A stretch of DNA of 64,000 nt from Spirochaetia bacterium. Lineage in GTDB: Bacteria; Spirochaetota; Spirochaetia; UBA9216. The number at the start of each line of letters is the position of its first letter. Position 1 is the stretch's first letter. Location of the stretch: positions 1,472,001 through 1,536,000 of the forward strand of contig CAXXYH010000003.1 in NCBI GenBank assembly GCA_963677925.2, given 5' to 3'. Under the pieces are notes generated by a model, which worked only from the letters and a program-made list of their open reading frames with translations, did not search any database and was not told the origin of the DNA. This document shows, piece by piece, positions 1 through 64,000 of the stretch. The position numbers were made by a program, and so were the translations under genes.

Positions 1-2
1 CA

Positions 3-1469
3 ATAGTAATAACAATGAACTACCTGAATCTATATTCCTGGTTTCATCCTGATTTCACCTCTCCGGACCTGCGTATGCTTTCTGTACGGAACTATGCCCT
101 TGATGGAGAAATAACCATAGAAACGGGGTTCAAGTACTCAACTGAAGACATGACAGCCGAAAACTGGGCATGGTTCAATGATACACTCGTAAATGATAAA
201 AATATTTCAGATCCATTTGACTGGGAGGGTTACAGTAATAAACTCAGCTCATTTACAAAAAGTATCATTATTAACAATAAAAAGGTTGGAGTAATAGGCT
301 CTGATTATTATATAGATGAACTTGAACAGATGATGCTTGAAGAACCCTTTATGGGCAGAGGATATTATGCTTTATTAAACAGTGACTTGGCTTTTCTGGT
401 TAATCCACGGCATTTCATGGAAGAATGGGAGAGAGTTTTCCCCGATGATGCAGAAAAAACAACAGAAATACTAATGGACAAATCAATCAGCTCCGGAGTT
501 CTAATATCAGGTAACCAGAAGATCGGTTTCGACAGAATGAGTAACGGATGGATAGTCCTTGCAGTTCCTGATATGAATTTGCTGAACAGAGTCCTTATCA
601 GACTTCCGGTTACCTATCTCATTTTAACCGTGATTGTCTCAGTAGTCGTGGGAATACTAAGTCTTACGATTGCAAAAAACATTTCGAAGCCCATCATAGA
701 TGCAAGTAATTATTCTATTAAGATTGCTGCAGGTGAACTGGACACCAGCTTATCCGCTGGAATATTAAACCGTAAAGACGAAATCGGGACATTAGGCAAT
801 AATCTTGAATCAATGAGGAAAAGTTTAAAGAACAAAATAAAAAAGCTGAAACACGAATCCCAGAAGAGTAAATTCCTTTACCGTGAACTAGAACATAGAA
901 CCAAGAATAATCTTCAGCTTATTCTATCTTTTATCTCCTTCGAACTAAATGATGAAAAAATAACAGATATCAGGCAGGTACTTGAAAATGTAAAAAGAAG
1001 AATATACATACTTTCAACGGTCCAGGACCTTATCAATGTCTACGAAGATCAAACTTACATTCAATTTAAAGACTTTCTTAATGAGATACTCAATTTATTA
1101 TCCTTTGAATATAATCTGTATGAAAGCACCGGAAATATAATACTCACCGGCGATTCTTCTCTTTTGAACAAACAGAATCTGGTACCGGTAGGATTTCTTA
1201 TTAATGAAATATTCTCAAGTTTTATGGATTTAGAAAGAAACAGCTCAGACAGTTTCAGTATTTCAATTGATGTTAATCATATTAATGACAGCAATATAAC
1301 ATCACTTAATATCTCTACAGATATTATTAATAAAAATTATACAGAAACAATAAATGGAAATCATATTTTAGAGATTATAAAGGAAATTGCAGAATCACAG
1401 CTTCAGGGAAGCTGTGATTTGAATGTTGCTGACAAAATCAAATATAGTTTTAAATTCAGTCAAATCTAA
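3..1469 (+). CDS. Membrane sensor protein (Cache-like + HAMP + HisKA_2-type H-box) with degenerate ATP-binding domain; 5'-truncated by window edge
   Basis: Frame is open from the window edge. TM segment, then HAMP (ISKPI...DEIGTLGNNLESM) and H-box ELEHRTKNNLQ. N-box Asn and G1/G2 boxes are not recognisable. Confidence 0.75.
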   Translation: MVITMNYLNLYSWFHPDFTSPDLRMLSVRNYALDGEITIETGFKYSTEDMTAENWAWFNDTLVNDKNISDPFDWEGYSNKLSSFTKSIIINNKKVGVIGSDYYIDELEQMMLEEPFMGRGYYALLNSDLAFLVNPRHFMEEWERVFPDDAEKTTEILMDKSISSGVLISGNQKIGFDRMSNGWIVLAVPDMNLLNRVLIRLPVTYLILTVIVSVVVGILSLTIAKNISKPIIDASNYSIKIAAGELDTSLSAGILNRKDEIGTLGNNLESMRKSLKNKIKKLKHESQKSKFLYRELEHRTKNNLQLILSFISFELNDEKITDIRQVLENVKRRIYILSTVQDLINVYEDQTYIQFKDFLNEILNLLSFEYNLYESTGNIILTGDSSLLNKQNLVPVGFLINEIFSSFMDLERNSSDSFSISIDVNHINDSNITSLNISTDIINKNYTETINGNHILEIIKEIAESQLQGSCDLNVADKIKYSFKFSQI

Positions 1470-1540
1470 GATACTATAAATATAAGTAATAATTTGTTGA
1501 ATACCTTCAGTTCATCATCGAATCACACAGGTATGTTTTT

Positions 1541-2782
1541 TCAGCCCTCAAACTTTTCCCGGTTTATCCACAGACCTAAAGCAGGGTTTGGAATGAAGTA
1601 AATTACTTCTCCATCGGGCATTGTATTGTAACCGTATACAAGCTTTTGCGGGTCATATAATTTCACCATTTCATCATAGGATGCACTCTTAAATCCGATA
1701 TTATCAATTTCCTTCTCTGTAATATTCTTCACAGCGTAGGTAATTGAAAATCTGTCATCAGAAGAGCCGTGTATAAGATGGGCGGCAACTCCGGCATTAC
1801 CTGCAAGATCGCGGTTGTTCTTGAACTCTTCGAGGGTATTTACTCGGCCACGGTATCCGTATTTCCTGATAAGTTCGTCATTCTGAGGATCCTCACCGAA
1901 TTTATCAACACCGGGAGCAAGAACCAGCAGTTCGCCGCCATCGGCAATAGCCATACGGGTACGGTAAATACTCTTGTTCCCAAGCCAGGTGCTTTTAAAC
2001 TCTTTCGGATCAAGATACACAACACACTTCTGTATGCCGTGATCAACAAAATCAATATTCTTCTCCTGTGACAGAGCTACCGCGTCCTCCAGAACCTTTC
2101 TGGTATTGCCTATGAAAAAGCCATGGGTTTCAATATCTCCCTCCGGTGCAGTACAGACTGTGAGAGCAAACCATATCGGAAGTTCGGACAGAAACTCTTC
2201 AAGGGCATAGTCAAAGACCTTTCTGACGGGAGTAAAATCCTTGCCCATCATCTTTTCCATTCCGTATACCGCACCGACCATATGACTTTTATTGATCATG
2301 TCTGCTCCGCCGACCCCGACAAAGAGATTCTTTGCATGGTTAGCCATACCAATTACTTCATGCGGAACCACCTGCCCCACCGAAAGAATCAGGTCAAACG
2401 ATGGATCAATGACAAGCCGGTTAACCTGTACTGATATGCCTTCAGTCCAGATCCCGTCGGTAGCTTCACTTAGAAATGAACCGGGCACTTCACCGATAGT
2501 TTCAACATCGTTTCTCCAGTCATGAACCACAAAACAGGAATGCGGAATATCACCGTACATTTCACTGAGTTCTTCTTCAGTCATTGCAACATGGGTACCA
2601 AGGGCTTCAAGTATTTTTACTTCACAGCCCCGATCTGAAAGCCAGTGGTAGGCACAGTTGCATATATACCCTGCATTTGAAAAATAGCGGGTAAAATCCG
2701 GCCCTACAAGGAGAACTCTTTTGAGTTCTCCCTGCGAAGCAAGAAATGATTCAATTTGATTTTTGATTTCTGTATTTGTCAT
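1541..2782 (-). CDS. LarA/lactate racemase-family (nickel-pincer) 2-hydroxy-acid epimerase, probably GntE-like aldonate 2-epimerase
   Basis: Motifs GPDFTR, ALGTH, PHEVIGMANHAK. Start reassigned to the ATG at 2782 (MTNTEIK), 4 nt after the gnd stop; the longer ORF overlaps gnd. Confidence 0.8.
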   Translation of the reverse strand: MTNTEIKNQIESFLASQGELKRVLLVGPDFTRYFSNAGYICNCAYHWLSDRGCEVKILEALGTHVAMTEEELSEMYGDIPHSCFVVHDWRNDVETIGEVPGSFLSEATDGIWTEGISVQVNRLVIDPSFDLILSVGQVVPHEVIGMANHAKNLFVGVGGADMINKSHMVGAVYGMEKMMGKDFTPVRKVFDYALEEFLSELPIWFALTVCTAPEGDIETHGFFIGNTRKVLEDAVALSQEKNIDFVDHGIQKCVVYLDPKEFKSTWLGNKSIYRTRMAIADGGELLVLAPGVDKFGEDPQNDELIRKYGYRGRVNTLEEFKNNRDLAGNAGVAAHLIHGSSDDRFSITYAVKNITEKEIDNIGFKSASYDEMVKLYDPQKLVYGYNTMPDGEVIYFIPNPALGLWINREKFEG

Positions 2783-2786
2783 AATA

Positions 2787-4241
2787 TTAAACATTGTATG
2801 TGGAAGCCGAGGTGCTTCCGCCGTGCCCGGTCCAGTTTGTATGAAAAAACTTTCCCCGTGCTTCATCAAGCCTTTCGTAGGTATGGGCGCCGAAATAATC
2901 CCTCTGAGCCTGAAGCAGGTTGGCAGGGAGCCTTTCGCATGTGTAGCCGTCGAAGTATGACAGAGCTGCTGCGAATGCAGGCACCGGAACACCGCAAAGC
3001 ACAGCCTGGGAAACAACCCTGCGCCATGGTTCAAGAAGCGATTCCATCACGCCCTTAAAGTAGGGATCAAGCAGAAGGTTTGTAAGTTCCGGATTACTGT
3101 CGAAAGCCTCTTTGATCTTCCCCAGAAATACCGAGCGGATTATACATCCGCCCCGCCACATGAGGGCAATGCCGCCGTAATTAAGGTTCCATTTGTATGT
3201 AGATGCAGCTGTCCGCATCAGGCTGTAGCCCTGAGCGTATGAAATTATCTTTGATGCATACAGTGCACTTTTAATATCAGCAATAAACTGCTTCCGGTCA
3301 CCGCTGAAGACTGATTTCTGCTTTCCCGAATATTCCCGTGCAGCCTCAACACGTTCATCCTTGATTGCCGACAGGCAGCGGCTGAAGACACTCTCACCAA
3401 TCAGCGTAAGGGGAACGCCTTCATCAAGCGCTGTAATCCCGGTCCATTTACCGGTTCCCTTCTGCCCTGCCGTATCAAGTATTTTATCTACTATAGGGTT
3501 TCCGTCGGTATCCTTGTATGCTAGAATATCACGGGTTATTTCAATCAGGTAGCTGTCAAGCTCGGTTTCGTTCCACTGCTTAAACACCTCATGCATCTCA
3601 TCGGCACTCATTCCAAGCAGGTCTTTCATAAGCTGATAAGCCTCGCAGATAATCTGCATATCACCGTACTCAATACCGTTATGAACCATCTTCACAAAAT
3701 GACCGGCACCGTTTTCACCGACCCAGTCGCAGCATGGCGAACCGTCTTCCACCTTCGCAGAGATTGCCTGAAGGATTGGCTTAACTGACGGCCATGCCGA
3801 CGGGCTGCCGCCGGGCATTATGCTCGGCCCCTTTAACGCACCTTCTTCACCGCCGGAAACACCGCTTCCTATATAATAAAGCCCCCTGCTTTCCACATAT
3901 TCAGTTCTTCTTATTGTATCAGGAAAGTGGCTGTTGCCTCCGTCGATGATAATATCACCAGGTTCAAAAACTTCCAGAAGCTGGTCTATAAGTTCATCAA
4001 CCGGCTTACCGGCCTTAACCATCATCATAACTTTTCTGGGTTTTGCAAGATTATCAGCAAGCTCGGAAAGACTGTGAGTTCCAATTATATTCTTTCCCTT
4101 AGCCCTGCCGTTTACAAAATCATCAACCTTACTTGTAGTACGATTGTAAACAGCAGCAGTGAAGCCCTTCGATTCCATATTCATTACCAGGTTCTCACCC
4201 ATAACAGCGAGACCGATAAGACCGATATCAGCTTTTTTCAT
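2787..4241 (-). CDS. gnd: 6-phosphogluconate dehydrogenase, decarboxylating (NADP+)
   Basis: GLAVMG, SGGEEGA, KMVHNGIEYGDMQ, GQKGTG, QAQRDYFGAH motifs. Confidence 0.98.
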   Translation of the reverse strand: MKKADIGLIGLAVMGENLVMNMESKGFTAAVYNRTTSKVDDFVNGRAKGKNIIGTHSLSELADNLAKPRKVMMMVKAGKPVDELIDQLLEVFEPGDIIIDGGNSHFPDTIRRTEYVESRGLYYIGSGVSGGEEGALKGPSIMPGGSPSAWPSVKPILQAISAKVEDGSPCCDWVGENGAGHFVKMVHNGIEYGDMQIICEAYQLMKDLLGMSADEMHEVFKQWNETELDSYLIEITRDILAYKDTDGNPIVDKILDTAGQKGTGKWTGITALDEGVPLTLIGESVFSRCLSAIKDERVEAAREYSGKQKSVFSGDRKQFIADIKSALYASKIISYAQGYSLMRTAASTYKWNLNYGGIALMWRGGCIIRSVFLGKIKEAFDSNPELTNLLLDPYFKGVMESLLEPWRRVVSQAVLCGVPVPAFAAALSYFDGYTCERLPANLLQAQRDYFGAHTYERLDEARGKFFHTNWTGHGGSTSASTYNV

Positions 4242-4244
4242 AAT

Positions 4245-5321
4245 TTACCTCTTTACCCGGGCATTGCCCTTGTAGATACTCCATACCTGCTCTTCATCAG
4301 CCGGAGTTCCGTAATCATCCAGAACTGAAGCGGCAAGAACGCCGGTAGCCCAGCCGAACTGTAACCACTTTTCTTCACTCCAGTTCCTAAGGATAGCATA
4401 AAGAAGGCCGGCAACAAAGCCGTCACCGCCGCCGATTCGATCAAGTACCTGTATTTCCCTGGGTTCTTCCACATGCCAGTTTTCCCCGGCAAGTACAAGC
4501 GCCCCCCACATATGCTGGTTAGCATTCAAAACCTGTCTGAGTGTTGTGGCATAAACCTGCGCACCGGGAAACTGCTTTTTAACTTCAAGAACCATCCCCT
4601 TGAATGAATCAATCTTTTCCCCCAGATCCGTACCGCCGGCCTCCGGGCCTTTCACTCCAAGCGCAAGCTGAAAATCTTCTTCATTGCCGATTAAAATATC
4701 CGCATATGATGCAATCTCGGTAAAGCTTTCCCTCAGTTCTTTCTCACGGCCTTTCCAGAAAGAAGCCCTGAAATTTAAATCAAAGGAAATAAGAGTACCG
4801 CTCTCTCTGGCAGCCCGTGCAAGCTCAAGGCAAAACTCAGTGGTTTCCGCACTCATTGCAGCAATAAGCCCTGAAAGATGAAGAATCCTCACACCTTCCT
4901 CCCCGAAGATCCTCTTTGTATCAAAATCTTTGATATTAAGAGTTCTTCCTACTTCCCCGGCCCTGTCGTTCCAGACCCGGGGCCCGCGTAAACCGTATCC
5001 GGAGTCGGCAATATTAAACTGGTGCCTCACGCCCCAGGGCCCTTCCTGCTCTACTTCGGGTCCTTCAAATTCTATATTGCGGAAACGCAGTTCACTTTTA
5101 ATAAACTGGGAAACCGGGCTGTCCTTAACAAAAGCGGTCAGAACCTTGGTTCGAAGACCAAGCGCTGCAGAGACATTAAGAACATTACTTTCGGCGCTGG
5201 TTGACTGCATCTGAAACATCCGGCTTGTATGAACCGGAAGCCTGTCTGCAGGGGTGATGCGCACACCTATACTGGTCGGGCAAATTAAATCGTATTTACC
5301 CGTAGTTTTGAGTTTAAGCAT
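4245..5321 (-). CDS. PfkB-family sugar-acid kinase (KdgK-like; gluconate kinase candidate)
   Basis: FDLNFR, GNEED, DRIGGGDGF motifs. Start at ATG 5321 after an AGGAGA RBS. Confidence 0.88.
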   Translation of the reverse strand: MLKLKTTGKYDLICPTSIGVRITPADRLPVHTSRMFQMQSTSAESNVLNVSAALGLRTKVLTAFVKDSPVSQFIKSELRFRNIEFEGPEVEQEGPWGVRHQFNIADSGYGLRGPRVWNDRAGEVGRTLNIKDFDTKRIFGEEGVRILHLSGLIAAMSAETTEFCLELARAARESGTLISFDLNFRASFWKGREKELRESFTEIASYADILIGNEEDFQLALGVKGPEAGGTDLGEKIDSFKGMVLEVKKQFPGAQVYATTLRQVLNANQHMWGALVLAGENWHVEEPREIQVLDRIGGGDGFVAGLLYAILRNWSEEKWLQFGWATGVLAASVLDDYGTPADEEQVWSIYKGNARVKR

Positions 5322-5346
5322 AATTTTCTCCTTAGTTATAGGATAT

Positions 5347-6423
5347 CTATGGATTAAAAAACTTGATGCAGACGGGAGAACCCGTATTCCAATCGTGCAA
5401 TTTTTCAAGCTGCCCGTCAGAAGCAACTCTGAATACTGTAATCAGATCACTGTCCTGATTACCAACCAGAAGATGGGTTCCGGCCGGATCTACCGCAAAA
5501 TTCCTAGGAGTTTTACCACCGCATGGGGTTCTGCCTATCAGTGCAAGATCACCGGAACTGTCTATCGCATAGCTTACAATACTGTCATGGCCCCGGTTTG
5601 AAGCATAAAGCTTTTTTCCGTCAGGGGTAAGATGCAGATCAGAACAGATATTTTCACCATTAAAATCATCCGGAAGCGTTTCAACAACCTGTTTGAAAAT
5701 AAGAGTCCCGTTCTCACATGTATAATGTATAATCCGGGAACTGATTTCGTTAATAAGGTAGAAATGCTTTCCGTCCTTACTGAACTCTCCGTAGCGGGGA
5801 CCGCTTCCGGCGGCAACTTCAATGCTCTTCGTTTCATCAGTCGAAATCATTCCATCTTCTATTTTATACGCAATAACCTTATCCAGACCTAAATCAGGAA
5901 CATAAAGCAGATTATTTTCGCTGCTGAATATACAGCTGTGGGCATGAGGGCCTGTCTGCCTGACGGGGTGAACACTGCTTCCGCGATGCTGAAAAATCGA
6001 TCTGCTGTCAGCTTTCACATCACCTTCCTGTTCAAGTGAAAAGGCAGTAACTGAACCGCTTGCAAAATTTGATATAGCAATAAAACTGGAGTCAGGTGAA
6101 ATCTCAAGATGACAGGGATCTTTTCCGCCTGCGTTCCATGTTCCTTCAACAGACATCGAAAAATCATCAGCATAGGAAAGCTGTGTAAGCCCGCCGCCTT
6201 CTTCTCCTAGGTATTCTTTCATCTCATTTACTGCATATATCTTTTTATTTTTTTCGTCGATACAGAGAAAAGAAGGATTACGAATTTCTATCTCTTTAAC
6301 TATTTCAATTTTACCATTTTCAAAGGAGCAGATAGTAATTCCTTTCCCCTGGCCCTGGTATACCTCTCCAGTGCCGAATAAAATAGGTTCAGTGTATGAA
6401 CCTAATGCAAAATACTGTTTCAT
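5347..6423 (-). CDS. pgl: Beta-propeller lactonase (6-phosphogluconolactonase/aldonolactonase, Pgl/YbhE family)
   Basis: NPSF, PCH, PHAH, GSGPR, SNRGHDSI, GKTPRNF motifs. Confidence 0.88.
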   Translation of the reverse strand: MKQYFALGSYTEPILFGTGEVYQGQGKGITICSFENGKIEIVKEIEIRNPSFLCIDEKNKKIYAVNEMKEYLGEEGGGLTQLSYADDFSMSVEGTWNAGGKDPCHLEISPDSSFIAISNFASGSVTAFSLEQEGDVKADSRSIFQHRGSSVHPVRQTGPHAHSCIFSSENNLLYVPDLGLDKVIAYKIEDGMISTDETKSIEVAAGSGPRYGEFSKDGKHFYLINEISSRIIHYTCENGTLIFKQVVETLPDDFNGENICSDLHLTPDGKKLYASNRGHDSIVSYAIDSSGDLALIGRTPCGGKTPRNFAVDPAGTHLLVGNQDSDLITVFRVASDGQLEKLHDWNTGSPVCIKFFNP

Positions 6424-6435
6424 CTGCCGCCTCCG

Positions 6436-7383
6436 CTATATCTGACTATTCAGTTTATCAGTTATTTTAACAGCTTCTATTATGAACCGGTCGCGTTTTT
6501 TCATATCATCATCAATACTTCTCTGACTCCAGTCATAAAAACCTTTTCCTGTGCCGGCTCCCAGATCTCCGCGCTCAACCATCTCAGAAATGTATGAGCT
6601 GGCATGTTTATCAGCATTAATTCCCGGAAGTACAGTCTGCTGAACCGAAAGCCCGAGATCTGTACCGATCGCATCAAGATGCATAAGAGGGCCCCACACC
6701 GGAAATCTCATAGCCATTCCTGCTGCAATAGCGGTATCAACATCCTCTGCCGTCGCAAGCCCGCTGGCTACTATATCAATTGATTCCCTTATTATAGCCT
6801 GAAAAACCCTGTTTGCAAGCTGTCCCGGAAGATCCCGCCGTACCAGGACTGGAGACTTCTTCCATTTTTTCAATTCATTACGGACCTTTTCCGCAACGGC
6901 AATATCAGTCCGGTCGCCCACAACAACTTCAACAAGCGGAACAAGATGTGCGGGAAGCCAGAAATGAGTTGTGACCGTACGCTCAGGATACACACATTTC
7001 TTACTTATATCGGTTATCCTGAGTCCGCTTGTATTGCTGCAAATTGCAACTTCAAGAGGAAGTATCGCATCAAGCTGAGCAAAAAGCTCCTGCTTAGCCT
7101 CAACTTTCTCAACTATGGCTTCTATTACCATGAAGGCTCTGTCCGCTGCTTTTATAATATTAGTACTTGTTTCAATCAGATCAAAGGCCGCTTCAGCCTC
7201 TGCACTTGAATTAAGCCCGTTTTCTTCTCTTAACCGGATACAGGCAAAAGCTTTTTCCTTACCTGCAGCCACTTTCTGCTCATCTACGTCAACAAGAATG
7301 GTTTTATTACCAGCCAGAGCGCTCATTGCACCTATGCCGCTTCCCATCATGCCTGAGCCGACAACTATTACACAGTCTCTCAT
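6436..7383 (-). CDS. 3-hydroxyacyl-CoA dehydrogenase-family NAD-dependent oxidoreductase (L-gulonate 3-dehydrogenase-like candidate)
   Basis: GSGMMG, EAIVE, SNTSG, THFWLP, GTGKGFYDW motifs; located in a sugar-acid operon. Confidence 0.85.
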   Translation of the reverse strand: MRDCVIVVGSGMMGSGIGAMSALAGNKTILVDVDEQKVAAGKEKAFACIRLREENGLNSSAEAEAAFDLIETSTNIIKAADRAFMVIEAIVEKVEAKQELFAQLDAILPLEVAICSNTSGLRITDISKKCVYPERTVTTHFWLPAHLVPLVEVVVGDRTDIAVAEKVRNELKKWKKSPVLVRRDLPGQLANRVFQAIIRESIDIVASGLATAEDVDTAIAAGMAMRFPVWGPLMHLDAIGTDLGLSVQQTVLPGINADKHASSYISEMVERGDLGAGTGKGFYDWSQRSIDDDMKKRDRFIIEAVKITDKLNSQI

Positions 7384-7400
7384 TTATTTAAATCTCCAGA

Positions 7401-8424
7401 TCAGTCTTCCATCAAAAGGACCACACGCCCCTTTGCTTCCCCGGTCTTAAGCATATTAAGCCCGCTGTTTATATCTTTAAAAGGAATTGTTTTAAAGATA
7501 TAAGGAACAATTTTTCCTTCTTCCACAAACTTGATAACCTCTGACAAGTCCTGCCGAGTCATTCCGCGAATTCCAAGAATCTCTTTTTCAAACTTCATTA
7601 CATCCTGAAAATCAGCTTCAAAAAGCGGATCATTATAACCTGCTACAATCACTTTTCCACCGGGACAAATCAACCGTAGAGAATCGTTAATGGAGGTTTT
7701 TATGCCGATGTTATCAATCACAACATCACACATATCCCCGCCAGTCAGCCGTACTATTTCCTCATACAGATCCTGCTCTTTGGTATTTATAACAGCATCG
7801 GCACCCATTTCAAGAGAAATATCAAGCTTTTCCTGCTGCCGGCTTGTAGCATAAACTTCTGCTCCGAACAGCTTTGCTATCTGAATAGCGTTCATACCAA
7901 GCCCGCCTGTACCAAGAACAAGTACACGATCTCCGGGTTTTACCATGCCGCGGTTTTTCACAGCGTTATACATACAGCCTACGGCATCTGTAATGCTGGT
8001 CATCTGGTCGAAGGGGACCGAATCTGAAATCTTAAAAGCATTATGCTCCGGAATTACGCAGTACTGAGCGTGTGAACCGTCACGTTCAAACCCGACACGT
8101 ACAAGGTTACGGCATAGATTACTGCGTCCGCTTAAACAGTACCTGCAGGTACCGCAGGTAATGTCTATTGCTCCGACAACATGATCACCGACTTTAACGC
8201 TGCTGACCTCACTTCCGGTTTTCTCTATTACACCGGCCATTTCATGGCCTGGTGTATACGGAAGTCTGACAGTGCCTATCATACCATCCTGAATATGGAT
8301 ATCTGAAACACAAAGACCGCTTGCCTTAATTTTAACAAGGACTTCATAGGGTCCCGGCTCCGGGATTTTTTTTTTCTTCTATTATAAGGGGCTGCCCGAA
8401 CTCTTTCAGAACAGCCGCCTTCAT
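7401..8424 (-). pseudogene. Zn-dependent (MDR) dehydrogenase split by a +1 frameshift in an A10 tract (pseudogene, phase-variable gene or sequencing error)
   Basis: GGAGTG-ATG at 8424 reads MKAAVLKEFGQPLIIEEKK and then stops after NPGAGTL. Removing one A from 8366-8375 restores IPEPGPYEVLVKIKASGLCVSD...GHE and joins the 7401-8282 ORF. Confidence 0.85.
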
Positions 8425-8441
8425 CACTCCATTACCTTCAA

Positions 8442-9536
8442 TCATGGATTTATTACCACCTTCAGTGAACCGTCTTTCTTGTTTTCAAATAGTTCAACAG
8501 CCTTCTCATAATCCTCGAGAGGAAATCTGTGGGTGATAAGTTTTTCTCCGTCTATCGCACCGGAAGAAAAGAATTTTAAAACTTGTTCCGATACATTTGG
8601 ATTAGCCTTTGAGCCTGTAATATGTATTTCATTAAAGTTCACTGTATTGGCAGGAATAAGCACCTCATCATCGTGGTAAGTTGCGATAATAGCTACAGAA
8701 CCTGTTTTGCGGACCATTTTACATGCCTTCATAGGAGAATCCTTCGCGCCTGAACATTCCATAACTTCATCAGCGCCGACTCCGCCTGTCAGTTCAAGTA
8801 CACGCTGTACGGGATCTTCCTTTTCAAAATCAATGCAGACATCAGCTCCCAGTTCCCTTGCTTTTTCAAGCTTGGCTCCGCGGCCGATCATGATAACCTG
8901 TCCTGAGCCCAGAGCCTTGCATTCCATCATTGCACTCAGACCGATAGCACCGGGACCTATTACCACACTTGTTCCTCCGGGGGTGACACCGGCCAGCTCT
9001 ACTCCATGGAAAGCTACGCCGGCACAGTCACACATTGAAGCAACATCATAGCTCACATTATCAGGTATTTTGTGAAGAGAACTGGTCTTGTAAACATTGT
9101 ATTCAGCATTTGCACCCTGCCAGTAAAATCCGTAATGACGGTGACCGGTATCAAGACCTCCGTCCTGTCCGTCTTTTCCGTAATCAAGGCATACTGTATA
9201 ATGCCCCTTCTTGCAGTTATCACATTTACCGCAGCCGACATGAGCCTCTCCGGCAACCCGGTCGCCGGGGGCGAAATCCTTCACGCCCTCTCCAAGAGCA
9301 ACAACCTGGCCTGACCATTCATGCCCCATTATAAAAGGATAATAAGGAGGCCAGTTGGCAAAACTGTATCCGCCGTGAATCATCTTCGGATCTGAACCGC
9401 AGATAGCTACAGATTTAATACGGCACAGTACCTCTCCCGGTCCTGGCTTCGGAACCGGAACTTCTGCTAATTCAAGTTTATCATATGCCACAAGTGTCAT
9501 TGCGTTCATTTTTTCAGGTATTTTAAAAGTGTCCAT
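8442..9536 (-). CDS. Zn-dependent dehydrogenase (sorbitol/L-idonate/threonine dehydrogenase-like MDR)
   Basis: CGSD, GHE, structural CGKCDNC...C and GPGAIG motifs. Confidence 0.92.
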   Translation of the reverse strand: MDTFKIPEKMNAMTLVAYDKLELAEVPVPKPGPGEVLCRIKSVAICGSDPKMIHGGYSFANWPPYYPFIMGHEWSGQVVALGEGVKDFAPGDRVAGEAHVGCGKCDNCKKGHYTVCLDYGKDGQDGGLDTGHRHYGFYWQGANAEYNVYKTSSLHKIPDNVSYDVASMCDCAGVAFHGVELAGVTPGGTSVVIGPGAIGLSAMMECKALGSGQVIMIGRGAKLEKARELGADVCIDFEKEDPVQRVLELTGGVGADEVMECSGAKDSPMKACKMVRKTGSVAIIATYHDDEVLIPANTVNFNEIHITGSKANPNVSEQVLKFFSSGAIDGEKLITHRFPLEDYEKAVELFENKKDGSLKVVINP

Positions 9537-9537
9537 T

Positions 9538-10314
9538 TTAATCCTCTAATTTATCTTTTCCGTAAATATTTTTGACATATTTCTGCTTTTCCAATGATTT
9601 AACCTCTTCGGCAGAATGTGTCCTGGTGAATTCCAGATAATCCTTAACTCTGAGGACAAGGCTTTCCAGATGCCGATCCATCATATAAGCAGCCTCGTCA
9701 GGCTTATGCTCCTTGATACATCGGAATATCATATAATGGTAGAAACTCGAGTCTTCAACATCAGGTTTATAATAAAGAAAGCTCTCCATTTTTGATGTTG
9801 ATATCCACTTAATTAATTCCAAAAGACTTACAAATATCTCATTTTTTGATGCAACAGCAATTTTCACATGAAAATCACTGGTAAGATTTGCAAAGTCATG
9901 GCTGCTTGTTGCTTCTCTCTGAAGTTCCTCAAAATAGTGATCCATATCACGTATGTCTTCTTCAGTTGCATTTATAGCAGCCTGTCTTGCTGAGGCCATT
10001 TCAAGACCGCGTCTGAATTCCATTAAACCGACAAGATCGTTTTCATTCAGAAGGACGGAAGGAACCATATTATTCAAATACATCTGTGTTCCTATTTCTT
10101 TCAGAAAACTCCCCTCGCCTCTTCTAGTTTCAACTATTCCAAGAACAGCCAGCTTATTCAGCACAGCACGGATTGTATTTCTGCTTACACCGAACATATC
10201 CTTAAGTTCGTTTTCTGAAGGAAGCTTGTCATTTGGAGAATACTTACCACTGAGAAGCAGAGTTAAAACATCATTGTAAACAGTCTCAGTGATATTCGGT
10301 TTTGAACTAGCCAT
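9538..10314 (-). CDS. GntR/FadR-family transcriptional regulator (FCD domain)
   Basis: KLPSENEL...GVSRNTIR...RRGEGSF winged HTH; DFH...ASKNE FCD domain. Confidence 0.95.
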   Translation of the reverse strand: MASSKPNITETVYNDVLTLLLSGKYSPNDKLPSENELKDMFGVSRNTIRAVLNKLAVLGIVETRRGEGSFLKEIGTQMYLNNMVPSVLLNENDLVGLMEFRRGLEMASARQAAINATEEDIRDMDHYFEELQREATSSHDFANLTSDFHVKIAVASKNEIFVSLLELIKWISTSKMESFLYYKPDVEDSSFYHYMIFRCIKEHKPDEAAYMMDRHLESLVLRVKDYLEFTRTHSAEEVKSLEKQKYVKNIYGKDKLED

Positions 10315-10320
10315 TATTTC

Positions 10321-11355
10321 CTACCTCTTTTTGATATACTTCTGAGTATCAACTGCTATAGCAAATATGATTATCATACCCTTTATAATAAACTGAATGT
10401 AGGGATTAATATCCATATATACCAGACAATAGCTTAACATCTGAAATATCAAAACGCCAATAACCACACCGCTTATTTTTCCAACTCCGCCTCTAAGAGA
10501 AACACCGCCTACAACACATGAGGCAATAGCATCAAGCTCATAGCCTTCTCCAAGCATGTTGGTGGCACTTCCTGTTCTTCCGGCATCAAGGAATCCAGCG
10601 AATGCATATGCGAGTCCTGCAATAACATAAACAAGCATGATTACACCTCTGGTATTTACTCCGGAGACAATAGCTGCTTCCTTATTACCGCCGACTGCAT
10701 ACATATTTCTTCCAAGGGTTGTCCTGTTCCAGAAAACCCAGAATATTATTGTAAGCAGCACAGCATAAATGACAATGTAAGGCAGGCGGAAACTTCCAAG
10801 CTGTATGGCCCCCTGTGCAATATTTGTAAATCTGGTATCATAGCCGCCGATCGGTGATGAATGATTGACATAGTCAAAATAGAGAGACATTGAACCGTAT
10901 ACAATCATAGACATTCCAAGAGATGCTATAAACGGAGCAATCTGCAGCTTTGATATAAGCAGTGAATGAATCACTGAAAAAATCAGACAGACAACTACCG
11001 CTATGAGCAGAGGGACTATTATAGGAAGCGCTGCCATTTCAGGAAAAATTCTCAATGCGTAATCAGGCTTCTGAAGAAGAGAAGCACATATTACTCCCGC
11101 AATACCAACCATCCTGCCTGCAGATAAATCGGTACCTCCCAATATAATTATACCTGCAACTCCGAGAGCAATTACAAGCTTGGGCGCAGCCTGCTGAAGT
11201 ATAAAAGTCGCATTTCTGACGCTCAGTATTGACGGTTCCAGAATTACTATAGTCAGAATAACCGCCACAAGAACGAGATATATTGCATTCTGCATAAACC
11301 AGTGGCGGGTAGCTGTTATGCTATCCTGATTAAGTCCTTTGATTTTCAATTCCAT
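10321..11355 (-). CDS. mglC: Sugar ABC transporter permease (MglC-like)
   Basis: GTDLSAGR, GGNKEAAIVSG, YELDAIASCVVGGVS motifs. Confidence 0.85.
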   Translation of the reverse strand: MELKIKGLNQDSITATRHWFMQNAIYLVLVAVILTIVILEPSILSVRNATFILQQAAPKLVIALGVAGIIILGGTDLSAGRMVGIAGVICASLLQKPDYALRIFPEMAALPIIVPLLIAVVVCLIFSVIHSLLISKLQIAPFIASLGMSMIVYGSMSLYFDYVNHSSPIGGYDTRFTNIAQGAIQLGSFRLPYIVIYAVLLTIIFWVFWNRTTLGRNMYAVGGNKEAAIVSGVNTRGVIMLVYVIAGLAYAFAGFLDAGRTGSATNMLGEGYELDAIASCVVGGVSLRGGVGKISGVVIGVLIFQMLSYCLVYMDINPYIQFIIKGMIIIFAIAVDTQKYIKKR

Positions 11356-11380
11356 ATTTAAACCTCTTAGTTCTCAAATC

Positions 11381-11782
11381 TTAACTGTTAACAAGCCCGG
11401 TCTCTACACAGAGATAAACCAGAGGTATATTTCCGGTATTGCGGATTCCATGAGAGCCGCCGCTGCGGATCAGAGCTATTGACCAGGGTTTAACAGGCAT
11501 TACTTTTCCACAGAGAGTTACCTCGCCCTCACCTTCAATTATCAGATAGAACTGTTCATTTCCCTCATGCGGATGTTCGCCGACCGAGCCCCCGACGGGA
11601 AGTGTTGTTCTGTGTACATAATGAAAATTTTCAGTACTCTCAGGGTTTCTCGGGCCGACAACAGGCATTTTTGCTTCATCACCGAAAAGTGTAACGTTTG
11701 CAATTGTACCGGCACCGTTTTCACAGTTTGCGACATCATATGCCGGGGCATCTTCAATATTTCTGTAAACAAATTTTTCCAT
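11381..11782 (-). CDS. Cupin-domain protein
   Basis: Cupin motif 1 (GEHPHEGNEQFY) and motif 2 (GGSHGIRN); AGGAGA RBS. Confidence 0.88.
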   Translation of the reverse strand: MEKFVYRNIEDAPAYDVANCENGAGTIANVTLFGDEAKMPVVGPRNPESTENFHYVHRTTLPVGGSVGEHPHEGNEQFYLIIEGEGEVTLCGKVMPVKPWSIALIRSGGSHGIRNTGNIPLVYLCVETGLVNS

Positions 11783-11818
11783 AATTACTATCTCCTAAAT
11801 TTTCAGTCCAAATACCTA

Positions 11819-13318
11819 TCACAGGTACTTTGCCGCCAGGGTCATTATTTTTTCCTGTGTACATTCTTTTGCATCAACTATTCCGGCGTTTTTGCCATTG
11901 CTCATAACCAGTATCCTGTCTGCAACACCAAGAAGCTCCGGCATTTCAGATGAAACAAATATAACAGCCTTGCCCTGCTTAGCCAGCTCTATCATGAGCT
12001 GATAGATTTCATATTTTGCACCTACATCAATTCCTCTGGTAGGTTCATCGAGCAGCAGGATACGGGGCTCTGTCAAAAGACATCGGCCAAGCAGAACTTT
12101 CTGCTGATTTCCGCCGGAAAGAGTGCTTATGAGAGTTTTGAGTGTTGCGGTTTTTATACGCATTGCCTTAACAGACCATTGTGTATTTTCCTCAACTTTA
12201 TTCATCGATATCAGACCGAATTTACCGCAGTTTTTTTCAATACTTGAAGAAACCGTATTCCATCTGATATCCATTTGAGGAAAAATCCCGGTTACCCTTC
12301 GTTCCTCGGTAACCATGGAAAGACCTGCACCCTTAGCATGTTTTCTCGATTTTAAAATATCTTTTCCATCAACATATACAGCACCGCTATCTACAGTTCT
12401 CAAACCGAAAATTGATTCAAGAAGTTCGGTACGTCCGGCACCTACAAGACCTCCGATTCCAAGAATTTCACCTGCACGAACTTCAAATGAAACATCCTTA
12501 ATCTTAGGTTCATAAACAGATGAAAGCCCCTCAATCCGAATAAGCGGATCGCCAATTTCCTTTTCCTTTGGAGGAAACCGGTTGCTAAGCTCACGGTTTA
12601 CCATAAGCTTGATGAGTTTGTTGGAATCAATATCACAAATATTCTCGGTTGCAACCCACTGCCCATCTCTGAGTACTGTAACCCTGTCGGATATGGCAAG
12701 AACTTCATCATTCTTATGGGAAATATAAATTATTCCGCAGCCGTCGTTTTTCAGTTTTCTGATTATATCAAACAGAGCCTCAGTTTCTTTTTCTGTAAGA
12801 GAAGATGTCGGCTCATCCAGAACAATGACTTTGGCATTATAAGAAACCGCTTTTACAATATCAGCCATCTGTTTCATTGAAACCGACAAATGGTTAATCT
12901 GAGTCCGCGGATCTATTTTCATATTAAATGAATTGATGATCTGCTTTGTATCTTCATACATTTTTTTATCATCAACAAATATCCCCTTCCGCGGATACCG
13001 GCCTAGCCAGATATTATCCATAACATTCCGCTGGGGTACCTGTTCAAGTTCCTGGTGAACCATAGCTATTCCGGAACGTAAGGCCTGGCTTGGATTATCA
13101 ATTACAGCCGGTTCACCGTTTAAAAAGATCTGCCCCTTATCCATTTTATTGATGCCGAAAAGGCACTTCATAAGGGTTGATTTACCTGCGCCGTTCTCAC
13201 CCATCAGGGCATGAACTTCCCCTGGCCTTACATTAATCTTTACATCCTTAAGAGCCTGTACACCGGGAAAACTCTTGGAGACATTATTCATTTCAAGCAG
13301 GTATTCTTCGGTCTGCAA
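11819..13318 (-). CDS. mglA: Sugar ABC transporter ATP-binding protein (MglA-like, two NBDs)
   Basis: GENGAGKS, LSGGNQQK, DEPTRGIDVGAK motifs; TTG start after AGGAG. Confidence 0.9.
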   Translation of the reverse strand: MQTEEYLLEMNNVSKSFPGVQALKDVKINVRPGEVHALMGENGAGKSTLMKCLFGINKMDKGQIFLNGEPAVIDNPSQALRSGIAMVHQELEQVPQRNVMDNIWLGRYPRKGIFVDDKKMYEDTKQIINSFNMKIDPRTQINHLSVSMKQMADIVKAVSYNAKVIVLDEPTSSLTEKETEALFDIIRKLKNDGCGIIYISHKNDEVLAISDRVTVLRDGQWVATENICDIDSNKLIKLMVNRELSNRFPPKEKEIGDPLIRIEGLSSVYEPKIKDVSFEVRAGEILGIGGLVGAGRTELLESIFGLRTVDSGAVYVDGKDILKSRKHAKGAGLSMVTEERRVTGIFPQMDIRWNTVSSSIEKNCGKFGLISMNKVEENTQWSVKAMRIKTATLKTLISTLSGGNQQKVLLGRCLLTEPRILLLDEPTRGIDVGAKYEIYQLMIELAKQGKAVIFVSSEMPELLGVADRILVMSNGKNAGIVDAKECTQEKIMTLAAKYL

Positions 13319-13336
13319 AATGCACTCCTTTAAAAG

Positions 13337-13376
13337 TCGGTTTGCAAAATTCAGTCTCCCGAATTTTACAAACCGA
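13337..13376. repeat. Intercistronic inverted repeat (mRNA-stabilising or REP-like stem-loop)
   Basis: TCGGTTTGCAAAATTC-N8-GAATTTTACAAACCGA between the binding-protein and ATPase genes. Confidence 0.7.
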
Positions 13377-13405
13377 AAAAAATTGTTGTTAATTATAACT
13401 GATAA

Positions 13406-14452
13406 TTACTGAGCCAGCTTGTAGCCTTCAATGGCTTTATCAACATTTTCAATTGTTATCTTCTGTTCCGGAATCTTAACAATCTTGTCTACCATTTCCC
13501 ATTCAAGACCTTCATCTGCCGGTTTACCCTGAGCTACGTTCATTGAAATCTGAACAACTGCGCGGGCTGCATCATATGTACTTGTAAGAATTGAACCAAG
13601 CATAACACCGGATTTGATGAGCTCAGCAGTTTCAGGAAGTGCGTTAACACCGATAACAGGAACAGCTCTTTCTTCTGTGATAAGACCGTTGCCCCTGAGA
13701 GCTTCAACAGCACCAAGTGCCATAGCATCATTACTGCAGACAACCATTTCAATCTTGTCTCCGAATTTACCTATCCAGGAGTTCATAACTTCAACTGCTG
13801 TAGAAGTACTCCAGTTTCCAGGCTGAGTTGCAATCTGTTCTGCAGCGATTCCGGAATCATCGATGGCTGCGTAAAAACCGTTTGCACGATCGGTAGCATC
13901 ACTGTGTCCGGGTGAACCTGTCATAAGAACATACTGAAGAACACCGTCTCCGTTTGTGTCATATTTTGCAGAATCTTTATTCCATGCATCAGCTACCATT
14001 TCACCTTCAAGACGGCCCTGATAAAGAGAATCGAGACCAACATACCAGCACTTGTCATAACTGTTAAGAACTTCCATGGTAGGCATTCTGTTAAAGAATA
14101 CAATAGGAATACCTGCATTCCTTGCTTTCTCAACGATGGTATCACCGGCTGAAGAATCTACCGGGTTTACAGCGAGAACATCAACACCCCTGATGATCAT
14201 CGTATCAATTCGTTCTGTCTGTGTAGCCTGCTTGTTTTCACCATTTACCATCATGAAATCAAGCCCCGGGTACTTTTCAGCCATTTCATAATTAATACCG
14301 TTTCGGATATAACCGACAAAGGTATTAGCATAGTTGAAAATTGTAAAACCGATGAAAGGCCCGTCTGATGTTTCGGCCTCCTGGTCTCCTGATGCATGAA
14401 CAAAGCTCAGGCATGTTACTAGAACGAGCAGTACCATAATGAATCTTTTCAT
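13406..14452 (-). CDS. mglB: Periplasmic sugar-binding protein (MglB galactose/glucose-binding-like)
   Basis: Signal peptide MKRFIMVLL...HASG; Ca-loop DTNGDGVLQY; GHSDATDR; NDAMALGA. Start reassigned to 14452. Confidence 0.85.
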   Translation of the reverse strand: MKRFIMVLLVLVTCLSFVHASGDQEAETSDGPFIGFTIFNYANTFVGYIRNGINYEMAEKYPGLDFMMVNGENKQATQTERIDTMIIRGVDVLAVNPVDSSAGDTIVEKARNAGIPIVFFNRMPTMEVLNSYDKCWYVGLDSLYQGRLEGEMVADAWNKDSAKYDTNGDGVLQYVLMTGSPGHSDATDRANGFYAAIDDSGIAAEQIATQPGNWSTSTAVEVMNSWIGKFGDKIEMVVCSNDAMALGAVEALRGNGLITEERAVPVIGVNALPETAELIKSGVMLGSILTSTYDAARAVVQISMNVAQGKPADEGLEWEMVDKIVKIPEQKITIENVDKAIEGYKLAQ

Positions 14453-14479
14453 TATCTTCCCCCTAAATTTTTTTGAAAA

Positions 14480-14723
14480 ACCTGTCCCACAAGTCCAGTC
14501 CCAAGGCATAATATCTTAATTCATGCCCTCACTACTTGTAGTACAAGTTCTGCATAACAAACAGTTAAACACAGGTTTTTTCAGTCGTCAACATTTATTT
14601 TTAATGATTTTAGGTAGTTTTTTTTAAATATCTAATATTTTCTTATTTTTTCACTCTTTTACTTGTCCTACATCCTAGAAATTACATATATCAGGAACCT
14701 GTGGTACAACCTCTTGATATATG
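14480..14723. promoter_or_regulatory. Cluster of four FadR-type operators upstream of the Mgl-like operon
   Basis: ACCTGTCCCACAAGT 14480-14494, ACTTGTAGTACAAGT 14534-14548, ACTTGTCCTACATCC 14661-14675, ACCTGTGGTACAACC 14697-14711. Confidence 0.75.
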
Positions 14724-14751
14724 AACTGTATTTTTACATGTAAACACAGAA

Positions 14752-14778
14752 TTCAGGAGCAGCACAGCTGCTCCTGAA
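14752..14778 (-). terminator. Probable intrinsic terminator
   Basis: Perfect 12-bp stem TTCAGGAGCAGC-aca-GCTGCTCCTGAA just downstream of the 14796 stop; weak U-tail. Confidence 0.65.
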
Positions 14779-14795
14779 GATTCAAAATACTTGAA

Positions 14796-15908
14796 TCACT
14801 CCGGGTGACTGAGTCCCAGCGAAATATACATTTCATTAAAATAATCGATACTCACTTTTATCGAACCCCAGCCGTCACGGTTATAGGAACCGGGTGAATT
14901 ATCTTCTACAAGCAGCCACTCCAGACCATGAAATGCCATTGCCCTGAGAACCTCGTTCCATTCAATATCGCCCTGCCCGCATGCGGTTGTATAATAGCCT
15001 TCACAGTCAACATCCTTTGCATGAATAAGCCTGTATTGATCTCCATGTGCCCATAGATATTTTATAAGTCCTTCCTCACCAAGAATCTCGAAGGGATAGA
15101 TGGCTTCTAAACCTACATTTGGATGGACTGCATGCGATGTATCAAAATGCCAGAGAATTTCATCACCGAACTCATCATAAAGAATATCAAGCATATAGCG
15201 GCCGCCGTAAGAATCAACCGGGATCCATTCAAGTGAATGTGCATGAAAACCAACCTGAAGATCATATCCGTTCTTCCTGATCTGATCCTGCATATATCTG
15301 AACTTTTCAGCTACATCTACTACCCATGCAGACATCATTGACTGAGTCATCTGATCAAACCAGTTATATCCGGGAGCCAGACTTATATCAAGAGAAATAC
15401 CGTCTGCTCCAACCGCATCCAGATATTTGAATATTTCTGCAAGTTCTTTATCACTGTAATCCCAGGCTGTAACCCAGTGAGGTGAGATAATAGTAAGTCC
15501 AAGCTCTTCATTCAGAGCCTTCAATTCAGCAGCATCCATGTACCACCAGTTAGTATTGGCATGGTTCGGCTGATATCCCTTATACCCCATAGCAGCAATT
15601 CTTCGAAGCGTTTCAGTCAAAGCCTCCGTAACCGCTGCTTTTTCATCCATTCCCGAAGCCATATGAGCTTCCCGGATTGCATTGTACTCATTGCGAAGTG
15701 TATACAGCGTTACACCAATCTTTGGACCGTAAACTACTTCCTTCTCCTCAGCTTCCGAAGTTCCGGCGGCCGCGGCATTCGTACCGGATGTACCCGAATT
15801 ACTTGCCGACTGCTTAGTTTCTGTCTTCGTTTCCTCAGCTGTCCCTGAGGCGCAAACGAAGCTCAAGCTTGTAATCAGTACAAGCATGATCATTGTGAAC
15901 CTTTTCAT
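14796..15908 (-). CDS. Exported xylose-isomerase-like TIM-barrel sugar epimerase/isomerase
   Basis: Signal peptide plus Ala/Ser/Thr/Glu-rich linker; metal-site motifs GFHAH, HFDTSH, IHAKD, LLVED. Start at ATG 15908 after GGAGG. Confidence 0.8.
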   Translation of the reverse strand: MKRFTMIMLVLITSLSFVCASGTAEETKTETKQSASNSGTSGTNAAAAGTSEAEEKEVVYGPKIGVTLYTLRNEYNAIREAHMASGMDEKAAVTEALTETLRRIAAMGYKGYQPNHANTNWWYMDAAELKALNEELGLTIISPHWVTAWDYSDKELAEIFKYLDAVGADGISLDISLAPGYNWFDQMTQSMMSAWVVDVAEKFRYMQDQIRKNGYDLQVGFHAHSLEWIPVDSYGGRYMLDILYDEFGDEILWHFDTSHAVHPNVGLEAIYPFEILGEEGLIKYLWAHGDQYRLIHAKDVDCEGYYTTACGQGDIEWNEVLRAMAFHGLEWLLVEDNSPGSYNRDGWGSIKVSIDYFNEMYISLGLSHPE

Positions 15909-15936
15909 TAGTTCCTCCATAACTTTTTACACAAAC

Positions 15937-15951
15937 ACTTGTTCTACATGT
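15937..15951. promoter_or_regulatory. FadR-type operator
   Basis: ACTTGTTCTACATGT, between the promoter and start of the 15908 gene. Confidence 0.6.
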
Positions 15952-16016
15952 TGATTAAAAAAATAAGGTTTTTAATACACTTTTAACAACATGAAGTCAT
16001 GTTGTGGTTGAAAAGC

Positions 16017-16046
16017 AGTATAAACACGGTAATTTTTACTTGTCAA
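16017..16046 (-). promoter_or_regulatory. Sigma-70-type promoter
   Basis: TTGACA-18 nt-TATACT on the minus strand. Confidence 0.6.
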
Positions 16047-16080
16047 ATTAATTTTTACCATTTTTTTAGCAATATTTTTC

Positions 16081-16131
16081 TTGACCGCAGTCTTTTTATG
16101 CTTTATCCTCAAATTCACTTGTACTACAAGT
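16081..16131 (+). promoter_or_regulatory. Sigma-70-type promoter followed by FadR-type operator
   Basis: TTGACC-17 nt-TATCCT (16081-16109), then ACTTGTACTACAAGT (16117-16131). Confidence 0.7.
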
Positions 16132-16184
16132 AACTTCTTAGATTGTGGTATAAAATTTTATTTCCCCTTATCGGCAGGTAAACA

Positions 16185-17018
16185 ATGAATATCAGATACG
16201 CATCACCAACCTTTTTATTCAGGGATAAATGTCCAAAGCAGCTGGATAAAATAATGAAAATGCTCGGCTCCATCGGCTTTGACGGACTTGAACTATTCGG
16301 GATGTTCGGGTTTGAAAGCAGTGCTATAATGGATTTCTGCAAAGAAAGCAAACTGAAAATCGTCTGTGATCATATCCCGTATGATGAATTTTCTTCTGAT
16401 ACAGAAAAGTCAATAAAAGCAAGAACAGCTCTCGGGGCAAAATATCTGACAATTGACAGACTACCCCCTGATTGTCTCCCGGGAAGCCCCGGATTCGGCT
16501 CAGCGCTTAAGGAAATTGAACGAATCTCAGGCGTTTGCAAGGATCACGGAGTGCAGCTTCTGTATCACAATCACGGTTATGATCTTATAAACAAAATTGA
16601 CGGAATCCCGGCGCTGGATCTTATTTTAGACAATACAGATCCGGAATTGCTTAAATTCCAGCCGGATCTTGGATGGCTGGCCCTTGGCGGAGGAGATCCA
16701 TATGCCTATCTTGAAAAGTACAAAACAAGATGTCCGATAATTCACATGAAAGATTACTATGCAGCAGCTCCGACCCTCCTTGAATCACCATTTCCCCTGG
16801 GCAACAGCAGGGGCGGTGAAGAGTATAACTTCTTCGAGTTCAGACCCTCAGGATACGGCATAATGAACTTTCCAAAGCTAATGCCGCTGATTCTAGCCTG
16901 TGAACCTGAATGGATAACTACAGATCATGATCTTTCCTACGAACGGAATACATACGATGACATGAAGATGGGGCTGGACTACACTAAATATCTTGTTTCA
17001 ATCAGTAATATAAATTAA
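16185..17018 (+). CDS. Sugar phosphate isomerase/epimerase (IolE/XylA-like TIM barrel)
   Basis: GFDGLE, YHNH, QPDLGW, IHMKD, GYGIMNF motifs. Confidence 0.88.
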   Translation: MNIRYASPTFLFRDKCPKQLDKIMKMLGSIGFDGLELFGMFGFESSAIMDFCKESKLKIVCDHIPYDEFSSDTEKSIKARTALGAKYLTIDRLPPDCLPGSPGFGSALKEIERISGVCKDHGVQLLYHNHGYDLINKIDGIPALDLILDNTDPELLKFQPDLGWLALGGGDPYAYLEKYKTRCPIIHMKDYYAAAPTLLESPFPLGNSRGGEEYNFFEFRPSGYGIMNFPKLMPLILACEPEWITTDHDLSYERNTYDDMKMGLDYTKYLVSISNIN

Positions 17019-17023
17019 ATAAA

Positions 17024-17058
17024 AACAGGGCCTGACTGCTGACAGTTCAGGCCCTGTT
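17024..17058. terminator. Probable bidirectional terminator between convergent genes
   Basis: AACAGGGCCTGA-N11-TCAGGCCCTGTT, preceded by an A-run. Confidence 0.75.
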
Positions 17059-17094
17059 CTCCATGTCCTTGATATCTCTCAACCAATAAACCGC

Positions 17095-17931
17095 TCATTC
17101 CCAATTGAAAGTCAATGAAACTCCGGTCTCCCTGATATTGGCAATTTTAGCTATCTCAAGCTTACTGTCGAAATCAGTATCATGGCAGGCATAAAAATTT
17201 CCAATCTTGGCATTTTTAACATATTCAAGAGTAGATTCAAGCAGATATTCAGAAGGACTCTGCAGATGCAGTCCTCCTACTACGGAATTAATATTGTCGA
17301 TACCTGTAATTTTTTTAGCATAACTCATAATGTTGCAGATACCGTTATGTGAACATCCTGTGATAATACTTATTTCATTGTTCTTATGCTTGTATACAAG
17401 CTGTGAATCTTCATCAATAAAATCGTCTATATACTCTTCATTTTTTAATTTTTTATTTTGAGGAATCTGACATTCAAAATCATTGAGCCTTTCCACCTGT
17501 CCCATAAAAATAAGGCGTTCAGTCAGATTCATCGGTTCAGAGACAAAGCGGACATCAAAAAACTTATTAAGAGTTTCTGCATCAACATCAAAACCGGTAG
17601 CTTTATCTACCTCAAAATTGTATTTATACAAAAGCAGATCTTCACTTGCAGAGAGGAAAACCGGTTTCCTTTTCAAACCCTTCGATTTATAATATTCAAT
17701 CAGGTGCTTAACACCGCCTGCATGATCATAATGTCCATGAGAAACAATAACATAGTCAAGTTCCGTTAAATCGATCCCCATCTGTTCAGCATTCTTTATA
17801 AACGCATCTGAATAGCCTGTATCATAAAGGATCTTCTTCCCTTCATCTTCAATATATGCACTGAATCCATGTTCCGCATGAAAAAAAGTGTCATACAAAC
17901 TGTTGTTTTCCACTAATAAAACGAGTTTCAT
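17095..17931 (-). CDS. MBL-fold metallo-hydrolase (COG1237-type)
   Basis: EHGFS, YDTG, SHGHYDHAGG, TGCSHNG, GGLHL, ACH motifs. Confidence 0.88.
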   Translation of the reverse strand: MKLVLLVENNSLYDTFFHAEHGFSAYIEDEGKKILYDTGYSDAFIKNAEQMGIDLTELDYVIVSHGHYDHAGGVKHLIEYYKSKGLKRKPVFLSASEDLLLYKYNFEVDKATGFDVDAETLNKFFDVRFVSEPMNLTERLIFMGQVERLNDFECQIPQNKKLKNEEYIDDFIDEDSQLVYKHKNNEISIITGCSHNGICNIMSYAKKITGIDNINSVVGGLHLQSPSEYLLESTLEYVKNAKIGNFYACHDTDFDSKLEIAKIANIRETGVSLTFNWE

Positions 17932-17990
17932 AATTCATCCCCAAAATTGATAATAGAATAATATGTCACGCAAGGGCATATCAATTTTTT

Positions 17991-18026
17991 ACGGGGCAGA
18001 CAATTTAAACAATCAGTCCGCCCCGT
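17991..18026. terminator. Stem-loop downstream of binding-protein gene
   Basis: ACGGGGCAGAC...GTCCGCCCCGT. The U-tail lies on the + strand, so on the sense (-) strand it is more likely a stabiliser than a terminator. Confidence 0.55.
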
Positions 18027-18044
18027 TTTTATTTTTTTATTTTT

Positions 18045-19067
18045 TTATTTTTTAAACCTGTCTCTGGATAGATATTCGTCAACATTGCTGCTGTCTACGA
18101 TTGTCAGGGGAATAGCCATTTCTGTAGGAACTGAGTACCCTTTAAGCTTTGTCCAGCAGGCCTGAACAGCAAGATAAATCTGACTGTATTCAAGCTGATC
18201 ACCGGTTGCTACAACCTCTCCGCTTTTAATTGCCTGAAGAATATCTACATCAACATCAAAGCCGACCATCTTAATTCCGCTTCTGCCTGCTTCCTTGATC
18301 GCCTCATTTGCACCAAGAAGCATTTCCTTATCTGCTGATCCGATTCCGTCAATTTCAGGAAAACGCTGAAGAAGATTCTCCATTACAGCCATACCTTCCG
18401 CTCTGTTAAAATTTGCAGTCTGGGAGGCTATTACTTCAATACCGGGATATTCAGCAAGGGCATCGTTATATCCGGCGATCCTTTCAGTAGATGTGCTTGA
18501 ACCGGGAATACCTTCAAGAAGTACAACCTTTCCTTTTCCATTCATTGAATCGGCCAGCTTCACACCTAGTCTGTAACCGACATCATAATTCTCAACACCT
18601 GTCCAGGTAAGAACATCACCTCCGAAAGCCTTTGTATTCGGTGTTGCAACCAGAATACCGGCTTTGTTAGCCTTTTCAATTCCGGGAATAATTGCATTGG
18701 AATCAGACGGCGCAATAATAATGGCATCTACACCCTGAGCAATTGCATTCTCCATCAGGCGGATCTGCTCTTCAGTACTGAAGGGAGTCTCAGGACCCAG
18801 CGCATCCATCTTGATATTCATATCCGCAGCAGCTGTATTTGCGCCGTCTATCATCCTGAGCATAAACGGACTCTGCATAGTTTTAACGATGAACACCATG
18901 TGATATTGTTCTGCTGCAGTATCCGCAGCCTCATTAACTGCAGAGGGCTCCTCGCCTGCTGAACAACCGGTCATAAATACAGCCAGCATCAGCATAAGTA
19001 TAGCGGTCAGCACCAGTGTACCCGCAGTTCCGGCTCTCCTGTTTTTTCGATCTTTTCCTAGCCTCAT
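18045..19067 (-). CDS. Sugar ABC substrate-binding lipoprotein (RbsB-like)
   Basis: Lipobox MTGC; periplasmic binding fold motifs (GIPGSSTSTER, ANFNR, VGFD). Confidence 0.9.
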   Translation of the reverse strand: MRLGKDRKNRRAGTAGTLVLTAILMLMLAVFMTGCSAGEEPSAVNEAADTAAEQYHMVFIVKTMQSPFMLRMIDGANTAAADMNIKMDALGPETPFSTEEQIRLMENAIAQGVDAIIIAPSDSNAIIPGIEKANKAGILVATPNTKAFGGDVLTWTGVENYDVGYRLGVKLADSMNGKGKVVLLEGIPGSSTSTERIAGYNDALAEYPGIEVIASQTANFNRAEGMAVMENLLQRFPEIDGIGSADKEMLLGANEAIKEAGRSGIKMVGFDVDVDILQAIKSGEVVATGDQLEYSQIYLAVQACWTKLKGYSVPTEMAIPLTIVDSSNVDEYLSRDRFKK

Positions 19068-19128
19068 AAATTTTCCTCCTAAATATAGTTCTCAGACAAA
19101 ATATGTCTGCTGAAAACTGTTGTAATAA

Positions 19129-20085
19129 TCAGCAGCTGATTAAATCCTTTTTCTTTTCAATTATCTGGTTCATAAAAACCGCAATGACAATTATCAGTCC
19201 CAGATAAAGTGACTGCAGATCTGATGAAACCTGCAGAAAGTTCATTCCATTTTTAATTGTAGATATAATCACAGCCCCGACGATGGTCCCGAAAACTCCG
19301 CCCTTTCCGCCCCTGATGGATGTTCCGCCGATAAGAGCAACAGCTATTGAATTCAATGCATAATCCGACCCGCTTCCAGGTTCAGCGGCATTCAATCTGG
19401 CAAGGTACAGAATCCCGGTAAAAGCGCAGACAAGACTTCCAATCATATAGGCCGATATTACCGTTCTGTTTGATTTTATACCTGAGAATTCAGCAGCCTT
19501 CATATTGGAACCAACAAAAAATATCTTTCTGCCCCAGGTGGTCTTTGACAGCATGAAGTACAAACACAGGCCTATCAGGATGGCAAAAATGATTGTTGTG
19601 GGAATTCCAAGTATGGAACCTTTACCGATAAACCTGAAATCTGACGGGAAATCATAAATAATCATGTTACCCATAAGAAGCCAGGCAACTCCGCGGTATA
19701 TGTAATTGGTTGCGAAGGTAGCAATAAAAGGAGGAACCTTTAATTTGGTAACAATAAGTCCGGTTACAAGCCCCAGAGTCATACCGGTTATAAGTATGAG
19801 CAGAATCGGAATAATGAACGGAATATCAATTTTAAAAAGCGGTGCATAGATTACTGTCGAAAGGGCAATCATTGAACCGATTGATAAATCAATATTTCCT
19901 GAAAGCAGAATTATAGTCTGCCCCATTCCAAGCAATGCAAGCAGTGATGCCTGTCTCATTATTATTAAAAGGTTTGATGCAGTTAAATAATTATCATTCA
20001 GAACAGCAAACACGGCTATCAGAAGTACTGCAATCAACACCAGTGAGTAATTCAGAATTATATCTCTAACTTTTACGCTGAACAC
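19129..20085 (-). CDS. Sugar ABC permease (RbsC-like)
   Basis: IDLSIGS, GSNMKAAEFSG, IAVALIGGTS motifs; GTG start after GGAGG. Confidence 0.92.
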   Translation of the reverse strand: MFSVKVRDIILNYSLVLIAVLLIAVFAVLNDNYLTASNLLIIMRQASLLALLGMGQTIILLSGNIDLSIGSMIALSTVIYAPLFKIDIPFIIPILLILITGMTLGLVTGLIVTKLKVPPFIATFATNYIYRGVAWLLMGNMIIYDFPSDFRFIGKGSILGIPTTIIFAILIGLCLYFMLSKTTWGRKIFFVGSNMKAAEFSGIKSNRTVISAYMIGSLVCAFTGILYLARLNAAEPGSGSDYALNSIAVALIGGTSIRGGKGGVFGTIVGAVIISTIKNGMNFLQVSSDLQSLYLGLIIVIAVFMNQIIEKKKDLISC

Positions 20086-20100
20086 TTTTCAAGACCTCCA

Positions 20101-21069
20101 TTACGCAGTCAGGCTGACTCTAACAGCCCTTCTGACAACTATTTCATTAATCAACATGCCGAAGATTAGAATCAGACCGACAATTACCATCTGCCAGTGG
20201 GTCAGCAGCCCCATGAGAGAAAAACCGTTTCTAATCATTGTAAGCGTAACAACGCCCAGGACGCCGCCGAGGAGACTGCCCTTTCCGCTGCGCAGTATAT
20301 TCCCTCCGATTATTGCCGAAACTACCGCATAGAATTCATATCCGCTTCCAACTATGGGGTCAGCACATCCAAGTCTTGAGTTCATGAGAATACCTGCAAT
20401 ACCGGCAAGCAGTCCGGAGAGTGAATAGATGATCAGTTTCCATTTGACAGTATTAATTCCGGCAAATCTCAGAACTTCTTCATTACCGCCAATCGCATAT
20501 ACATAGACACCAAGTATGGTTTTCTTGAATATGAAAATTACAACTATAACTATAAGAATGCTCAGAATAATAAAGACCGGTATACCGAGAAGCTTTTCAT
20601 TTCCTATAAAATTGAGTACAAACTCTTTTTCCCAGTAAACAGTTTTACGTTCGGATAAAGTATTTGAAAAACCTGCAGCAATGTTCATCATGGCCAGGGT
20701 TGCTATAAACGGCGGAAGCCCCATTTTTGTAATCATCAATCCGTTCGCAAAGCCGCACACGACCCCAGTCAGTACACCGCCTATAATTGACAGGCCAACC
20801 GGCACATTCATGCTCATAAGAACTCCGCATATGACACCTGACAGAGTCAGGACATTTCCTACCGACAGATCCATGCCGCCGCTGATAATTACAATAGTCA
20901 CACCAAGGGTAATTGTACAAAGAATGGAACTTTGTATCAGAATATTGGTCCAGTTGTAGACTGACAGAAACTGGCTATTAGCGATACTGAAGAGAATAAA
21001 TCCAGCTACAAATATATATAAAGTACTTGGGATATTAATCCATTCTATATTAATTTTCCTGTTCAACAT
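20101..21069 (-). CDS. Sugar ABC permease (RbsC-like)
   Basis: MDLSVG, GGNEEVLRFAG motifs. Start reassigned to ATG 21069 (MLNRK). Confidence 0.9.
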   Translation of the reverse strand: MLNRKINIEWINIPSTLYIFVAGFILFSIANSQFLSVYNWTNILIQSSILCTITLGVTIVIISGGMDLSVGNVLTLSGVICGVLMSMNVPVGLSIIGGVLTGVVCGFANGLMITKMGLPPFIATLAMMNIAAGFSNTLSERKTVYWEKEFVLNFIGNEKLLGIPVFIILSILIVIVVIFIFKKTILGVYVYAIGGNEEVLRFAGINTVKWKLIIYSLSGLLAGIAGILMNSRLGCADPIVGSGYEFYAVVSAIIGGNILRSGKGSLLGGVLGVVTLTMIRNGFSLMGLLTHWQMVIVGLILIFGMLINEIVVRRAVRVSLTA

Positions 21070-22570
21070 TCCTGTCCTTTCCTGTCTGCTTAAAAGCATA
21101 TTTAAGAATTTCCGCCTGACTTGTTTCACTCGACTTAAATTCACCGACAATATTTCCTGATGCCATAACATAAACACGTTCACTCATCCCGAGGATTTCA
21201 GGCAGATCCGATGAAATCATAAGAATTGCAGCGCCATTTGCAGCCAGCTCATCCATCAGTTTGTAAATCTCTGTCTTGGCGCCTACATCAATTCCTCTGG
21301 TAGGCTCGTCAAATATAAAGAGCTTCGCCCCTGTCGACAGCCATTTTGAAACTACAACCTTCTGCTGGGTTCCGCCGCTCAGCTGCCGTGCTTTCTTTTC
21401 AATAGAAGAAGTGGCAATCTTAAGACTGTCTACGTATTTCTGAACGAGCGACTTTTCCTTTTTTCCAGCGATGTATAAATTCGGGAAGTATTTTTTCATA
21501 GATGCAATCAGGACATTTTCCTTAATGCTCAAATCAAGCGAGAGCCCGAAGTTTTTCCTGTCTTCAGGCAGCAGACTCATACCTAATTCGACGTTTAGCT
21601 GAGGATTGTTTTTTGCTATCTTTTTACCGCACAGCAGAACTTCACCGCTCTCATAATCATCAACCCCGAATACGGCACAGGCAAGTTCTGTTCGGCCGGC
21701 ACCTACCAGTCCTGATAAACCTACTATTTCGCCCGATTTAACGTTCAGATTCACATTACTGAATTTTTTACCGGTAAGATCTTTAACTTCAAGAACAACA
21801 TCGCCGGGGCTCCCGATGTAGCGTGGATAAAGATTATTAATATTCCGGTTTGCTATCTTTTCAATCATTTCATTCATAGAAATTTCACTGACCGGTTTCG
21901 TATCAATAACATTCCCGTCCCGGAGAATTGTTACCCTGTCGCCTATTTCAAAATTTTCTTCAAGACGATGTGAAATATAGAAAATACTCACATCCTTCTC
22001 TTTCAGAAACCTTATCAGTCTGAAGAGTTCTTCAATCTCTTTGTTTGTAAGAGAACTTGTGGGTTCGTCAAATACAATAACCTTGGCATCGACCGACAGG
22101 GCCTTCGCTATTTCAATCATCTGCTGCTGACCTACACCAAGATCCTTTATTTTTTTCTTAGGATCAATTTTTACATTGAGCCGATCCAGAAGGGCCCTGG
22201 CCTCAGCCTCCATAATTGCGGAATCAAGCATTACAGGAAAACCTTTCTTGCTCTTCTCATGTCCCAGGTAAATATTATTCATTACCGACAATTCCGATAT
22301 CAGATTGAATTCCTGATATATCATTCTTATTCCGCAGGATTCTGCGGCTCCGGGATTGTCAAAACTTTTCTTTTCTCCCGAGATTATAATTTCGCCTTTT
22401 TCAGGCTTATAAACTCCGGCAAGTATTTTCATCAGTGTTGATTTACCTGCACCATTTTCGCCTGCAAGGATATGGACTTCGCCGGGATAGATATCAAGTG
22501 ATACATTATTTAAAGCCACTACTCCCGGAAAACTTTTACATATGTTTTTTAATTCCAGAGTCGGAATCAT
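21050..22570 (-). CDS. Sugar ABC ATP-binding protein (RbsA-like)
   Basis: GENGAGKS, LSGGTQQK, DEPTRGIDVGAK motifs. Confidence 0.95.
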   Translation of the reverse strand: MIPTLELKNICKSFPGVVALNNVSLDIYPGEVHILAGENGAGKSTLMKILAGVYKPEKGEIIISGEKKSFDNPGAAESCGIRMIYQEFNLISELSVMNNIYLGHEKSKKGFPVMLDSAIMEAEARALLDRLNVKIDPKKKIKDLGVGQQQMIEIAKALSVDAKVIVFDEPTSSLTNKEIEELFRLIRFLKEKDVSIFYISHRLEENFEIGDRVTILRDGNVIDTKPVSEISMNEMIEKIANRNINNLYPRYIGSPGDVVLEVKDLTGKKFSNVNLNVKSGEIVGLSGLVGAGRTELACAVFGVDDYESGEVLLCGKKIAKNNPQLNVELGMSLLPEDRKNFGLSLDLSIKENVLIASMKKYFPNLYIAGKKEKSLVQKYVDSLKIATSSIEKKARQLSGGTQQKVVVSKWLSTGAKLFIFDEPTRGIDVGAKTEIYKLMDELAANGAAILMISSDLPEILGMSERVYVMASGNIVGEFKSSETSQAEILKYAFKQTGKDRNVEQEN

Positions 22571-22611
22571 AGATTGTTTCCTCCATTGAGTCAGATAAAG
22601 AAAATTACTTA

Positions 22612-23298
22612 TTATTCAAGTTTGTCTATTACTAAACTAAGATGTCTGCTCATGCAGCTGCTTGCTGTTTCTGAATCTCTGTTCTTGATTGCATCAAGTA
22701 TTTCAAGATGAAATTTGAATCCAAGGTTATTTCCATGACTGTTCATATTCTCCTGAAGCTGGGCAGAAAGTATTGCTTTGATGATATTCATAGTCTGTGA
22801 GAACATGGGATTTTTTGAAGCTTTGGATATTGCCACATGGAAATCGATGTCAAACTCTGCATAGCTTTCAATATCATCTTTATTTTTTATCAGTTCATCT
22901 ACAATATGCTGAAGCTCGGCTATATTCTCTTCAGTAGCATTTTTTGCTGCAAGCCATGTGGCTTCAACTTCAATCCCCTTTCTGAATTCCATAATTGTGC
23001 GATATTCATGCTTACCGAAGAAAACAACAGGGACAAGAGAATTCAGATAAAGAGAAGGTTCAAGCTTTTTAACAAAAGTACCTTCACCATGCTTCGTTTC
23101 AAGAAGTCCTAAGGCATTCAGTTTGTTAAGGGCAGCCCGTACGGTATGCCTGCTGACACCGAGATTTGTGCATAATTCATTCTCAGATGGAATTTTTGAA
23201 CCGGGCTCCCAGACATTATTGATAATTTTTTCCATCATCTGCTTATATACTTCATTACCTACATTCTGTTTTTCAATTTTCTCAAAACGGCTTCCCAA
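22612..23298 (-). CDS. GntR/FadR-family transcriptional regulator
   Basis: IPSENEL...GVSRHTVR...HGEGTFV; DIDFH. TTG start at 23298 after AAGGGA is inferred. Confidence 0.92.
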   Translation of the reverse strand: MGSRFEKIEKQNVGNEVYKQMMEKIINNVWEPGSKIPSENELCTNLGVSRHTVRAALNKLNALGLLETKHGEGTFVKKLEPSLYLNSLVPVVFFGKHEYRTIMEFRKGIEVEATWLAAKNATEENIAELQHIVDELIKNKDDIESYAEFDIDFHVAISKASKNPMFSQTMNIIKAILSAQLQENMNSHGNNLGFKFHLEILDAIKNRDSETASSCMSRHLSLVIDKLE

Positions 23299-23326
23299 AA
23301 CATGTCCCTTTAAATTTTTCTGCTTG

Positions 23327-23388
23327 TGTGTTGTCAGTTGTTCAACAACTGACAACACAACTATACTATTACTTAATTCAGCTGTCAA
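23327..23388 (-). promoter_or_regulatory. Sigma-70 promoter with 33-bp palindromic operator over the start site
   Basis: TTGACA (23388-23383)-17 nt-TATAGT (23365-23360); perfect 16-bp arms TGTGTTGTCAGTTGTT-c-AACAACTGACAACACA (23327-23359). Confidence 0.8.
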
Positions 23389-23461
23389 CAAATTTAATTA
23401 CGGATTTATAAATCCTGTAAATTAAGATAAACTGCTACTTATTGCCCTTAAGGATAAATAG

Positions 23462-25387
23462 ATGAATAAGATAGTCATATTTTCAACGACCCCGGGGATG
23501 TCACAAAGTTGTGAATATGTATTGAAGAAGCTGCAGATATCCGGAATACCGGTTTATGAATTAACGACTCACACAGCTCTTGAAAAAGCCAGAGAATGCC
23601 AGAAAAACGGTACCAAAGTTCTTGTATGCCGGGGAGGAACTGCGGCACTGCTTAGAGAAAATCTTGATATGCCGATCATAGATATCAGGCACAGTTTTTT
23701 GAGCTTTTTCCTTGCTGTAAGAAAGACCAGCACAAGTTACAACAAAGTGGCCGCGATAGGTTTTTCACAATTTTGCAATATTGCCAAAAAATTTAATTCC
23801 ATTATGAATGAATCGCTAATGGTATTTCAGGTTGACAATGCAGGAGAGTTTAAAGCTGCTTTTTCAAAAGCCAGGGAAATCGGAGCGGAAGCATTTATCG
23901 GGGGGTTTCAGCTGAGGGCAATCTGTATCAAGAATAACATGCCCTTCTATTCAATTTATCCCGATGAATCGGAAGTTGAGCTGGCAATAGACGAGGCGCT
24001 ATACAGTCTTTATGTCGAAGAGGAAAGAGAAAAGCAGTACAGTTTAATTTCAACAATACTGGACAGTACCTCCGAAGGCATTATTGGTATTGATAACTCG
24101 GGAAAAATACTTAATATCAACAAAATAGCGAAAGCACTGCTGCAGCGTGAGGCTGAAGATGAGAAAACTTATATAGATACTTTGATAAATACAAGCAATA
24201 TACAAAAAACCATTCAGTCAGGAGAACCGGTTTATGATGAGCTTATTACAATCAACAGGCTCTCACTGGTATACAGCTGTCTGCCCATAGTCATAAATAA
24301 TCAGATCAACGGAGCCGTTATCTCGATACAGGAAGAGACTAATATCCAGATAATTGATTCCAAGATCAGAAAAAAGCAGATCGGCAGAGGTCATTACGCA
24401 AAAATAAACTTCTCAAATATAATCGGAGAATCAAAAACAATCCATAAAACCATCGATACAGCCAGGCTGTACGCTAAAACCGAAAGTACAATTCTTCTAA
24501 CAGGCGAAACAGGCACTGGAAAAGAAATGTTTGCCCAGAGCATACACAATGACAGTATAAGAAAGCTTAAACCCTTTATCGCAATCAACTGCGCCGCTCT
24601 CCCAAAAAGTATTCTTGAAAGTGAATTATTCGGATACGCTGAAGGAGCTTTTACCGGAGCTAAAACAGGCGGAAAAGCAGGAGTTTTCGAACAGGCTCAC
24701 AAGGGTACAGTTTTTCTGGATGAAATAACCGAAATCCCGCCGGATGTACAGGCAAAACTGCTTAGAGTTCTTCAGGAAAAAGAGATAACACGAATAGGTG
24801 ACAACAGAATAATCCCTATTGATATAAGAATTATAGCAGCCTGCAATAAAGATCTGTATAAAGAAGTAAAAAACAACAATTTCAGAGAGGATTTATATTA
24901 CAGGATTTGTGTACTCGAGCTGAAGATCCCCCCCTTAAGGGAACGAAAAGAAGACATTCCGGCCCTGTTCAGCCATTATCTTCAAAACTACAATTTTCTC
25001 ACAGAGAAAGCTGAAAAATACATCTCTAACTATTCATGGCCCGGAAACGTACGGCAGCTGAAGAATGTTACCGAAAGAGCAAATGTACTTAATAATAAAA
25101 ATCAGATTGATGAAAAACTTATTTCTGAATTAATTTCTTCAAGAGAAGATATTATCGAACGGCCTCCAAAGTCGAACCAAGGCTCAGACAGCTTTCAAAC
25201 AGACTTTCTAAAATCAATTGCAGCTGCAACGCCTCACACTGAAGGCCTGCTCAAAACGATGGAAAAAAAGCTGATTCTTGAAGTTCTGCAGCAGACAAAG
25301 GGAAACAGGGAAATGGCGGCAGCAATACTTGGAATAAGCATTACGACTTTATGGAGAAAAGAAAAACTTTTTAATTCAGAAAGCTGA
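23462..25387 (+). CDS. Sigma-54-dependent transcriptional activator (PrpR_N + PAS + AAA+ + Fis HTH)
   Basis: CRGGTA in PrpR_N; GETGTGKE; ESELFG; GAFTGA; FLDEI; WPGNVRQL; C-terminal HTH. Confidence 0.95.
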   Translation: MNKIVIFSTTPGMSQSCEYVLKKLQISGIPVYELTTHTALEKARECQKNGTKVLVCRGGTAALLRENLDMPIIDIRHSFLSFFLAVRKTSTSYNKVAAIGFSQFCNIAKKFNSIMNESLMVFQVDNAGEFKAAFSKAREIGAEAFIGGFQLRAICIKNNMPFYSIYPDESEVELAIDEALYSLYVEEEREKQYSLISTILDSTSEGIIGIDNSGKILNINKIAKALLQREAEDEKTYIDTLINTSNIQKTIQSGEPVYDELITINRLSLVYSCLPIVINNQINGAVISIQEETNIQIIDSKIRKKQIGRGHYAKINFSNIIGESKTIHKTIDTARLYAKTESTILLTGETGTGKEMFAQSIHNDSIRKLKPFIAINCAALPKSILESELFGYAEGAFTGAKTGGKAGVFEQAHKGTVFLDEITEIPPDVQAKLLRVLQEKEITRIGDNRIIPIDIRIIAACNKDLYKEVKNNNFREDLYYRICVLELKIPPLRERKEDIPALFSHYLQNYNFLTEKAEKYISNYSWPGNVRQLKNVTERANVLNNKNQIDEKLISELISSREDIIERPPKSNQGSDSFQTDFLKSIAAATPHTEGLLKTMEKKLILEVLQQTKGNREMAAAILGISITTLWRKEKLFNSES

Positions 25388-25398
25388 TATAACCTGAA

Positions 25399-25424
25399 TA
25401 AAAAAAGGCCGGATCATTCCGGCC
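25399..25424 (-). terminator. Intrinsic terminator of the sigma-54 operon
   Basis: GGCCGGA-N4-TCCGGCC followed by a T-run on the minus strand. Confidence 0.75.
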
Positions 25425-25449
25425 CTGTATAATAAGATTACTTATCTTT

Positions 25450-26817
25450 TTAATTATTCCATAGAATATCCTCTGACGGTATTTCAGCATCCTTCATTAA
25501 ATATCCGATTCTTGAAACATTGATCAGATGAGTATATGTCAGGTTCTCGGAAATACTGTTATTTCCCCACGAGCCGCAGCCCAGAGTTGTTGTCGGAGAA
25601 AAACCGTTAAACCAGCTTCCGCCAGCGCTTGTTGACGACGGCTGATTAATTACAAACCTGCTTGCCTTCAGTCTCAGAGCGGCGGCTTCAATATGCTCTT
25701 CACTGTGGCTGTGCAGAGAAACGGAATGGCCGGCCCCCTCATATTCCAGATTTGCTTCAGCAATATCTACTGCTTCATCAAAATTTTTATATGTATATAT
25801 TGAAAGTACCGGACACATTTTTTCCTTGGAAAGAAAATCTTCTCTTCCCGCTCCGGCGGCTCTAAGCAGAATCACTCTGGTATCTTCAGGAATTTCAGAA
25901 CCTGCCAGCTCAGCCACCCTGGCTGTTGACTGCCCCACAAGATCAGGATTCATTTTCCCATTCGGGAAGAGAGCCTTCCGGAATGAGTCAACTTCCTGTT
26001 CATCAAAAACAACATATCCGCTGTTCTTTTTAAACTCTTCCATGACAGCATTAAGATCCTCTTCATGAACAATTACAGTCTGCTCTCCCGAACATATGAT
26101 TCCGTAATCAAAACTTCTGCCGCTGACAATCTTTGGTACCACTTCTCTAAAATCAACACCTCTGTCTATGATGCACTGCACATTTCCCGCACCTACACCA
26201 AGGGCCGGCTTTCCGCTGCTGTATGCAGCCTTGACCATACTCATTCCCCCGGTCGCCACGACAGTATCCGCGGCAGAGATCAGCTCCCGGGTATTTTCCC
26301 TGGACTGATGATCAATAATCTGTACAAGATTTTCAGGAGCACCAATCTTCTGCAGCTCTTCATTTATAAGTCTAACAGTTTCCTCGCTTGTTTTAAAGGA
26401 GCGATGATGGGGAGTGATAACCACTGCGTTTCCGCCTTTCAGAGCAAACATTGCATTACACATCGGTGTAACAACCGGGTTAGTACAGGGTGTAATTGCA
26501 GCAATTACTCCGATGGGTTTTGCGATTTCAGTAATTCCGGTTTGCGCATCCCTTTTGATTATTCCTCTTGATTTTTTTCCTTTGAGACTGTTCCAGATTA
26601 TACCGGCCTTTCCTCTGTTTTTTAGAATTTTATCAGGAACATTTCCCATTTCGGTTTCAGCTACTGCCATCCCGGCAAGATATTCGGCATTGTCGTATAC
26701 CACTTTTGCAATCAGTCTTACTGCCTCATCCACCTGCTCCTGTGACCAGGCCTCAAATTCCTTCTGAGCCTTTCTCGCTCTGTCCATATAACCGGCAATA
26801 TATTCAACTGTGTTCAT
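25450..26817 (-). CDS. CoA-acylating aldehyde dehydrogenase (SucD/succinate-semialdehyde dehydrogenase-like)
   Basis: TPCTNPVVTPMCNAM, ATGG, GVGAGN, catalytic ICSGEQ, EKMCP, TLGCGSWGNNS; resembles clostridial SucD. Confidence 0.88.
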   Translation of the reverse strand: MNTVEYIAGYMDRARKAQKEFEAWSQEQVDEAVRLIAKVVYDNAEYLAGMAVAETEMGNVPDKILKNRGKAGIIWNSLKGKKSRGIIKRDAQTGITEIAKPIGVIAAITPCTNPVVTPMCNAMFALKGGNAVVITPHHRSFKTSEETVRLINEELQKIGAPENLVQIIDHQSRENTRELISAADTVVATGGMSMVKAAYSSGKPALGVGAGNVQCIIDRGVDFREVVPKIVSGRSFDYGIICSGEQTVIVHEEDLNAVMEEFKKNSGYVVFDEQEVDSFRKALFPNGKMNPDLVGQSTARVAELAGSEIPEDTRVILLRAAGAGREDFLSKEKMCPVLSIYTYKNFDEAVDIAEANLEYEGAGHSVSLHSHSEEHIEAAALRLKASRFVINQPSSTSAGGSWFNGFSPTTTLGCGSWGNNSISENLTYTHLINVSRIGYLMKDAEIPSEDILWNN

Positions 26818-26884
26818 ACAATCGCTCCTGTATAAAAATCTCTTAATACTAAATTCAAATTCTCAATATTGTTCTGTTACAAAA

Positions 26885-27745
26885 TCAGCGGAACCTGTTC
26901 ATGATATGCCTGACGGAAACATCCAGCCCTTCGCCCTTCTGCCTTTCAAGAGCCCGTTCCTGAACCTCAACAAGCCGCTCTTCCAAAGTCGGTTTTCTAA
27001 CCTGATAAAATATTCCAGTATAAAGCTTATCCTTCGAAAAAGCATAGGGCATGGCGGTCATTACATCCTGAACAGGAAATCCTTCCGGAAGACTGCAGGT
27101 CTTTTCTTTAAGTTTCTTCCACTCAAGAGAGGGGTGAGTCACACAGGGCGAATGAACATAAATAATCGAAAACCCCGGGTGCTTTATCCCCTCTGTAATC
27201 AGATGTGTAAGCTGCTTAATATCAAAACTGTGACCGCGCGCAATAAATGATGCGCCGTATGTAAGGAAAACCGGTATTGGATTCAGCTCTTCCTCCGTCA
27301 CTCCATAAGGAGAGGTCTTCCCCTGATAACCGACGGGAGTAGTTGGTGAGGTTTGACCCTTGGTGAGTCCGTAAATATGATTATCCAAAAGAAGATAGGT
27401 AATGTTTGCATTCCTTCTTGCAGTATGACTTATATGGCCTCCGCCGATCGACAGTCCGTCTCCATCACCGCCTACCGCAAGCACAGTCATTTCCGGACTG
27501 GCAGCTTTGGCTCCGCATGCTGTAGGCAGGGCCCTGCCGTGAGTACCGTGAAGACTGTAGGTATTAAGGTAATGTGAAAAACGTCCAGAACATCCTATTC
27601 CCGATATCACCATGATTTCTTCGGGCAAAAGCTGCAGCTCAACAAGAGACTTTTTAAGGGCCGTAAGAACGCCGTAATCACCGCAGCCCGGACACCATAC
27701 AGGCTTTACCCCTTCCCTGTTAAAAGAATTTACTGTGTTCATCAT
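26885..27745 (-). CDS. 2-oxoacid:ferredoxin oxidoreductase beta subunit
   Basis: WCPGCG, SGIGCS, TPP-binding GGDGD...DNHIYGLTKGQ. Confidence 0.95.
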   Translation of the reverse strand: MMNTVNSFNREGVKPVWCPGCGDYGVLTALKKSLVELQLLPEEIMVISGIGCSGRFSHYLNTYSLHGTHGRALPTACGAKAASPEMTVLAVGGDGDGLSIGGGHISHTARRNANITYLLLDNHIYGLTKGQTSPTTPVGYQGKTSPYGVTEEELNPIPVFLTYGASFIARGHSFDIKQLTHLITEGIKHPGFSIIYVHSPCVTHPSLEWKKLKEKTCSLPEGFPVQDVMTAMPYAFSKDKLYTGIFYQVRKPTLEERLVEVQERALERQKGEGLDVSVRHIMNRFR

Positions 27746-29558
27746 TGTCCAACCTCGCTACCTTTTCAATTCCTTCATAAATTTCTTCTGCGGTCAGAGG
27801 TATACCCTGACATTTTCGTATATTCTGAGGATTAATCCTGAATTTGGCTTTTAGATAATTTGTAAATTGACCGGTAAGATTCTCTTCCACCACGATAAGA
27901 TGATCAAGCCTGGCCAGGAACAGGGATATCTGCCTGTGAGGAAGCGGACTTATAGTATGCGGATGAAGATGACGGATTTTAATACCGTTTTTTTCAGCCA
28001 TGTATCTGGCTTCACGGATAGCACCCTCGGTAGAACCCCAGCCTATAACCCCGATTGTGGCGTCAGGATCGCCGTAAAACTCTATCGGGTTTTTTTCAAA
28101 CTCTTTTGAGATTGCCTCCATCTTCCTGAATCTCTTAAGGCTCATTTTCTGATGGTTAAGCGGTGATTGATCGGTATGACCGTATTCATCATGCTCCAGA
28201 CCGGTAGCAAGATACTGACCTCCGGGGGTTCCCGGCCTTGCAATCGGACTGACTCCGTCCGGGGTATCAAGATACCTCTTATAATCTTCAAGATCATTCG
28301 AATCGGGCTCCCTTCTTCGCCTGAGATCAATTTTATTCGCATGGGGTATACGCAGACTTTTAAAACACTCCATCTGATCGAGTTCTTTAATCTGATCAAA
28401 ATTAGGCATTTTAACAGTTGCTTTCCGGTATCCTATGGACTGATCAAGAAGCAGAATTACCGGAATCTGGTATCTTTCAGACAGATTAAATGCCCTGATA
28501 GTCTGATAGAAAGTATCTTCCACCGTTGTTGGCGCCATGATAATTCTTGGACTGTCTCCAGCTGCACCGTAAACGGCAAACTTAAGGTCCGACTGTTCAG
28601 TTTTTGTGGGAAGACCTGTAGACGGACCTGCACGCTGTACATCGACAAGAACCATCGGCACTTCGATCATCGAGGCAAGACTCAGCTGCTCCGTCATAAG
28701 CATCAGCCCGGGACCGGAGGTTGGTATAATTACCTTTTCACCGGCGAATGAAGCTCCAATCACAGCACTAATAGCAGCAATCTCATCCTCCATCTGAACA
28801 GCCCTGCCGCCTACAAGCGGCATAAGCCTGGTAAGGGTTTCAAAAATGGATGTAGAAGGAGTTATCGGATAACCGGCTGTGAACCTGCAGCCGGCAGCAA
28901 TAGCACCGAGCGCCACCGCCTGGTTACCGCTTATAAACATATAATCTTCACCGGCAGGTTTCAGGTCTGTAATTCTGAAATTGACGGGAATATCAATTCT
29001 GGCTGCCGCATCCATTCCAGCATGGAGAGCTTTGTTATTCTTTTCTATAACATCAGCACCCTTTTTTCCGAATTTTTCTTTCAGCAAAGCCCGCAGCAGA
29101 TTAGTATCTATTCCCAGTACACTGCCCAGCGTACCAAGAGCAACCACGTTTTTACCAAGAACAGCTCCTGTAGTCTCCCGTGCAAGAGCCGTAAAAGGAA
29201 CGGGTTTGAGCTGACAGTCTTTCATATCACTTACATCAACCGTATCCGGATCATATATCAGAACCCCGCCTTCTCTGAGTGCTGATCGGGTATTTTCAAG
29301 CGCCTCCTGATTAAAGACAACCAGACAATCCACATTGCTTCCCATGGAATATATTGTTATATCCCTCAGCCTTATCTGGATCATGGAAAATCCGCCCCTC
29401 ATTTCTGACGGATAGGTAATGAAAGTAAAAACATGAAATTCCGTACGTGCAGCAGCCTGTGCAAGAAGTTCACCGCAGCTTATAACGCCGTCTCCTCCTT
29501 CTCCACCTATTCTAATGGTGTAGTCCAGAGTTGACACCAGTTTCGGCTTTTTACTCAT
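27720..29558 (-). CDS. 2-oxoacid:ferredoxin oxidoreductase alpha subunit (fused gamma domain)
   Basis: GGEGGDG, YPSEMRGG, GYPITP, EDEIAA, TSGPG, QRAGPSTGLPT motifs. Confidence 0.95.
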   Translation of the reverse strand: MSKKPKLVSTLDYTIRIGGEGGDGVISCGELLAQAAARTEFHVFTFITYPSEMRGGFSMIQIRLRDITIYSMGSNVDCLVVFNQEALENTRSALREGGVLIYDPDTVDVSDMKDCQLKPVPFTALARETTGAVLGKNVVALGTLGSVLGIDTNLLRALLKEKFGKKGADVIEKNNKALHAGMDAAARIDIPVNFRITDLKPAGEDYMFISGNQAVALGAIAAGCRFTAGYPITPSTSIFETLTRLMPLVGGRAVQMEDEIAAISAVIGASFAGEKVIIPTSGPGLMLMTEQLSLASMIEVPMVLVDVQRAGPSTGLPTKTEQSDLKFAVYGAAGDSPRIIMAPTTVEDTFYQTIRAFNLSERYQIPVILLLDQSIGYRKATVKMPNFDQIKELDQMECFKSLRIPHANKIDLRRRREPDSNDLEDYKRYLDTPDGVSPIARPGTPGGQYLATGLEHDEYGHTDQSPLNHQKMSLKRFRKMEAISKEFEKNPIEFYGDPDATIGVIGWGSTEGAIREARYMAEKNGIKIRHLHPHTISPLPHRQISLFLARLDHLIVVEENLTGQFTNYLKAKFRINPQNIRKCQGIPLTAEEIYEGIEKVARLDNDEHSKFF

Positions 29559-29609
29559 GCCGTTCTCCTTATGGTATTCACTGTTAACTATTTATTTGTT
29601 GATTGTTTT

Positions 29610-30746
29610 TTAGAATTCCTGGTCACGATAGACAATTTTTCCATCCTTTATTGTCGCCATGGCTTTTAGAAACGATTTCCCCTTCAGGGTGTTTCCTGTT
29701 CTATCCCCAAAAATGACATCCTTTTTTATATTACGGAAAACCGCTATATCAGCAGCAGCACCTTCTTTCAGCACAGCAGTTACTCCGGCCTTTCCGATTA
29801 TTTTTGCAGGGTTGACCGTACACATATCGAAAACCTGCCTTACAGATAATCCAAGGCTGATATATTTTGACATGACATGCAGAAGATTAAAAACATTCGG
29901 ACGAAGATACAGGCTCCTGGTAGTTAAATCTGTACTGATGGTATCCGGAAGAAATCCCTCTGAAATCGCCTGTCTTGCAACCTCGAATGAGAAATGAATA
30001 TTCGCGTTTGCTACATCAAAGACAACACCACGTTTTCTTGCGGATTTTGCGGATTCAGATATCCGTCCGTCAGGACCGAGAATGCTCCCGCCCTTATCCT
30101 GAAAGGCATGCGTAAAAATATCCCCCTTCCTTAAGAGATTAAGGATATCATCCATTACTCCCGGCGGATTTGAGCAGTGAACCATCACCGGTACATCAAG
30201 TTCTTCCGCAAGCCTGATTGTTTCTTTAAGCGGCTTCAACCCGAGGGAACCAACAATCTCTTTCCCCTGCCTGATTTTAAGCCCTATCAGTTCCCGGTTT
30301 CCCCATTTTTCAAAATATTCTGTAATTTTTTCCCTGTCATAATACTGAGGGTCCGGGTTTTCCAGATAACGGCCTGTAGCAAGCCCTGCAGAACAGACAT
30401 GCATAAAGGTAAAAACGTTAAGAGAGCTGGCTGCTATTGCCGGTCTGTGCCCGGCATAGGTTCCGGCCCCGGCACTGCCGCAGTCCACAACTGTTGTTAC
30501 TCCCGAAGGAAAGCATGCAGCCTCTCCGCAGACTCCGATTTCAGCAAGCGGAGCCAGATGTAAATGAAAATCCACAAGGCCCGGGCTGACAATACAATCT
30601 GAAGCATCTATTACATGTTTTGATTCAGATGCTGAGATTTTTCCAATTCTGACAATCTTATTCCCTGCGATCCCTATATCGTTGTTTTCGGGCGTCTCTT
30701 GTCCGGATAACAGCAGATTTCCGTTTTTGATAAGTAAGTCAAACAT
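29610..30746 (-). CDS. Amidohydrolase-superfamily metallo-hydrolase (dihydroorotase/deacetylase-like, COG3964 type)
   Basis: DFHLH, GLKIR (carbamylated Lys position), MVH, FTH, STD metal ligands. Confidence 0.88.
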   Translation of the reverse strand: MFDLLIKNGNLLLSGQETPENNDIGIAGNKIVRIGKISASESKHVIDASDCIVSPGLVDFHLHLAPLAEIGVCGEAACFPSGVTTVVDCGSAGAGTYAGHRPAIAASSLNVFTFMHVCSAGLATGRYLENPDPQYYDREKITEYFEKWGNRELIGLKIRQGKEIVGSLGLKPLKETIRLAEELDVPVMVHCSNPPGVMDDILNLLRKGDIFTHAFQDKGGSILGPDGRISESAKSARKRGVVFDVANANIHFSFEVARQAISEGFLPDTISTDLTTRSLYLRPNVFNLLHVMSKYISLGLSVRQVFDMCTVNPAKIIGKAGVTAVLKEGAAADIAVFRNIKKDVIFGDRTGNTLKGKSFLKAMATIKDGKIVYRDQEF

Positions 30747-30766
30747 AGTTTTTCCAGTAATTTAAA

Positions 30767-31582
30767 TCAGCAGCAGTTCTCTTCAAACTGCTTCATCTTG
30801 GATGAAAGCATTCTGCGCCAGGCATCTGTATCAATAAACTTTTCACTGCCTCTGGAAGTATCATAGCCAAGGCCCAGAAAATCATAATCTACAGCATGTC
30901 CGACATGAGAAGGCAGAACAATATCTACATGCTTCTCCATCATTTCTTCAAGCTGCCTTCTGTAATCATCATGAAGAGACACAGGCAGCCGGTTTTCAAT
31001 CAATTCAGGCTTGCTCACTCCATGAATGCCCAGCCCGCCATGCATTGCGCAAGTAAGATTCTTACCTTCATTCTGGGTCTCAATAAAAAAGCTGGTTGTA
31101 CCCGGAGTATGGCCCGGACAGTGAACAGGCTTTATAACTGTACCGCCGAAATTAATTTCTGAATCATAATCATATGTATTGGTAATTTTAAATTCAGGAA
31201 CAGTGTGTTCAAAAAATATCAGATCACGGCGTTCTTCAAAAAAGAACAGATCATCTTTTCCTATCCATATCTCGCATCCAGTCATTTCCTGAATTGCACG
31301 GGCAGCACCGCAGTGATCGAAATGTCCATGTGATATAAATAGTTTTTTTATATCACGCGGATTGAAGCCCGCCTGGTGTATACCGTCAACAAGCTGGTAG
31401 AGTGTCTCCTGCATTGCACAGTCGATCAGAATCAAGCCTTCTTCTGTTTCAATAAGAAAGCATGATACCCAGGAAGTTCCAACAAAATATATATTGCCTA
31501 CTACATGGAAGGGTTTTGTCATGATAATCCATGGTTCTGCAAGACGCTTATTGGTCAGTTCTGTAATTTCTGTGATATCCAT
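30767..31582 (-). CDS. MBL-fold hydrolase, subclass-B3-like
   Basis: PFHVVGNIYFVGT, SHGHFDH, PGHTPG, PSH motifs. Start reassigned to ATG 31582. Confidence 0.85.
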   Translation of the reverse strand: MDITEITELTNKRLAEPWIIMTKPFHVVGNIYFVGTSWVSCFLIETEEGLILIDCAMQETLYQLVDGIHQAGFNPRDIKKLFISHGHFDHCGAARAIQEMTGCEIWIGKDDLFFFEERRDLIFFEHTVPEFKITNTYDYDSEINFGGTVIKPVHCPGHTPGTTSFFIETQNEGKNLTCAMHGGLGIHGVSKPELIENRLPVSLHDDYRRQLEEMMEKHVDIVLPSHVGHAVDYDFLGLGYDTSRGSEKFIDTDAWRRMLSSKMKQFEENCC

Positions 31583-31584
31583 AA

Positions 31585-33093
31585 TCATTCTCCAGCAGCA
31601 GCTGCTGCACGCTTCTCTGCACGACCTGCCCTTATTTGAGAAACAAATGCAAATACTATGATAAGAAGGCACAAAGAAAGCAATGTTACACATAAGGGTC
31701 GGGTCAGAAAAGGCATAATAGATCCCCGGCTGTGCTGAACTGCACGCCGCAGATTAGTCTCAACTGACGGCCCCAGTACAAAGCCCAGTACCAAGGGGGC
31801 TCTCGGAATACCAATCTTAAATAAAAGAAACCCGAATACACCGAATATCAGCAATGTCCATACATCAAACATATTATTGTTGTTTGCATATGAACCGACA
31901 ATGCAGAGCACCAGTATAATCGGAAGAAGTATGCCTTTTGGAACATTCAGCGCCTTTACGAACAGCCGCAAGCCGAAATATTCTATGAAAAACATAATAA
32001 TTGTACAGATTATCAAAGCTACAAAGATTGTATTTACCAGAGGTGCGCTTGTCTTGAACAGCAGCGGTCCCGGGACAATTCCGTGAATCATAAATGCACC
32101 GAGCAGCATCGCTGTCGGCCCATCACCCGGAATACCAAGAGTAAGCAGGGGAATCATTGCGCCTCCTATGGAAGCGTTATTTGAAGTCTCCGATGCAACT
32201 ATACCATCCATTATGCCCGTTCCGAATTTCTCAGGGTACTTGGAGTTTTTCTGCACTGCAGCATAGGCTACCTGGTTCGCCAGAGAACCGCCCATACCGG
32301 GCAGAAATCCGATTACAATTCCAATAACCGAAGATATCACAAAGTTCTTTGCCTGACCGAAAAACTCCCGTATTGAGAATCCGAAACCTCTGACCTTTTC
32401 GGTTTTAGTCTTTACATCCGCTTTCTTATCAGCGTTGCTGACGGCCTTCATTATCTCAGTTACGGCAAATAATCCTATGACTGCCGGTAAAAGGGAAAAA
32501 CCGTTAAGCAGCTGTACTTCACCGAAGGTGAATCTGGGTGTTCCATCGATAGGAGCAATACCGACCATCGCGATGGCAAGCCCCATGAATCCGGACAGCA
32601 GACCAAGCAGCATATTCTTACCGGAGACTCCTGAAATCAATGTAAGCGACAGCAGGGTCAGCGCAAAGAAATCATAGGAACTCATCTTAATTGTCAGCTT
32701 TGAAAGCGGAGGCGCAGCGGCAATAAGAACGATAAGGCTCACGATAGTACCGAGCGTTGAGAAAACTATACCTATTCCGAGAGCTCTGTGAGCCTGACCT
32801 TTTACAGCCATCGGCGAACCGTCATACGTGGTTGCTATCGACATTGCCGAACCGGGAATATTGATAAGTATAGCTGAAATCAATCCGCCGGAAACACCGC
32901 CGATGTACAGGGCAATAAGCAGAGCAAAGGCGCTGGTCACATCAATCGCAAAGGTGACGGGCAGGAACAGCGCGATTGCCATGGTTGAACTTAATCCTGG
33001 AATAGCGCCAAAGAGAATACCGACGATCACACCTACCACCATCAGGGTAATATTTAACGGTGTCATTAAACCTATAAAAGTTGAAACTAACAT
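31585..33093 (-). CDS. tctA: Tripartite tricarboxylate transporter large permease
   Basis: GAIPGLS, INIPG, GFLPGMG, ETSNNA, TLGIPG motifs. Confidence 0.95.
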   Translation of the reverse strand: MLVSTFIGLMTPLNITLMVVGVIVGILFGAIPGLSSTMAIALFLPVTFAIDVTSAFALLIALYIGGVSGGLISAILINIPGSAMSIATTYDGSPMAVKGQAHRALGIGIVFSTLGTIVSLIVLIAAAPPLSKLTIKMSSYDFFALTLLSLTLISGVSGKNMLLGLLSGFMGLAIAMVGIAPIDGTPRFTFGEVQLLNGFSLLPAVIGLFAVTEIMKAVSNADKKADVKTKTEKVRGFGFSIREFFGQAKNFVISSVIGIVIGFLPGMGGSLANQVAYAAVQKNSKYPEKFGTGIMDGIVASETSNNASIGGAMIPLLTLGIPGDGPTAMLLGAFMIHGIVPGPLLFKTSAPLVNTIFVALIICTIIMFFIEYFGLRLFVKALNVPKGILLPIILVLCIVGSYANNNNMFDVWTLLIFGVFGFLLFKIGIPRAPLVLGFVLGPSVETNLRRAVQHSRGSIMPFLTRPLCVTLLSLCLLIIVFAFVSQIRAGRAEKRAAAAAGE

Positions 33094-33094
33094 A

Positions 33095-33646
33095 TTATCT
33101 CCCCAGGACTGCTTTAAATAATGCCCCGATTGGCAGGTTTACATATATGAATTCTTTGAAACAAAAATAAACCACAACTGCAACTATTACTGCAATTATT
33201 GCATACATTTTCACATTTCTCGAAGCCTTCGAATTCATAATGATCATATTGGAGATCAAATAAATTATCGAAGACAGAATAAAGCCGATTTGCGTCATGA
33301 GCAGTATAAATAACAATATACTGCCCAGAACAATCAGGGATTTTTGATTACCCGCAACTGTCTCTTTTGCTACTGCGCTGTTAAGTATCTCTTTTCGCAA
33401 GGCTTTATTCCTTAGCAATTCCTGTATAAAAATCAGGATTCCAAGAATTAACAGAACAGTGTAGATCAGACGCGGGGCAAATGCAGCATTGTCTACAACA
33501 TTCAGTCCTCCGGCTTGAACATAATCTGAAGTCTGGATAAGCATAAAAATGGAAACCAGAGCAATTATCAACCCGAGAGCCATCAGTTTGTAAGCGGAAA
33601 AATAAATCTCCGCCCTATAAAAAACACTGTCAATTTTACTTTTCAT
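33095..33646 (-). CDS. tctB: Tripartite tricarboxylate transporter small permease
   Basis: Several TM segments, C-terminal VNLPIG, located between tctC and tctA. Confidence 0.85.
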   Translation of the reverse strand: MKSKIDSVFYRAEIYFSAYKLMALGLIIALVSIFMLIQTSDYVQAGGLNVVDNAAFAPRLIYTVLLILGILIFIQELLRNKALRKEILNSAVAKETVAGNQKSLIVLGSILLFILLMTQIGFILSSIIYLISNMIIMNSKASRNVKMYAIIAVIVAVVVYFCFKEFIYVNLPIGALFKAVLGR

Positions 33647-33666
33647 ACCAAAAATCCCTTAATTCT

Positions 33667-34656
33667 CTATTTTAAAAACTTCTGGAAAACTTCGGCCGAA
33701 TGATCAAGCACGTCTGTAAGTTCTTTCGGAGAGTAATTAACGTCAACCATGCCAAATCGGGCCATTTCTTTCTTATAGTCGGGATTTGTCTGAATCTTCT
33801 CATGAAACAGCTTGTTGAATTTTTCAAGTACGGCAGGATCAGTTCCCTTCGGAGCAAGTAAATATATACCCTGGTCTACAAATGCGAAATCATAGCCGCT
33901 TTCCTTGAAGGTCGGAACATCCGGGAGAAAGGGATTTCTTTCTTCAGCGGTAATTGCAAGATAACGGAAGTCTCCTGACTGAAGATAACCGGTGATTGCA
34001 GCCATACCGGAAATGATAAAATCAACCTGTCCGCCGAGGAGGGCAACAGAGCGTTCTGAAGTATTTCCGGCGTCGATACAGTACATATCGATTCCGAGAG
34101 CATCTTCAATTGCCAGCATACAGAGATAAGGATAACCGGTCATTGAAATACCGCCGGTAACACTGTCAGGATTTTTTTCAATTGCGTCAAATAAATCCTT
34201 TAGAGTTTTGTAGGGGGAATCTCCACGGACAAGAATTCCGTTTGAAGAATCCAGCCCCGGGGTAAAGGCTGCATCAAATGCTTCATGACCGAAATCAAGC
34301 TGGCCCTGAGCCGCAGATATCAGGAGCCCTGTGATGCCGAATACATAGTTGTATCCGTTAGGATCCTGCTTTCGAACCTGCTCATAACCTGAAAGACCTG
34401 TAACATTGGTTACAACTACTGCTTCGCCTGTTTCCTGGGTTATGTACTTGGTAATTATTCTTGTAATGATGTCGGCTCCGCCTCCTGCTGAAGCAGGTAC
34501 AAGAATGTTAATAGGCTGTTCAGGCCAGTTTTCTGCAGCACTAACTGCTTTTTCAGTTACGGCTTCTGCAGAAGACTTTTCCGACTTCGCAGAACAGCTT
34601 ACCATCAGGGCGACACTTACTGTAAGAATCAGCAAAAATGATAATATCCTTTTCAT
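33667..34656 (-). CDS. tctC: Tripartite tricarboxylate transporter substrate-binding lipoprotein (Bug/TctC)
   Basis: Lipobox MVSC; WPEQPINILVPASAGGGADI; DVPTFKESG; APKGT. Confidence 0.92.
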   Translation of the reverse strand: MKRILSFLLILTVSVALMVSCSAKSEKSSAEAVTEKAVSAAENWPEQPINILVPASAGGGADIITRIITKYITQETGEAVVVTNVTGLSGYEQVRKQDPNGYNYVFGITGLLISAAQGQLDFGHEAFDAAFTPGLDSSNGILVRGDSPYKTLKDLFDAIEKNPDSVTGGISMTGYPYLCMLAIEDALGIDMYCIDAGNTSERSVALLGGQVDFIISGMAAITGYLQSGDFRYLAITAEERNPFLPDVPTFKESGYDFAFVDQGIYLLAPKGTDPAVLEKFNKLFHEKIQTNPDYKKEMARFGMVDVNYSPKELTDVLDHSAEVFQKFLK

Positions 34657-34700
34657 TAAAAACCTCCATAGTTTTTATTTTAATTTTTATTTTAATACAT

Positions 34701-35402
34701 TCACGGATGATAGACCTCGTCTATCAGTTCAAAACCTTTTTCATCAAGCAGCTTTCCAACCCATTCTCTGTTTGCGGTTCCATCTTTGGCTGCAGCCAGT
34801 TTCTTCTCGTCCTGAATCTGGAAAGCTTTTGCCTTCTCCAGGGTAACTTCTGCATCCTTTTTTGGAATCACAATTACTCCGTCAGGATCAGTCAGAATAA
34901 TATCTCCGGGATTCACACTGATTTCTCCGCATGATATAGGGACATTTATCTCACCCGGACCCTCTTTATATGGCCCTCCCGGAGTAGTTCCTGTAGCGTA
35001 AATTGGAAAATCCCAGCTGTTAACTTCATCGATATCCCGTATCGGTCCGTCCAGTATAATACCGGCAATTTTCTTTGTATAAAAGAGATAAGCAAGCATT
35101 ACCTCACCAATAAGTGAACGGGTCTGATCACCTTCATTTGAAATGACAAGCATATCACCTTCACTTACAAGATTCAGTGCTGCATGAATGAGAAGATTGT
35201 CTCCGGCCCTTGCCTTGACGGTGAATGCAGGACCTGCAGTGCATTGTCTGGACGGACTGCTCATCAGCCGGATGCGGGGATTCATGGCACAGGATCTTTC
35301 CATAACATCCGCACAATTTGAAGCAGGGATGCTGTTAAACTGTTTCACCAATTCCGGATCAGGAAGATCCCTTTTAAGATAAATTCTTTTACCAACCGGC
35401 AT
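34701..35402 (-). CDS. RraA-family protein (HMG/CHA-type class II pyruvate aldolase or oxaloacetate decarboxylase candidate)
   Basis: GPAFTV, GDNL, GEVM, DGPIRD, GDIILTDPDGV motifs. Confidence 0.88.
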   Translation of the reverse strand: MPVGKRIYLKRDLPDPELVKQFNSIPASNCADVMERSCAMNPRIRLMSSPSRQCTAGPAFTVKARAGDNLLIHAALNLVSEGDMLVISNEGDQTRSLIGEVMLAYLFYTKKIAGIILDGPIRDIDEVNSWDFPIYATGTTPGGPYKEGPGEINVPISCGEISVNPGDIILTDPDGVIVIPKKDAEVTLEKAKAFQIQDEKKLAAAKDGTANREWVGKLLDEKGFELIDEVYHP

Positions 35403-35416
35403 AAGCTCTCCTTTTA

Positions 35417-36292
35417 TTACTGGTTTTTTCTCATGGAAACTAGAACTGAATGAATATCTTCATACTCATCTTTAGCCTGTTCTCCTGAAAGACATTCGGC
35501 AAGATATTCATGTTTATATTTTGACGCTTTTACCATTGCATTATCTACATCCCGATCCATCAGCATCTGAACAGAACCGTTTAATTCTTCGGCTCTTCTT
35601 TTTGCATGAACAGCTGTGCCGGTAATAAGTCTTTTTAAATGGCTTTCAAATGATATACCATCCATAGAAGCACTGAGAGAGGAAACAACTTCATCCATCA
35701 CATTATATTTATAAGCACCTTCAAGCATTTCAAGCATGAGTGCAGCTATACCTTTCATAAAAACACTGCGTATCAGCTTTATTGCCGAGGCTGATCCAGC
35801 CTGAGAACCGACACAGGTGATATTCATACCCTTTTTGGACATTGTTTCCTTGAATTTTTCAGCACCCGATCCGCTGGCTGTTATGGGAACCTTATGCCTG
35901 TTTAAAGGAAGAGAACCAAGCATAGCAGCATCTACATATAGTGCACCCGATTTCTCAACCATCTTTTCAAATGATTCTTTAACTTTGGGTGTCGAAGCAC
36001 TTACATCAATATACAGCTGACCCGGTTTTAGAAATGGAGTGATTTCATTGCATACATCCTGAGCATTCACAGCCGGTACTGCAACAAAAAGGAAATCGGT
36101 TGTATCTACCGTATCAGCCGGAGAAACAAGCAGTTTGACGCGGCTGTCCTGTGCTCTTTGCTTAATCTTCTTTCCGGCAACAGGATGCTCCAGCATTGCA
36201 TCATAAGCAACAATTCCGGATACGCCTTCATCCTTCAAACCCATAGAAATATAATATGCTGCTTCACCAAAGCCTATAAACCCAACATTCAC
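35417..36292 (-). CDS. NAD(P)-dependent beta-hydroxyacid dehydrogenase-family protein (DUF1932-type C-terminus)
   Basis: GFGEAA, ASAIKLIRSVFMKG, HAKRRAEE motifs; GTG start after AAGG. Confidence 0.82.
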   Translation of the reverse strand: MNVGFIGFGEAAYYISMGLKDEGVSGIVAYDAMLEHPVAGKKIKQRAQDSRVKLLVSPADTVDTTDFLFVAVPAVNAQDVCNEITPFLKPGQLYIDVSASTPKVKESFEKMVEKSGALYVDAAMLGSLPLNRHKVPITASGSGAEKFKETMSKKGMNITCVGSQAGSASAIKLIRSVFMKGIAALMLEMLEGAYKYNVMDEVVSSLSASMDGISFESHLKRLITGTAVHAKRRAEELNGSVQMLMDRDVDNAMVKASKYKHEYLAECLSGEQAKDEYEDIHSVLVSMRKNQ

Positions 36293-36340
36293 TGTATAGC
36301 ACCTTCCATAGATAAACTGTCAAATTAGTATTGGGCTTAT

Positions 36341-36356
36341 TGCAAATACCGTGCCA
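36341..36356 (-). promoter_or_regulatory. Sigma-54 (-24/-12) promoter
   Basis: TGGCACG-GTAT-TTGCA, a full consensus match 49 nt upstream of the operon's first codon. Confidence 0.88.
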
Positions 36357-36487
36357 GTAACAATCAGGAATTTTCATGTGCTTTTATTTTATTGCTGTAT
36401 GGTGATTTATACTCTTTCAGTTATTCCAGGAGAAAAGTTTGATACAATATTTTAACAATCTATTTTTCAATTTACATTATATTTTGT

Positions 36488-36502
36488 ATTTCATAATGAA
36501 AT
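36488..36502. promoter_or_regulatory. Candidate enhancer (UAS) for the sigma-54 activator
   Basis: Palindrome ATTTCAT-a-ATGAAAT about 130 bp upstream of -24, in AT-rich DNA. Confidence 0.5.
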
Positions 36503-36521
36503 TTAAAATTAAAATTTTATC

Positions 36522-36551
36522 AAAAAAAAGGGACTTCCCGACGGAAGTCCC
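36522..36551 (-). terminator. Intrinsic terminator of the porin gene
   Basis: GGGACTTCC-N4-GGAAGTCCC followed by T8 on the minus strand. Confidence 0.9.
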
Positions 36552-36575
36552 CGCAAATCATTCTGAATGAATCGT

Positions 36576-37589
36576 TTAGTAGTCTATGTCAAAGAAGAGG
36601 TACGCACCGTTACCGGCAACTGTGCCGTTATCACCGTAAACGATAGTTGAAACATCATCACCGCTGGCCACAACAAAACCGGCACCAATACCAAGTGCAC
36701 CAAGGTTATACTTGCCGCCAAGATCTACTGACTGGAAAACAGAATCTGCTGTTGTATCAAGATCAACAATTGCATAGAGGTCTGTATTTTCAACCATTGA
36801 AGTGCTTACTTCAATAAGACAATCTTTGAAGGCAGAAGTAGCACTGGTTCCGCCTACACCTACGCTTGCATGAATTCCGGCAACATCAGCAGCAACTCCG
36901 GAACTCCAGCCGTATGCTTCTGTTCCAAGTCCATATGTAAAAACCGCAGGTACATATACTGAAACAGCATCAGAATCATAAGTATAACCGGCTTCCGCCC
37001 ATACATTACCTTCTGAAACAGAATCATATGCCGCATAGTAGCCGACCAGGAAGTTAGAACCTTCAACCGGTGAACCGGAGAAAGCAAGTCCCATCATTGT
37101 AAGGTCGAGATCCTGGTAAAATTTCACACTGTAACCGGCAACCCCAAAATCAAGTGCTACAGCTTCATCTTTTTTAGGTCCGAAGTTGAAGAGGTATGCT
37201 GAAGCTGCTCCGGTATAGTAAAATTCTTCACCGCTTCTTGAAACATAATTCCAGTTTGTGAAATATGTATCGAAGTAACCTGCAGTCATTGTGAGACTGA
37301 AAGCTTCAATTCCGAATACACCGGCGATATTGGAGCTTACCCTGAAATCATCAAGTGAAATGTTTCCATCAGTCCAGTCACCACCCTCTGCATCGAGTTC
37401 TACGGCTACTGTAGTGTTATCATCAACAGTTGCGCTGAGGTTTATTTCCGCCTTGGGAGTCTGAGAGGTCTGAGCATCAGCACCAAGGTTAGTTAAACCG
37501 AACATGAACTCTCCGCTGAGGTCAACATCAGCGAAAGCCCCCGCACTGACAACCAGAATCAATGCAAGTAAAATAGACAGTTTTTTCAT
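36576..37589 (-). CDS. Probable outer-membrane beta-barrel/porin
   Basis: SPase I leader ending AFA; alternating amphipathic strands; C-terminal AYLFFDIDY. Start reassigned to 37589. Confidence 0.75.
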   Translation of the reverse strand: MKKLSILLALILVVSAGAFADVDLSGEFMFGLTNLGADAQTSQTPKAEINLSATVDDNTTVAVELDAEGGDWTDGNISLDDFRVSSNIAGVFGIEAFSLTMTAGYFDTYFTNWNYVSRSGEEFYYTGAASAYLFNFGPKKDEAVALDFGVAGYSVKFYQDLDLTMMGLAFSGSPVEGSNFLVGYYAAYDSVSEGNVWAEAGYTYDSDAVSVYVPAVFTYGLGTEAYGWSSGVAADVAGIHASVGVGGTSATSAFKDCLIEVSTSMVENTDLYAIVDLDTTADSVFQSVDLGGKYNLGALGIGAGFVVASGDDVSTIVYGDNGTVAGNGAYLFFDIDY

Positions 37590-37712
37590 TCTTTCTGTTC
37601 TCCTTGAAAATTTATTCCTGTACATGATCTGGTCTTTATGTGTGAAGTATATGGAGGATATGTGGATCGTTATTGAAGATTTGGTGTTTACAGGATGAAG
37701 AACAATCCTGAA

Positions 37713-38417
37713 TCAATCAGTCGATGGAGTGCCGCAAAAACGGTAACCGTAACCTCTGACAGTTTCTATCCACTCACCCTTTCCAAGCTTTGCCCGTATA
37801 TTCTTAATATGGGTATCAACAATCCGGTCATAACCTTCAAAGTTATATTCAAGTGAATGATCCAGAATCTGCTCCCTTGAAACTACAACATGCTCATTCG
37901 AAACAAGATATGTCAGGATTTTCCATTCGGTAGCCGTCATTCGTGTATTCTCATTATCGACAAAAAGTTCATGCCCGGGAAAATCAATTTCTATCCGGTA
38001 GTTATTCAGCCTCCACTTTCGGCTCAACGAACCTGCTCCGGCAGAAACGAGCTTCCTGTTTGCACGCCGAAGCAGGGCATTAATTCTCAGCATCAGTTCT
38101 TTTATCGAAAACGGCTTCTCAACAAAGTCATCACCGCCTATTTCAAAACCCATAATCCGGTCTGATTCTGTATTTTTTGATGTCATAAAAATAATGGGAA
38201 CATCAGACGCCTTCCGAATCTCTTTACCCAGGTAAAATCCGTTGCCGTCAGGAAGAACGACATCAAGCAGCAGTAAGTCGACATCATTTGAGTTAAGATG
38301 TTCAAGAACTCCGGTGCAGCCGGGAAATTCAACTGTGGAGTAGTCTTCAAGATTCAGATAGGATACAACCGCCTCGCGGATAGCCTCATTATCTTCAACA
38401 ATAGCAATAGTATACAT
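37713..38417 (-). CDS. OmpR-family response regulator
   Basis: IVED, LLDVVLP, DDFVEKPF, IVDTHIKNIR, ETVRGYGY motifs. Confidence 0.95.
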   Translation of the reverse strand: MYTIAIVEDNEAIREAVVSYLNLEDYSTVEFPGCTGVLEHLNSNDVDLLLLDVVLPDGNGFYLGKEIRKASDVPIIFMTSKNTESDRIMGFEIGGDDFVEKPFSIKELMLRINALLRRANRKLVSAGAGSLSRKWRLNNYRIEIDFPGHELFVDNENTRMTATEWKILTYLVSNEHVVVSREQILDHSLEYNFEGYDRIVDTHIKNIRAKLGKGEWIETVRGYGYRFCGTPSTD

Positions 38418-38461
38418 TTTCACTCTCCGATAGTTTTCTTAAATATACTTCGACTTCATAG

Positions 38462-38481
38462 ACCATCAGTTAACTGATGGT
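38462..38481. promoter_or_regulatory. Perfect 20-bp palindrome in the divergent RR/HK promoter region
   Basis: ACCATCAGTTAACTGATGGT. Confidence 0.55.
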
Positions 38482-38612
38482 AAATTGAATGTAAACAATG
38501 TAATAATCAAAGCGTCTAATGTCCTGTTTTTGTTGATATTGTGTTTTTTATGTGTATTATCAATTTTTCAGACAGATGCAGTTTGAACAACATGAAGATA
38601 TGGAATATAAAA

Positions 38613-40031
38613 ATGATGATGAAAACGCTGCAGACTAAAATTATGCTGAGCTTTCTGGTACTTAACCTGTTTATAATTTCCTTAATAAGCTTCAGTACCA
38701 CCAGGGGCTTTATCAACATCTCCGGAGCCTGGGCTCACAGACAGTCAACAGAAGCAGCTGCACTTCTTTCAGAATATTTCTCTGAAAATGAAAACCGGAA
38801 TTTCTTCACAGATGATAGAACCGGAGAGGACACTGCTGTTAAAGACTTCTGCGATTCAAGCCTGTCTGCGATACTGGTAAAACTTGAACTCTGGGATACA
38901 GAAAAGGTAAAGGTTTTCAGCTGGGAAACAGCAGCGCGGATAAGATCGGAGCATCCGAAAGACTACAGCGGTATAATCAGCAAATTAATCAATTATGAAC
39001 TGAGCAAAAATCCTGAATCTTCTGCTATAAAAAGCATCAACCCGATAATTGTAGAGGGTAAAATTGCGGGATACTGCTCAAGCCTTTCAACACCGCTTAT
39101 TGGTTTCGGATACACAAGTTTTTTTGATAAAATTTTTACTTCATCCTTCCTTACAGGAGTCATAATTTCTCTGATTCTATCGGTAATTATATCCATTCTC
39201 CTTTCATTCCAGATCAGCCGATCATCTTCACAGCTTGCAGGACAGCTCAGCGATCTGGCCGCGGGGAGACGTGATATTGTTTTTAACTATAATAAATCTT
39301 CCAAAGAGGTAAGAGCATCTTCAGTAGCTGCCGAAAGTCTGCAATCTCAGCTTATAAAGGATGACCTGATTCAGCAGAGATGGCTTGCCGATATTACTCA
39401 TGACCTTAAATCACCTGTAACCGCCCTTCGAAGCCAGCTTGATGCAGTCACTGCGGGCAGCCTTCCAATGAATGAACACAGACTGGAGATTCTTTCCGGC
39501 GAACTTGAGAAACTGACAGATCTTATCGCCTCACTTTCAGAACTCACATTTATGAAATCTGAAACAGGCTTTCTGAAACCGGAAACCTTCCCTCTTATTC
39601 CCTTCTGCGAGGATCTGTACAACCGCTTTGCAGCAGAAGCTCTTGTAAAAAACACCAGTCTGAACTTTAACCTTGATAATGCCCCCGAAACACTCACCGC
39701 AGACAGGGAATTGATGACAAGAGTTTTCAACAACCTTATTTCAAATGCCCTCATGCACAGCGATGAGGGCTTCGCTGTCAATCTAAGAATTTACAAAGCC
39801 GTCAGTTCTGTAATAATCGAAATAGAAAACAAGGGCTGTATAGGGGAAGAGGATCTTCAGCTTATTTTTAACAGGCTGTACAGAGGCAGTAATACAAAGA
39901 AGAAAGGCAGCGGTCTCGGCTTAAACATCACTAAAACCATTGTTGAAAAACACCACGGGAAAATAACAGCATTCAACACTAATCATGGAACCGTAATTTT
40001 CAGGGTAAGTCTGCCTGATTCAGTCAATTAA
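38613..40031 (+). CDS. Sensor histidine kinase (BaeS-like; 2 TM, HAMP, HisKA, HATPase)
   Basis: ITHDLKSP, NNLISNA, GSGLGL. The start is uncertain (ATG at 38592, 38613, 38616 or 38619). Confidence 0.9.
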   Translation: MMMKTLQTKIMLSFLVLNLFIISLISFSTTRGFINISGAWAHRQSTEAAALLSEYFSENENRNFFTDDRTGEDTAVKDFCDSSLSAILVKLELWDTEKVKVFSWETAARIRSEHPKDYSGIISKLINYELSKNPESSAIKSINPIIVEGKIAGYCSSLSTPLIGFGYTSFFDKIFTSSFLTGVIISLILSVIISILLSFQISRSSSQLAGQLSDLAAGRRDIVFNYNKSSKEVRASSVAAESLQSQLIKDDLIQQRWLADITHDLKSPVTALRSQLDAVTAGSLPMNEHRLEILSGELEKLTDLIASLSELTFMKSETGFLKPETFPLIPFCEDLYNRFAAEALVKNTSLNFNLDNAPETLTADRELMTRVFNNLISNALMHSDEGFAVNLRIYKAVSSVIIEIENKGCIGEEDLQLIFNRLYRGSNTKKKGSGLGLNITKTIVEKHHGKITAFNTNHGTVIFRVSLPDSVN

Positions 40032-40979
40032 ATCAGGACTTATGCTGTTTATAAATTCCTTGAGCCTGTCATAATACTTTTCACGGGAAACCATTACGCT
40101 TTTGACGTGGCGGGCTTTATCGACCAGAAAAAGCTCGGTCCTGTACTGATCTTTTCGTTTTTCATACATGGCAATCGACATTGAGGACGGAACGTAGCGG
40201 TCGCTCTTACCGTGAACAAGCAGCAGAGGAACATCTGTTTCCATAATATCCTCATCAGGCCGTACCGTATCTATATCAAAATTTGCCATAAGCCTTGTAA
40301 CAATTCTCATGCGGTAGAGCATGAAACGATGGTAGAATTTCGGAATATGATACCGCCGAAGCTGATACTCAAGCTCTTCAACCAGAGAGGAGTATGGACA
40401 GTCCGCAATTATAAAGTTCAGATTCTCGGCGATCTTCGCATACTGGAGAACAGTTGCCGCTCCCATAGACTCTCCGAAAACGCCGGCAATTTCAGTATCG
40501 GGGAAAATACTTCTCGAATAATCACGAATCGCTTTCAGATCATGCTTTTCAAAGTAGCCGTATGAAGGATATTTACCCTCACTCAGCCCGTGCGCCCGAT
40601 TGTCGTAGATAATAATATTCCAGCCTGAGCTCAGAAATGGTTTGATGTATTTAACCATACCCCAGCGGCTCCAGTTTATACCGTGACAGAAAATAATGGT
40701 TTTCTTTCCGCCCCTGCCCTGAAAACCGGGCGCAGGATAGGCATTACCGTCAAGCAGGTAGCCGAAGGGGGAATTTATACGAAACTTAATCCAGGTTTCC
40801 TCAATAGCGGCAGCCATGCTTCTGCTGTACTGCCCCCTCGAAATACCGTACTCTCTGAAATACTCATATTTTCTGCGGGATTTCAGCAGAAGCGCATGTA
40901 TAAAATAAAACATTAATGATGCATCAAGCAAAATGATAAAAAGTATTACCGCAACAAAAATCATAGAACTATAATACAC
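40020..40979 (-). CDS. Membrane-anchored alpha/beta hydrolase (YqkD-like)
   Basis: N-terminal TM; CHG, YDNRAHG, GESMG nucleophile, HGKSD, ARH. Confidence 0.9.
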   Translation of the reverse strand: MYYSSMIFVAVILFIILLDASLMFYFIHALLLKSRRKYEYFREYGISRGQYSRSMAAAIEETWIKFRINSPFGYLLDGNAYPAPGFQGRGGKKTIIFCHGINWSRWGMVKYIKPFLSSGWNIIIYDNRAHGLSEGKYPSYGYFEKHDLKAIRDYSRSIFPDTEIAGVFGESMGAATVLQYAKIAENLNFIIADCPYSSLVEELEYQLRRYHIPKFYHRFMLYRMRIVTRLMANFDIDTVRPDEDIMETDVPLLLVHGKSDRYVPSSMSIAMYEKRKDQYRTELFLVDKARHVKSVMVSREKYYDRLKEFINSISPDLID

Positions 40980-41044
40980 CTGTTAAGCATGCAAGTTAAC
41001 AAGAATCAGCCAAATTTTATTTGAATTCTTTACAAAGATTACTG

Positions 41045-41207
41045 AGCTTCTTGCAAAACTCGGTTAGTTTTGCAAGAAGCTTTGAAGCAAAATTTTACAT
41101 AATTATGTAAATTATTATACAATAAGCAATTGTAAAATTTTCTTCATTTACATTAAGGTAGCAATTTCAAAACTTTTATAGTTTGACTTTCTTAGTTTTG
41201 AAATTGC
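41045..41207. repeat. Cluster of three inverted repeats
   Basis: AGCTTCTTGCAAAACT-cggtt-AGTTTTGCAAGAAGCT (41045-41081), TTTACATAATTATGTAAA (41094-41111), GCAATTTCAAAACT-N19-AGTTTTGAAATTGC (41161-41207). Confidence 0.75.
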
Positions 41208-41208
41208 C

Positions 41209-42246
41209 TCACTGTATACTCTTAAATAGCGCATCAATATTCTCAGGCGGAATATCAGGCAGAATGGCTTCATGACTGGGCGATATTATCAGTCCTGTAG
41301 GAAACAGCTTCTTGAGTTCTGCAACCTTTTTACCTACATCATCCGCATTGCCTTTTACAAGCAGATACTGAGCATCCACCCCGCCGCAGAATGAAACCCT
41401 GTCGCCGAATTCATCCTTCAGTGAATACGGATCCATCCCCTTGGCCAGAGCCTGAATAGGATGCACGGCATCCACACCGCATTCGATCAAATCTTCAATA
41501 ATAGGTCTGATCGAACCGCAGGAATGGTGAATAACCTTCAGCCCGTAACGGTGGGCCTGCTCAACCAGCTTCCTTGTTCCGGGCAGAACAAAATCACGAA
41601 TCATATCTGCCGACAGCATCAGGCTCTCCTGACTGCCCAGATCGTTTCCTATAAGAACGGCATGCAGCTTTCCTTCTGTTGCCTTGTAAAAAATCTCATT
41701 GGCTTCAAGATAGAAATCAAGTATACGGTCTATTACCACCCTGAACATCTCGGGCTCAAGCACCATCTTCATAAGTGCTGTTTCCATTCCGAAGGCTGCG
41801 CAGGCATCCTGAAAGTGGGCGGACCATACAACTCCTAGAACTGCCTTATCTGCAGGCGCTGCTTCAACTGCAGCCGCACATTCAGCTGGATCTATATATT
41901 TTGAAGGCACAGGCCAGTCAAAATCATCTATCTTTGATGGGTCGGAATAATCTTCAAAAAAACCGGCTGCAGTCAGAGTCCGTTCATAATCATCATCCCT
42001 GTCGGTTTCAAAGTCCTTCGCAAAATCAAAGGCGGCATAGATTGCGTTGCTTGTAGGTGAATGGTAAGGCAGTTCCACCGGATAAATATCATCATTAACA
42101 GCCTTAGTCATCTCTTCAATATTACTTATTTTAAAATATTCCAGCAGCGACTGATGGGCATCAGGAACCGGAAGTCCCAGCCAGCTTGCCGGATAATCAA
42201 CCGGCTTTCTCTCTATCGTTGCATAAAATCGTTCCAAATGCGTCAT
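41209..42246 (-). CDS. Uroporphyrinogen decarboxylase/MtaA-CmuA (MT2)-superfamily protein
   Basis: GNDLGSQ, HHSCG, HPIQ, FCGGVD, SPSHEA motifs. Confidence 0.85.
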   Translation of the reverse strand: MTHLERFYATIERKPVDYPASWLGLPVPDAHQSLLEYFKISNIEEMTKAVNDDIYPVELPYHSPTSNAIYAAFDFAKDFETDRDDDYERTLTAAGFFEDYSDPSKIDDFDWPVPSKYIDPAECAAAVEAAPADKAVLGVVWSAHFQDACAAFGMETALMKMVLEPEMFRVVIDRILDFYLEANEIFYKATEGKLHAVLIGNDLGSQESLMLSADMIRDFVLPGTRKLVEQAHRYGLKVIHHSCGSIRPIIEDLIECGVDAVHPIQALAKGMDPYSLKDEFGDRVSFCGGVDAQYLLVKGNADDVGKKVAELKKLFPTGLIISPSHEAILPDIPPENIDALFKSIQ

Positions 42247-42256
42247 ACTAATCTCC

Positions 42257-43423
42257 TTACAGTTCCGGAATATCGTACTCTCCGAGATTCAGAGGATAGT
42301 TACCGTATTTCCGGACCAGATCTACTACAAATTCATACCTTTCAGCACTTACGTTACTAGGTACGGAATGATCAGACTGAACAATGTATCCGCCTCCCTT
42401 GGCGGCATTCATCTTTGTAAGAACTTCCTGCTTAAGCTGATCAAGCGGAGCGGTTCCCCAGTTCAATGCGTCAATGTTTCCGCAGAAACCCATATCATGC
42501 CCGTACTGTTTTCTAAGCTCGACTACATTCAGGCCCGATTTGGCCTCAAGCGGGTTGTATGCATCAAGCCCCATTTCAATAAAATCCCTGTAAATGGCCG
42601 AGGCATTGCCGCAGCCGTGATATATAACCGGAAGATTCTTAGAGTGACAGTAATCAATTATCGCTTTCACTCCCGGTTTAAAATGCTGTCTCCAAAACTC
42701 CGGAGAAAACAGCATTCCGTTTACATATGCAACATCGCCCCAGATCACCATGCCGTCAAGCATACCGTCGGCAGCCTTAATCTGGGCCTTCGCAAGCTCA
42801 AGGGTAAACTCGTTTACCCGGCTGATAAACCTGCCCAGCTCTTCTGGGTAGAGGCCCATCCAGAGCATCATGTTCTCAGAGCCGATAATCCTCCAGCCTT
42901 CCTCATGTCCTTCACAGACCGAACCGTATACCGGAAAGTCAGGATGGAATGATTTAACAGTATCGATCCAGGGAGGACTGTTCCGTGAGACAACTTCGGA
43001 AACACCTGCAATCTGATTGTCGCCGCCCTTGAAGTATCTGCGCTCATCCCAGGGGTCATCAAATTCAAATGCCATCATTTTATCGATGGTATCGGTTTCA
43101 AAATGTTCAAAATACGGCATCTGCCTTCCGTCCCGATGCCGTATGACAGCTTCAAAACCGGTCCGTACTACCATATCTCCGTCGCTGTCCGATATGATCT
43201 CAAAATCCTTGATATGGGGATCCATATTCGGGGTTGTTGCAACCCAGTCGAGATCATAATGGTAATAGGGACTGGCATCTTTCGGGAGTCCAAGCTCCTG
43301 CTGCCACCGCTGAATAAAGGTAAGCCAGAAGAAGTCGCTTAACGGCACCCTGTCGGGCTCCTTATGCGCCAGAGCGGTATTCATCCTGTTCAGTTTTTTC
43401 AAACAGTTTTCCGTTCTTTTCAC
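42257..43423 (-). CDS. Uroporphyrinogen decarboxylase/MT2-superfamily protein
   Basis: EPDRVP, WGDVAY, YHGCG, NPLE, FCGNID, QSDHSVP; GTG start after GGAGG. Confidence 0.85.
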   Translation of the reverse strand: MKRTENCLKKLNRMNTALAHKEPDRVPLSDFFWLTFIQRWQQELGLPKDASPYYHYDLDWVATTPNMDPHIKDFEIISDSDGDMVVRTGFEAVIRHRDGRQMPYFEHFETDTIDKMMAFEFDDPWDERRYFKGGDNQIAGVSEVVSRNSPPWIDTVKSFHPDFPVYGSVCEGHEEGWRIIGSENMMLWMGLYPEELGRFISRVNEFTLELAKAQIKAADGMLDGMVIWGDVAYVNGMLFSPEFWRQHFKPGVKAIIDYCHSKNLPVIYHGCGNASAIYRDFIEMGLDAYNPLEAKSGLNVVELRKQYGHDMGFCGNIDALNWGTAPLDQLKQEVLTKMNAAKGGGYIVQSDHSVPSNVSAERYEFVVDLVRKYGNYPLNLGEYDIPEL

Positions 43424-43448
43424 CGCTTACCTCCGTCCGTTTACTATA

Positions 43449-43485
43449 GCTGACCGCGGCAGCTGCTTTTGCCGCCGCAGTCAGC
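43449..43485 (-). repeat. GC-rich stem-loop after binding-protein gene (mRNA stabiliser or attenuator)
   Basis: GCTGACTGCGGCGGC-N7-GCTGCCGCGGTCAGC on the minus strand, with no U-tail. Confidence 0.65.
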
Positions 43486-43499
43486 AATGTTCGTATCTC

Positions 43500-44702
43500 C
43501 TACCACTGAGGAGGATAGAATTCTTCTACGTCGTCGATTGTGATCATGTGCTGAGGCAGGTAGCGTACAGGAGGAATGTCCTTTCCGTTGAACCAGTCAG
43601 CAGCTGTTTTTACGGCAAGGGCGCCGTCGCCTTCTGCAGTCTGATATGTAATAGCATAGAGTTTTCCGTCTTTAACGAGGTCCATACCGACCTTACTGTT
43701 ACCGGCTGCAACTACTACAACATCTTCACGTCCTGCTTTCTTGAGAGCTTCAAAGATTCCAAGAGCCTGGGCTGAATCGTCAGCTGCACAGATACCTTTA
43801 AGATCATCGCCGAATCTTGTGAGCCAGTCGGAAACAAGCTGCATAGTCTTGTCTGCCTCAAATCCTGGAGCCTGCTTGTCAAGAACCTTGATATTGGGAG
43901 CGTACTGTGAGAGTTCGGAAATTGGTCCCCAGCATCTTGAGAAGTAGGGAGATCCGCCGGGTGCATGCTGAATGTATGCAACTCCGCCTTCCTTGCCGAG
44001 CTTATCTGCCCAGAGTTTAGAAAGGATTCTGAACTGGCCGAAATCATCAGGACCTGTCCATGCAATTGCGTAATCCATTGCCTTGGCATCCGGAAGTGTA
44101 TTGAAAAGAATTAAAGGAACGCCGGCCTGATTGATTTTTCTTGCCTGCTGAGGTGCAGTTTTTGCATCAAGCGGGATAAGAAGGATCATGTCGGGTCTTT
44201 CATTGATTGACTGGTCGATCATCTGGTTCTGCACTGCAAGGTCCCAGTTAGGTGACAGTATTTTTATATCCATCTGGTATGCATCGGCAACCTTCTGAGC
44301 TCCGGTTGTACATGCGGTTGTCCAGGGATGGTCACCGTGCACGATCATGATAACCTTTTTACCAATTGCTCCGTCTTTGGGTGATTCAGGAATATTTGTT
44401 TTATTTGTAATCCATCCGGCAAATTCCATATCCCACCAGTGCAGGGGATCAGTTTCAGGAAGTGCTGCGGGATCAGCCGGTCTGGCAGGTACTTCGCGTA
44501 CTGCTCCGCCTACTTTAATAAGCGGCTGGCCGTCTGCTGCTGTAAGCGCATCAGCTGTCTTATCAAGAGCGAGTGAAGCTTCAAGATTACCGCTTCCGCC
44601 TGATGTTTTTGTTTCCTGCTGTCCTCCGGCAGTCAGGTTTCCTGCAACTGTAAAAACAAGAAGCAGGGCGCAGAAAAGAGTTAAAAGTCTTTTCATTTTC
44701 AT
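43500..44702 (-). CDS. Sugar ABC substrate-binding protein with N-terminal extension
   Basis: Leader ending LTAGGQQE; RbsB-like core (HPWT...DQSINERPD...AADD...AAGNS). Confidence 0.88.
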   Translation of the reverse strand: MKMKRLLTLFCALLLVFTVAGNLTAGGQQETKTSGGSGNLEASLALDKTADALTAADGQPLIKVGGAVREVPARPADPAALPETDPLHWWDMEFAGWITNKTNIPESPKDGAIGKKVIMIVHGDHPWTTACTTGAQKVADAYQMDIKILSPNWDLAVQNQMIDQSINERPDMILLIPLDAKTAPQQARKINQAGVPLILFNTLPDAKAMDYAIAWTGPDDFGQFRILSKLWADKLGKEGGVAYIQHAPGGSPYFSRCWGPISELSQYAPNIKVLDKQAPGFEADKTMQLVSDWLTRFGDDLKGICAADDSAQALGIFEALKKAGREDVVVVAAGNSKVGMDLVKDGKLYAITYQTAEGDGALAVKTAADWFNGKDIPPVRYLPQHMITIDDVEEFYPPQW

Positions 44703-44733
44703 CCTCCAATTTTAATGGTTATTCCAAAAGGTA

Positions 44734-45762
44734 TTAAACCTGATTTTGGACTGCTGCCAGTTCCTTCATCAGTTCAGGACGCTGGCCGATAACTTTTTCG
44801 TGTTTGTATGCAACATAGGCTTCATACAGAACAACGAAGGCAAGAATAATTCCCGCTATAAAAATCTTTACTTCATTTCCGAGACCGAAAAGGATAATTC
44901 CATTATAAAGAACATCTAGCATCAGGATTGCTACGAAGGTCTTGAATACTCCGCCTTTTCCGCCGGACATTGAAGTTCCTCCGATTATTGTAGCGGATAG
45001 AACATACATAAGTGAGGAAGTTCCCATATTAAGGGTTGCTGCGGCACTTTCCATTGCGAAAAGAACTCCGCCTATACCGGCCATAACACCGGAGATCACA
45101 AAGGCTGCTATTGTATATTTATCAGTATCGATACCGGCAAGCCAGGCAGTCTGGCTGTTTCCGCCGACCATGTAGAAGTTACGTCCCGTTCTGGTCTTCC
45201 GCATGAAAATTGATGCTCCGGCAACAAGTAATAAAGTTATAATAACCCTGGGTGTTGCAAGGGGAAAAATCATCTTAGCCAGCCAGTCAGACACCGCAAA
45301 GGCATCGTCTGTAGAAAGACTAACCGAGTTTCCCCCTGTAAAGGTATAAATTGCGCCCTGCAGCACAGTCATCATTCCAAGGGTTACAATAAACGAACTG
45401 ATTTTAGCCTTTGACACAAGCAGTCCGTTTATCAGTCCGATTAGACCTCCTGCTATAATTGCCGCAGGAACTGAACCGCCGTATCCCAGGTATTCCTTGA
45501 GACCAAGCCCCAGGATTCCGGTGAATGTAACAATTGTACCAATTGAAAGATCAAGCTGACCGACAATAAGGATTACCGTAAAGCCGATTGCAACAACTGC
45601 GTTCATAGACATAGTCCGCATTATCGTGGTCAGGTTGAACACGTTGAAGAAACGCGGAGCAAAGAGAGCCATGATAATGAACACTATTCCGAACAGAATG
45701 TATATTCTGTTTTTATCTACTATAGTTAAAATTGAATTCTTCTTGTTTTTAAGCATCGTCAC
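44734..45762 (-). CDS. Sugar ABC permease
   Basis: LDLSIG, GGNSQTAWLAG, IIGGTS motifs. Confidence 0.92.
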   Translation of the reverse strand: MTMLKNKKNSILTIVDKNRIYILFGIVFIIMALFAPRFFNVFNLTTIMRTMSMNAVVAIGFTVILIVGQLDLSIGTIVTFTGILGLGLKEYLGYGGSVPAAIIAGGLIGLINGLLVSKAKISSFIVTLGMMTVLQGAIYTFTGGNSVSLSTDDAFAVSDWLAKMIFPLATPRVIITLLLVAGASIFMRKTRTGRNFYMVGGNSQTAWLAGIDTDKYTIAAFVISGVMAGIGGVLFAMESAAATLNMGTSSLMYVLSATIIGGTSMSGGKGGVFKTFVAILMLDVLYNGIILFGLGNEVKIFIAGIILAFVVLYEAYVAYKHEKVIGQRPELMKELAAVQNQV

Positions 45763-46810
45763 GCCCCAGAGATCTCAGAGATTTAGCATTTATACCGACT
45801 ACGATTATGAATATCGCTCCGCGGATCATGTCCTGAGAGAAGGTTCCGACACCGAGCAGTGTCATGATATTATTCATAAGTCCGATTATAAGCACACCGC
45901 CGAGCACTCCGATTATTGAACCGCGTCCGCCGGCAAGGGTCATTCCGCCGATAACTATTGCGGTTACAGCCTTAAAATCGTAGCCTTCACCGTTGTAGTA
46001 GGCACCGACCCTGGAAAGCGAAGTTATTGTCAGCCCGCCGAGTGTGGCTGTAAGTGCACAGATAATAAAGCTTAGTCCGATAACTCTTTCAACATTAACA
46101 CCTGAAAACTTTGCTGCCTTTCTTGAGGCTCCGGTCATCTTAAGCTGCTGGCCGTACTTTGTTTTCTTCATTATAAAGTTCATTACAATCACAAGGATCA
46201 CTAGAAAGACTACAGGCAGTGCTATCTTGTTGAAGAAGCGCAGACGGTAGATGTTGTCAAACAGCTCACTGGCACGCTGAGTTTTTGCGATCATATCCGG
46301 ATAGATCTGTTTGTTGACCCATACCAGCCTTATAACACCAAGTGTTACATAGTTAACAGCCAGGGTCCAGATTATCGGATTTGCCTTGAACTTTCCTACT
46401 GCAACTGCATTTATAAGACCAATAACTATGCCGGTTGCAAAGGCGGCAATCAGGGCAGGTACAAAGCCGAACTGAAGCATCTGAACGGCAACGATACCGG
46501 TCAGCGCCATGGTTGTCGGAACCGACAGGTCGGCATAGTGGCCGGAATAAGTGATAAAGGCCATTCCGACAGCTACGATTCCAAGCATTGAAACCGCATC
46601 AATAATGTTGAGCATATTCTGCGGAGTCATGAAGTTGTTGATGACTCCCAGAAGCTGCAGAATGATTCCGAGAATCAGGAACATTGCCGCAACTGCATAA
46701 ATGCCTATGCCGTGAAAAATCTTTCCTATAATGCTGTAACTTGTTGCCCTTCTGTCTGCGGGCTGCGTTACCTTCTGTTTTTCCTTTTCCATCACCTGTG
46801 TCTCACTCAT
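45749..46810 (-). CDS. Sugar ABC permease
   Basis: ADLSVP, GASRKAAKFSG, AIVIGG motifs. Confidence 0.92.
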   Translation of the reverse strand: MSETQVMEKEKQKVTQPADRRATSYSIIGKIFHGIGIYAVAAMFLILGIILQLLGVINNFMTPQNMLNIIDAVSMLGIVAVGMAFITYSGHYADLSVPTTMALTGIVAVQMLQFGFVPALIAAFATGIVIGLINAVAVGKFKANPIIWTLAVNYVTLGVIRLVWVNKQIYPDMIAKTQRASELFDNIYRLRFFNKIALPVVFLVILVIVMNFIMKKTKYGQQLKMTGASRKAAKFSGVNVERVIGLSFIICALTATLGGLTITSLSRVGAYYNGEGYDFKAVTAIVIGGMTLAGGRGSIIGVLGGVLIIGLMNNIMTLLGVGTFSQDMIRGAIFIIVVGINAKSLRSLGRDDA

Positions 46811-48315
46811 TATATTCCCTCACCATTAGCCGCGAGGAGAACGCTTTCCTCTGTACAGGCAGCCTGATCCATTTCGTGAATGATATGTCCCTGCCTCATA
46901 ATCAGAACCCTGTTTGAAAGAGAGACAAGCTCAGGCAGGTCTGAAGATATAAGCAGTACGGTAGTACCGTTGGCTGCCAGTTTTTCGATAGACTCATGGA
47001 TTGTCATCTTTGCACCGATATCAACACCGCGGGTCGGCTCATCCAGAATGAGGACCTTCGGATCGAGGGCTATCCATTTGGCAAGAAGCACCTTCTGCTG
47101 ATTTCCTCCGGAGAGGTTGCCGGTAATTCTTGATGCATCAGGCGGATAAATAAGCAGTTCCTTTATAAGCTCCTGCATCCGCTCAAGTCCCTCATTCTCA
47201 TGGTAGATTCCGGCCCTGGTAAGCTTGGGGACTATGCCGGCAAGGATGTTCTCCTTGATATCAAGTCTTAATGCAAGGCCTTCGGTTTTGCGGTTCTCGG
47301 TAAGATAGGTTATTCCCTCATCAAGGGCCTGAGCCATCGTTTTGGGATTGATTTCTTTACCGTCTATAAACACCTTCCCTTCATGGCGGTCATCAAGCCC
47401 TACAAGAACCCTTGCAATCTCGCTTCGTCCGGCACCCGAAAGTCCGCAGATACCGAGGATCTCACCCTTCTTTGCTGTAAAGGATACATTATGGAAGAAA
47501 CCGTGCCGGGAAAGGTTCTCAACCTTCAGCCGTTCCTCATCTGTTGCATGGCTTTCATGAGAGTAGAACTCCTTAACAGAGTGTCCGACCATCATCTGAA
47601 CCAGTTCTTCACTGCTTACAGTATCTATATCACGGGTATCAATCTTTTTACCGTCCCGCATTACAGTTACCCTGTCGGCCACCTCAAAAATCTCAGGCAG
47701 GTGGTGCGAAATATAGATGATTGCAAGTCCGCGATTTTTCAGCTTTTTAATGATGTCAAAAAGCCGTTCAACCTCTTCACGCGAAAGAGCTGATGTAGGT
47801 TCATCCATTACCAGGATACAGGGATTGTTTCCAAGCGCCTTGCCTATCTCGACAAGCTGACTCTCATGCTGACTTATTTCTTCGATTTCAAGATCAGGAT
47901 CAAGATGTTCAAGACCAACCTGTTTCAAACAGCGCTTAGTCTCTTTATAGATTTTTTCCTTATCAAGAAAGAGTCCCTTCTTCGGAAGTCTGCCGACCAG
48001 AACATTTTCTGAAATACTCAGAGGCAATGCCAGGCTGAGTTCCTGGTAAATCATTTCTATTCCGTTTTTTTTAGACTGCACCGGTGAGTGCAGAGTCGTC
48101 TCTTTTGAGCCTATGAATATACTGCCGGTGTAATCATTAAAAGAACCGGCTATTATCTTCATAAGCGTTGATTTTCCTGCTCCGTTTTCACCGATAAGGG
48201 CATGAACCTCTCCGGCACGGACATCAAAATCAACATTGTCTACAGCAAGTGTTCCGGGAAAACTCTTGCTGACCCCCTTCATCTGAAGGGCTATTCCAAA
48301 ATTCTCACTACTCAC
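46810..48315 (-). CDS. Sugar ABC ATP-binding protein
   Basis: GENGAGKS, LSGGNQQK, DEPTRGVDIGAK motifs. Confidence 0.95.
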   Translation of the reverse strand: MSSENFGIALQMKGVSKSFPGTLAVDNVDFDVRAGEVHALIGENGAGKSTLMKIIAGSFNDYTGSIFIGSKETTLHSPVQSKKNGIEMIYQELSLALPLSISENVLVGRLPKKGLFLDKEKIYKETKRCLKQVGLEHLDPDLEIEEISQHESQLVEIGKALGNNPCILVMDEPTSALSREEVERLFDIIKKLKNRGLAIIYISHHLPEIFEVADRVTVMRDGKKIDTRDIDTVSSEELVQMMVGHSVKEFYSHESHATDEERLKVENLSRHGFFHNVSFTAKKGEILGICGLSGAGRSEIARVLVGLDDRHEGKVFIDGKEINPKTMAQALDEGITYLTENRKTEGLALRLDIKENILAGIVPKLTRAGIYHENEGLERMQELIKELLIYPPDASRITGNLSGGNQQKVLLAKWIALDPKVLILDEPTRGVDIGAKMTIHESIEKLAANGTTVLLISSDLPELVSLSNRVLIMRQGHIIHEMDQAACTEESVLLAANGEGI

Positions 48316-48345
48316 ATCAAACCCTCATTCCTGTTTAATGCACCC

Positions 48346-48666
48346 TCAGTCAAGATGGTACATTTCTTCCATGTCCGCCCACCATTCGCCATCCTTTCTT
48401 GTTTCAAGCGGGCTCTGCAGCGGTTTCATTATTGCCCACCATTCCTGGGTCTTTGAATCATCCGCCATCTTCTGCATGTCAGCCTCAAAATCTTCGCCGA
48501 CATATTCAAAATAAGCAAAAAGCAGTTCATCTTTAAAAAAGATGGTATAGTTCTTAATATTGCATTCAGTTATTTTGCTGTTTATCTCGGGCCATGCGTT
48601 TGCATGGTACTGCTTATACTTCTCGTAATTCTCTTTTTTAAGGCCGATAACCTGTCCGAATCTCAT
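48346..48666 (-). CDS. L-rhamnose mutarotase-family protein (RhaM-like)
   Basis: YKQYHANAWPE, NYTIF, LFAYFEY, TQEWW, EEMYHLD motifs. Confidence 0.9.
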   Translation of the reverse strand: MRFGQVIGLKKENYEKYKQYHANAWPEINSKITECNIKNYTIFFKDELLFAYFEYVGEDFEADMQKMADDSKTQEWWAIMKPLQSPLETRKDGEWWADMEEMYHLD

Positions 48667-48689
48667 AACACTGTCTCCGTATTAATCCT

Positions 48690-48718
48690 ATCCTAACACG
48701 GAATTTCAGGCTGTCAAG
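48690..48718 (-). promoter_or_regulatory. Sigma-70-type promoter of the mutarotase/ABC/URO-D operon
   Basis: TTGACA-17 nt-TAGGAT with an extended TG. Confidence 0.65.
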
Positions 48719-48873
48719 TTTTTTTGTTAAAATTTTATGCAATATAGCAATATTTTTATCTTGTTTTTACCTTATTTTAGCAAAGATATGTATTTTTAGG
48801 CCGTATTTATCAAATAATTGGCTATTTATAGCGTATTATTGCTAAAATTTTGATAAAATTATTTTAAAAAAGA

Positions 48874-48901
48874 TTGACAGAAACCCAAAGGATGATAAAA
48901 T
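48874..48901 (+). promoter_or_regulatory. Sigma-70-type promoter of LacI gene
   Basis: TTGACA-16 nt-TAAAAT with an extended TG. Confidence 0.6.
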
Positions 48902-48930
48902 ACTGCTAAATTGATTTGCTGGATGAATAA

Positions 48931-49962
48931 ATGAAACCTAAATTGCGTGATGTTGCAGAAAAAGCCGGAGTGTCCCTGACCGCGGCCTCGATGGCTCTCT
49001 CAGAGACAGGCAGAATATCAGATGAGACAAGAGCCAAGGTGTTTGCAGCCGCAGAAAAGCTCGGCTACAAGCGTAAAGAAAAAATCAACAGGATATCCGA
49101 CTTCGATCACGTCTGCGTACTGATAAACGGAGACTACGAATGGGCTTTTATATTCAAATTCATCAGACCCATAATAGAATCCATCGAAAGTGATTTGAAA
49201 GCAGTAGGTCTGAACCTGATTCTCATACCCATATATCACCGAGAAACACCCCAGCAGATGTTTGACAAGATAAAGTCGTCCGGCTCAGGAGCAGTAATTT
49301 CGCTTCACTTCGGAAACGATGAGCTTTTCGCCCGTCTGGAAACAGCCGGGATGATGGTAATAACGGTGATGAATTCTGAGTTTCACGATAAATACTACTC
49401 AATTTGTGTAGATGACTTTCAGGGAGCATACGAAGCAGGAAATCATCTGATAAGACTCGGACATCGCAAGATTGCATATGTCGGCATACAGAGAATTGAT
49501 CTTCCAGCACTTTCAAACGACCGCTTTATCGGATTCAAAAAATCGATGGACGTAAACAGAATTGAACTCCCGCCGGAGTATATATTCGAGTTTGAAACCG
49601 GCCACATGGATAAGCTCCGCAAGGATCTCTATCCTGTTTTCAACCCCGAAAACAAGGTAAAACCAACAGCTGTTTTCTGTCTTGATGATGATCTGGCCTT
49701 ACGGGTAATCCTTGCACTCAAAGAACTTACGCTCTCAATCCCAGAAGATGTATCAATTATCGCCCCCGGTGATGTTCTTGATTACAACATGCCATACATT
49801 CCGCCAATTACCACTATGAAGATAGACACTGCTTATATGGGCAAAATAATTGTGCAGATGCTTATAAACAGGATTGAGAACACTCCCAACAACCAGCATG
49901 GACTCAAAGTTCAGCAGCACCTGGTGGAAAGGGGCTCCTGCCGAAGTATTTCTCAGCAGTAG
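48931..49962 (+). CDS. LacI-family transcriptional regulator
   Basis: LRDVAEKAGVSLTAAS HTH; GHRKIAY; IPEDVSII. Confidence 0.95.
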   Translation: MKPKLRDVAEKAGVSLTAASMALSETGRISDETRAKVFAAAEKLGYKRKEKINRISDFDHVCVLINGDYEWAFIFKFIRPIIESIESDLKAVGLNLILIPIYHRETPQQMFDKIKSSGSGAVISLHFGNDELFARLETAGMMVITVMNSEFHDKYYSICVDDFQGAYEAGNHLIRLGHRKIAYVGIQRIDLPALSNDRFIGFKKSMDVNRIELPPEYIFEFETGHMDKLRKDLYPVFNPENKVKPTAVFCLDDDLALRVILALKELTLSIPEDVSIIAPGDVLDYNMPYIPPITTMKIDTAYMGKIIVQMLINRIENTPNNQHGLKVQQHLVERGSCRSISQQ

Positions 49963-51254
49963 TCCTGAACAACCCGGGAGGCTATAGTCTCCCAGTCCCA
50001 CAGCCTTTCAGGATGGTATTTCACCGTTGAAATATCCTTCATGATAAGCTCAACACTGCACTTCCCTTCTGTTCTGTCCAGAAACTCCCTTATTTCAGCT
50101 TCTGCCCGCCTGGGGTCCCAGCTGCTTTCGGCAAGGATTGCAGGGTTGGGCTTCCGGCTCATCACGTAGCGATCACCGAAATTTTCAACAGCCCGTTCCG
50201 TATCGGACCAGGGGGAGACTGAAACCTTCCTGAGGTTCGGAATGCGCCGCAGTATTTCAGCCTTGCCGTCAAGAGGTTCACAGCATCCGTAGTAGGTATA
50301 CTTCCAGCGCTTAAGCCAGCGCATATCATGTTCAATTGCGAAATCCCAGTGCATGGACGGGGAAACTTCACTGAATATCTGGGCGTTCGAACAGCCCCAC
50401 ATGTTATGCGGCTTAACGTATGCTGGATCATAATCATCTCCCGGCATATCACTGATGTAGCCGTAACCGCCGGAGCCTATTCTTGTATTGCCGCAGTCAA
50501 GGGAGAGCAGGTTCTGCTGCACAAACTGATCCAGTTCAGCCATCCACGCATCCACCATCCGATCTACAAAGGCGTGAACCATATCAGGCCTCATGGCCAG
50601 ATCCATCATAGCCTCCGAAACGCCCCACCAGCGAATTAAATAATCCCAGGGAGTAAACCAGATATGGCTCTGACCGACCTTCTGCACAGGAATTATTCCG
50701 TCAAAGATTTCAGTCATTGCATTAAAGCTGTACTCAGTTGCCTTTTTAAAATGTGTGACCACCGGCATTCTTATCTTCTGCAGGTCATCCATGTCTTTTA
50801 TCTGGATTTCAAAATGCCTTGAATAGATATCATTTTCTTCATCGGTTTTTGCGACATCGACTTTTTCGATAATTCCGAAGTCGGTACTGTGAATAACCAG
50901 GGGGCATTCGATGCGGGGATTTACTATCATGTCTCCGGGCATGTGATTCCACTGGTAAATAATTCTTCGAAGTCTTGTTTCAAGCTCCTGTGCCCAGGGA
51001 TGCCTGGTTTTCAGCGTAAGTTCATCATCGACATTCATCTCATGCCATGGAATCTCATTTATCCAGACAAGAGGGCGGGGATTTTTCAGATCATTCAGCC
51101 GGGTCCAAAGTTGTGCCCTATGGGAATTAACCGGGTCATCGGCAATTTCTGCAATTCGGCTGCCAAGCCTTTTTAGAACATCAATCTCATCTCTATCAAG
51201 AATAATTTCCTCTTCTACCGGAATCTCCGGCCTGTGGCTTGGATCATGCAGCAT
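49953..51254 (-). CDS. Divergent URO-D/methyltransferase-like TIM-barrel protein (YYGCCEPL type)
   Basis: FSEVSPSMHWDF, YYGCCEPL, KVSVSPW, SRKPNP; GGAGG RBS and an extended -10 TGCTATAAT upstream. Fold assignment is from motif resemblance only. Confidence 0.65.
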   Translation of the reverse strand: MLHDPSHRPEIPVEEEIILDRDEIDVLKRLGSRIAEIADDPVNSHRAQLWTRLNDLKNPRPLVWINEIPWHEMNVDDELTLKTRHPWAQELETRLRRIIYQWNHMPGDMIVNPRIECPLVIHSTDFGIIEKVDVAKTDEENDIYSRHFEIQIKDMDDLQKIRMPVVTHFKKATEYSFNAMTEIFDGIIPVQKVGQSHIWFTPWDYLIRWWGVSEAMMDLAMRPDMVHAFVDRMVDAWMAELDQFVQQNLLSLDCGNTRIGSGGYGYISDMPGDDYDPAYVKPHNMWGCSNAQIFSEVSPSMHWDFAIEHDMRWLKRWKYTYYGCCEPLDGKAEILRRIPNLRKVSVSPWSDTERAVENFGDRYVMSRKPNPAILAESSWDPRRAEAEIREFLDRTEGKCSVELIMKDISTVKYHPERLWDWETIASRVVQDYC

Positions 51255-51417
51255 ATCAGACCTCCCCTGTTAAAAACTACCCCCTTCATTATAGCAGCGT
51301 GAACTGCCGAATCGTCAAGGAAGATCTTTCAGGGGAGGTTTAACTGAACACTGCTGATATTTACAGTACTGCTGCAGGTGACTGAAGCGGACAGGTCAAG
51401 CCAGTATGCAATAAAGC

Positions 51418-52596
51418 TTAACCGGCAACTCCTGATTGTTTTCTTCTGTTTTCAAAACCTGCCAGAAAAAAAGCTGAGGCAAGACCTACTATCAGCATTA
51501 CGACTGAAGCATAGAGAAATATATTACTGATTGCAGTATTTATCATAATTCTTCCGTTTACCATTGTCCCCAGAGCGCCTCCAACAAACATGTTAAAGGA
51601 AGCCAGAGACATTGCCGTCCCGCGCATTGAGGGAAGTTTCATCTGTGCAGTTGAAACCAGCGTTGTCTGCAGGAAAATGAAAGCAATACCGAAACTGAAC
51701 AGTCCAAGACAGAGCATTAAAACACCGGAAAACCTTGATAAAATATACAGCCCTGCAAAACCGAGAATTCCGGCTGCTGCAAGAAAACCGTGTTTTAACA
51801 ACTTCCGCATTTTCGGTGCAATTCTTCCGCCGAATACTGTACCCACCCCGAAGCAGGATAAAATCAATCCTACCTGGAGAACAGATAATCCGGTAGCCTG
51901 CTGGAGCAGCTTACCTGAATAGGTAAAACTTCCAAAAACTGCAAAGCCGACAAAGAAAATGGTAACAACAAGCCGCATAAACCTGGCGTTCGACAGCGGC
52001 GTCTTATAGGCAGTTACAAAATTAAGCCTGTCCACTACTCCGCTGTCTTTTTCAAGCATCCTGGTCATTATCACAGCCGCCGCCAGCTCTCCGATACCGT
52101 AGACAATATAAACAAGTCTCCATGAGCCGAAATACGAAAGAATACCGCCAATGGCTGTAGCTGTAGCGCCGCCGAGAAACATCATCCCCATAACCTTCCC
52201 GAGTGCACCCTGCCGTTGCTTATCATCAAAAGACTGACCGACCAGGGCCATTGTTACAGGAAATATTCCCGCTCCGAAAGCTCCGTTGAAAGCTCTGAAG
52301 ACCATCAGACTCTGCAGATTAAATGCAAACCCACCCAGAATACTGAATACAGCGGTACCGAAGGCTGCGATACGGATAATCCGGACTTTTCCGAACCTGT
52401 CTGAAAGCGGACCGAAAATCAATGTAAAAAGTCCGAACGATAGCATATATGCAGTTACAGAGTATGCGGCATGCTGGACTGTAAGGTTCAAATCTTCGGA
52501 TATTTTCAGCAACAAAGGTGCCGCTGCATAATTATCTCCGTTAGTCATAAATGCCATAAGACCGAGAATCATCAGCATTGAGTTCTTCTTATTCAT
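51418..52596 (-). CDS. MFS transporter (DHA1-like)
   Basis: Motif A GPLSDRFGK; about 12 TM segments. Confidence 0.92.
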   Translation of the reverse strand: MNKKNSMLMILGLMAFMTNGDNYAAAPLLLKISEDLNLTVQHAAYSVTAYMLSFGLFTLIFGPLSDRFGKVRIIRIAAFGTAVFSILGGFAFNLQSLMVFRAFNGAFGAGIFPVTMALVGQSFDDKQRQGALGKVMGMMFLGGATATAIGGILSYFGSWRLVYIVYGIGELAAAVIMTRMLEKDSGVVDRLNFVTAYKTPLSNARFMRLVVTIFFVGFAVFGSFTYSGKLLQQATGLSVLQVGLILSCFGVGTVFGGRIAPKMRKLLKHGFLAAAGILGFAGLYILSRFSGVLMLCLGLFSFGIAFIFLQTTLVSTAQMKLPSMRGTAMSLASFNMFVGGALGTMVNGRIMINTAISNIFLYASVVMLIVGLASAFFLAGFENRRKQSGVAG

Positions 52597-52966
52597 CAGT
52601 TTTCCCTATTATTTCACCAATCTCACTGCTGACACGCTTAATAATTTCATCGGTAATTTCTGTTTTACCTTTTTCCACTCCGTAATCAGTCATAACAAAC
52701 TGTGTATAGGGCAGGTTTTTATTTTCAAATATTTTCTTTCCGCACCCTACCTTGCATCCGTCCATAATAAAATTCCCGTCTGACTCTTTTGCAGAGATCA
52801 GAAATCCTGAAAGATCCGCACCGACTGCAGCCAGACAGGTTCCGGCAGCAACCCCTTCTGACTTCAGCGCTCTAAAAACCTGATCAGCAAGATACCCGGT
52901 ATTGGCTGCACCTGAACATGAGTATATGAGCCTGACCTTTTTATCATCACCGCAACAGCATGACAT
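52589..52966 (-). CDS. DGC-domain putative zinc-binding protein
   Basis: MSCCC, YSCSGAAN, CLAAVG, DGCKVGC motifs. Confidence 0.88.
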   Translation of the reverse strand: MSCCCGDDKKVRLIYSCSGAANTGYLADQVFRALKSEGVAAGTCLAAVGADLSGFLISAKESDGNFIMDGCKVGCGKKIFENKNLPYTQFVMTDYGVEKGKTEITDEIIKRVSSEIGEIIGKTDE

Positions 52967-52979
52967 TTGATACTCCTTT

Positions 52980-53027
52980 TTTGTTTAAAAGTTTCTTTAT
53001 TAAGAAACTTTTAAACAAAGATGTCAA
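52980..53027 (-). promoter_or_regulatory. Long palindromic operator overlapping the promoter of the DGC-MFS operon
   Basis: 18-bp arms TTTGTTTAAAAGTTTCTT-tatt-AAGAAACTTTTAAACAAA (52980-53019); TTGACA at 53027-53022. Confidence 0.7.
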
Positions 53028-53071
53028 GTATCTATCCTGATGCAACCTGGCTATTTTAAGTATTCATTAAC

Positions 53072-53101
53072 TTGCCAACTTTTAAAAATGAGTGCTATAC
53101 T
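53072..53101 (+). promoter_or_regulatory. Promoter of a probably leaderless LacI transcript
   Basis: TTGCCA-18 nt-TATACT with an extended TG; ATG follows 6 nt later with no RBS. Confidence 0.6.
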
Positions 53102-53107
53102 CGGGCC

Positions 53108-54094
53108 ATGGCTATCACAGTAAAAGAAGTTGCAGTTCATGCAGGTGTTTCAACAGCTACGGTATCAAGAGTCCTGAATAACGACCCCGGTATAAAACCG
53201 TCCACAAGGGAAAAAGTCCTGAAAGCGATCAAAGACACCGGCTACAGAATGAACCGTGCGGCAAGAAGCCTGAAAACTTCCAGGACAGGAACTGTAGGCC
53301 TGCTTGTACCGGAACTTGTAAACGACTTTTTTATGACTGTGGCAAAGGGCGTTGAAGATGAGCTTCGGGCCTACGGCTACGGGGTAATTCTCTGCAATGC
53401 AAATGAAAACACAGATGACGAGAAAGACCGGATTGAACTTCTTATAGAGCAGTGTGTAGATGGTGTGATTATCATTCCGGTCGGTTCCAAAGGAAATCAT
53501 TTTAATCTTTTAAGCAGGACGGAAACCCCGGTTGTACTTGTCGACAGACTGGTAGAGGATTTCTCAAGTGACGCAGTACTGGCAGATAACATAAGCGGAG
53601 CGTTTTCGGCAGTAGAAAAACTGATAGCAGACGGCTGCAGGCGCTTCGGTTTTATCGGCGGGAGCCTTGATCTCTCAAACTTCCGTGAACGGTATGAAGG
53701 CTTTCAGAAGGCCCTTGATGCCCACGGAATTAAACCTGAGCCTGAAATTATCAAGTTCGGAGATGTTCACATAGAATCCGGCTACAGATTCATGAAAGAG
53801 CTGATGGAAGCCCCTTCCCCGCCTGAAAATGTATTTATAGCCAACTACTTTCTTCATGTAGGAGCGGCAAAATTTCTGTTCGAACACAAAAATGAACTCC
53901 CCTGTGATATCAGGATCGCCGGTTTTGACGATATGGCCCTCTCTTCAATACTCGGATTTTCAAGTGTAACGGTTTCACAGCCTATGCTTGAGATGGGAAA
54001 GACAGCAGCGAATCTGCTTATGAGACGGATAAAGAAGGAAACAGAAGAATGCTGCTCGATAATAAGACTTGAAACCAGCCTCATTGAGCATTGA
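53108..54094 (+). CDS. LacI-family transcriptional regulator
   Basis: TVKEVAVHAGVSTATVSRVLN; AARSLK; GFDD. Start reassigned to ATG 53108. Confidence 0.95.
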   Translation: MAITVKEVAVHAGVSTATVSRVLNNDPGIKPSTREKVLKAIKDTGYRMNRAARSLKTSRTGTVGLLVPELVNDFFMTVAKGVEDELRAYGYGVILCNANENTDDEKDRIELLIEQCVDGVIIIPVGSKGNHFNLLSRTETPVVLVDRLVEDFSSDAVLADNISGAFSAVEKLIADGCRRFGFIGGSLDLSNFRERYEGFQKALDAHGIKPEPEIIKFGDVHIESGYRFMKELMEAPSPPENVFIANYFLHVGAAKFLFEHKNELPCDIRIAGFDDMALSSILGFSSVTVSQPMLEMGKTAANLLMRRIKKETEECCSIIRLETSLIEH

Positions 54095-54141
54095 TTTTCA
54101 ACCCATCCTGAATAATACTTAAATTTACAGACAGATTTTTC

Positions 54142-54192
54142 TTGATTTTTATTTTAAATCGGTGGATAATAAATGTAATCGATTACATTTAT
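54142..54192 (+). promoter_or_regulatory. fucI promoter with LacI-type operator
   Basis: TTGATT-17 nt-GATAAT; perfect 24-bp palindrome ATAAATGTAATCGATTACATTTAT (54169-54192) with central CG. Confidence 0.82.
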
Positions 54193-54228
54193 ACTCTTGA
54201 TTATCGACAGTTTAAGGAGTTTTTTCTG

Positions 54229-56034
54229 ATGAGTACAGGAAAGGAATTCAAAAACAGACTAAAAGGCGAAATGCCTAAAATCGGCATACGTCCTGTTATT
54301 GACGGAAGGATGAGGGGTGTACGCGAATCACTCGAAGTCCAGACTATGAACATGGCTGCATCAGCCGCAAAATTAATTACTGAAAATCTCAGGCATCCCA
54401 ACGGACTTCCTGTTGAATGCGTTATTTCTGATACAACCATAGGCGGAGTTGCAGAAGCTGCTCAGTGCGCTGAGAAATTCGCCAGAGAAGGTGTAGGTGT
54501 TTCACTTACAGTAACCCCCTGCTGGTGCTATGGGACCGAGGTAATGGATGCCGATCCCAACCTGCCGAAAGCTGTATGGGGATTTAACGGTACAGAACGC
54601 CCGGGTGCGGTTTATCTTGCCGCAGCTCTTGCCGGTTATGCCCAGAAGGGACTGCCAGCATTCGGTATCTACGGACGTGATGTTCAGGACTCCGACGATA
54701 CATCAATTCCCGAAGACGTAAAAGGCAAACTGCTCTCATTCTCAAAGGCCGGACTGGCTGTAGCCTACATGAAGGGTAAATCATACCTTTCAATCGGCGG
54801 AACCTCTATGGGTATTGCAGGATCAATTGTAGACCAGGATTTTTTCCAGGAATATCTTGGAATGCGGACCGAAGTAGTCGACATGAGCGAAGTTGCCCGC
54901 CGTGTCGAAGAGGATATCTACGACAAAGATGAGTTTAAAATAGCTCTTGAATGGGTAAAAAAGAACTGTAAAGAGCAGGAAGACACTGTTAATCCTCCAG
55001 AGTGGAGACGCTCCCCCGAACAGCGCCAGAGCGACTGGGAATATGTAACCAAGATGGTTATGATAGGCCGCGACCTCATGGTAGGCAATCCCAAGCTTGC
55101 AGAGATGGGATATGGAGAAGAGGCCATGGGCCGCAATGCAATAGCAGGCGGATTTCAGGGCCAGAGGTCATGGACCGACCACTACCCCAACGGCGACTTC
55201 ATGGAAACCATGCTCAATACATCATTCGACTGGAACGGAATACGTGAAGCCTTCGTTTTCGCCACCGAAAATGATGCACTTAACGCTGTCCCCATGCTTT
55301 TCGGTCATCTTCTTACCGACACTGCACAGATCTTCAGCGATGTAAGAACTTACTGGAGCCCTGAAGCAATCGAAAGAGTAACAGGATGGAAACCTGAAGG
55401 TAAGGCTGCTGACGGCCTTATTCACCTGATAAACTCAGGCTCAACAACCCTTGACGGAACAGGCGAACAGACGGGTAAAGACGGCAAGCCTGTAATGAAA
55501 CCCTTCTGGGACATCACTGAAGATGAGGTTAAGAAATGTCTTGAGGCAACAGAGTTCTGCGTCGGCGACGGCGGATACTTCAGAGGCGGCGGCTATTCAA
55601 CTGACTTCCTCACTAAAGGTGATATGCCTATTACTATGAGCCGTGTGAATATCATCAAGGGACTGGGCCCTGTTCTTCAGCTTGCAGAAGGCTGGACTGT
55701 AACAATTCCCGAGAAGGCGCATGACACACTCGATGTCAGAACAAATCCGACCTGGCCTACAACCTGGTTTGCTCCAAGAGTTACAGGAAAGGACGGGGCT
55801 TTCAAGGATGTATATTCTGTAATGGCAAACTGGGGTGCAAACCACGGCGCCATAAGCTATGGACATATCGGCGATAAACTGATAACACTATGTTCTATGC
55901 TTAGGATTCCTGTATGCATGCATAACGTTGAAGATGAAAGAATCTTCAGGCCTGCAGTATGGAATTCATTCGGTATGGACAAAGAAGGTGCAGACTACAG
56001 AGCCTGCGGAAACTTCGGACCAATATATAAATAA
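54229..56034 (+). CDS. fucI: L-fucose/D-arabinose isomerase
   Basis: [47 protein letters not shown]; ATG 54229 after AAGGAG. Confidence 0.97.
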
Positions 56035-56085
56035 ACTCCATAAGGATTTTATTATTAGGACGACTTGATTCAATTGAATCTGTAA

Positions 56086-56124
56086 GGGGCTGACCGGAAT
56101 TCATTTCCGGCCGGTTCTTTTTTT
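56086..56124 (+). terminator. Intrinsic terminator after fucI
   Basis: GGGGCTGACCGGAA-N5-TTCCGGCCGGTTC followed by a T-run. Confidence 0.8.
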
Positions 56125-56181
56125 CTAAATACTCTTATTTTTTACATCTTAACAACTTTTTTAAATACAACATAAAATTGC

Positions 56182-57537
56182 CTATTTTTTATTTTCTCTT
56201 GACACTTCCCGGAGAGTATCTTCCAGCCGATTTAAAACTTCATCAATCTGTTCTCTGGTTATTATAAGCGGCGGCTCAAATCTTATTGTATTGGCGCTTA
56301 TCAATGTCCCTGCAACTAGAACCTTCCGTTTAAAAAGCCCGGACGCTACATGATATCCTGTTTCCGAGTCAACAAAATGCTGTCCGATCAGAAGCCCCTT
56401 ACCAGTTACCTTAGAATAAATTCCGGGATATCTTTCCCCTAAGTCTCTAATCTTCCCGATAAAATAATTGCCGTTTTCTTCAGCCTTTTTAGGTAAGTCT
56501 TCCCTTAAGGTAATTTCAATCGCTTTTATTGCAGCAGCACAGGCCATCGGATTTCCACCGGTTGTTGTAGTATGAATAAACGGATTCGGATCTTCAAGAG
56601 CCTTCCAGATTTCTGCATTACTCATAAAACTTCCGATAGGCATTACCCCGCCTCCAAGTGATTTTGCTGTACACAGTATATCTGGAACAACATTCCAGTG
56701 TTCAACCGCCCACATTGTACCGGTTCGGCCCATACCGGTTTGAACCTCATCACATATCATCAGAATTTCATATCTGCTGCAGATTTCCCTGACTCTTGGC
56801 CAGTACTCTTCAGGCGGGACTATAGCCCCGGCCTCGCCCTGAATAGGTTCAGCTATAAATGCAGCTACTTCAATTCCTACAGTAGCTAAGATCTCAAGCT
56901 GTTTTGCAAGTGCATCGGCATCTCCGAAAGGTACAAAATAATTCTGAGTTCCAAAAGGCTGCATTTCATAGCGATAATCTTTTTTTCCCATAACAGCCAA
57001 AGAACCGGCGGTTTTACCGTGAAAAGCCTTTGTTGTGCTTATCAGAGCGTGTTTTCCAGTATACAACCTTGCAAGTTTTAAAGCACCTTCGACTGCTTCA
57101 GTTCCTGAGTTTACAAAAAAAGCATGATCAATATTTCCGGGTGTAACCTTCGCTAGCAAACCAGCTAATGCTCCACGCAGCGGATCCATCAGCTCCTGGG
57201 TTGGAATACCTGATCTTGCAGCCTGCGATTTAACAGCATCTACAACCTCAGGATGAGACCATCCCAAATCAAGAGCACCATAACCGCCAAGACAGTCAAT
57301 GTATTCTTTTCCGAAGATGTCATAATAATAAATTCCATTACCCTTCCATTCGGTTCCTGCATAATCTCCAGATTCAGTTACCGATTTGCGATACTCGACC
57401 CAACCCTTATTAAAATGATTCACAAAATTATCTACTGTTTCTTCTGCTACCCATCGTGCCGTTTCTGTATCGACCTCCTGACTTGTAATGATATCAGACC
57501 ATTTTTGGGCATATGCCACGGGATCGTTATATCTCAT
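56182..57537 (-). CDS. patA: Putrescine aminotransferase (class III PLP)
   Basis: DCLGGYG, NSGTEAVE, FHGKT, EPIQGE, DEVQTG, AKSLGGG, PFIHTTTTGGNP; N-terminus of the PatA/YgjG type. Confidence 0.88.
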   Translation of the reverse strand: MRYNDPVAYAQKWSDIITSQEVDTETARWVAEETVDNFVNHFNKGWVEYRKSVTESGDYAGTEWKGNGIYYYDIFGKEYIDCLGGYGALDLGWSHPEVVDAVKSQAARSGIPTQELMDPLRGALAGLLAKVTPGNIDHAFFVNSGTEAVEGALKLARLYTGKHALISTTKAFHGKTAGSLAVMGKKDYRYEMQPFGTQNYFVPFGDADALAKQLEILATVGIEVAAFIAEPIQGEAGAIVPPEEYWPRVREICSRYEILMICDEVQTGMGRTGTMWAVEHWNVVPDILCTAKSLGGGVMPIGSFMSNAEIWKALEDPNPFIHTTTTGGNPMACAAAIKAIEITLREDLPKKAEENGNYFIGKIRDLGERYPGIYSKVTGKGLLIGQHFVDSETGYHVASGLFKRKVLVAGTLISANTIRFEPPLIITREQIDEVLNRLEDTLREVSRENKK

Positions 57538-58454
57538 TTCTGTTTCCCTTCTAATTGAATATTATTTTTGTTGTTGTAAATTGCTCCAAACACTTCATAT
57601 ATAATTTTTAATGCAGCCCAGGAGGTAATGTCTGAACTGTCCATAGGTGGTGAAACTTCTACAATATCAAGCACCTTTACCGGAAGGCTTGCAAGCAGAC
57701 TCTTTATTAATTGCAGAAGCTCTCGTGATGTGAGTCCTCCCGCTTCGGGTGTACCGGTTCCTGGGGCATAGGCGGGGTCAAGAACATCAATATCGATTGA
57801 AACATAAACCGCATCATAAGCCTCATATCTTGAGACCAAATCTTCCGCAGTTGCAGAGATCCCCTTATTCCATATATCTTCAGCGGTGATAATATTAATT
57901 TTTTGATGCTCGGCAAGGTACTCAAGTTCTTCTTTTTCCCAGGATCTTATCCCGACCAGAGACAGTCCCTCATCACTCATAGCGTAATGCTCAAGGGCTC
58001 TCCGCTGCGTACATGCATGAGACCACCTGTGTCCGCAGTATTCATCAAGAATATCACTATGTGAATCCAAATGAATTATACCGGCCTTTTTACCGGAGTA
58101 CTCATCAAGAAAAGCCTGCTCCAGAGGTATTGTTACTGAATGATCACCTCCCAGAAACAGGCAGAACTTACCGCAGCCAATTAATTGTCCGGATTCGGTT
58201 CGTATAGTCTCCCATAATCTTTCCCAGTCAAGATCGACTTGAAAATCACCTGCATCAAAGACATGAAAATCTTTCAGCTCTGTTCCGTTCTCTGTAAAGG
58301 GAGGCAGGATTTTTGAAAGCTGCCGGATACGTTCAGGGGCCTGCCAAGCTCCCTTACCGGCACTGGCAGCATTGTCCCATGGCACAGCCTTTAACAGGAC
58401 ATCTGCGTTTTCTATAACCGGAGTATTCAACTCTGTCCATGGCTTATTCAACAT
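57534..58454 (-). CDS. speB: Agmatinase (ureohydrolase family)
   Basis: GGDHS, HLDSHSD, SHAC, SIDIDVLDPAYAPGTGTP, VEVSP motifs. Confidence 0.85.
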   Translation of the reverse strand: MLNKPWTELNTPVIENADVLLKAVPWDNAASAGKGAWQAPERIRQLSKILPPFTENGTELKDFHVFDAGDFQVDLDWERLWETIRTESGQLIGCGKFCLFLGGDHSVTIPLEQAFLDEYSGKKAGIIHLDSHSDILDEYCGHRWSHACTQRRALEHYAMSDEGLSLVGIRSWEKEELEYLAEHQKINIITAEDIWNKGISATAEDLVSRYEAYDAVYVSIDIDVLDPAYAPGTGTPEAGGLTSRELLQLIKSLLASLPVKVLDIVEVSPPMDSSDITSWAALKIIYEVFGAIYNNKNNIQLEGKQK

Positions 58455-58463
58455 AAATTGTTC

Positions 58464-58949
58464 CTATTTGAGCATATATGCATTGTAGCAAATCTCTCCG
58501 GTCTGCTTTATTCCCATGACAGCAAATGCAATGACCCCGTTAAGCCACTTATATTTTTCAGCTCCTGTCTGAAAAAACAGATGCTGTCGAAAATAATAAT
58601 TTCCAGGGTCTACAAACTCGCCTCGGTCAAGAGCTTCATCCTGCTCTTTACTATTAATGTATCTGCCGTTGGTTGAGATAGCAATATTCGCCCCATCATC
58701 GGTCTTTAGCAGATATCTTGTATCCATCACATCAACTCCGTCTTTATCCATAAAATTCCAGTCTGCACCGAAGTTTAAAATTTCGCCCCTCATCTTTTCA
58801 CCTTCAAAATATCCGCCGACCACCGGATAGATATTGAGGTCCGCCGTCCCGATATCTCCAATTGGAATTATCGGGGCACAGTCGGCTTCAAGGTAAAAGA
58901 GCTTTTCAACTTTTAGCTCCGGTATCTTAAGAGGATTCGATTTATCCAT
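58464..58949 (-). CDS. DUF3237-family protein
   Basis: VVGGYFEG, GADW, DTRYLLKTDDGA, YYFR, KYKWLN motifs. Confidence 0.88.
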   Translation of the reverse strand: MDKSNPLKIPELKVEKLFYLEADCAPIIPIGDIGTADLNIYPVVGGYFEGEKMRGEILNFGADWNFMDKDGVDVMDTRYLLKTDDGANIAISTNGRYINSKEQDEALDRGEFVDPGNYYFRQHLFFQTGAEKYKWLNGVIAFAVMGIKQTGEICYNAYMLK

Positions 58950-58964
58950 TCTTTTACCTCTTAA

Positions 58965-60371
58965 TTATTCGATGCCTTCCAGCGAATATTCTTCACCGTT
59001 TCTCTTCTTTGCAAGAGCCCCTTCAACCAGCTCAAACTTCTTACTCTTAAGCGGATAGAAAAGAAGAAACACCAGAGATGCCGCATGCAGGACGAGTGGA
59101 AAAACAGTAATCAACATAGTCATTCCGGATAAGGCCTTCTCGGATTGTTCCATCGCATTAGGGACATATTCAAAAACCTCCAGGACCAGACCTATCAGCC
59201 ACATGGCAACTGCGCCGCCCATCTTCAGAATAAAAGAAGTATAAGAAACTAAAATACCATCGTGCCTGGTTCCTGTTTTAAGTTCGGAGAGATCTCCAAT
59301 TTCATAGGCGAATGTATAACCATAGGTCCACAGTGAGAATACAGAAAAGCTCCAGAAAGTAAAATAAAGCAGAAATACCCAGAACTGAGTCATATCAAGA
59401 ACATAGGGTATGGTGAAAAGAAGGAGTCCTGTGATTATTACAGAAAAAACATAAATATTATGATTGGAGAATTTATTCCTAACAAGATGTGCACCGAAAA
59501 TCCAAATTAAATTGAACACTGCAGCAATTGTAAAGACACCGCCAATCTGCGCATCATTGAATCCTGCCTTGTAAATCATCACATAGGGCATAGAGCTTTG
59601 CACGACAACCTGACTTATTGCAAGGATAAAACTGAAAGCAAGAAGATATCGATAGGGCTTAAGCTTTATAACATCCTTCAGCGATTTAATTGGATTTTCT
59701 GACGGGATAACAGCATTCTTATCCTCCCTGCCCCTGGTCGCATTCCAGGCAATAAATCCCAGAATAAAACCTACGATTGCTACTACAATCACCGAAAGCT
59801 GCCAGCCCTTCGCTCCGGATGCTGTTTTTTCAGCAAAAAAGCCGATCGCAGGCCACATAAAAGTATTCAAAAACACCATTGTGACGACAAGAAAGAAAGT
59901 TGCAAAATACCTTAGTGAAGTTCTTTCCTGCGGGTCAGCTGTAATATCAGTGGCAAGGGTATTATAAGGAATGTCGTACATTGTCAAACCGAGCCAGAAC
60001 ACCATTGCCATAAATGTGTAATAAAAGTTCTTCATTCCCTGGCTGAATTCAACAACAGTAAAAAGTAATACTGCAGATACAGCAACAATAAAAAGGCCTA
60101 TGATCATATAAGGACGTTTTCTACCGTACTTTGATTTAGAACGATCTGAAAGATAACCCACAGCAGGATCTGAAATCCCATCCCATAATACTGCAATGAA
60201 CGAGATGGTTCCTGCATAAATAGGTGAAATACCTGCAACATCTGTAAGAAATAGCATAAAGAAGATATAGAACAGGTTATACAGCAGAACACTTATCCCG
60301 CCGTAACCGGCTCCATAACCGAACTTGAACCAGAAACCAAGTTTTTTTACACCAACACCGGTATCACTCAT
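58965..60371 (-). CDS. MFS glycoside-pentoside-hexuronide (GPH) family transporter
   Basis: WDGISDPAVGYLSDRSKSKYGRKRPY, IPYNTL, ERT motifs. Confidence 0.92.
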   Translation of the reverse strand: MSDTGVGVKKLGFWFKFGYGAGYGGISVLLYNLFYIFFMLFLTDVAGISPIYAGTISFIAVLWDGISDPAVGYLSDRSKSKYGRKRPYMIIGLFIVAVSAVLLFTVVEFSQGMKNFYYTFMAMVFWLGLTMYDIPYNTLATDITADPQERTSLRYFATFFLVVTMVFLNTFMWPAIGFFAEKTASGAKGWQLSVIVVAIVGFILGFIAWNATRGREDKNAVIPSENPIKSLKDVIKLKPYRYLLAFSFILAISQVVVQSSMPYVMIYKAGFNDAQIGGVFTIAAVFNLIWIFGAHLVRNKFSNHNIYVFSVIITGLLLFTIPYVLDMTQFWVFLLYFTFWSFSVFSLWTYGYTFAYEIGDLSELKTGTRHDGILVSYTSFILKMGGAVAMWLIGLVLEVFEYVPNAMEQSEKALSGMTMLITVFPLVLHAASLVFLLFYPLKSKKFELVEGALAKKRNGEEYSLEGIE

Positions 60372-60406
60372 GATACTCTCTCCTTCTTATATAATATGAA
60401 AGTAAG

Positions 60407-62035
60407 CTAAAGCTTTCTATATACCACCTCTCCATTCATCACAGTCAGTTTTACCTCGGTAGAAGGTATTTCTTTATGGGATACTTCAAGAAGATTCTTC
60501 GACAGAACTATAAGATCTGCAAGCTTTCCTTCTTCTAAAGTTCCCAGTTCACTATCCATATTCTCAACGTAGGCTGAGCCTGACGTATATCCTTTTAATA
60601 CATCAGCGACAGAAATCCTCTCTTTAAGATTAAATACTTTTTCAGTGGTATCATTAGACTGCTTTCTTTCAACAGCAGCGTAGATATTATGGAAGGGATT
60701 CATGTCGGCAATGGGTGAGTCAGTTCCAAAGGCGTATTTTGCGCCGGTTTTTATTATTGATTTCAGCGCCCATGCTCTTTTTACACGATCTTCCCCCACA
60801 ATTTCAGCAAAACTGTCACTGCTTAAGACTGCATGACAGGGCATCATCGAAGCAGTTACTCCAAGAGCTTTGAATCTGGGAATATCGGAATCCTGAATAT
60901 TTTCAATATGCTCAATGGAATGTCTAAGGTCTTTTGAGCCATTCACTTTTTTCACTTCTTCGAATATATCAAGACATAATCTCACAGCTCCATCACCAAT
61001 GGCATGCACCCTTACGCTGAAACCATTCTTATCAGCATCAACAATTTGAGCTCTCAGAACATCCTCTTCTATAACCAGTCCCCCATTGTTTGCAGGTTGA
61101 TCAGAATATGGTTGAACCATGTAGGCAGTATGAGTTTCAACAACGCCGTCGGCCAGCTGCTTCAATCCGCAGAATTTTAGTTTTTCAGATGTAAAACATT
61201 TTTTAAGCTCCCATGATTCGTCAAGATCATTTTTTAATTCAGAGAAAAACATTATCCTTGTATTTAAGCGATTCTCATCATCCAGGCTTTGAAAAATATT
61301 ATAGGCATTTTGCTTCGCCACTCCTCTGGGAAAAACATCAGCAATGGTGGTTATTCCGAATTGATTTGCCCTCTTCAAGAATTTTTCAATAACAGTTTTC
61401 AGCCTTTCATCAGAAATACTTAATGCAGGTGTGGTAACCAGCATTACAGCCTCAGGCTCGAAAAGTAATCCGCTGACCTCACCGTTTTCAAGGCGTTCAA
61501 TCCCTTTTATTTCTGAATCACCTGCAGATAAGCTAATTCCAGCTAACTCCAGTGCGATATTGTTAACCCATGCAGAATGCATATCAAAACTTTGGAGGCA
61601 TATAGGTCTGTCGGTATTAATTTTATTAAGAGTATTCTTGCTTGGAAGCTTGTGTTCAGGCCACATCCAGTGATTCCAGCCCACTCCGTAGATCCAGGGA
61701 TTATCCGGATGTTCAGAAGCAAAAGCTTCAACCCGACGAACACATTCATCTTCACTAGAGCAATCAAATAATGAAATGCAATAAGATTCATCAGACAACA
61801 AACTGCTGTCTGAAAGATGGAAGTGTGCATCATTAAATCCAGGCATTATTAGTTCATCAGTATAAGTGAGGACTTCTGTCATCGGCCCGATATAGTTTTT
61901 AATTTCGGCGTCTGTTCCTACTGCGATTATTCTATCAGCTTTTACAGCAACCCCGCCGCTTATAACCTTGTCGCTCAGGCCCGTAAATATAGCATTGCTT
62001 TTTATTACCAGATCGGCTTCTGTTCGGCTCTCCAT
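60407..62035 (-). CDS. Amidohydrolase_3 (YtcJ/NfdA-like) metallo-amidohydrolase
   Basis: PGFNDAHFH, HSAWVN, ADG, VHAIGD, IEH, GTDSP, GKLADL motifs. Confidence 0.92.
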   Translation of the reverse strand: MESRTEADLVIKSNAIFTGLSDKVISGGVAVKADRIIAVGTDAEIKNYIGPMTEVLTYTDELIMPGFNDAHFHLSDSSLLSDESYCISLFDCSSEDECVRRVEAFASEHPDNPWIYGVGWNHWMWPEHKLPSKNTLNKINTDRPICLQSFDMHSAWVNNIALELAGISLSAGDSEIKGIERLENGEVSGLLFEPEAVMLVTTPALSISDERLKTVIEKFLKRANQFGITTIADVFPRGVAKQNAYNIFQSLDDENRLNTRIMFFSELKNDLDESWELKKCFTSEKLKFCGLKQLADGVVETHTAYMVQPYSDQPANNGGLVIEEDVLRAQIVDADKNGFSVRVHAIGDGAVRLCLDIFEEVKKVNGSKDLRHSIEHIENIQDSDIPRFKALGVTASMMPCHAVLSSDSFAEIVGEDRVKRAWALKSIIKTGAKYAFGTDSPIADMNPFHNIYAAVERKQSNDTTEKVFNLKERISVADVLKGYTSGSAYVENMDSELGTLEEGKLADLIVLSKNLLEVSHKEIPSTEVKLTVMNGEVVYRKL

Positions 62036-62161
62036 GGTAAAAATGGTAACCCGATTAATAGAATAGCGAAATTATCCGATTTAGTTCTTTTATGGTACCC
62101 GGCTTGATAGATAAGGTACACTTCCGGGCACCTTTTTCATAATTCCAGAGATGCTTATCAA

Positions 62162-62923
62162 TTATTTAAAGTTATAACCGATTAACTGAGTACGTCTTGT
62201 CACTTCAAGTTTTTTATAAATATTTTTGAGATGTTTTTTAACTGTATGTTCGCTTATAAAGAGACTGTCCGCTATATCCGCATTTGAAAAACCTTTTATT
62301 ACAAGGAACAGAACTTCAATTTCACGACGTGTAAGCCGGTATCCCTTTTCGAGCTGATATTTATCTGGCAAAACGGAACTGTTATCAGCTTTTATTTTTT
62401 TATCTTCGATATATAAGCGATGGGCCAGATGTTCCTTTAATTGATTTAATACAAATAAATCCTTCTGCGAGAAATCTTCACTATCTTTGGGACGGTATAA
62501 ACAAATGATTCCAAGCAAATCATTTTCCAGAGCCAGGCAAAGCTGCATTGCAAAATGGATTCCCTTGCTTTCGTAGAATTCTTTATAAAACAGGGAATTT
62601 TCTCTTTCGACACATGATATAAGATTTGTCTCAATAAAGGCCATATTCTTTGCAGCAAGATAAATCCATCTTGTATAATCAAGCTGTTCATATTCATCAT
62701 ATTCATATACATCTTCAGTTTCCGGAATATTAAAATATACCATATCTGAAAAAAGGTGTTTTCCGTCTCCTGATGCAAGACCGAAGGTTGCTGAATCATA
62801 AGGAATAATTAATTGAATCAGACCAAGAAATATTTCACGCATTTCTTTCAGGTCTTCTATTGTATGGATTTTATAGATTAGATCATTTAAAAACAGCCAT
62901 TCATTTTCCTGCAAATAAGACAT
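62162..62923 (-). CDS. LuxR-type one-component regulator with GAF-like sensor domain
   Basis: C-terminal LTRREIEVL...SNADIADSLFISEHTVKKHLKNIYKKL; no receiver domain. Confidence 0.9.
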   Translation of the reverse strand: MSYLQENEWLFLNDLIYKIHTIEDLKEMREIFLGLIQLIIPYDSATFGLASGDGKHLFSDMVYFNIPETEDVYEYDEYEQLDYTRWIYLAAKNMAFIETNLISCVERENSLFYKEFYESKGIHFAMQLCLALENDLLGIICLYRPKDSEDFSQKDLFVLNQLKEHLAHRLYIEDKKIKADNSSVLPDKYQLEKGYRLTRREIEVLFLVIKGFSNADIADSLFISEHTVKKHLKNIYKKLEVTRRTQLIGYNFK

Positions 62924-62969
62924 CCACGCACCACCTGTGGGTATAGATTATACAACACAGAATCAGAAT

Positions 62970-63064
62970 TGGAAAGTTGAGGATTTTTTCATTCATTGCA
63001 GATTGTAAAGCTGCAGGTAGGGAATTGTTTTTTTTGGGAGGCCTGAAAGTAATAAGATTTAGTG
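62970..63064 (+). pseudogene. Probable MazE antitoxin remnant
   Basis: Frameshifted tail ...FGRPESNKI-TAG-TGA resembles the MazE ending WGxPxGxEIW and overlaps the GTG of the mazF remnant. The 5' boundary is approximate. Confidence 0.4.
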
Positions 63065-63265
63065 AACAGCTAATATATTCCACAAGAAGATGATTTAATC
63101 TGCTTGAATTTTACTCCCAAATCAGGGCATGAACAGGCAGGAAAAAGACCTGCAATAGTTTTATCGCTACTCGAATATAATAAGAGAACAAGTTTCTTTA
63201 TTGCCTGCTCAATACGAGTAAAACAGAAGATCATTAATTTGAAGGAAAACTTGATGGAGAGATAA
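63062..63265 (+). pseudogene. mazF: MazF/PemK toxin pseudogene (not in ORF track)
   Basis: GTG AAC AGC TAA, then YIPQEDDLICLNFTPKSGHEQAGKRPAIVLSLLEYNKRT; early in-frame stop and missing C-terminal half. Confidence 0.85.
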
Positions 63266-63275
63266 TTTCTAAACC

Positions 63276-63689
63276 TCACACAACAAAGCGTTTCCAGATT
63301 AAACGTTCACCCTGGAAATTAACAAGATATCCCAACCTGAAGCCAGAGATATGCAGATAATTAAGAAGCTGCGCTTCATGAATTGTCCCCAGTGCTTTTA
63401 CTGATTTTAGTTCTATTATGACCTTGCATTCAACAACCAGATCTGCGAAAAACTCACCGACCTGATTACCCTTATAGCTGACATTAAACGGAGCATTATA
63501 ACTAACACTAAGCCCCTGTGATCGAATTTCAAAATATAGCGCTTTGCGATAACAGCTTTCGAGCAGCCCACACCCCAATTCATTGTGCACACTGATACAT
63601 GCACCAATAATTTTATTTGATAAATCTTTTATAGCGTTTCTACACTGACAGTTTTCAAAGAAAACTGTCAAATCTTTTGTCAACGACAA
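63276..63689 (-). CDS. GxxExxY protein (PD-(D/E)XK nuclease superfamily)
   Basis: VHNELGCGLLESCY, ADLVVE, IIELKS, QLLNYL, GYLVNF motifs. Start uncertain. Confidence 0.88.
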   Translation of the reverse strand: MSLTKDLTVFFENCQCRNAIKDLSNKIIGACISVHNELGCGLLESCYRKALYFEIRSQGLSVSYNAPFNVSYKGNQVGEFFADLVVECKVIIELKSVKALGTIHEAQLLNYLHISGFRLGYLVNFQGERLIWKRFVV

Positions 63690-63881
63690 AAGATTCAGCC
63701 TCTCTGTTTTTATTCAAAACAGGCAGTCTCAGGATAATACAATCTTTCTCTTCATTCCTTCAGCTTCGCATCCGGTGCTACTATTTTGAGTTAGACTATG
63801 TGGCTTAACGTAGTCCGTGCACCGCGACCTCGCTTACCTCCAAAATCCGTGTTACCACGGCGATCTTTCTATATCCGTGGC

Positions 63882-63915
63882 AAAAAAAACCGGCAAAGAT
63901 TAAATCCTTACCGGT
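63882..63915 (-). terminator. Intrinsic terminator
   Basis: ACCGGTAAGGAT-tta-ATCTTTGCCGGT followed by a T-run on the minus strand. Confidence 0.75.
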
Positions 63916-63940
63916 CTTATAACTTACTATCTCTTATTTT

Positions 63941-64000
63941 CTACAAATCTATCGGATAGGTTCCGTATTTTTCAACAGTCTCTACCATTGCCATCAGTGA
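63941..64000 (-). CDS. C-terminal fragment of a gene entering from the right edge, probably another URO-D/MT2-family protein
   Basis: Reads SLMAMVETVEKYGTYPIDL-TAG, similar to VVDLVRKYGNYPLNL near the end of 42257-43423; followed by a terminator. Confidence 0.55.
   Translation of the reverse strand, partial: SLMAMVETVEKYGTYPIDL

Follow-up and report, generated by a model that had tools for sequence, protein, structure and literature searches.

The 64,000-nucleotide stretch of DNA analysed here (the window), from a Spirochaetia bacterium, carries on its minus strand a run of twelve co-oriented genes (14452..1541), delineated from the open reading frame listing and from Pfam and NCBIfam scans. 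The intergenic gaps, measured after inspection of the start codons, are 1 to 87 nt long. A sequence-only reading of this DNA had listed the genes of the run and noted that it lacks a dehydratase or aldolase; all genes named there were found in the order given, and the Pfam scan detected no dehydratase or aldolase domain in the twelve genes. The third dehydrogenase, which that reading had called a HAD-family enzyme, belongs to the 3-hydroxyacyl-CoA dehydrogenase family (HCDH). A second genus of the family (L014/L097) has all twelve genes in the same order with 76-95% protein identity, so the arrangement is not due to chance.

A terminator-like hairpin with a 12-bp stem and a T tail (14752..14778, minus strand) lies between an upstream gene for an exported TIM-barrel protein and the first gene of the run. 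It is likely the upstream boundary of the transcription unit, as a consensus match in a region that holds 14 terminator-like sites against 11.6 expected. The run opens with genes for a MglB-like periplasmic sugar-binding protein (SBP; 14452..13406; Peripla_BP_4, 177 bits) that carries a signal peptide, a MglA-like ABC ATPase with two nucleotide-binding domains (13318..11819), a single-domain cupin of 133 aa (11782..11381; Cupin_2, 53.5 bits), and a MglC-like permease (11355..10321). This importer has the same three-component architecture as the Mgl system of E. coli, and its permease scores above the MglC cut-off (433.5 against 386 bits), whereas the ATPase (724 against 828 on the MglA model) and the SBP (287.8 against 420 on the NCBIfam MglB model) fall under the equivalog cut-offs. 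The SBP is close to GGBP (structure 1gca, E 6e-73). Of 11 residues that we take to be the ligand contacts of GGBP, it keeps seven, has one K replaced by R, and is altered in three (D14N, D236N, and N256T). The cupin gene, inserted into the transporter operon here in a further departure from E. coli Mgl, had no NCBIfam match with an E-value of 0.001 or lower. A GntR/FCD regulator of the FadR type follows (10314..9538; GntR 67 bits, FCD 68 bits in Pfam).

Three dehydrogenase genes and a lactonase gene come next. Zn dehydrogenase 1 (9536..8442; ADH_N and ADH_zinc_N in Pfam) is a Zn-MDR enzyme of the polyol/sorbitol-dehydrogenase type, with human sorbitol dehydrogenase as its best solved relative (E 6e-44) and with NCBIfam scores of 207.7 for Tdh (cut-off 458), 204 for IolM (450), and 88.8 for IdnD (469). 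Zn dehydrogenase 2, also of the Zn-MDR type, is split as assembled into two frames (8424..7401), its N-terminal 19 codons lying in a different frame from the 293-aa remainder, which carries the ADH_N and ADH_zinc_N domains. The frame is broken at a homopolymer (8366..8375; T10 on the plus strand, A10 on the coding strand), where A9 would be required for the frame of the intact ortholog in L097. An independent contig of X1, the one public run that contains this DNA, has two bases fewer at 8366 and is likewise out of frame; with a depth of about 9, it differs from our sequence over 13.1 kb (1500-14600) at this position alone. Since the two assemblies read the homopolymer as 10 and 8 bases, its length is uncertain, and we regard the frameshift as a probable artefact; if real, it would leave Zn dehydrogenase 2 dead. 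The HCDH protein (7383..6436; 3HCDH_N 158 bits, 3HCDH 60 bits), a putative beta-hydroxy-acid dehydrogenase, has Hbd enzymes (E 7e-40) and lambda-crystallin (E 3e-30) as solved relatives, and the automatic name of its closest ESM Atlas cluster, 'putative L-gulonate 3-dehydrogenase', is taken as a lead. None of these three dehydrogenases reached an equivalog cut-off in the NCBIfam scan. The lactonase (6423..5347; PF10282, 309.6 bits) is a 7-bladed beta-propeller protein that scores far under the cut-offs of 6-phosphogluconolactonase models (138 against 500 and 130 against 370), and the periplasmic gluconolactonase PpgL is among its solved relatives.

The genes described so far form a separate unit, module A, which consists of the importer, cupin, regulator, three dehydrogenases and lactonase and ends at the lactonase. 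Among 71 metagenome loci found with the HCDH protein, HCDH is followed by the lactonase in 57; Zn dehydrogenase 1 occurs in 47 of the 49 loci with at least 2.5 kb of upstream sequence, and ABC genes occur in 30 of the 35 with at least 7 kb; the cupin is present in 6 of these 35. The most conserved protein of the module is Zn dehydrogenase 1, mostly 81-88% identical apart from three diverged variants at about 50%, and the cupin is conserved at 82-92% in L014, L116, L117, L151, L153, and L170. No kinase, gnd or LarA gene was found in any of the 71 loci, 31 of which extend at least 3 kb past the lactonase. Module A, conserved alone in metagenome contigs, is a widespread and uncharacterised sugar-oxidation module. 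Beyond the range of the sequence-only reading, a divergently transcribed gene (16185..17018, plus strand) encodes a xylose-isomerase-like TIM barrel (AP_endonuc_2, 33.2 bits in Pfam) with weak similarity to IolE (55.5 bits; cut-off 290). It is conserved alongside the cupin-containing form of module A, with 70-74% identity in L097, L116, L117, L151, and L153 and 47% in L155, and we count it as part of the module.

The last three genes of the run make up module B. The first encodes a putative PfkB-family hexonate kinase with a KdgK-like fold (5321..4245; PfkB 74 bits), which among solved structures matches 2afb best (E 5.6e-28) and which scores 95, 45, and 29 on NCBIfam KDG-kinase models with cut-offs of 440, 400, and 400. 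The possibility that it is a spare KdgK was rejected: in L021 a distinct KdgK-KdgA pair adjoins the kinase-gnd-LarA trio, and the other KdgK-like gene of the present genome is just 31% identical to the module-B kinase. The second gene, gnd (4241..2787; 765.5 bits on TIGR00873, cut-off 426.7), encodes a decarboxylating 6-phosphogluconate dehydrogenase and is the second copy in the genome, 53% identical to its paralogue (C4:845010-846506). The third encodes a LarA homologue (2782..1541) that scores 610.9 bits on NF052594 (cut-off 500), a model titled 'nickel-dependent putative hexonate epimerase' and corresponding to LarAH group 18 of Desguin 2020. It is a putative D-mannonate/D-gluconate 2-epimerase of the GntE branch, hereafter LarAH18, rather than a lactate racemase. 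It aligns with the GntE2 structure 4NAR (E 1.9e-35), and its D/R (PDFTR), H (GTH), H-E-V, K, and H match the catalytic and NPN-binding residues of that protein as numbered in PMC7583248. The same paper describes group 18 as a putative hexonate epimerase with a GntE-like E-V/W/A signature and, from three genes on each side in 25 genomes, tabulates gnd in 32% of contexts, a ribokinase-family kinase in 16%, SDR in 36%, and UxaC in 12% (Desguin 2020 supplement, PMC7583248). Group 18 includes P. infestans and diatom sequences; according to PMC11770544, the GntE branch holds all eukaryotic LarAHs, and a Phytophthora LarAH (LarAH15) was assayed as a narrow-spectrum GntE. In the literature examined we found no assay of a bacterial group-18 enzyme.

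The context of LarAH18 was surveyed in 80 loci from genome contigs. The kinase (64-89% identity) and gnd are both present in 43 of the 45 informative loci, those with at least 5 kb of upstream sequence, and kinase copies adjoin gnd and LarAH18 in 51 of the 80. The trio is elsewhere accompanied by UxaC, UxuB-like, UxaE, and UxuA genes: at least one of UxaC, UxuB/UxaB-like Mannitol_dh, UxuA, and UxaE occurs in 46 of the 80 loci, and among the 67 loci that extend at least 1.5 kb downstream of LarAH18, 35 have UxaC no more than 300 nt beyond it. Module B is thus a conserved unit of a known kind, usually found beside hexuronate genes. Given the group membership of LarAH18 and its conserved link to the kinase and gnd, C2 epimerisation to gluconate followed by formation of 6-phosphogluconate and ribulose-5-phosphate is the best reading of the last steps, as the sequence-only reading had proposed.

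That reading had also taken the whole run for one dedicated pathway. On this view twelve obligatory genes would serve a single unusual sugar, such as L-gulose or L-gulonolactone, by a route from aldose through lactone to aldonate, redox inversion at C5 (or C3), gluconate, 6-phosphogluconate, and ribulose-5-phosphate. The co-orientation and small gaps of the genes and the order kept in a second genus fit such a route, as do the kinship of HCDH to lambda-crystallin and the name of its nearest Atlas cluster; from stereochemistry, moreover, L-gulonate and D-gluconate differ at exactly C2 and C5, and each inversion has described precedents. The halves are, however, conserved separately: beside the 71 module-A loci free of module B, in 78 of the 80 LarAH18 loci no module-A gene was matched at an identity of 50% or higher, and each half must function with unlinked partners elsewhere. 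Because each half is conserved on its own much more often than together with the other, the combination is a recent local fusion, and we consider a single dedicated pathway unlikely. The run is a composite of two modules, not one pathway that evolved as a unit. The neighbourhood analysis thus upheld the kinase-gnd-LarA link and assigned the upstream genes, including the lactonase that had been grouped with kinase, gnd, and larA, to a separate module. The gene combination had been regarded as undescribed. The fusion of modules A and B was seen only in this spirochaete family, but the context of the trio was already tabulated, and redox inversion of aldonates has precedents.

The two modules meet in a gap of 25 nt between the lactonase stop and the kinase start, which contains a ribosome-binding site and no terminator-like site. 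In the surveyed loci the fusion is confined to one bacterial family, and no HCDH match above 38% identity was found in the 21 other LarAH18-bearing genomes of the phylum sample. In a genome of the same genus (G002), both halves of the fused locus show decay: most of module A has been lost in a 14.7-kb deletion, and the kinase has a stop codon and a 315-bp deletion. Module A may, as the fusion suggests, supply module B with an aldonate, a coupling that we infer from adjacency within the one family. The modules could instead be neighbours only, with the module-A product used elsewhere, for example as a 3-keto-aldonate decarboxylated to a pentulose or as mannonate or altronate passed to UxuA/UxaA, while module B serves hexuronate-derived mannonate. 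Module A standing alone in all 71 metagenome loci is consistent with this, and the genome has another source of mannonate, with a DeoR-SDR-UxaC unit at a distance of 26 kb and the UxuA/UxuB genes of contig 4; it also encodes KdgK and KdgA elsewhere, and relatives have SDR-UxaC adjoining LarAH18-gnd. Against it stand the terminator-free junction, the retention of the fusion in two genera at 76-95% identity, and the joint decay in G002, which make mere adjacency possible but rather doubtful.

We therefore favour, with moderate confidence, a transcription-unit-like string of two independently conserved modules in which A feeds B and, through it, the pentose phosphate pathway. We infer the substrates throughout, as well as the order of kinase and epimerase. 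The MglBAC-like importer, with the cupin, would take up a candidate neutral hexose or sugar lactone, from which module A would produce an aldonate through oxidation or hydrolysis of the lactone together with keto-intermediate steps; the two Zn dehydrogenases may carry out the redox epimerisation that the sequence-only reading proposed. The simplest product would be D-mannonate or D-gluconate. The L-gulonate family would suit as a source on stereochemical grounds: L-gulonolactone or ascorbate-derived keto-gulonate could yield L-gulonate, D-fructuronate, and then D-mannonate. LarAH18 would invert C2 of D-mannonate to give D-gluconate, the PfkB kinase would form 6-phosphogluconate, and the dedicated Gnd copy would release ribulose-5-phosphate and CO2. 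The placement of module A directly upstream of B in the spirochaete lineage would let its product join the pentose phosphate pathway.

Module B could also run in the opposite order, with PfkB as a mannonate kinase and LarAH18 as a 6-phosphomannonate/6-phosphogluconate 2-epimerase. Lactobacillus suebicus shares with our scheme the conversion of mannonate to 6-phosphogluconate and, by Gnd, ribulose-5-phosphate without a dehydratase or aldolase (Valk et al. 2020, PMC6978723), but in its extracts mannonate is phosphorylated first, 6-phosphomannonate is epimerised afterwards, and mannonate is not epimerised without ATP (PMC6978723). The reversed order would supply genes for these two orphan activities, and it agrees with the kinase forming a PfkB clade of its own, invariably found with LarAH18 and gnd, and with the Cof-type HAD phosphatase inserted into module B in 38 of the 80 loci. 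The assayed GntE-branch enzymes GntE1, GntE2, and Phytophthora LarAH15 nevertheless epimerise free D-mannonate, and we regard the kinase-first order as improbable here.

LarAH18 should need a nickel cofactor, and unexpectedly the known genes for its synthesis are missing. In this genome (99.6% complete, 4 contigs), two LarC models gave no hits, and LarB and LarE stayed under their cut-offs (38.7 against 175 and 32.1 against 150 bits), so the epimerase may be without its nickel-pincer cofactor unless the cofactor is acquired. If LarAH18 were non-functional, module B would amount to a gluconate kinase and Gnd acting on gluconate from module A, derived for example from glucose via gluconolactone. 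The closeness of the SBP to GGBP and of the lactonase to PpgL would suit such a source, as would weak Glu_dehyd_C Pfam matches, given that MDR-type glucose dehydrogenases exist. Yet LarAH18 has an unbroken frame, retains every catalytic and cofactor residue, and shares 89-95% identity with the orthologs of two other genomes, and the genome keeps four intact LarA-family genes, one of which exceeds the malate racemase cut-off. LarB, LarC, and LarE are also missing from several relatives that carry LarAH18. LarC is absent from 8 of the 9 LarAH18-bearing genomes of the order, a pattern suggesting that function is kept and the cofactor comes from outside. A dead epimerase is, in our judgement, very unlikely.

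Among known systems, module B resembles the GntE route of Thermotoga maritima in its LarA-family C2 epimerase linked to a kinase and a 6-phosphogluconate dehydrogenase, its hexuronate-gene setting, its logic from mannonate through gluconate and 6-phosphogluconate to ribulose-5-phosphate, and the catalytic and NPN-binding residues shared by GntE2 and LarAH18. It differs in the epimerase group (18 here, 20 in T. maritima, where NF052594 stays under its cut-off), in the fusion to a sugar importer and oxidation module instead of UxaC/UxuB, and in the NPN biosynthesis genes, of which none was found here whereas the control, T. maritima, has LarC. The kinase here is of the PfkB type, unlike Thermotoga GntK, which we take to be of the FGGY type. 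The T. maritima route (LarAH20/GntE2, gluconate kinase, and Gnd) is a prediction of Rodionova 2012 (cited in PMC6978723 and PMC7583248), and the GntE2 activity is reported in PMC7583248. Precedents for the chemistry proposed for the Zn dehydrogenases are GulD/UxuB of H. influenzae, which converts L-gulonate via D-fructuronate to D-mannonate (PMC5788505), and the fungal D-glucuronate pathway, which proceeds from L-gulonate through 2-keto-L-gulonate, L-idonate, and 5-keto-D-gluconate to D-gluconate (PMC4870679, PMC5306355, PMC5814732). In these pathways, dehydrogenase pairs invert aldonate stereocentres through keto intermediates and funnel into mannonate or gluconate; no LarA enzyme figures there, the fungal C2 inversion passing through free 2-keto-L-gulonate, and the H. 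influenzae transporter is of the TRAP type (PMC5788505) as opposed to the ABC importer of module A.

Along the minus strand, twelve genes are read from 14452 down to 1541 (ORF listing), and according to Pfam and NCBIfam they encode, in order, an MglB-like binding protein, an MglA-like ATPase, a 133-aa Cupin_2 protein, whose gene sits between those of the ATPase and the permease, an MglC-like permease and a GntR/FCD regulator, then two Zn-MDR dehydrogenases (ZnDH1, ZnDH2), a 3-hydroxyacyl-CoA-dehydrogenase-family protein (HCDH) and a 7-bladed propeller lactonase, and finally a PfkB kinase, a decarboxylating 6-phosphogluconate dehydrogenase (Gnd) and a LarA homologue of group 18 (LarAH18). Pfam finds no dehydratase or aldolase domain in the run. 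The sequence-only reading, which had given this gene list, its coordinates and the lack of a dehydratase or aldolase, was therefore right in its description. We refer to the genes from the importer to the lactonase as module A and to kinase-gnd-LarAH18 as module B. With start codons and ribosome-binding sites read, the intergenic gaps measure 1 to 87 nt, and at the A/B junction 25 nt separate the lactonase stop (5347) from the kinase start (5321). The promoter and terminator scan was at chance level (32 vs 31.0 expected; 14 vs 11.6 expected) and was used solely for two points: a hairpin at 14778-14752, with a 12-bp stem and a T tail, parts the run from the upstream gene, and no terminator-like hairpin was found at the A/B junction. 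A search of the whole window against Rfam gave no family at gathering score, and no public RNA data containing window 2500-9600 were listed, the sole holder being a set of DNA contigs from which the window itself may derive. The remaining window is also rich in minus-strand ORFs.

ZnDH2 is split in the window, its first 19 codons (from 8424) lying in another frame than the remainder (to 7401), with the break in a run of ten A. The ortholog in locus L097, from another genus of the same family, is unbroken and lacks a long A run at that site; nine A would restore the window frame. Logan contigs of the single public run with this DNA, possibly the source of the window itself, are identical over 1500-14600 except for 2 bases fewer at 8366, at a depth of about 9. 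Since 10 and 8 bases both break the frame and 9 does not, the length of the homopolymer is not fixed by these data, and the gene is treated as probably intact.

The last gene of the run encodes a putative hexonate 2-epimerase belonging to group 18, on the GntE branch of the LarA superfamily. LarAH18 scores 610.9 bits (cut-off 500) on NCBIfam NF052594, "nickel-dependent putative hexonate epimerase", with which the genome search agrees, and at most 50.6 bits on the other LarA models, including those of malate and lactate racemase. In alignment with the GntE2 structure 4NAR (E 1.9e-35), its PDFTR, GTH, PHEV, AK and KSH motifs match D38/R41, the first His, H154-E155, K164 and H180, and the catalytic Asp/His/His/Lys and the Arg/Lys/His that bind the nickel-pincer cofactor (NPN) are all present. 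In the excerpted text of PMC7583248 these residues are D72, H108, H174 and K298 (catalytic) and R75, K184 and H200 (NPN-binding) in LarA, and R41, K164 and H180 in GntE2. The WLGNK motif of LarAH18 agrees with the group-18 rows of the Desguin 2020 supplement (PMC7583248), and its GntE-type specificity signature, PHEV plus AAHLIHGS, is identical to the published group-18 signature columns; the E/V/A/H rule, as worded in an excerpt of PMC11770544, concerns E and V after the second catalytic His and A and H in helix 14. The NF052594 family corresponds to group 18 in Desguin et al. 2020, whose supplement labels 25 group-18 sequences "G2E3" and lists as neighbours within three genes SDR (36%), gnd (32%), a ribokinase-family kinase (16%) and UxaC (12%; n=25); the hypothesis stated in the excerpted article is that group 18 epimerises a hexonate, like groups 19 and 20 (GntE1, GntE2) (PMC7583248). 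In the available portions of PMC7583248 and PMC11770544, D-mannonate/D-gluconate 2-epimerase activity is assayed solely for GntE1, GntE2 and Phytophthora LarAH15. The excerpted 2024 JBC paper shows the LarAH of Phytophthora nicotianae to be a narrow-spectrum D-gluconate/D-mannonate epimerase and places all eukaryotic LarAHs on the GntE branch (PMC11770544). Because this enzyme was assayed and the 2020 table places P. infestans, along with diatom sequences, in group 18 (PMC7583248), an assayed enzyme of group 18 probably exists, by analogy across the two Phytophthora species.

The conservation of module B was followed in 80 LarAH18 loci collected from genome contigs with the LarA protein as query, mostly from gut and rumen Clostridia (64-72% identity), plus spirochaetes; their neighbour content was obtained from Pfam scans of ten loci and tblastn searches of the full set of 80. 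LarAH18 is accompanied by the kinase as well as gnd in 43 of the 45 loci that extend 5 kb or more upstream (tblastn of window proteins), the exceptions being one locus with gnd alone and one with the kinase elsewhere. Hexuronate genes are common around the trio: among the 67 loci that extend 1.5 kb or more downstream, 35 have UxaC no further than 300 nt downstream of LarAH18 (tblastn, Pfam), a Mannitol_dh protein of about 540 aa (UxuB/UxaB-like) occurs in 13/80, UxuA in 5/80 and UxaE in 4/80, and at least one hexuronate gene is present in 46/80. This linkage and these neighbours identify the trio as a portable unit, predicted to serve normally hexuronate-derived mannonate, a logic that agrees with the proposal for Thermotoga GntE as cited in excerpts of PMC7583248 and PMC6978723. 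An SDR gene is found in 42/80 loci and a Cof-type HAD phosphatase gene in 38/80, often between gnd and LarAH18; the phosphatase holds this place in many Clostridia (L019, L021, L039 and 35 others, e.g. L039:8120-9037). In the order to which the window belongs, a second LarAH18 subtype (43-51% identity) adjoins gnd, together with a divergent SDR-UxaC pair. The genome of the window carries such a pair, with a DeoR regulator divergent from it, at C3:1442735-1445913 (L187:6736-9913), at a distance of 26 kb from module B; the counterpart of this pair in related genomes directly adjoins the second LarAH18-gnd copy, which is absent from the window's genome.

The module-B kinase resembles KdgK in its fold (2afb, E 5.6e-28) and was considered as a member of the KDG-kinase (KdgK) family. 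This assignment was rejected on its scores, far below the cut-offs of the KdgK models (95/440, 44.9/400 and 29.1/400 bits, NCBIfam), the lack of an aldolase or dehydratase in the run, and the separate KdgK-KdgA pair that adjoins the trio in locus L021; the kinase is merely 31% identical to the other KdgK-like gene of the window's genome. The kinase and epimerase steps may come in either order, as extract data for L. suebicus allow (excerpt of PMC6978723). The PfkB kinase and LarAH18 are a candidate pair for the orphan steps from hexuronates to the pentose phosphate/phosphoketolase pathway at no net redox cost, a route of interest for pectin fermentation according to the same excerpted source (PMC6978723).

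No close HCDH orthologs were found among the 401 sampled genomes of the phylum, where the best match outside the window's genome is 38% identical, and module A was for this reason followed in unbinned metagenome contigs. The HCDH query returned 71 loci, many of them from gut metagenomes (about 76% identity), and in 57 of these HCDH is followed by the lactonase (tblastn). ZnDH1 is present in 47 of the 49 module-A loci with at least 2.5 kb upstream, mostly at 81-88% identity; of the 35 with 7 kb or more of upstream sequence, 30 carry the genes of the ABC ATPase and permease and 6 that of the cupin. A match to the kinase, gnd or LarA was found by tblastn in none of the 71 loci, 31 of which extend at least 3 kb past the lactonase; the genes found there are unrelated or on the opposite strand. 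The closest copies (L116, L117, L151 and L153; 68-89% identity) share with the window a divergent TIM-barrel gene, at 16185-17018, which for this reason belongs to module A although it lies outside the range of the sequence-only reading. Since the block from importer to lactonase is conserved on its own, module A is a second and separate portable unit with the lactonase as its last gene. Consistent with this place, the lactonase reaches only 138.2/500 and 129.9/370 bits on the Pgl models (NCBIfam), and it is missing from 78 of the 80 LarAH18 loci; its assignment as Pgl/YbhE of an oxidative pentose phosphate unit was rejected on these low scores and its conserved place.

These two patterns divide what had been proposed as one dedicated aldonate stereo-inversion pathway into gluconate and the pentose phosphate pathway. 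Checked by gene-neighbourhood conservation, the single unit does not hold up, as module A occurs without module B in 71/71 loci and each is conserved separately, and the supposed pgl of a pgl-kinase-gnd-larA group goes with module A. The proposal is thus supported in part. The link of LarA to a kinase and gnd is upheld by the trio, and the gluconate/pentose phosphate end is of a kind already predicted elsewhere; the front part, where stereo-inversion was proposed, is a separate module joined to it by one lineage-specific fusion.

The fusion is present in the window and in a genome of another genus of the family (G006, loci L014/L097), with nucleotide synteny over 1548-14601 at 80%. Across the 80 LarAH18 loci, genes of the upstream block at 50% identity or more were found by tblastn only in L014 (all genes) and L015 (HCDH and lactonase). 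A genome of the window's own genus (G002) carries a decayed copy (L099, G002:C3:39000-58900), syntenic with window 1538-7315 and 21974-24000. It lacks window 7316-21973 (14.7 kb), so that the importer and both Zn dehydrogenases are gone and HCDH is cut at its 5' end; its kinase has a stop codon and 315 bp missing, and gnd (98%) and LarAH18 (95%) are intact. No HCDH match above 38% identity was found in the 21 other LarAH18-bearing genomes of the phylum sample, and the fusion, being present in two genera, decayed in a third genome and unseen in these 21, is therefore recent and local. The tight junction, the retention in two genera and the decay on both sides in G002 speak for a functional coupling of the two modules and do not prove it. 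The predicted link of module A to the gluconate/pentose phosphate end rests on one lineage-specific fusion. It offers a testable clue to the function of a module of dehydrogenases, lactonase and importer to which no substrate is assigned and which is repeatedly met in human-gut and sediment contigs: mannonate or gluconate would be the expected product of module A if LarAH18, the kinase and Gnd are fed by it.

No module-A enzyme reaches an equivalog cut-off, and its function is therefore an inference. On the Mgl models (NCBIfam) the permease is above the cut-off (MglC, 433.5/386), and the other importer genes are below (MglA, 724/828; MglB, 287.8/420). The binding protein is a close relative of GGBP (E 6e-73); taking as reference 11 GGBP sugar-contact residues, it keeps 7 of the 11 and alters three (D14N, D236N and N256T). 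These replacements argue for a ligand other than glucose or galactose, neutral or less basic-demanding, possibly a lactone, and the lactonase implies a lactone, taken up as such or formed by an aldose 1-dehydrogenase. An L-idonate (GntII) pathway is not supported, with ZnDH1 at 88.8/469 and ZnDH2 at 88.7/469 bits on the IdnD model (NCBIfam) and neither an SDR nor a P-loop gluconate kinase in the run (Pfam); an inositol-type reading was rejected, the cut-offs of IolM, IolO and IolE being nowhere approached.

The 3HCDH family acts on beta-hydroxy acids and counts lambda-crystallin, an L-gulonate 3-dehydrogenase, among its members. HCDH matches solved Hbd enzymes (E 7e-40) better than lambda-crystallin (E 3e-30, N-terminal 240 residues only); the rank-1 HCDH cluster of the ESM Atlas is auto-named L-gulonate 3-dehydrogenase, a lead only, as ten clusters score 0.97-0.98. 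In a scheme that would give every enzyme a role, the lactonase would hydrolyse a lactone, 3-keto-L-gulonate and L-gulonate would be interconverted, L-gulonate would be oxidised to D-fructuronate, and this would be converted to D-mannonate. Such a scheme would fit L-gulonolactone or ascorbate-derived ketogulonates, a substrate family that is improbable in our estimate. In one locus from rumen Clostridia (L067:4246-6286), an Ldh_2-family protein and a Zn dehydrogenase are encoded upstream of a kinase-gnd-LarAH18-UxuA string; Ldh_2 is the family of 2,3-diketo-L-gulonate reductase, and the locus gives a second, independent hint of a gulonate-type feed into module B. Dehydrogenase-type inversion of aldonate centres is described in excerpts for H. 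influenzae, from L-gulonate through fructuronate to mannonate (PMC5788505), and for fungi, from L-idonate through 5-ketogluconate to gluconate (PMC4870679, PMC5306355, PMC5814732); in those pathways the inversion is carried out by polyol-type Zn dehydrogenases. Module A may instead perform a simpler oxidation of glucose to gluconolactone or of mannose to mannonolactone, or may be a decarboxylating route to pentuloses.

LarAH18 also raises the question of its cofactor. The window's genome (5.04 Mb in 4 contigs, 99.63% complete) has no LarC match with TIGR00299 or PF01969, and its best scores for LarE and LarB, known like LarC to make NPN, are 32.1 bits (vs 150) and 38.7 bits (vs 175). It encodes four full-length intact LarA-family proteins, at C3:1473541-1474782 (window 1541-2782), C3:464164-465447, C4:738698-739990 and C4:865786-867072; one homologue is above the cut-off of the LarAH6 malate racemase (548/500), and a further two reach 379-429 bits with models of the LarA family. 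LarAH18 is above its cut-off in 9 of the 11 genomes of the order, with LarC in only 1 of these 9; LarC occurs in 145 of the 401 genomes of the phylum sample, and of the 21 others there that carry LarAH18 (E <=1e-100), 14 have it. Among the 7 lacking LarC is a closed genome of 100% completeness, and in four LarC-negative carriers, two with closed genomes, LarB and LarE are missing as well. In the LarC-positive control G357, larB, larC and larE adjoin each other. Of three options, one is that the LarA-family enzymes of genomes without LarBCE are idle, against which their conservation argues. The other two are that NPN or a precursor is scavenged from other organisms like a vitamin, or that it is made or replaced by some unrecognised means. 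In a further reading, possible and on balance doubtful, the LarA enzymes would work in one of these two ways without endogenous NPN biosynthesis, and module A would represent a catabolic route not yet described and frequent in gut metagenomes, with its product revealed by the fusion. Our literature search found no report of NPN salvage; the excerpted papers discuss only the reverse case, LarBCE without LarA (PMC7583248, PMC11770544, PMC11796402).

Upstream of the run, a minus-strand gene at 14796-15920 encodes an unusual exported TIM-barrel protein of the xylose-isomerase-like family (374 aa, lipoprotein-like signal sequence, a weak match of 21 bits), assigned to no NCBIfam family. It was rejected as a member of the unit, being absent from the otherwise syntenic G006 locus (L097), unmatched in the loci searched and followed by the strong terminator-like hairpin. 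Further upstream, window 17095-24000 encodes another sugar ABC system, made up of a binding protein, two permeases and an ATPase, together with an MBL-fold protein and a regulator of the GntR/FCD type that shares 38% identity with that of the run.

Follow-up and report, generated by a model that had tools for sequence, protein, structure and literature searches.

The locus considered here raises the question of what an anaerobic spirochaete would import and break down with ten genes that lie in a row under one sigma-54 promoter. The window, by which we mean the whole 64 kb (64,000 nucleotide) stretch of Spirochaetia DNA that was analysed, carries these genes at positions 25450–36292 of the minus strand (Table 1). 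Our full best explanation, which we favour with some reserve, is an inducible catabolic operon built on a widespread four-part module.

Boundaries and control of the operon

The list of open reading frames and the Pfam and NCBIfam searches agree with the original prediction that ten genes run in one orientation, and all of its gene family assignments were confirmed. The intergenic gaps range from −26 to +67 nt. Two strong minus-strand terminators flank the operon (36552–36529 and 25426–25405), and between them nothing beyond a weak 5-bp hairpin was found. The operon does end, as predicted, at a terminator facing a convergent PrpR-like activator gene. Sigma-70-like matches were not above chance (32 against 27.5 ± 4.8 expected). 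That the ten genes form one compact, terminator-bounded unit, served by a sigma-54 promoter and an activator that looks cognate, is supported.

The consensus for sigma-54 promoters is TGGCAC-N5-TTGCW, and the predicted perfect element, TGGCACGGTATTTGCA, is its only exact match in the window, where 0.08 would be expected by chance and at least one was found in 8 of 100 shuffles. Tolerating one mismatch raises the count to 4, where chance would give 2.43, so the position of the promoter weighs more than its existence. The GTG start of the first gene is 48 nt downstream of the end of the element, which is conserved in a 97%-identical relative (L001), while an 83% relative (L002) has TGGCATGCATATTGCT (TGGCAT-N5-TTGCT) about 55 nt upstream of the first gene of the orthologous operon. 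The palindrome TTTCATTATGAAA, which precedes the −24 element by approximately 135 nt, is read here as the candidate activator-binding site (UAS) of the original prediction; TTTCA-N3-TG(A/T)A(A/T)-like words at the corresponding place in both relatives indicate rough conservation, and its status stays that of a candidate.

The activator combines Sigma54_activat (PF00158, 229.7 bits), PrpR_N (PF06506, 94.1 bits) and HTH_8 (PF02954, 41.6 bits) domains with a Walker A motif GETGTGK at residue 348 and GAFTGA at residue 395, and falls below the cut-off of the PrdR and PrpR equivalog models of NCBIfam. PrpR, after which the PrpR_N domain is named, senses 2-methylcitrate. In L002 the activator orthologue (65%) is located within the operon. 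The gene just upstream of the transcript gave no match in Pfam or NCBIfam; ESM Atlas feature matches of 0.96–0.97 to spirochaete "major outer membrane protein/porin" clusters provide a lead only.

Table 1. Features of the operon and its surroundings, in window positions
Feature	Position	Strand	Basis
Sigma-54 enhancer-binding protein: PrpR_N sensor, weak PAS, AAA+, HTH_8	23462–25387	+	Pfam
Intrinsic terminator, operon end; also closes the activator gene	25405–25426	−	9-bp stem, 6 GC pairs, T run
SucD-like CoA-acylating aldehyde dehydrogenase	25450–26817	−	PDB 8CEI
2-oxoacid:ferredoxin oxidoreductase beta, TPP + Fe-S, KorB type	26885–27745	−	TIGR02177 269.8 bits, above 261.9
2-oxoacid:ferredoxin oxidoreductase alpha, fused gamma-alpha, KorA type	27720–29558	−	TIGR03710 634.7 bits, above 482.75
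Binuclear amidohydrolase, cog3964-like (DHO-like) group	29610–30746	−	PRK12394 394.8 bits, below 442
Cytoplasmic B3-like metallo-beta-lactamase-fold hydrolase (MBL)	30767–31588 (ORF to 31693)	−	PF00753 85.4 bits
TctA, large membrane subunit	31585–33093	−	PF01970 474.6 bits
TctB, small membrane subunit	33095–33646	−	PF07331 62.6 bits
TctC-type solute-binding lipoprotein, tripartite tricarboxylate transporter	33667–34656	−	PF03401 109.4 bits
RraA-fold class II (metal, pyruvate-enolate) lyase: aldolase or beta-decarboxylase	34701–35402	−	PF03737
DUF1932/NAD_binding_2 dehydrogenase, beta-hydroxyacid dehydrogenase fold	35417–36292	−	Pfam
Sigma-54 (−24/−12) promoter	36341–36356	−	exact match to TGGCAC-N5-TTGCW
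Candidate activator-binding site (UAS), palindrome	36489–36501	−	read from sequence
Upstream-gene terminator, isolates operon promoter	36529–36552	−	10-bp stem, 6 GC pairs, T run
Possible outer-membrane porin, outside transcript (lead only)	36576–37625	−	ESM Atlas feature matches

Transporter and enzymes

Uptake of a carboxylate by a TTT system, as predicted, is supported by the family matches of TctC, TctB and TctA. The N-terminus of TctC, MKRILSFLLILTVSVALMVSC, looks like a lipoprotein signal, and its top PDB match is BugD (112.6 bits). The predicted set of two hydrolases, a dehydrogenase and an RraA-fold C–C lyase is present, both hydrolases being cytoplasmic metal enzymes. The MBL contains an HGHFDH motif, and no signal peptide was found in it; its likeliest start is Met36 (31588), which overlaps the TctA stop (homologues have about 275 residues), and its distant PDB matches include AiiA-type lactonases. 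The amidohydrolase matches 8JE0 (257 bits), 2OGJ (166.9) and 2ICS (122.2), and its model (pLDDT 93.9) superimposes on the first two with TM 0.94 and 0.90; residues H61, H63, K157, H190, H213 and D273 are invariant across 31 sequences.

The NAD(P) dehydrogenase is recognised by PF09130 (44.9 bits) and PF03446 (36.4 bits), with every NCBIfam model below its cut-off, and its closest PDB relatives (3QSG, 4EZB and 1I36) are all uncharacterised. The RraA-like lyase scores 139.8 bits with PF03737, 225.1 bits with the PRK06201 subfamily (cut-off 231) and below the cut-off of every NCBIfam equivalog. Among characterised proteins the closest to it is an aldolase rather than a dedicated decarboxylase: the lyase aligns with the HMG/CHA aldolase 3NOJ at 89.6 bits, with R122/D123, N69, H73 and K146 facing Arg-123/Asp-124, Asn-71, His-75 and Lys-147, and thus retains the catalytic Arg and Asp. 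The predicted aldol cleavage has the appropriate fold and residues, but according to the accessible text of PMC5065237 the HMG/CHA aldolase also decarboxylates oxaloacetate, via the same enolate, and beta-decarboxylation of an oxaloacetate-type acid is a second chemistry open to this fold.

The top PDB match of the oxidoreductase alpha subunit is 6N2N (430.4 bits), which we take to be the 2-oxoglutarate enzyme (KorAB) of Magnetococcus, the PDB name itself being generic; the broad-range archaeal Sulfolobus-type entries score about 218 bits. The beta subunit carries the CPGCGD and GIGCSG cysteines. Two-subunit 2-oxoacid oxidoreductases include broad-range enzymes that accept pyruvate, the Sulfolobus entries being examples. 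The aldehyde dehydrogenase matches 8CEI, "succinate-semialdehyde dehydrogenase (acetylating)", with 538.2 bits (E 1.6e-160), has Cys242 within GIICSGEQ, and scores 461 bits with AdhE-N, 430.6 with SauS and 406.4 with EutE in NCBIfam, each below the cut-off of the model.

The module in related loci

Search patterns matched 223 stretches, of which 196 encode a relative; the best 80 of these were examined and features were counted within 7 kb of the RraA gene. As 51 of the 80 have at least 5 kb on both sides, absences partly reflect contig ends. Among these best 80 of 196 loci the conserved unit comprises an RraA-like lyase (70–77% identical across related loci) together with a dehydrogenase and a carboxylate transporter, to which a metal hydrolase is usually added. 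The idea of a unique ten-gene pathway was thus not borne out, since lyase, dehydrogenase and transporter, with or without a hydrolase, recur in at least 72 of the 80. The original view that no described pathway fits is supported in that literature searches found no description of the module. Most of the loci are from Bacillota and Synergistota, and this small enzyme core is common in gut bacteria yet unstudied.

The types of dehydrogenase and hydrolase around RraA vary. Within the best 80 of 196 loci a dehydrogenase adjoins RraA in 72, and this is DUF1932 in 26 (24 alone) or a D-2-hydroxyacid dehydrogenase (2HADH) alone in 46, two loci having both; the two families are non-homologous alternatives. 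A hydrolase is present in 48 (cog3964-like in 34, DUF6282 in 18, both in 4). The alternative hydrolase DUF6282 has an amidohydrolase-superfamily barrel fold (pLDDT 94.6) whose top matches are phosphotriesterase-like lactonases (E ~1e-7, TM 0.54–0.66). The same 80 loci contain TctA (35), CitMHS (22), GltS (6), DcuC (4) and DctM (4) transporters, an MBL (7), the L-2-hydroxyacid dehydrogenase family Ldh_2 (5) and, as the usual regulator, LysR (56). The order TctA–MBL–amidohydrolase is common to L001, L033, L034 and L046. The RraA tree implies 29 hydrolase-type changes and 14 dehydrogenase-type changes, only 2–3 of the latter forced by well-supported branches; partners around RraA have been swapped often.

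The oxidoreductase/aldehyde dehydrogenase pair and sigma-54 control are limited, among the best 80 of 196 loci, to the spirochaete lineage: the oxidoreductase and an in-operon SucD-like gene are found only in L001, which keeps the arrangement with ten proteins 89–98% identical, and a PrpR-type regulator only in L001 and L002. Citrate-lyase or aconitase neighbours occur in three of the 80 (L002, L033 and L073): in L002 the operon is flanked by a CitX–CitG fusion and an aconitase-family gene, and in L033 CitC and CitXG are adjacent to RraA. Apart from these, the 112 ORFs scanned in the flanks are housekeeping genes with no relation to the module, so the module itself has to supply central metabolites.

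A possible pathway and its alternatives

A general scheme of uptake, unmasking, oxidation and RraA-type C–C cleavage is probable, its chemical steps being read from family membership. TctCBA would import a di- or tricarboxylate masked, for example, as a lactone or as an O- or N-acyl conjugate, and the MBL and amidohydrolase would release a hydroxy-polycarboxylate with a malate-type core (malate- or isocitrate-like). The dehydrogenase would oxidise the hydroxyl to give an acid that is both 2-oxo and 3-oxo, and the lyase would break the bond at C3 through a metal-bound pyruvate-type enolate. The interchangeable dehydrogenase families favour beta-decarboxylation, with aldol cleavage as the alternative, and we lean slightly towards a decarboxylase. 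The dehydrogenase and lyase could then be a two-protein stand-in for isocitrate/isopropylmalate-type dehydrogenases.

In the spirochaete lineage only, KorAB would oxidise the product, perhaps 2-oxoglutarate, to succinyl-CoA with reduction of ferredoxin, and SucD would reduce succinyl-CoA to succinate semialdehyde. Because the two enzymes share succinyl-CoA, action in series is probable rather than in parallel, and this ending appears to fit at least as well; 2-oxoglutarate as the product together with this series is nearly an even call. The TctCBA and CitMHS transporters, the citrate-lyase and aconitase neighbours and the PrpR_N sensor hint at a tricarboxylate. An isocitrate-like substrate is the leading guess, though a doubtful one; ordinary isocitrate would not need the module, as most organisms already have isocitrate dehydrogenase. 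Ending the series at succinate semialdehyde would consume NAD(P)H without a gain of ATP, an unexpected feature in a catabolic operon if no other genes continue the route.

The original prediction had a 2-oxoacid and an aldehyde each converted to acyl-CoA, which is not the most economical ending given the 6N2N and SucD similarities. Here a true aldolase would split a 4-hydroxy-2-oxo dicarboxylate (e.g. 4-hydroxy-2-oxoheptanedioate) into pyruvate, converted to acetyl-CoA by the oxidoreductase, and succinate semialdehyde, converted to succinyl-CoA by SucD, with ATP from both thioesters. The kinship with 3NOJ, a SucD-like enzyme that could work oxidatively, the Sulfolobus-type matches of an oxidoreductase class that can be broad-range, and the reasonable energy gain that two acyl-CoA products would give a fermenter make this the strongest rival, albeit an unlikely one. 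Against it, the bit score of the oxidoreductase with 6N2N is roughly double that with the broad-range archaeal enzymes, and fermenting spirochaetes normally have their own pyruvate oxidoreductase. Moreover, neither the oxidoreductase nor SucD occurs in the sister species L002 or in the other 78 loci (best 80 of 196), which would leave no dedicated aldehyde outlet there, and a beta-hydroxyacid-type dehydrogenase would seem poorly suited to 2-oxo formation on a 2,4-dihydroxy acid.

Two further readings are improbable. In a sugar-acid (aldarate or uronate lactone) route the hydrolases would be lactonases, consistent with the lactonase-like folds (MBL distant matches, DUF6282) and with the abundant sugar and sugar-acid clusters of the window. 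The lyase would resemble FlDet, in the accessible text of PMC8563752 an RraA-family 2-keto-3-deoxy-hexarate dehydratase/decarboxylase acting between a dehydrogenase and an aldehyde dehydrogenase on the way to 2-oxoglutarate, giving 2-oxoglutarate semialdehyde and then 2-oxoglutarate for KorAB. However, no dehydratase or cycloisomerase for a 2-keto-3-deoxy acid was found in the module, the aldehyde dehydrogenase is of the CoA-acylating class rather than a 2-oxoglutarate-semialdehyde dehydrogenase, and the transporters belong to the tricarboxylate and citrate types. The same text gives FlDet, compared here by description, as 20% identical to the HMG/CHA aldolase, with which our protein aligns well.

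Alternatively, korAB–sucD could be an inserted 2-oxoglutarate/succinyl-CoA unit, uninformative on the module product; L002 and the other loci lack the pair, which is flanked by the two widest intergenic gaps of the operon (51 and 67 nt). This is countered by the strong terminator being found only downstream of sucD, by the lack of a terminator and of any promoter above chance in the stretch from the amidohydrolase to korA, and by the arrangement kept in L001. Single-gene readings are very improbable: a beta-lactamase, suggested by B3 models as the top named matches of the MBL, is at odds with 161.5 bits against NF033105 (cut-off 240), the lack of a signal peptide and translational coupling to TctA, and an RNase E regulator, the source of the RraA name, with regulator equivalog scores of 81.5 bits (cut-off 136) and 48.7 bits (cut-off 241), the retained catalytic residues and the catabolic context.

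Gene content and control of the operon

In the ORF list for the region, ten genes run together on the minus strand and a single convergent gene lies on the plus strand; their coordinates are collected in the table together with those of the control elements and neighbouring genes. All of the gene families named in the original prediction were recovered with Pfam and NCBIfam, and the gaps between the ten operon genes range from -26 to +67 nt. The genes for TctC, TctB and TctA lie together, as expected of a tripartite tricarboxylate transporter (TTT), and TctC carries a lipoprotein-like signal at its N-terminus. A sequence search of the PDB with TctC matched generic TTT binding proteins, with BugD the best, and gave no pointer to the ligand.

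Features of the operon and its surroundings (window positions)
Feature	Positions	Strand	Support or remark
DUF1932/NAD_binding_2 dehydrogenase	35417-36292	-	Pfam/NCBIfam
RraA-like protein	34701-35402	-	alpha-beta-beta-alpha fold domain PF03737, 139.8 bits (cut-off 24.5)
TctC	33667-34656	-	PF03401 above cut-off
TctB	33095-33646	-	PF07331 above cut-off
TctA	31585-33093	-	PF01970 above cut-off
B3-like MBL-fold hydrolase	ORF 30767-31693	-	Pfam/NCBIfam
DHO-like amidohydrolase	29610-30746	-	Pfam/NCBIfam
2-oxoacid:acceptor oxidoreductase alpha	27720-29558	-	TIGR03710, 634.7 bits (cut-off 482.75)
2-oxoacid:acceptor oxidoreductase beta	26885-27745	-	TIGR02177, 269.8 bits (cut-off 261.9)
CoA-acylating aldehyde dehydrogenase	25450-26817	-	Pfam/NCBIfam
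PrpR_N/AAA+/HTH_8 protein	23462-25387	+	Pfam/NCBIfam; Walker A and GAFTGA motifs in translation
-24/-12 element TGGCACGGTATTTGCA	36341-36356		exact sigma-54 consensus match
Palindrome TTTCATTATGAAA	36489-36501		candidate activator site only
Terminator directly upstream of operon	36552-36529	-	strong
Terminator directly past last operon gene	25426-25405	-	strong
349-aa protein	36576-37625	-	no Pfam/NCBIfam match
OmpR-type response regulator	37713-38423	-	
Histidine kinase	38541-40031	+	
Alpha/beta hydrolase	40020-40979		
URO-D-family pair with ABC transporter	41209-48315	-	
Sugar-acid-looking cluster	1541-9536	-	
Candidate catabolic unit	56182-62923	-	
Second MBL-fold protein	17095-17931	-	278 aa

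The -24/-12 element is the sole exact match in the 64-kb window to the sigma-54 consensus. The number of such matches expected by chance is 0.08, and at least one was present in 8 of 100 shuffles. Tolerating one mismatch gives 4 matches, with 2.43 expected, so that it is the position of the element and its conservation that speak for a sigma-54 promoter. It stops 48 nt short of the first start codon and is identical in the nearest public locus (L001), while in a second locus of the same lineage, from a Spirochaetia MAG (L002), the counterpart is TGGCATGCATATTGCT, about 55 nt ahead of the orthologous first gene. The palindrome, about 135 nt upstream of the -24 element, has approximate counterparts in both loci. 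Between the two strong terminators there is only a weak 5-bp hairpin, and sigma-70-like matches within the operon, as would mark internal promoters splitting the unit, are not above shuffles (32 vs 27.5 +/- 4.8), in keeping with the single unit first proposed.

The product of the activator gene has the AAA+ domain, GAFTGA loop and HTH of a sigma-54 enhancer-binding protein. The PrpR_N sensor, the AAA+ domain with GAFTGA and the HTH_8 domain are all shared with PrpR, as is the -24/-12 promoter of the operon with prpBCDE. However, the activator scores 333.9 bits on the PrpR equivalog, for which the cut-off is 499.2, and the operon contains no methylcitrate-cycle genes.

Related loci and exchanged partners

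Of 2915 candidates, 2563 are relatives of the RraA-like protein at E <= 0.001, and the best 120 listed are 73-97% identical. A pattern scan using one genome per species gave 223 stretches, 196 of which encode an RraA-like relative, and module genes were counted by blastp within 7 kb of RraA in the best 80 of these 196 loci. Many of the carriers belong to Oscillospiraceae and Lachnospiraceae that are common in the gut, and the core is also carried by culturable strains such as Oscillibacter valericigenes Sjm18-20, Flintibacter muris DSM 110149, Anoxynatronum buryatiense Su22 and Clostridium symbiosum ATCC 14940. Flanks of at least 5 kb on both sides are available for only 51 of the 80 loci, so absences are partly due to contig ends; counts for this subset are given in brackets.

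A dehydrogenase lies near RraA in 72 of the 80 loci, with the D-2-hydroxyacid type alone in 46, DUF1932 alone in 24 and both in 2 (2HADH 32, DUF1932 15). None was seen in the other 8, of which at least two (L007 and L008) carry dehydrogenase fragments. A hydrolase is present in 48 loci, cog3964-like in 34 (25) and DUF6282 in 18 (12), with both in 4, and a LysR regulator in 56 (41). The transporter is most often TctA, in 35 loci (25), or CitMHS, in 22 (15), with GltS in 6, DcuC in 4 and DctM in 4. An Ldh_2-family dehydrogenase was found in 5 loci and an MBL in 7, the TctA-MBL-amidohydrolase order of the window being repeated in L001, L033, L034 and L046.

The ten operon proteins are 89-98% identical in L001 and encoded in the same order, with a partial convergent activator at the end of the locus. 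In L002 the RraA-like protein is 83% identical and the order is dehydrogenase, RraA, TctCBA, amidohydrolase and then, reading the same way, the activator (65%); the MBL is a different one (28%), and neither oxidoreductase nor aldehyde dehydrogenase was found in this locus. Across the 80 loci the oxidoreductase occurs only in L001, and the PrpR-type regulator only in L002 apart from the partial one in L001. The operon is less of a singular case than first supposed: its core module is widespread in related loci, and the oxidoreductase and the PrpR-type regulator are confined among them to its own lineage.

A tree built from 81 RraA sequences places the three spirochaete proteins in a single group (SH-aLRT support 99) amid Bacillota and Synergistota. 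On this tree the dehydrogenase type changes 14 times, just 2-3 of the changes being forced by well-supported branches, and the hydrolase type changes 29 times. Judged from gene content, the RraA-like lyase is the constant member and its partners are freely exchanged. A search with Pfam and NCBIfam for a further conserved enzyme in 112 module-flanking ORFs found none, the flanks being otherwise unrelated housekeeping genes. The module therefore appears to be complete in itself, and would have to deliver central metabolites.

No description of the module was found in the open-access PubMed Central and bioRxiv literature, and the first reading had likewise not recognised a described pathway. What is known already is every enzyme family, as well as the overall scheme in which a compound is taken up, unmasked, oxidised and split at a C-C bond. 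The module is a real, tidy and widespread orphan of which the spirochaete operon is the most elaborate form, and also the most informative, since the additional genes offer a hint of the product. Once the substrate is identified, thousands of genes that now go by "RraA family protein", "dihydroorotase" or "DUF" would gain an annotation, the role of RraA-fold enzymes in anaerobes would be revealed, and a nutrient, probably diet- or microbe-derived, that is contested by these gut bacteria would be named.

Several loci have further genes beside the module. L002 has a CitX-CitG fusion upstream of the operon and a LysR gene with an aconitase-family gene downstream (7300-8712 -, 18201-19868 -, 19367-20695 +), L033 has CitC and CitXG beside RraA (75-2445 +), and L073 has the same aconitase-family cluster as L002, placed after DUF6282 (13368-14693 +). 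These neighbours are hints that the module handles citrate-like acids. Citrate fermentation units, which comprise a citrate transporter, citrate lyase and oxaloacetate decarboxylase, may be compared with it by analogy, since the module places a CitMHS or TTT transporter beside an enzyme that would be able to decarboxylate oxaloacetate and citrate-lyase accessory genes adjoin the module in L002 and L033, but the window has no citrate lyase genes and the constant partner of the module is a dehydrogenase, which citrate fermentation does not need. In four other loci (L012, L017, L035 and L038) the module is adjoined by a second LysR-controlled cluster (for example L012 3030-4058) with an HMGL-like/4-hydroxy-2-oxovalerate-aldolase-like gene, a 2-hydroxyacid dehydrogenase, an HD-domain protein and TctC/TctA.

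Enzyme relationships and possible chemistry

The RraA-like protein aligns to the HMG/CHA aldolase 3NOJ with 89.6 bits, and in this alignment R122/D123, N69, H73 and K146 fall on Arg-123/Asp-124, Asn-71, His-75 and Lys-147. R122 and D123 are invariant across 14 homologues. The second metal ligand of the aldolase, Glu-199, aligns to Q197, with an invariant D198 one residue off. PMC5065237 describes Arg-123 of the aldolase as essential and Asp-124 as a metal ligand, and reports that the enzyme also decarboxylates oxaloacetate via the same enolate. The protein shares the RraA fold and the catalytic Arg-Asp pair with this aldolase (LigK/GalC), and would share its divalent-metal pyruvate-enolate mechanism (PMC5065237), but the likeness amounts to only about 90 bits, and the protein falls under both LigK equivalog cut-offs (NF006731, 125.9 < 179; TIGR02798, 112.9 < 304.5 bits). 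It is also under those for the RNase E regulator (NF006875, 81.5 < 136; TIGR02998, 48.7 < 241.25 bits), and scores 225.1 bits, just under the cut-off of 231, on the uncharacterised subfamily PRK06201 over its full length (4-221). The lower protocatechuate 4,5-cleavage/gallate pathway may offer an analogy, as it and the module would both handle a tricarboxylate with an amidohydrolase-superfamily enzyme upstream, presumably LigI and LigJ in the case of LigK. It differs in that the window hydrolases are DHO-like (PF01979/PF07969) rather than of the LigI/LigJ type, the operon has no ring-cleavage genes, the host is anaerobic and the partner is an NAD(P) dehydrogenase.

The oxidoreductase has a two-subunit gamma-alpha plus beta architecture with both subunits above family cut-offs. 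The best PDB match of the alpha subunit, at 430 bits when the Sulfolobus broad-range enzymes reach about half as many, is 6N2N, which we take to be the Magnetococcus 2-oxoglutarate enzyme. A KorAB enzyme from Magnetococcus is mentioned in a published paper. The window oxidoreductase is under the cut-offs of the 2-oxoglutarate equivalogs (NF007206, 267.2 < 579 bits). The aldehyde dehydrogenase best matches 8CEI in the PDB, a "succinate-semialdehyde dehydrogenase (acetylating)" (538.2 bits, E 1.6e-160, residues 9-453), and its Cys242 lies within GIICSGEQ, presumably the catalytic cysteine motif of a SucD-type enzyme. It is under the SauS, EutE and AdhE cut-offs, and no SucD model is among its listed NCBIfam matches. 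KorAB and SucD together belong to the succinate/4-hydroxybutyrate route of the Clostridium kluyveri type. The window pair resembles that route in its nearest structures (6N2N, 430 bits; 8CEI, 538 bits) and in succinyl-CoA as the common intermediate, but it ends a carboxylate-uptake operon with no 4-hydroxybutyrate dehydrogenase, CoA-transferase or dehydratase gene.

The PDB relatives of the DUF1932 dehydrogenase are all uncharacterised, and an ESM Atlas search with it returned generic oxidoreductase clusters only. The amidohydrolase model (pLDDT 93.9) has a TM score of 0.94 and 37% identity to 8JE0, whose title, "A novel amidohydrolase", gives no clue to the substrate, and TM scores of 0.90 to 2OGJ and 0.89 to 2ICS. 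Its binuclear-metal set HxH/K/H/H/D (H61, H63, K157, H190, H213 and D273) is invariant in 31 sequences. This fold and ligand set are shared with the cog3964 "deacetylases" Atu3266, Oant_2987 and EF_0837 (TM 0.89-0.90 to 2OGJ and 2ICS), but identity to these is 28-31% and the family cut-offs are not reached (PRK12394, 394.8 < 442; PRK09237, 319 < 371; TIGR03583, 226.8 < 432.15 bits). Ornelas et al. reportedly found in 2013 that cog3964 enzymes hydrolyse acetyl-(R)-mandelate-type esters.

The MBL ORF and TctA have 109 nt in common. Homologues of the MBL measure about 275 aa and Met36 overlaps the TctA stop, so the gene probably starts at Met36 (31588) and encodes a leaderless, cytoplasmic protein; read by eye from Met36 (MIMDITEITE...), there is no hydrophobic leader for periplasmic export. 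The translation contains the zinc motif HGHFDH (HxHxDH) and later HCPGH and SHVGH, the score is under the subclass B3 cut-off (NF033105, 161.5 < 240 bits), and AiiA-type lactonases are among the more distant PDB matches. In other loci DUF6282 occupies the hydrolase slot (L003, L005, L014, L015, L023 and others, for example L005 10204-11052), usually paired with CitMHS as the cog3964-like enzyme is with TctCBA. It has an invariant D-x-H-x-H, His, His and Asp, and is predicted with high confidence to be a member of the amidohydrolase superfamily, a relationship seen by fold search only. Its predicted structure (pLDDT 94.6) is a superfamily barrel best matched by phosphotriesterase-like lactonases (E ~1e-7, TM 0.54-0.66), and profile-profile comparison with the cog3964-like alignment gave a weak match (probability 13.4%, E 0.0021).

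The lyase chemistry is shared with RraA-fold enzymes; the steps of the pathway we infer. Each of the three families in the hydrolase slot (B3-like MBL, cog3964-like and DUF6282) is related to lactonases or esterases, so that what is imported is probably a lactone or acyl conjugate, which the hydrolases would open. The RraA-adjacent dehydrogenase may be of the beta-hydroxyacid, D-2-hydroxyacid or, in a few loci, L-2-hydroxyacid (Ldh_2) type, and a malate-type core, in which the hydroxyl is at once alpha to a first carboxylate and beta to a second, would suit all three. Oxidation would then give an oxaloacetate-type acid, a kind that RraA-fold enzymes can decarboxylate. The tricarboxylate/citrate-type transporters, the PrpR_N sensor and the citrate-lyase/aconitase neighbours are thin hints of a citrate- or isocitrate-like acid. 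An isocitrate-like acid would yield 2-oxoglutarate, which the KorAB-type oxidoreductase could convert to succinyl-CoA and SucD in turn to succinate semialdehyde, and 2-oxoglutarate as product would explain why this lineage has added these two enzymes.

The original prediction had the opened lactone or amide oxidised and then cleaved as an aldol to a 2-oxoacid and an aldehyde, which would here be pyruvate and succinate semialdehyde, each going to acyl-CoA in parallel; this is possible, and its ATP yield would be greater. A rival sugar-acid route would be modelled on FlDet of Flavobacterium sp. UMI-01, which PMC8563752 describes as an RraA-family 2-keto-3-deoxy-glucarate dehydratase/decarboxylase that follows a dehydrogenase and leads to 2-oxoglutarate, but that pathway takes alginate as its starting point, operates aerobically and employs a semialdehyde dehydrogenase of the non-acylating kind, while the operon has no dehydratase gene and an aldehyde dehydrogenase of the wrong kind.

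With decarboxylation by the RraA-like enzyme as the preferred reading, the overall reaction would run from a malate-type hydroxyacid through an oxaloacetate-type acid to a 2-oxoacid and CO2. The same would be true of the beta-decarboxylating dehydrogenases (isocitrate, isopropylmalate, D-malate and tartrate), a functional comparison only, as there is no homology and in the module two proteins of other folds would split the task. It is conceivable, if rather doubtful, that the dehydrogenase and RraA-like pair is a two-protein, non-homologous replacement for these enzymes and the core of an undescribed, gut-widespread pathway, in which swappable lactonase/esterase-type hydrolases and transporters would funnel masked plant or microbial hydroxy-polycarboxylates to 2-oxoglutarate or pyruvate, and to which the spirochaete would add KorAB-SucD as an exit and a sigma-54 switch. 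Its substrates would include, for example, acids resembling isocitrate or hydroxycitrate in the form of lactones or acyl conjugates.

Neighbouring genes

Directly upstream of the operon, the gene for the 349-aa protein has its own terminator. The ESM Atlas features of the protein resemble spirochaete outer-membrane porin clusters (0.96-0.97), and it could be the outer-membrane entry for the operon's substrate; in L001 the 3' end of a homologue is still present at the matching place. The response regulator and histidine kinase genes lie between this porin-like gene and the alpha/beta hydrolase. L001 differs there, as blastp gave one 69%-identical kinase piece and no regulator.

The two adjacent URO-D-family genes (345 and 388 aa) stand with a sugar-type ABC transporter (binding protein, two permeases and ATPase), an unusual pairing, and a LacI regulator is nearby. 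The sugar-acid-looking cluster comprises Lar_N (lactate-racemase-like), a 6-phosphogluconate dehydrogenase, a PfkB kinase, a 7-bladed lactonase, a 3-hydroxyacyl-CoA dehydrogenase-like protein and two zinc alcohol dehydrogenases, followed by GntR and an ABC transporter. The candidate catabolic unit encodes a class-III aminotransferase, an arginase-family hydrolase, DUF3237, an MFS_2 transporter, a large Amidohydro_3 protein and a LuxR-type regulator; we speculate that, if it yields 4-aminobutyrate, it too would lead to succinate semialdehyde. The second MBL-fold protein is unrelated to that of the operon, and its gene has a xylose-isomerase-like TIM-barrel gene on one side and a sugar ABC transporter on the other.

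Follow-up and report, generated by a model that had tools for sequence, protein, structure and literature searches.

Aryl methyl ethers are demethylated by four-component O-demethylases, which the available parts of the source (PMC8630106) describe for Methermicoccus shengliensis (MtoABCD), Moorella (MtvABC) and Acetobacterium (Odm/Vdm). The MT1 enzymes MtoB and MtvB are members of the MtaA superfamily and, according to the same parts, have a corrinoid protein, an MT2 enzyme and an activase as partners. As for sugar methyl ethers, a cytochrome P450 of marine Bacteroidetes demethylates 6-O-methyl-D-galactose (PMC6292453, PMC10033563 and PMC9400963, in the parts available), and this oxygen-dependent route is the only sugar demethylation present in the literature searched, some of it available in excerpts. 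Structures 9HMB and 9HYQ represent the GH139 2-O-methyl-fucosidases, whose sole known activity, in the excerpted source, concerns alpha-1,2-linked 2-O-methyl-L-fucose (PMC12282258). Neither a link of corrinoid methyltransferases to methylated sugars or methyl-fucose nor a description of anaerobic use of methylated sugars by B12-dependent demethylation was found in the searched literature.

Here we analyse a locus in a stretch of 64,000 nucleotides from a Spirochaetia bacterium (referred to as the window). Judging from its sequence and from related loci, we consider it rather probable that this locus serves import of O-methylated fucose and its B12-dependent demethylation ahead of ordinary fucose breakdown. 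Its genes and sites, together with flanking ones, are the following.

41209-42246, minus strand: protein A, URO-D/MtaA fold, 345 aa (PF01208, 79.8 bits)
42257-43423, minus strand: protein B, URO-D/MtaA fold, 388 aa (PF01208, 74.6 bits)
43500-44702, minus strand: CUT2 ABC substrate-binding protein with signal peptide (Peripla_BP_4, 128.1 bits)
44734-45762 and 45749-46810, minus strand: two ABC permeases (BPD_transp_2, 114.4 and 122 bits)
46810-48315, minus strand: sugar ABC ATPase with two ABC domains (ABC_tran, 180.9 bits, 2 stretches)
48346-48666, minus strand: RhaM-superfamily mutarotase of L-fucose type, opening the operon (PF05336, 108.4 bits)
48667-48930, no strand: divergent promoter region between operon and lacI (sigma-70-like scan)
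48931-49962, plus strand, divergent from the operon: LacI-family regulator 1 (LacI and Peripla_BP_3)
49953-51254, minus strand, converging on lacI: U433, a 433-aa URO-D-fold protein of a large unannotated family (profile alignment and AlphaFold model)
51418-52596, minus strand, upstream of U433: MFS_1 transporter (MFS_1, 158.8 bits)
52589-52966, minus strand, upstream of U433: DGC-domain protein (DGC, 83.5 bits)
52980-53019, no strand: inverted repeat, candidate operator (read from the sequence)
53072-54094, plus strand: LacI-family regulator 2 (LacI and Peripla_BP_1)
54142-56034, plus strand: L-fucose isomerase FucI (NF008220, 1083.7 bits)
63941-64000, minus strand: fourth URO-D-like gene, 3' end only, the rest lying beyond the window (PF01208, 84.1 bits)

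An earlier note on this DNA had described an operon divergent from lacI and composed of a RhaM-like mutarotase, an ABC importer and two URO-D-fold genes, and reading frames and Pfam domains bear this out. The operon runs on the minus strand from 48666 to 41209 (mutarotase, CUT2 importer, B, A) with gaps of -14 to +76 nt between its genes; Pfam reading of these genes agrees with the note in detecting no kinase, aldolase or glycosidase, and profile searches of the window agree with it in detecting no corrinoid protein or RACo activase. The reported proximity of fucI was confirmed as well: the gene is 2.9 kb away, and its product exceeds the cut-offs of both NF008220 (775) and TIGR01089 (1066.9 bits, cut-off 850). 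The member said to enter at 63941 proved to be a 387-aa PF01208 protein (L003:1942-3105, minus strand), followed by two Zn-ADHs, a LacI regulator and a TRAP transporter.

The divergent region 48667-48930 holds the best sites (minus strand 48717-48690, 10/12; plus strand 48874-48901, 11/12) of a sigma-70-like scan that overall did not rise above shuffled sequences (24 found, mean of shuffles 20.6). Position of LacI regulator 1 is kept in two other Spirochaetia loci (L012 and L014). From strand and spacing, the DGC, MFS and U433 genes probably constitute one operon. Between them and the second lacI, an inverted repeat whose 18-nt arms match perfectly across a 4-nt spacer is a candidate operator.

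The importer has the composition of a CUT2 system, a single operon providing the Peripla_BP_4 protein, the BPD_transp_2 permeases and an ATPase with tandem ABC domains. Among solved chains the binding protein comes closest to sugar-binding proteins of the CUT2 class (4rs3, E 3.4e-25), and its N-terminal signal sequence is visible in the translation. The permeases are AraH-like and the ATPase is AraG-like (501.9 bits, cut-off 689), all under equivalog cut-offs; homology does not specify the ligand, as the importer reaches no substrate-specific equivalog cut-off. The mutarotase is a RhaM-superfamily domain throughout (residues 2-105 on positions 1-105 of PF05336), as the earlier note had it. It is not of the rhamnose type, scoring 49.3 bits against the L-rhamnose equivalog TIGR02625 (cut-off 99.6), and its best PDB matches are 7BYU/7BYW, "L-fucose mutarotase" (E 1.1e-31, vs 3.1e-6 for L-rhamnose mutarotase 6HHN).

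Proteins A and B, 28% identical to each other, belong to the MtaA/URO-D superfamily by PF01208, and A orthologues span nearly the full profile (positions 4-345 of 346 in L016). For both, the best solved relative is MtaA (A, 4ay7, E 2.8e-8; B, 4AY7/4AY8, E 0.004); the alignments cover the C-terminal half only and include the His-x-Cys motif. Neither is MtaA or CmuA by TIGR01463 (cut-off 235.4 bits; 43.0 for A and 37.7 for B), a model that U433 does not match. Invariant in the A family are H241-S-C243-G, H262-PIQALA and S322-P-S-H325-E326-A, and in the B family H269-G-C271-G and Q349-S-D351-H352-S. We take the zinc site of MtaA to be His-x-Cys...Cys, with Cys as the third ligand; at the spot of this distal Cys an invariant His occurs in A (H325) and in B (H352), so that the residues are not those of an MtaA-type site. 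The His-x-Cys...His site of A probably binds zinc. We propose that A may be a methyl-fucose:corrinoid methyltransferase (MT1). B orthologues adjoin rhaM and GH139 in one case (L045) and a RhaT-like carrier in another (L044), and B is proposed as a second methyl-ether methyltransferase, which would act on another methyl position or another sugar. Of the URO-D/MT2-like assignment made earlier the fold stands, and in role the proteins look more like MT1 enzymes on the substrate side than like MT2.

The third, divergent member claimed by the note, U433, is without sequence matches in Pfam, NCBIfam and PDB, and its membership holds at the fold level only, by profile alignment and model matches. Its family profile aligns with that of A (hhalign, 82% probability, E 1e-5, 225 columns). 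Foldseek search with its AlphaFold model (pLDDT 77.9, pTM 0.82) retrieves URO-D structures first (3gw3, E 4.5e-8), then MtaA (4ay8, 2.4e-6) and, more weakly, MetE structures. The family comprises 6567 homologues at E<=0.001, the best 120 of which are 65-100% identical, and its invariants include Y321-Y-G-C324-C325-E and H400-V-E402. Neighbours of U433 orthologues are an MFS transporter with two GH29 and SusD, an SSF transporter with rhaM, or LacI with FucI. U433 is proposed as a putative third methyl-ether methyltransferase.

Co-occurrence with fucI and rhaM had been suggested as a check. Surroundings of about 8 kb were analysed for 26 A-orthologue loci, with Pfam for 15 and with a tblastn panel for the other 11. 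Genes related to fucose were present in 19 loci (one or more each) and absent from the remaining seven; the rhaM family occurs in 9, GH29 in 8, RhaT in 7, GH95 and GH139 in 3 each and FucI in 1. FucI lies nearby in the window and likewise in L067 and L049. Since GH29 and GH95 enzymes free plain fucose, their linkage to A alone does not point to a methylated sugar. As to GH139, the gene directly upstream of A in L031 encodes 772 aa that match 9HMB over full length (E 1.9e-134), a neighbour of A in L028 gives a match at 1e-69, and another in L068 shares 33% identity with its L031 counterpart (E 6e-116).

Linkage to corrinoid genes is rarer, being observed in just 3 of the 26 A loci, two of which (L016 and L017) are close kin. 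Both contain A, RACo and a second URO-D-like protein; rhaM is found in L017 only, where A, rhaM and RACo lie in a row. L024, from Bacteroidales, is the only locus that has a corrinoid protein together with A. One strand run comprises AraC, a formate channel, FTHFS, a Pterin_bind methyltransferase (NF005719, 249.9 bits), MTHFR, GHL6, A, RhaT, GH95 and GH29, and it is adjoined by RACo+Fer2 and the B12-binding corrinoid protein.

At the genome level, RACo was found in 18 of 21 A-bearing genomes (absent from three), and a RACo signal in one of 14 controls. Among 301 sampled Bacteroidales, 11 have A and RACo, 5 only A, 8 only RACo and 277 neither (odds ratio 76, Fisher p 7.6e-12), a test that overstates the association since the genomes are phylogenetically related; the sample was centred on G007, picked because it bears A. 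The five A-positive genomes (of 16) without RACo include G671, whose A sits on a 4.1-Mb contig. Both B-positive genomes of the sample are RACo-positive.

Corrinoid and activase genes, which the earlier note had advised to seek outside the window, were both found in the same genome. They form its single corrinoid hub, about 226 kb away, which encodes a corrinoid protein (C3:1744211-1744843; B12-binding and B12-binding_2 domains, GDLHDIG matching DxHxxG), a full-length MtaA-like enzyme (142.8 bits in TIGR01463, below the 235.4 cut-off), CobW and the genome's one RACo, identified as an activase (251.9 bits; AcsV-like at 412.6 bits, under cut-off). The same hub exists in A-bearing Bacteroidales genomes (L057, L074, L075). 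No MeTr-like protein beyond MetH was detected in this genome, and MeTr-type MT2 enzymes are present in L024, L076 and L077; here the candidate MT2 is the MtaA-like enzyme adjoining the corrinoid protein.

Taking gene content, fold, conserved motifs and linkages in other genomes together, we infer the following pathway. The CUT2 importer would take up O-methylated L-fucose, with 2-O-methyl-L-fucose as the best candidate. A would demethylate the sugar ether and load the methyl onto the corrinoid protein in its Co(I) state, and B and U433 would probably do likewise with related sugars or differently placed methyl groups. Corrinoid protein, MtaA-like second methyltransferase, CobW and ATP-dependent RACo would be supplied by the one shared remote hub, and THF may be the methyl acceptor in loci such as L024. 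The L-fucose formed would be anomerised by the mutarotase and isomerised by FucI. O-methyl-sugar demethylation yielding 6-deoxyhexose for FucI, as the earlier note had envisaged, is thus supported by comparative evidence, namely linkage of A to fucose genes, GH139 and corrinoid genes and its co-occurrence with RACo.

The main competing explanation is corrinoid-independent. In this case A, B and U433 would act directly on fucose or its derivative as URO-D/MetE-clan zinc enzymes, for instance by passing the ether methyl to homocysteine or another thiol, or by a reaction without a methyl group. Such chemistry would suit the lack of corrinoid genes in the window and in 23 of 26 A loci, the RACo-less Bacteroidales genomes, the MetE matches of U433 and a putative metal site of His-x-Cys...His rather than the His/Cys/Cys assumed for MtaA. 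It is nevertheless disfavoured, and we regard it as unlikely, given the strong co-occurrence of A and RACo, the L024 run where A is accompanied by MeTr, MTHFR and FTHFS beside corrinoid protein and RACo, the gene order of L017 and the RACo-positive B genomes. Less probable still is that the corrinoid mechanism is right and the sugar wrong, the substrate being 3-O-methyl-rhamnose, 2-O-methyl-xylose, another methyl-fucose isomer or a methylated oligosaccharide. RhaT-family carriers and rhamnosidase-like GHs (L016, L017) point in this direction, and sulfatases in L023, L024, L030, L065 and L072 suggest algal sulfated glycans, not RG-II; moreover, fucose linkage is common to the three separate families A, B and U433, which therefore cannot all have the same substrate. 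Methyl-fucose is favoured over these sugars by GH139 directly beside A in three lineages and near B in one, by the L-fucose type of the mutarotase and by proximity of FucI.

Two further possibilities deny A and B any action on the sugar ether. They might be MT2-type enzymes transferring methyl from methyl-corrinoid to a thiol or other acceptor, as does MtaA, their best solved relative and itself an MT2; HxC, presumably the thiol-activating zinc motif of MtaA, also counts for this. We find it very improbable, as A is surrounded by substrate-specific genes (GHs, carriers, mutarotase, sugar regulators), the seat next to the corrinoid protein is already filled by MeTr (L024, L076, L077) or an MtaA-like protein (L001, L057, L074, L075), and the hub operons are without MT1. 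Genuine uroporphyrinogen decarboxylases, serving haem or sirohaem synthesis, would agree with the Pfam match and with the name "uroporphyrinogen decarboxylase family protein" given in databases, yet their probability is negligible: A and B score 16.3 and 26.1 bits against the hemE equivalog TIGR01464 (cut-off 302.95), the genome has 13 PF01208 matches, eight of the 12 divergent ones adjoining transporters, and the context is one of sugar uptake with no tetrapyrrole genes nearby.

If B12-dependent demethylation of methyl-fucose is correct, corrinoid O-demethylation reaches beyond aromatic ethers to those of carbohydrates, and candidate enzymes are at hand for 2-O-methyl-fucose once GH139 frees it. 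Glycan degradation in anoxic habitats would be tied to C1 metabolism and vitamin B12 demand. Three very large, well-conserved families would also gain a function; homologues past thresholds number 3285 for A, 5700 for B and 6567 for U433, and their source names are just "URO-D family" or "hypothetical". Scattered URO-D-fold proteins in sugar loci of glycan-degrading anaerobes (this spirochaete has 12 divergent ones, and a Victivallales genome as many as 91 PF01208 matches) might more generally constitute a large, so far unrecognised class of carbohydrate methyl-ether:corrinoid methyltransferases, each with its own transporter or glycosidase and all served by one shared hub, an extension that we advance tentatively and hold for possible rather than probable. 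The hub would then deliver methyl either to THF, with formate further down the line, or to some other acceptor; anoxic sediments and guts would have in the O-methyl sugars of plants and algae a general source of methyl and C1 units, and the 2-O-methyl-fucose of rhamnogalacturonan II would gain a defined anaerobic fate.

Compared with classical L-fucose utilisation, the locus shares FucI and an L-fucose-type mutarotase. It differs in that neither FucK nor FucA is encoded in the window (class II aldolase candidates exist elsewhere in the genome) and in that three URO-D-fold genes are added ahead of the pathway. MtaA (methylcobalamin:coenzyme M methyltransferase) is the best solved relative of A and B and is matched by the U433 model too; unlike them, it is an MT2 acting on a thiol, and its presumed distal Cys is His in A and B. 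GH139 BT0984, an alpha-1,2-(2-O-methyl-L-fucosidase) in the source excerpts (PMC12282258), would supply the proposed substrate. It is a glycosidase and lies outside the window; since GH139 is absent from this genome, the organism would scavenge methyl-fucose released by others. The aryl O-demethylases, as far as the source excerpts describe them, have an MtaA-related MT1, a B12-binding corrinoid protein, a folate-type MT2 and an ATP-dependent reductive activase, and L024 has all four, with A as the putative MT1. In contrast to the aromatic ether cleaved there, an aliphatic sugar methyl ether is proposed here; A, B and U433 each represent a highly conserved family of their own that stays well under the MtaA/CmuA cut-off, and in most genomes the putative MT1 genes are located in sugar loci, apart from the single shared corrinoid hub. 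With the P450 route, as portrayed in the parts of the sources available, the proposed one has in common that a sugar methyl ether blocks catabolism and is removed once the monosaccharide is free. Whereas that route depends on oxygen, yields formaldehyde and employs an unrelated enzyme, the route proposed here would be O2-free and would keep the methyl group as methyl-corrinoid and methyl-THF.

Seven head-to-tail genes, spaced -14 to +76 nt apart, make up the minus-strand operon running from 48666 to 41209. The genes of this operon and of its surroundings are as follows.

Gene layout of the mutarotase operon and the neighbouring fucI region
Operon gene 1, minus strand: RhaM-family mutarotase
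Operon gene 2, minus strand: tandem ABC ATPase
Operon genes 3 and 4, minus strand: two BPD_transp_2 permeases
Operon gene 5, minus strand: Peripla_BP_4 binding protein with signal peptide
Operon gene 6, 42257-43423, minus strand: B, 388 aa; Pfam URO-D C-terminal half, 74.6 bits
Operon gene 7, 41209-42246, minus strand: A, 345 aa; Pfam URO-D C-terminal half, 79.8 bits
48931-49962, divergent from the operon: LacI gene
49953-51254, minus strand: U433, 433 aa; converges on lacI, downstream of the MFS and DGC genes
51418-52966, same strand as U433 and upstream of it: DGC-domain protein (125 aa) and MFS_1 transporter
Divergent from the DGC-MFS-U433 genes: second LacI gene and FucI
54142-56034: FucI (FucI equivalog, 1083.7 bits)

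ORF and profile searches thus bore out what the earlier note had read from the sequence, a LacI-divergent operon of mutarotase, ABC importer and URO-D proteins with FucI nearby: this gene content was found, no kinase, aldolase or glycosidase is present in the operon, and no corrinoid protein or activase lies within the 64-kb window. Compared with PDB entries, the mutarotase matches "L-fucose mutarotase" (7BYU/7BYW) with E 1.1e-31, and L-rhamnose mutarotase with only 3.1e-6.

In a promoter scan, the region's two top-scoring promoter-like sites fall in the stretch between the mutarotase operon and lacI; promoter and terminator counts were no higher than in shuffles. The region between the DGC-MFS-U433 genes and the second lacI-fucI unit contains a perfect palindrome (52980-53019, 18-nt arms, 4-nt spacer), a candidate for a shared operator of both divergent units. 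When an operator motif common to both LacI divergent regions was sought, none could be defined and only this palindrome stood out.

Positions 1-36300 of the window are rich in other uptake and catabolic loci. Among them are two further CUT2 ABC systems accompanied by GntR/FCD regulators, a TctABC carrier, a sigma-54 PrpR-type activator, and the enzymes lactonase, 6-phosphogluconate dehydrogenase, PfkB kinase, Zn-ADHs and 2-oxoacid:ferredoxin oxidoreductase. Three ORFs at 36576-37625 and 14796-17018 (349, 374 and 277 aa) gave no Pfam match at the thresholds applied.

Curated equivalog scores far under the cut-off of 302.95 bits (16.3 for A, 26.1 for B) led us to reject A or B as a true HemE. 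Scores against the MtaA/CmuA subfamily profile are 43.0 and 37.7 bits, respectively (cut-off 235.4). The closest solved relative of both proteins is MtaA 4ay7 (E 2.8e-8 for A, 0.004 for B), with the His-x-Cys motif aligned. Since a profile of the A family gave marginal PDB matches alone (4ay7, E 0.041), no closer solved relative is known. Judging by Pfam and PDB sequence matches, A is predicted to have the URO-D/MtaA fold.

Among 24 A-family sequences that share 54-87% identity with the A of the window, the motifs H241-S-C243-G, H262-PIQALA and S322-P-S-H325-E326-A are invariant, as are H269-G-C271-G and Q349-S-D351-H352-S among 20 sequences of the B family. Both families carry an invariant histidine at the position of MtaA's distal zinc ligand, a cysteine in MtaA; A and B may accordingly be read as carrying a putative His/Cys/His metal site. 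The A family counts 3285 matches at E<=1e-5, the best 120 of which are 66-98% identical and spread across Spirochaetia, Clostridia and Mahella, and A belongs to a tight family. For B, 5700 matches were obtained at E<=1e-20 (best 120 of 5700, 66-100% identical).

U433 had been proposed as a third URO-D/MT2 member. This holds at the level of fold, but not at that of sequence, as searches of U433 against Pfam, NCBIfam and PDB sequences gave no match. Its family comprises 6567 proteins at E<=0.001 (best 120 of 6567, 65-100% identical), and all named homologues among the matches listed are "hypothetical". Alignment of a U433 profile (25 members) with the A-family profile (24 members) gave 82% probability and E 1e-5 over 225 columns. 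An AlphaFold model of U433 (pLDDT 77.9, pTM 0.82) retrieved URO-D structures at the top (3gw3, E 4.5e-8; TM 0.44-0.57), followed by MtaA 4ay8 (2.4e-6). On the strength of the profile alignment and the model matches, U433 is assigned as a predicted URO-D-fold protein. The fourth member suspected at 63941 was confirmed as a PF01208 protein of 387 aa (84.1 bits) that ends there; in the genome, a pair of Zn-dependent alcohol dehydrogenases, LacI and a TRAP transporter follow it.

Scanning species-representative genomes yielded 21 A loci, distributed over Spirochaetia, Bacteroidales, Prolixibacteraceae, Lentisphaeria and Victivallales, and genome searches added 13 more A-positive genomes. We analysed 26 A loci, 15 by Pfam and 11 by tblastn panel only, leaving out L011, which is near-identical to the window, and the short contigs L013, L025, L026, L027 and L029. 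Within about 8 kb of A, rhaM-family genes occur in 9/26 loci, GH29 in 8, RhaT-family carriers in 7, GH95 and GH139 in three each, and FucI in one. At least one of these six gene types is found in 19 of the 26 loci and none in seven (L015, L016, L018, L030, L062, L065, L069). The gene order of the window is kept in three Spirochaetia loci (L011, L012, L014). In locus L031, the gene immediately preceding A encodes 772 aa and matches PDB 9HMB over its full length (E 1.9e-134); those upstream of A in L028 and L068 match 9HMB at 1e-69 and the L031 protein with 33% identity (E 6e-116), respectively. The GH139 paper (PMC12282258) was accompanied by two deposited structures, 9HMB and 9HYQ.

B and U433 are inherited independently of A; among the 21 A-carrying genomes, B is present in five and U433 in nine (E<=1e-30). 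Both are fucose-linked. B orthologues adjoin rhaM, 2.8 kb from a GH139 (L045), or AraC and a RhaT-like carrier (L044); in B loci L078 and L079 the tblastn panel gave no match beside B. Orthologues of U433 adjoin an MFS carrier, two GH29 genes and SusD (L046) or a sodium:solute symporter and rhaM (L047), or lie near LacI and FucI (L049).

Glycyl-radical enzymes also adjoin A orthologues, together with the activase of this enzyme and a PhyH-family protein in L021:1995-6301 and with a 4Fe-4S ferredoxin-type ORF in L031:2976-6257. A weaker match is found in L071:14630-16162, and at least seven proteins of the window's own genome match this enzyme.

A is associated with corrinoid genes in the Bacteroidales locus L024. 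Here, one strand carries RACo with a 2Fe-2S domain as well as a corrinoid protein of 222 aa. Divergent from these is a single-strand run of AraC, formate/nitrite channel, FTHFS, Pterin_bind methyltransferase (NF005719, 249.9 bits vs 259), MTHFR, GHL6-like gene, A, RhaT, GH95, GH29, Amidohydro_2 and sulfatase, with one small antisense ORF between A and RhaT. From its gene content, this locus is predicted to encode a complete O-demethylase set along with a folate route to formate and fucosidases. Locus L017 has the order A, rhaM, RACo, second URO-D-like protein, MFS and rhamnosidase-like GH, and its close relative L016 is similar. Where L017 has rhaM, L016 carries a DUF4143/AAA_14 ATPase gene between A and RACo (L016:11316-12599), which looks like an insertion. 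In another Bacteroidales locus (L053:7695-12632), RACo adjoins a rhaM-like and a URO-D-like gene, which share 31% identity with the window's rhaM-family gene and 34% with A, respectively, another physical link of the activase to loci of the A kind.

Across genomes, RACo is present in 18 of 21 A carriers vs 1 of 14 controls. In an even sample of 301 Bacteroidales genomes, whose centre (G007) was picked through A, RACo occurs in 19 and A in 16; 11 genomes have both, five A only, eight RACo only and 277 neither (odds ratio 76, Fisher p 7.6e-12, values inflated by genome relatedness). B was found in two of the 301, both among the eight with RACo only. A sample of 401 Spirochaetota genomes contained A in three, too few for a co-occurrence test.

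The earlier note had also advised looking for corrinoid and activase genes past the window, and both were found in the same genome (5.04 Mb, 99.6% complete), about 226 kb from A. One alone of its 13 PF01208 proteins matches the full profile, being MtaA-like throughout (Pfam 183 bits; 4ay7, E 1.5e-23). It clusters with a corrinoid protein (C3:1744211-1744843; B12-binding and B12-binding_2 domains, GDLHDIG motif), CobW, the genome's only RACo (C3:1739903-1741726) and a PocR/AraC regulator. No corrinoid gene lies beside any of the other 12, the divergent URO-D-like genes. Five of these, A and B counted, reside in CUT2 sugar ABC operons, three adjoin TRAP or CitMHS carriers, and four are near GFO/IDH/MocA oxidoreductases, three of them also with xylose-isomerase-like TIM proteins and one (in L007) with the oxidoreductase only. 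The ten divergent paralogues besides A and B, three of them within CUT2 operons (L002:8127-9245, L003:1942-3105, L003:14073-15089, L004:8263-9525, L005:6037-7275, L006:7995-9260, L007:8014-9264, L008:7563-8834, L009:8225-9229, L010:7832-8767), might be used for other methylated sugars or for sugar acids. An FTHFS-FolD-FTCD_C-formate channel operon lies about 80 kb from A, and the genome has one MTHFR, no acetyl-CoA synthase, no GH139 and no methyl-THF:corrinoid methyltransferase besides MetH.

The URO-D family is much enlarged in some of the genomes G010, G009, G018, G014 and G011: PF01208 matches number 91 in one of Victivallales (6.6 Mb), 47 in one of Lentisphaeria, 26 in one of Victivallaceae (2.6 Mb), 23 in G014 (Bacteroidales) and 14 in G011 (Bacteroidetes).

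In A-carrying genomes, corrinoid clusters, or hubs, come in two designs. Type 1 consists of corrinoid protein, MtaA-like enzyme, CobW and sometimes RACo, and was found in the window's own genome (L001:4901-9844) and in L057:6763-11906, L074:5948-8869 and L075:6995-9757; in L074 it shares a contig with A, at a distance of 10 kb. Type 2 combines corrinoid protein, MeTr, MTHFR, FTHFS and sometimes a formate channel (L024:568-8762, L076:7403-12137, L077:7347-12939). No examined A-positive genome has both types, and 18 of 34 have neither with the queries used; the MtaA-like enzyme is present in 13 of 34 (E<=1e-50). Both operon types lack an obvious substrate-side methyltransferase, which fits dispersed MT1 genes feeding a shared carrier.

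We propose the following route. Going by family assignments, the ABC importer would bring in methyl-fucose. Gene linkage suggests that A would then bind it, with a putative zinc site polarising the ether oxygen, and that Co(I) of the corrinoid protein would attack the methyl carbon, giving methyl-Co(III) and L-fucose. The second methyltransferase of the hub would unload the methyl group, with THF as acceptor where MeTr is present, and RACo would repair oxidised Co(II) at the expense of ATP. Finally, mutarotase and FucI, again by family, would pass fucose to catabolism. We infer that A, B and U433 are three enzymes differing in methyl position or sugar, which is the weakest part of the model.

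Several observations count against this route. Corrinoid genes are absent from most A loci, five of the 16 A-positive Bacteroidales genomes lack RACo, and the window's own genome has no clear MT2 for folate. GH29 and GH95 enzymes, moreover, act on plain fucose. In the main rival reading, A would be a zinc enzyme that works on fucose or methyl-fucose independently of corrinoids; with RACo present in the A loci L024 and L017 and co-occurring with A, we consider it rather improbable and retain corrinoid-dependent demethylation of methyl-fucose as the more probable reading.

In full-text searches of openly available main texts, no paper turned up that connects corrinoid methyltransferases or URO-D-family proteins with methylated sugars, methyl-fucose, fucoidan or fucose loci. 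The papers on sugar demethylation that did come up (PMC6292453, PMC10033563, PMC9400963) deal with an aerobic P450 route. A scheme of corrinoid protein, MT1, MT2 and activase is shown for aryl methyl ethers in PMC8630106, and it is this scheme that the proposed route would share with aryl methyl ether demethylation.
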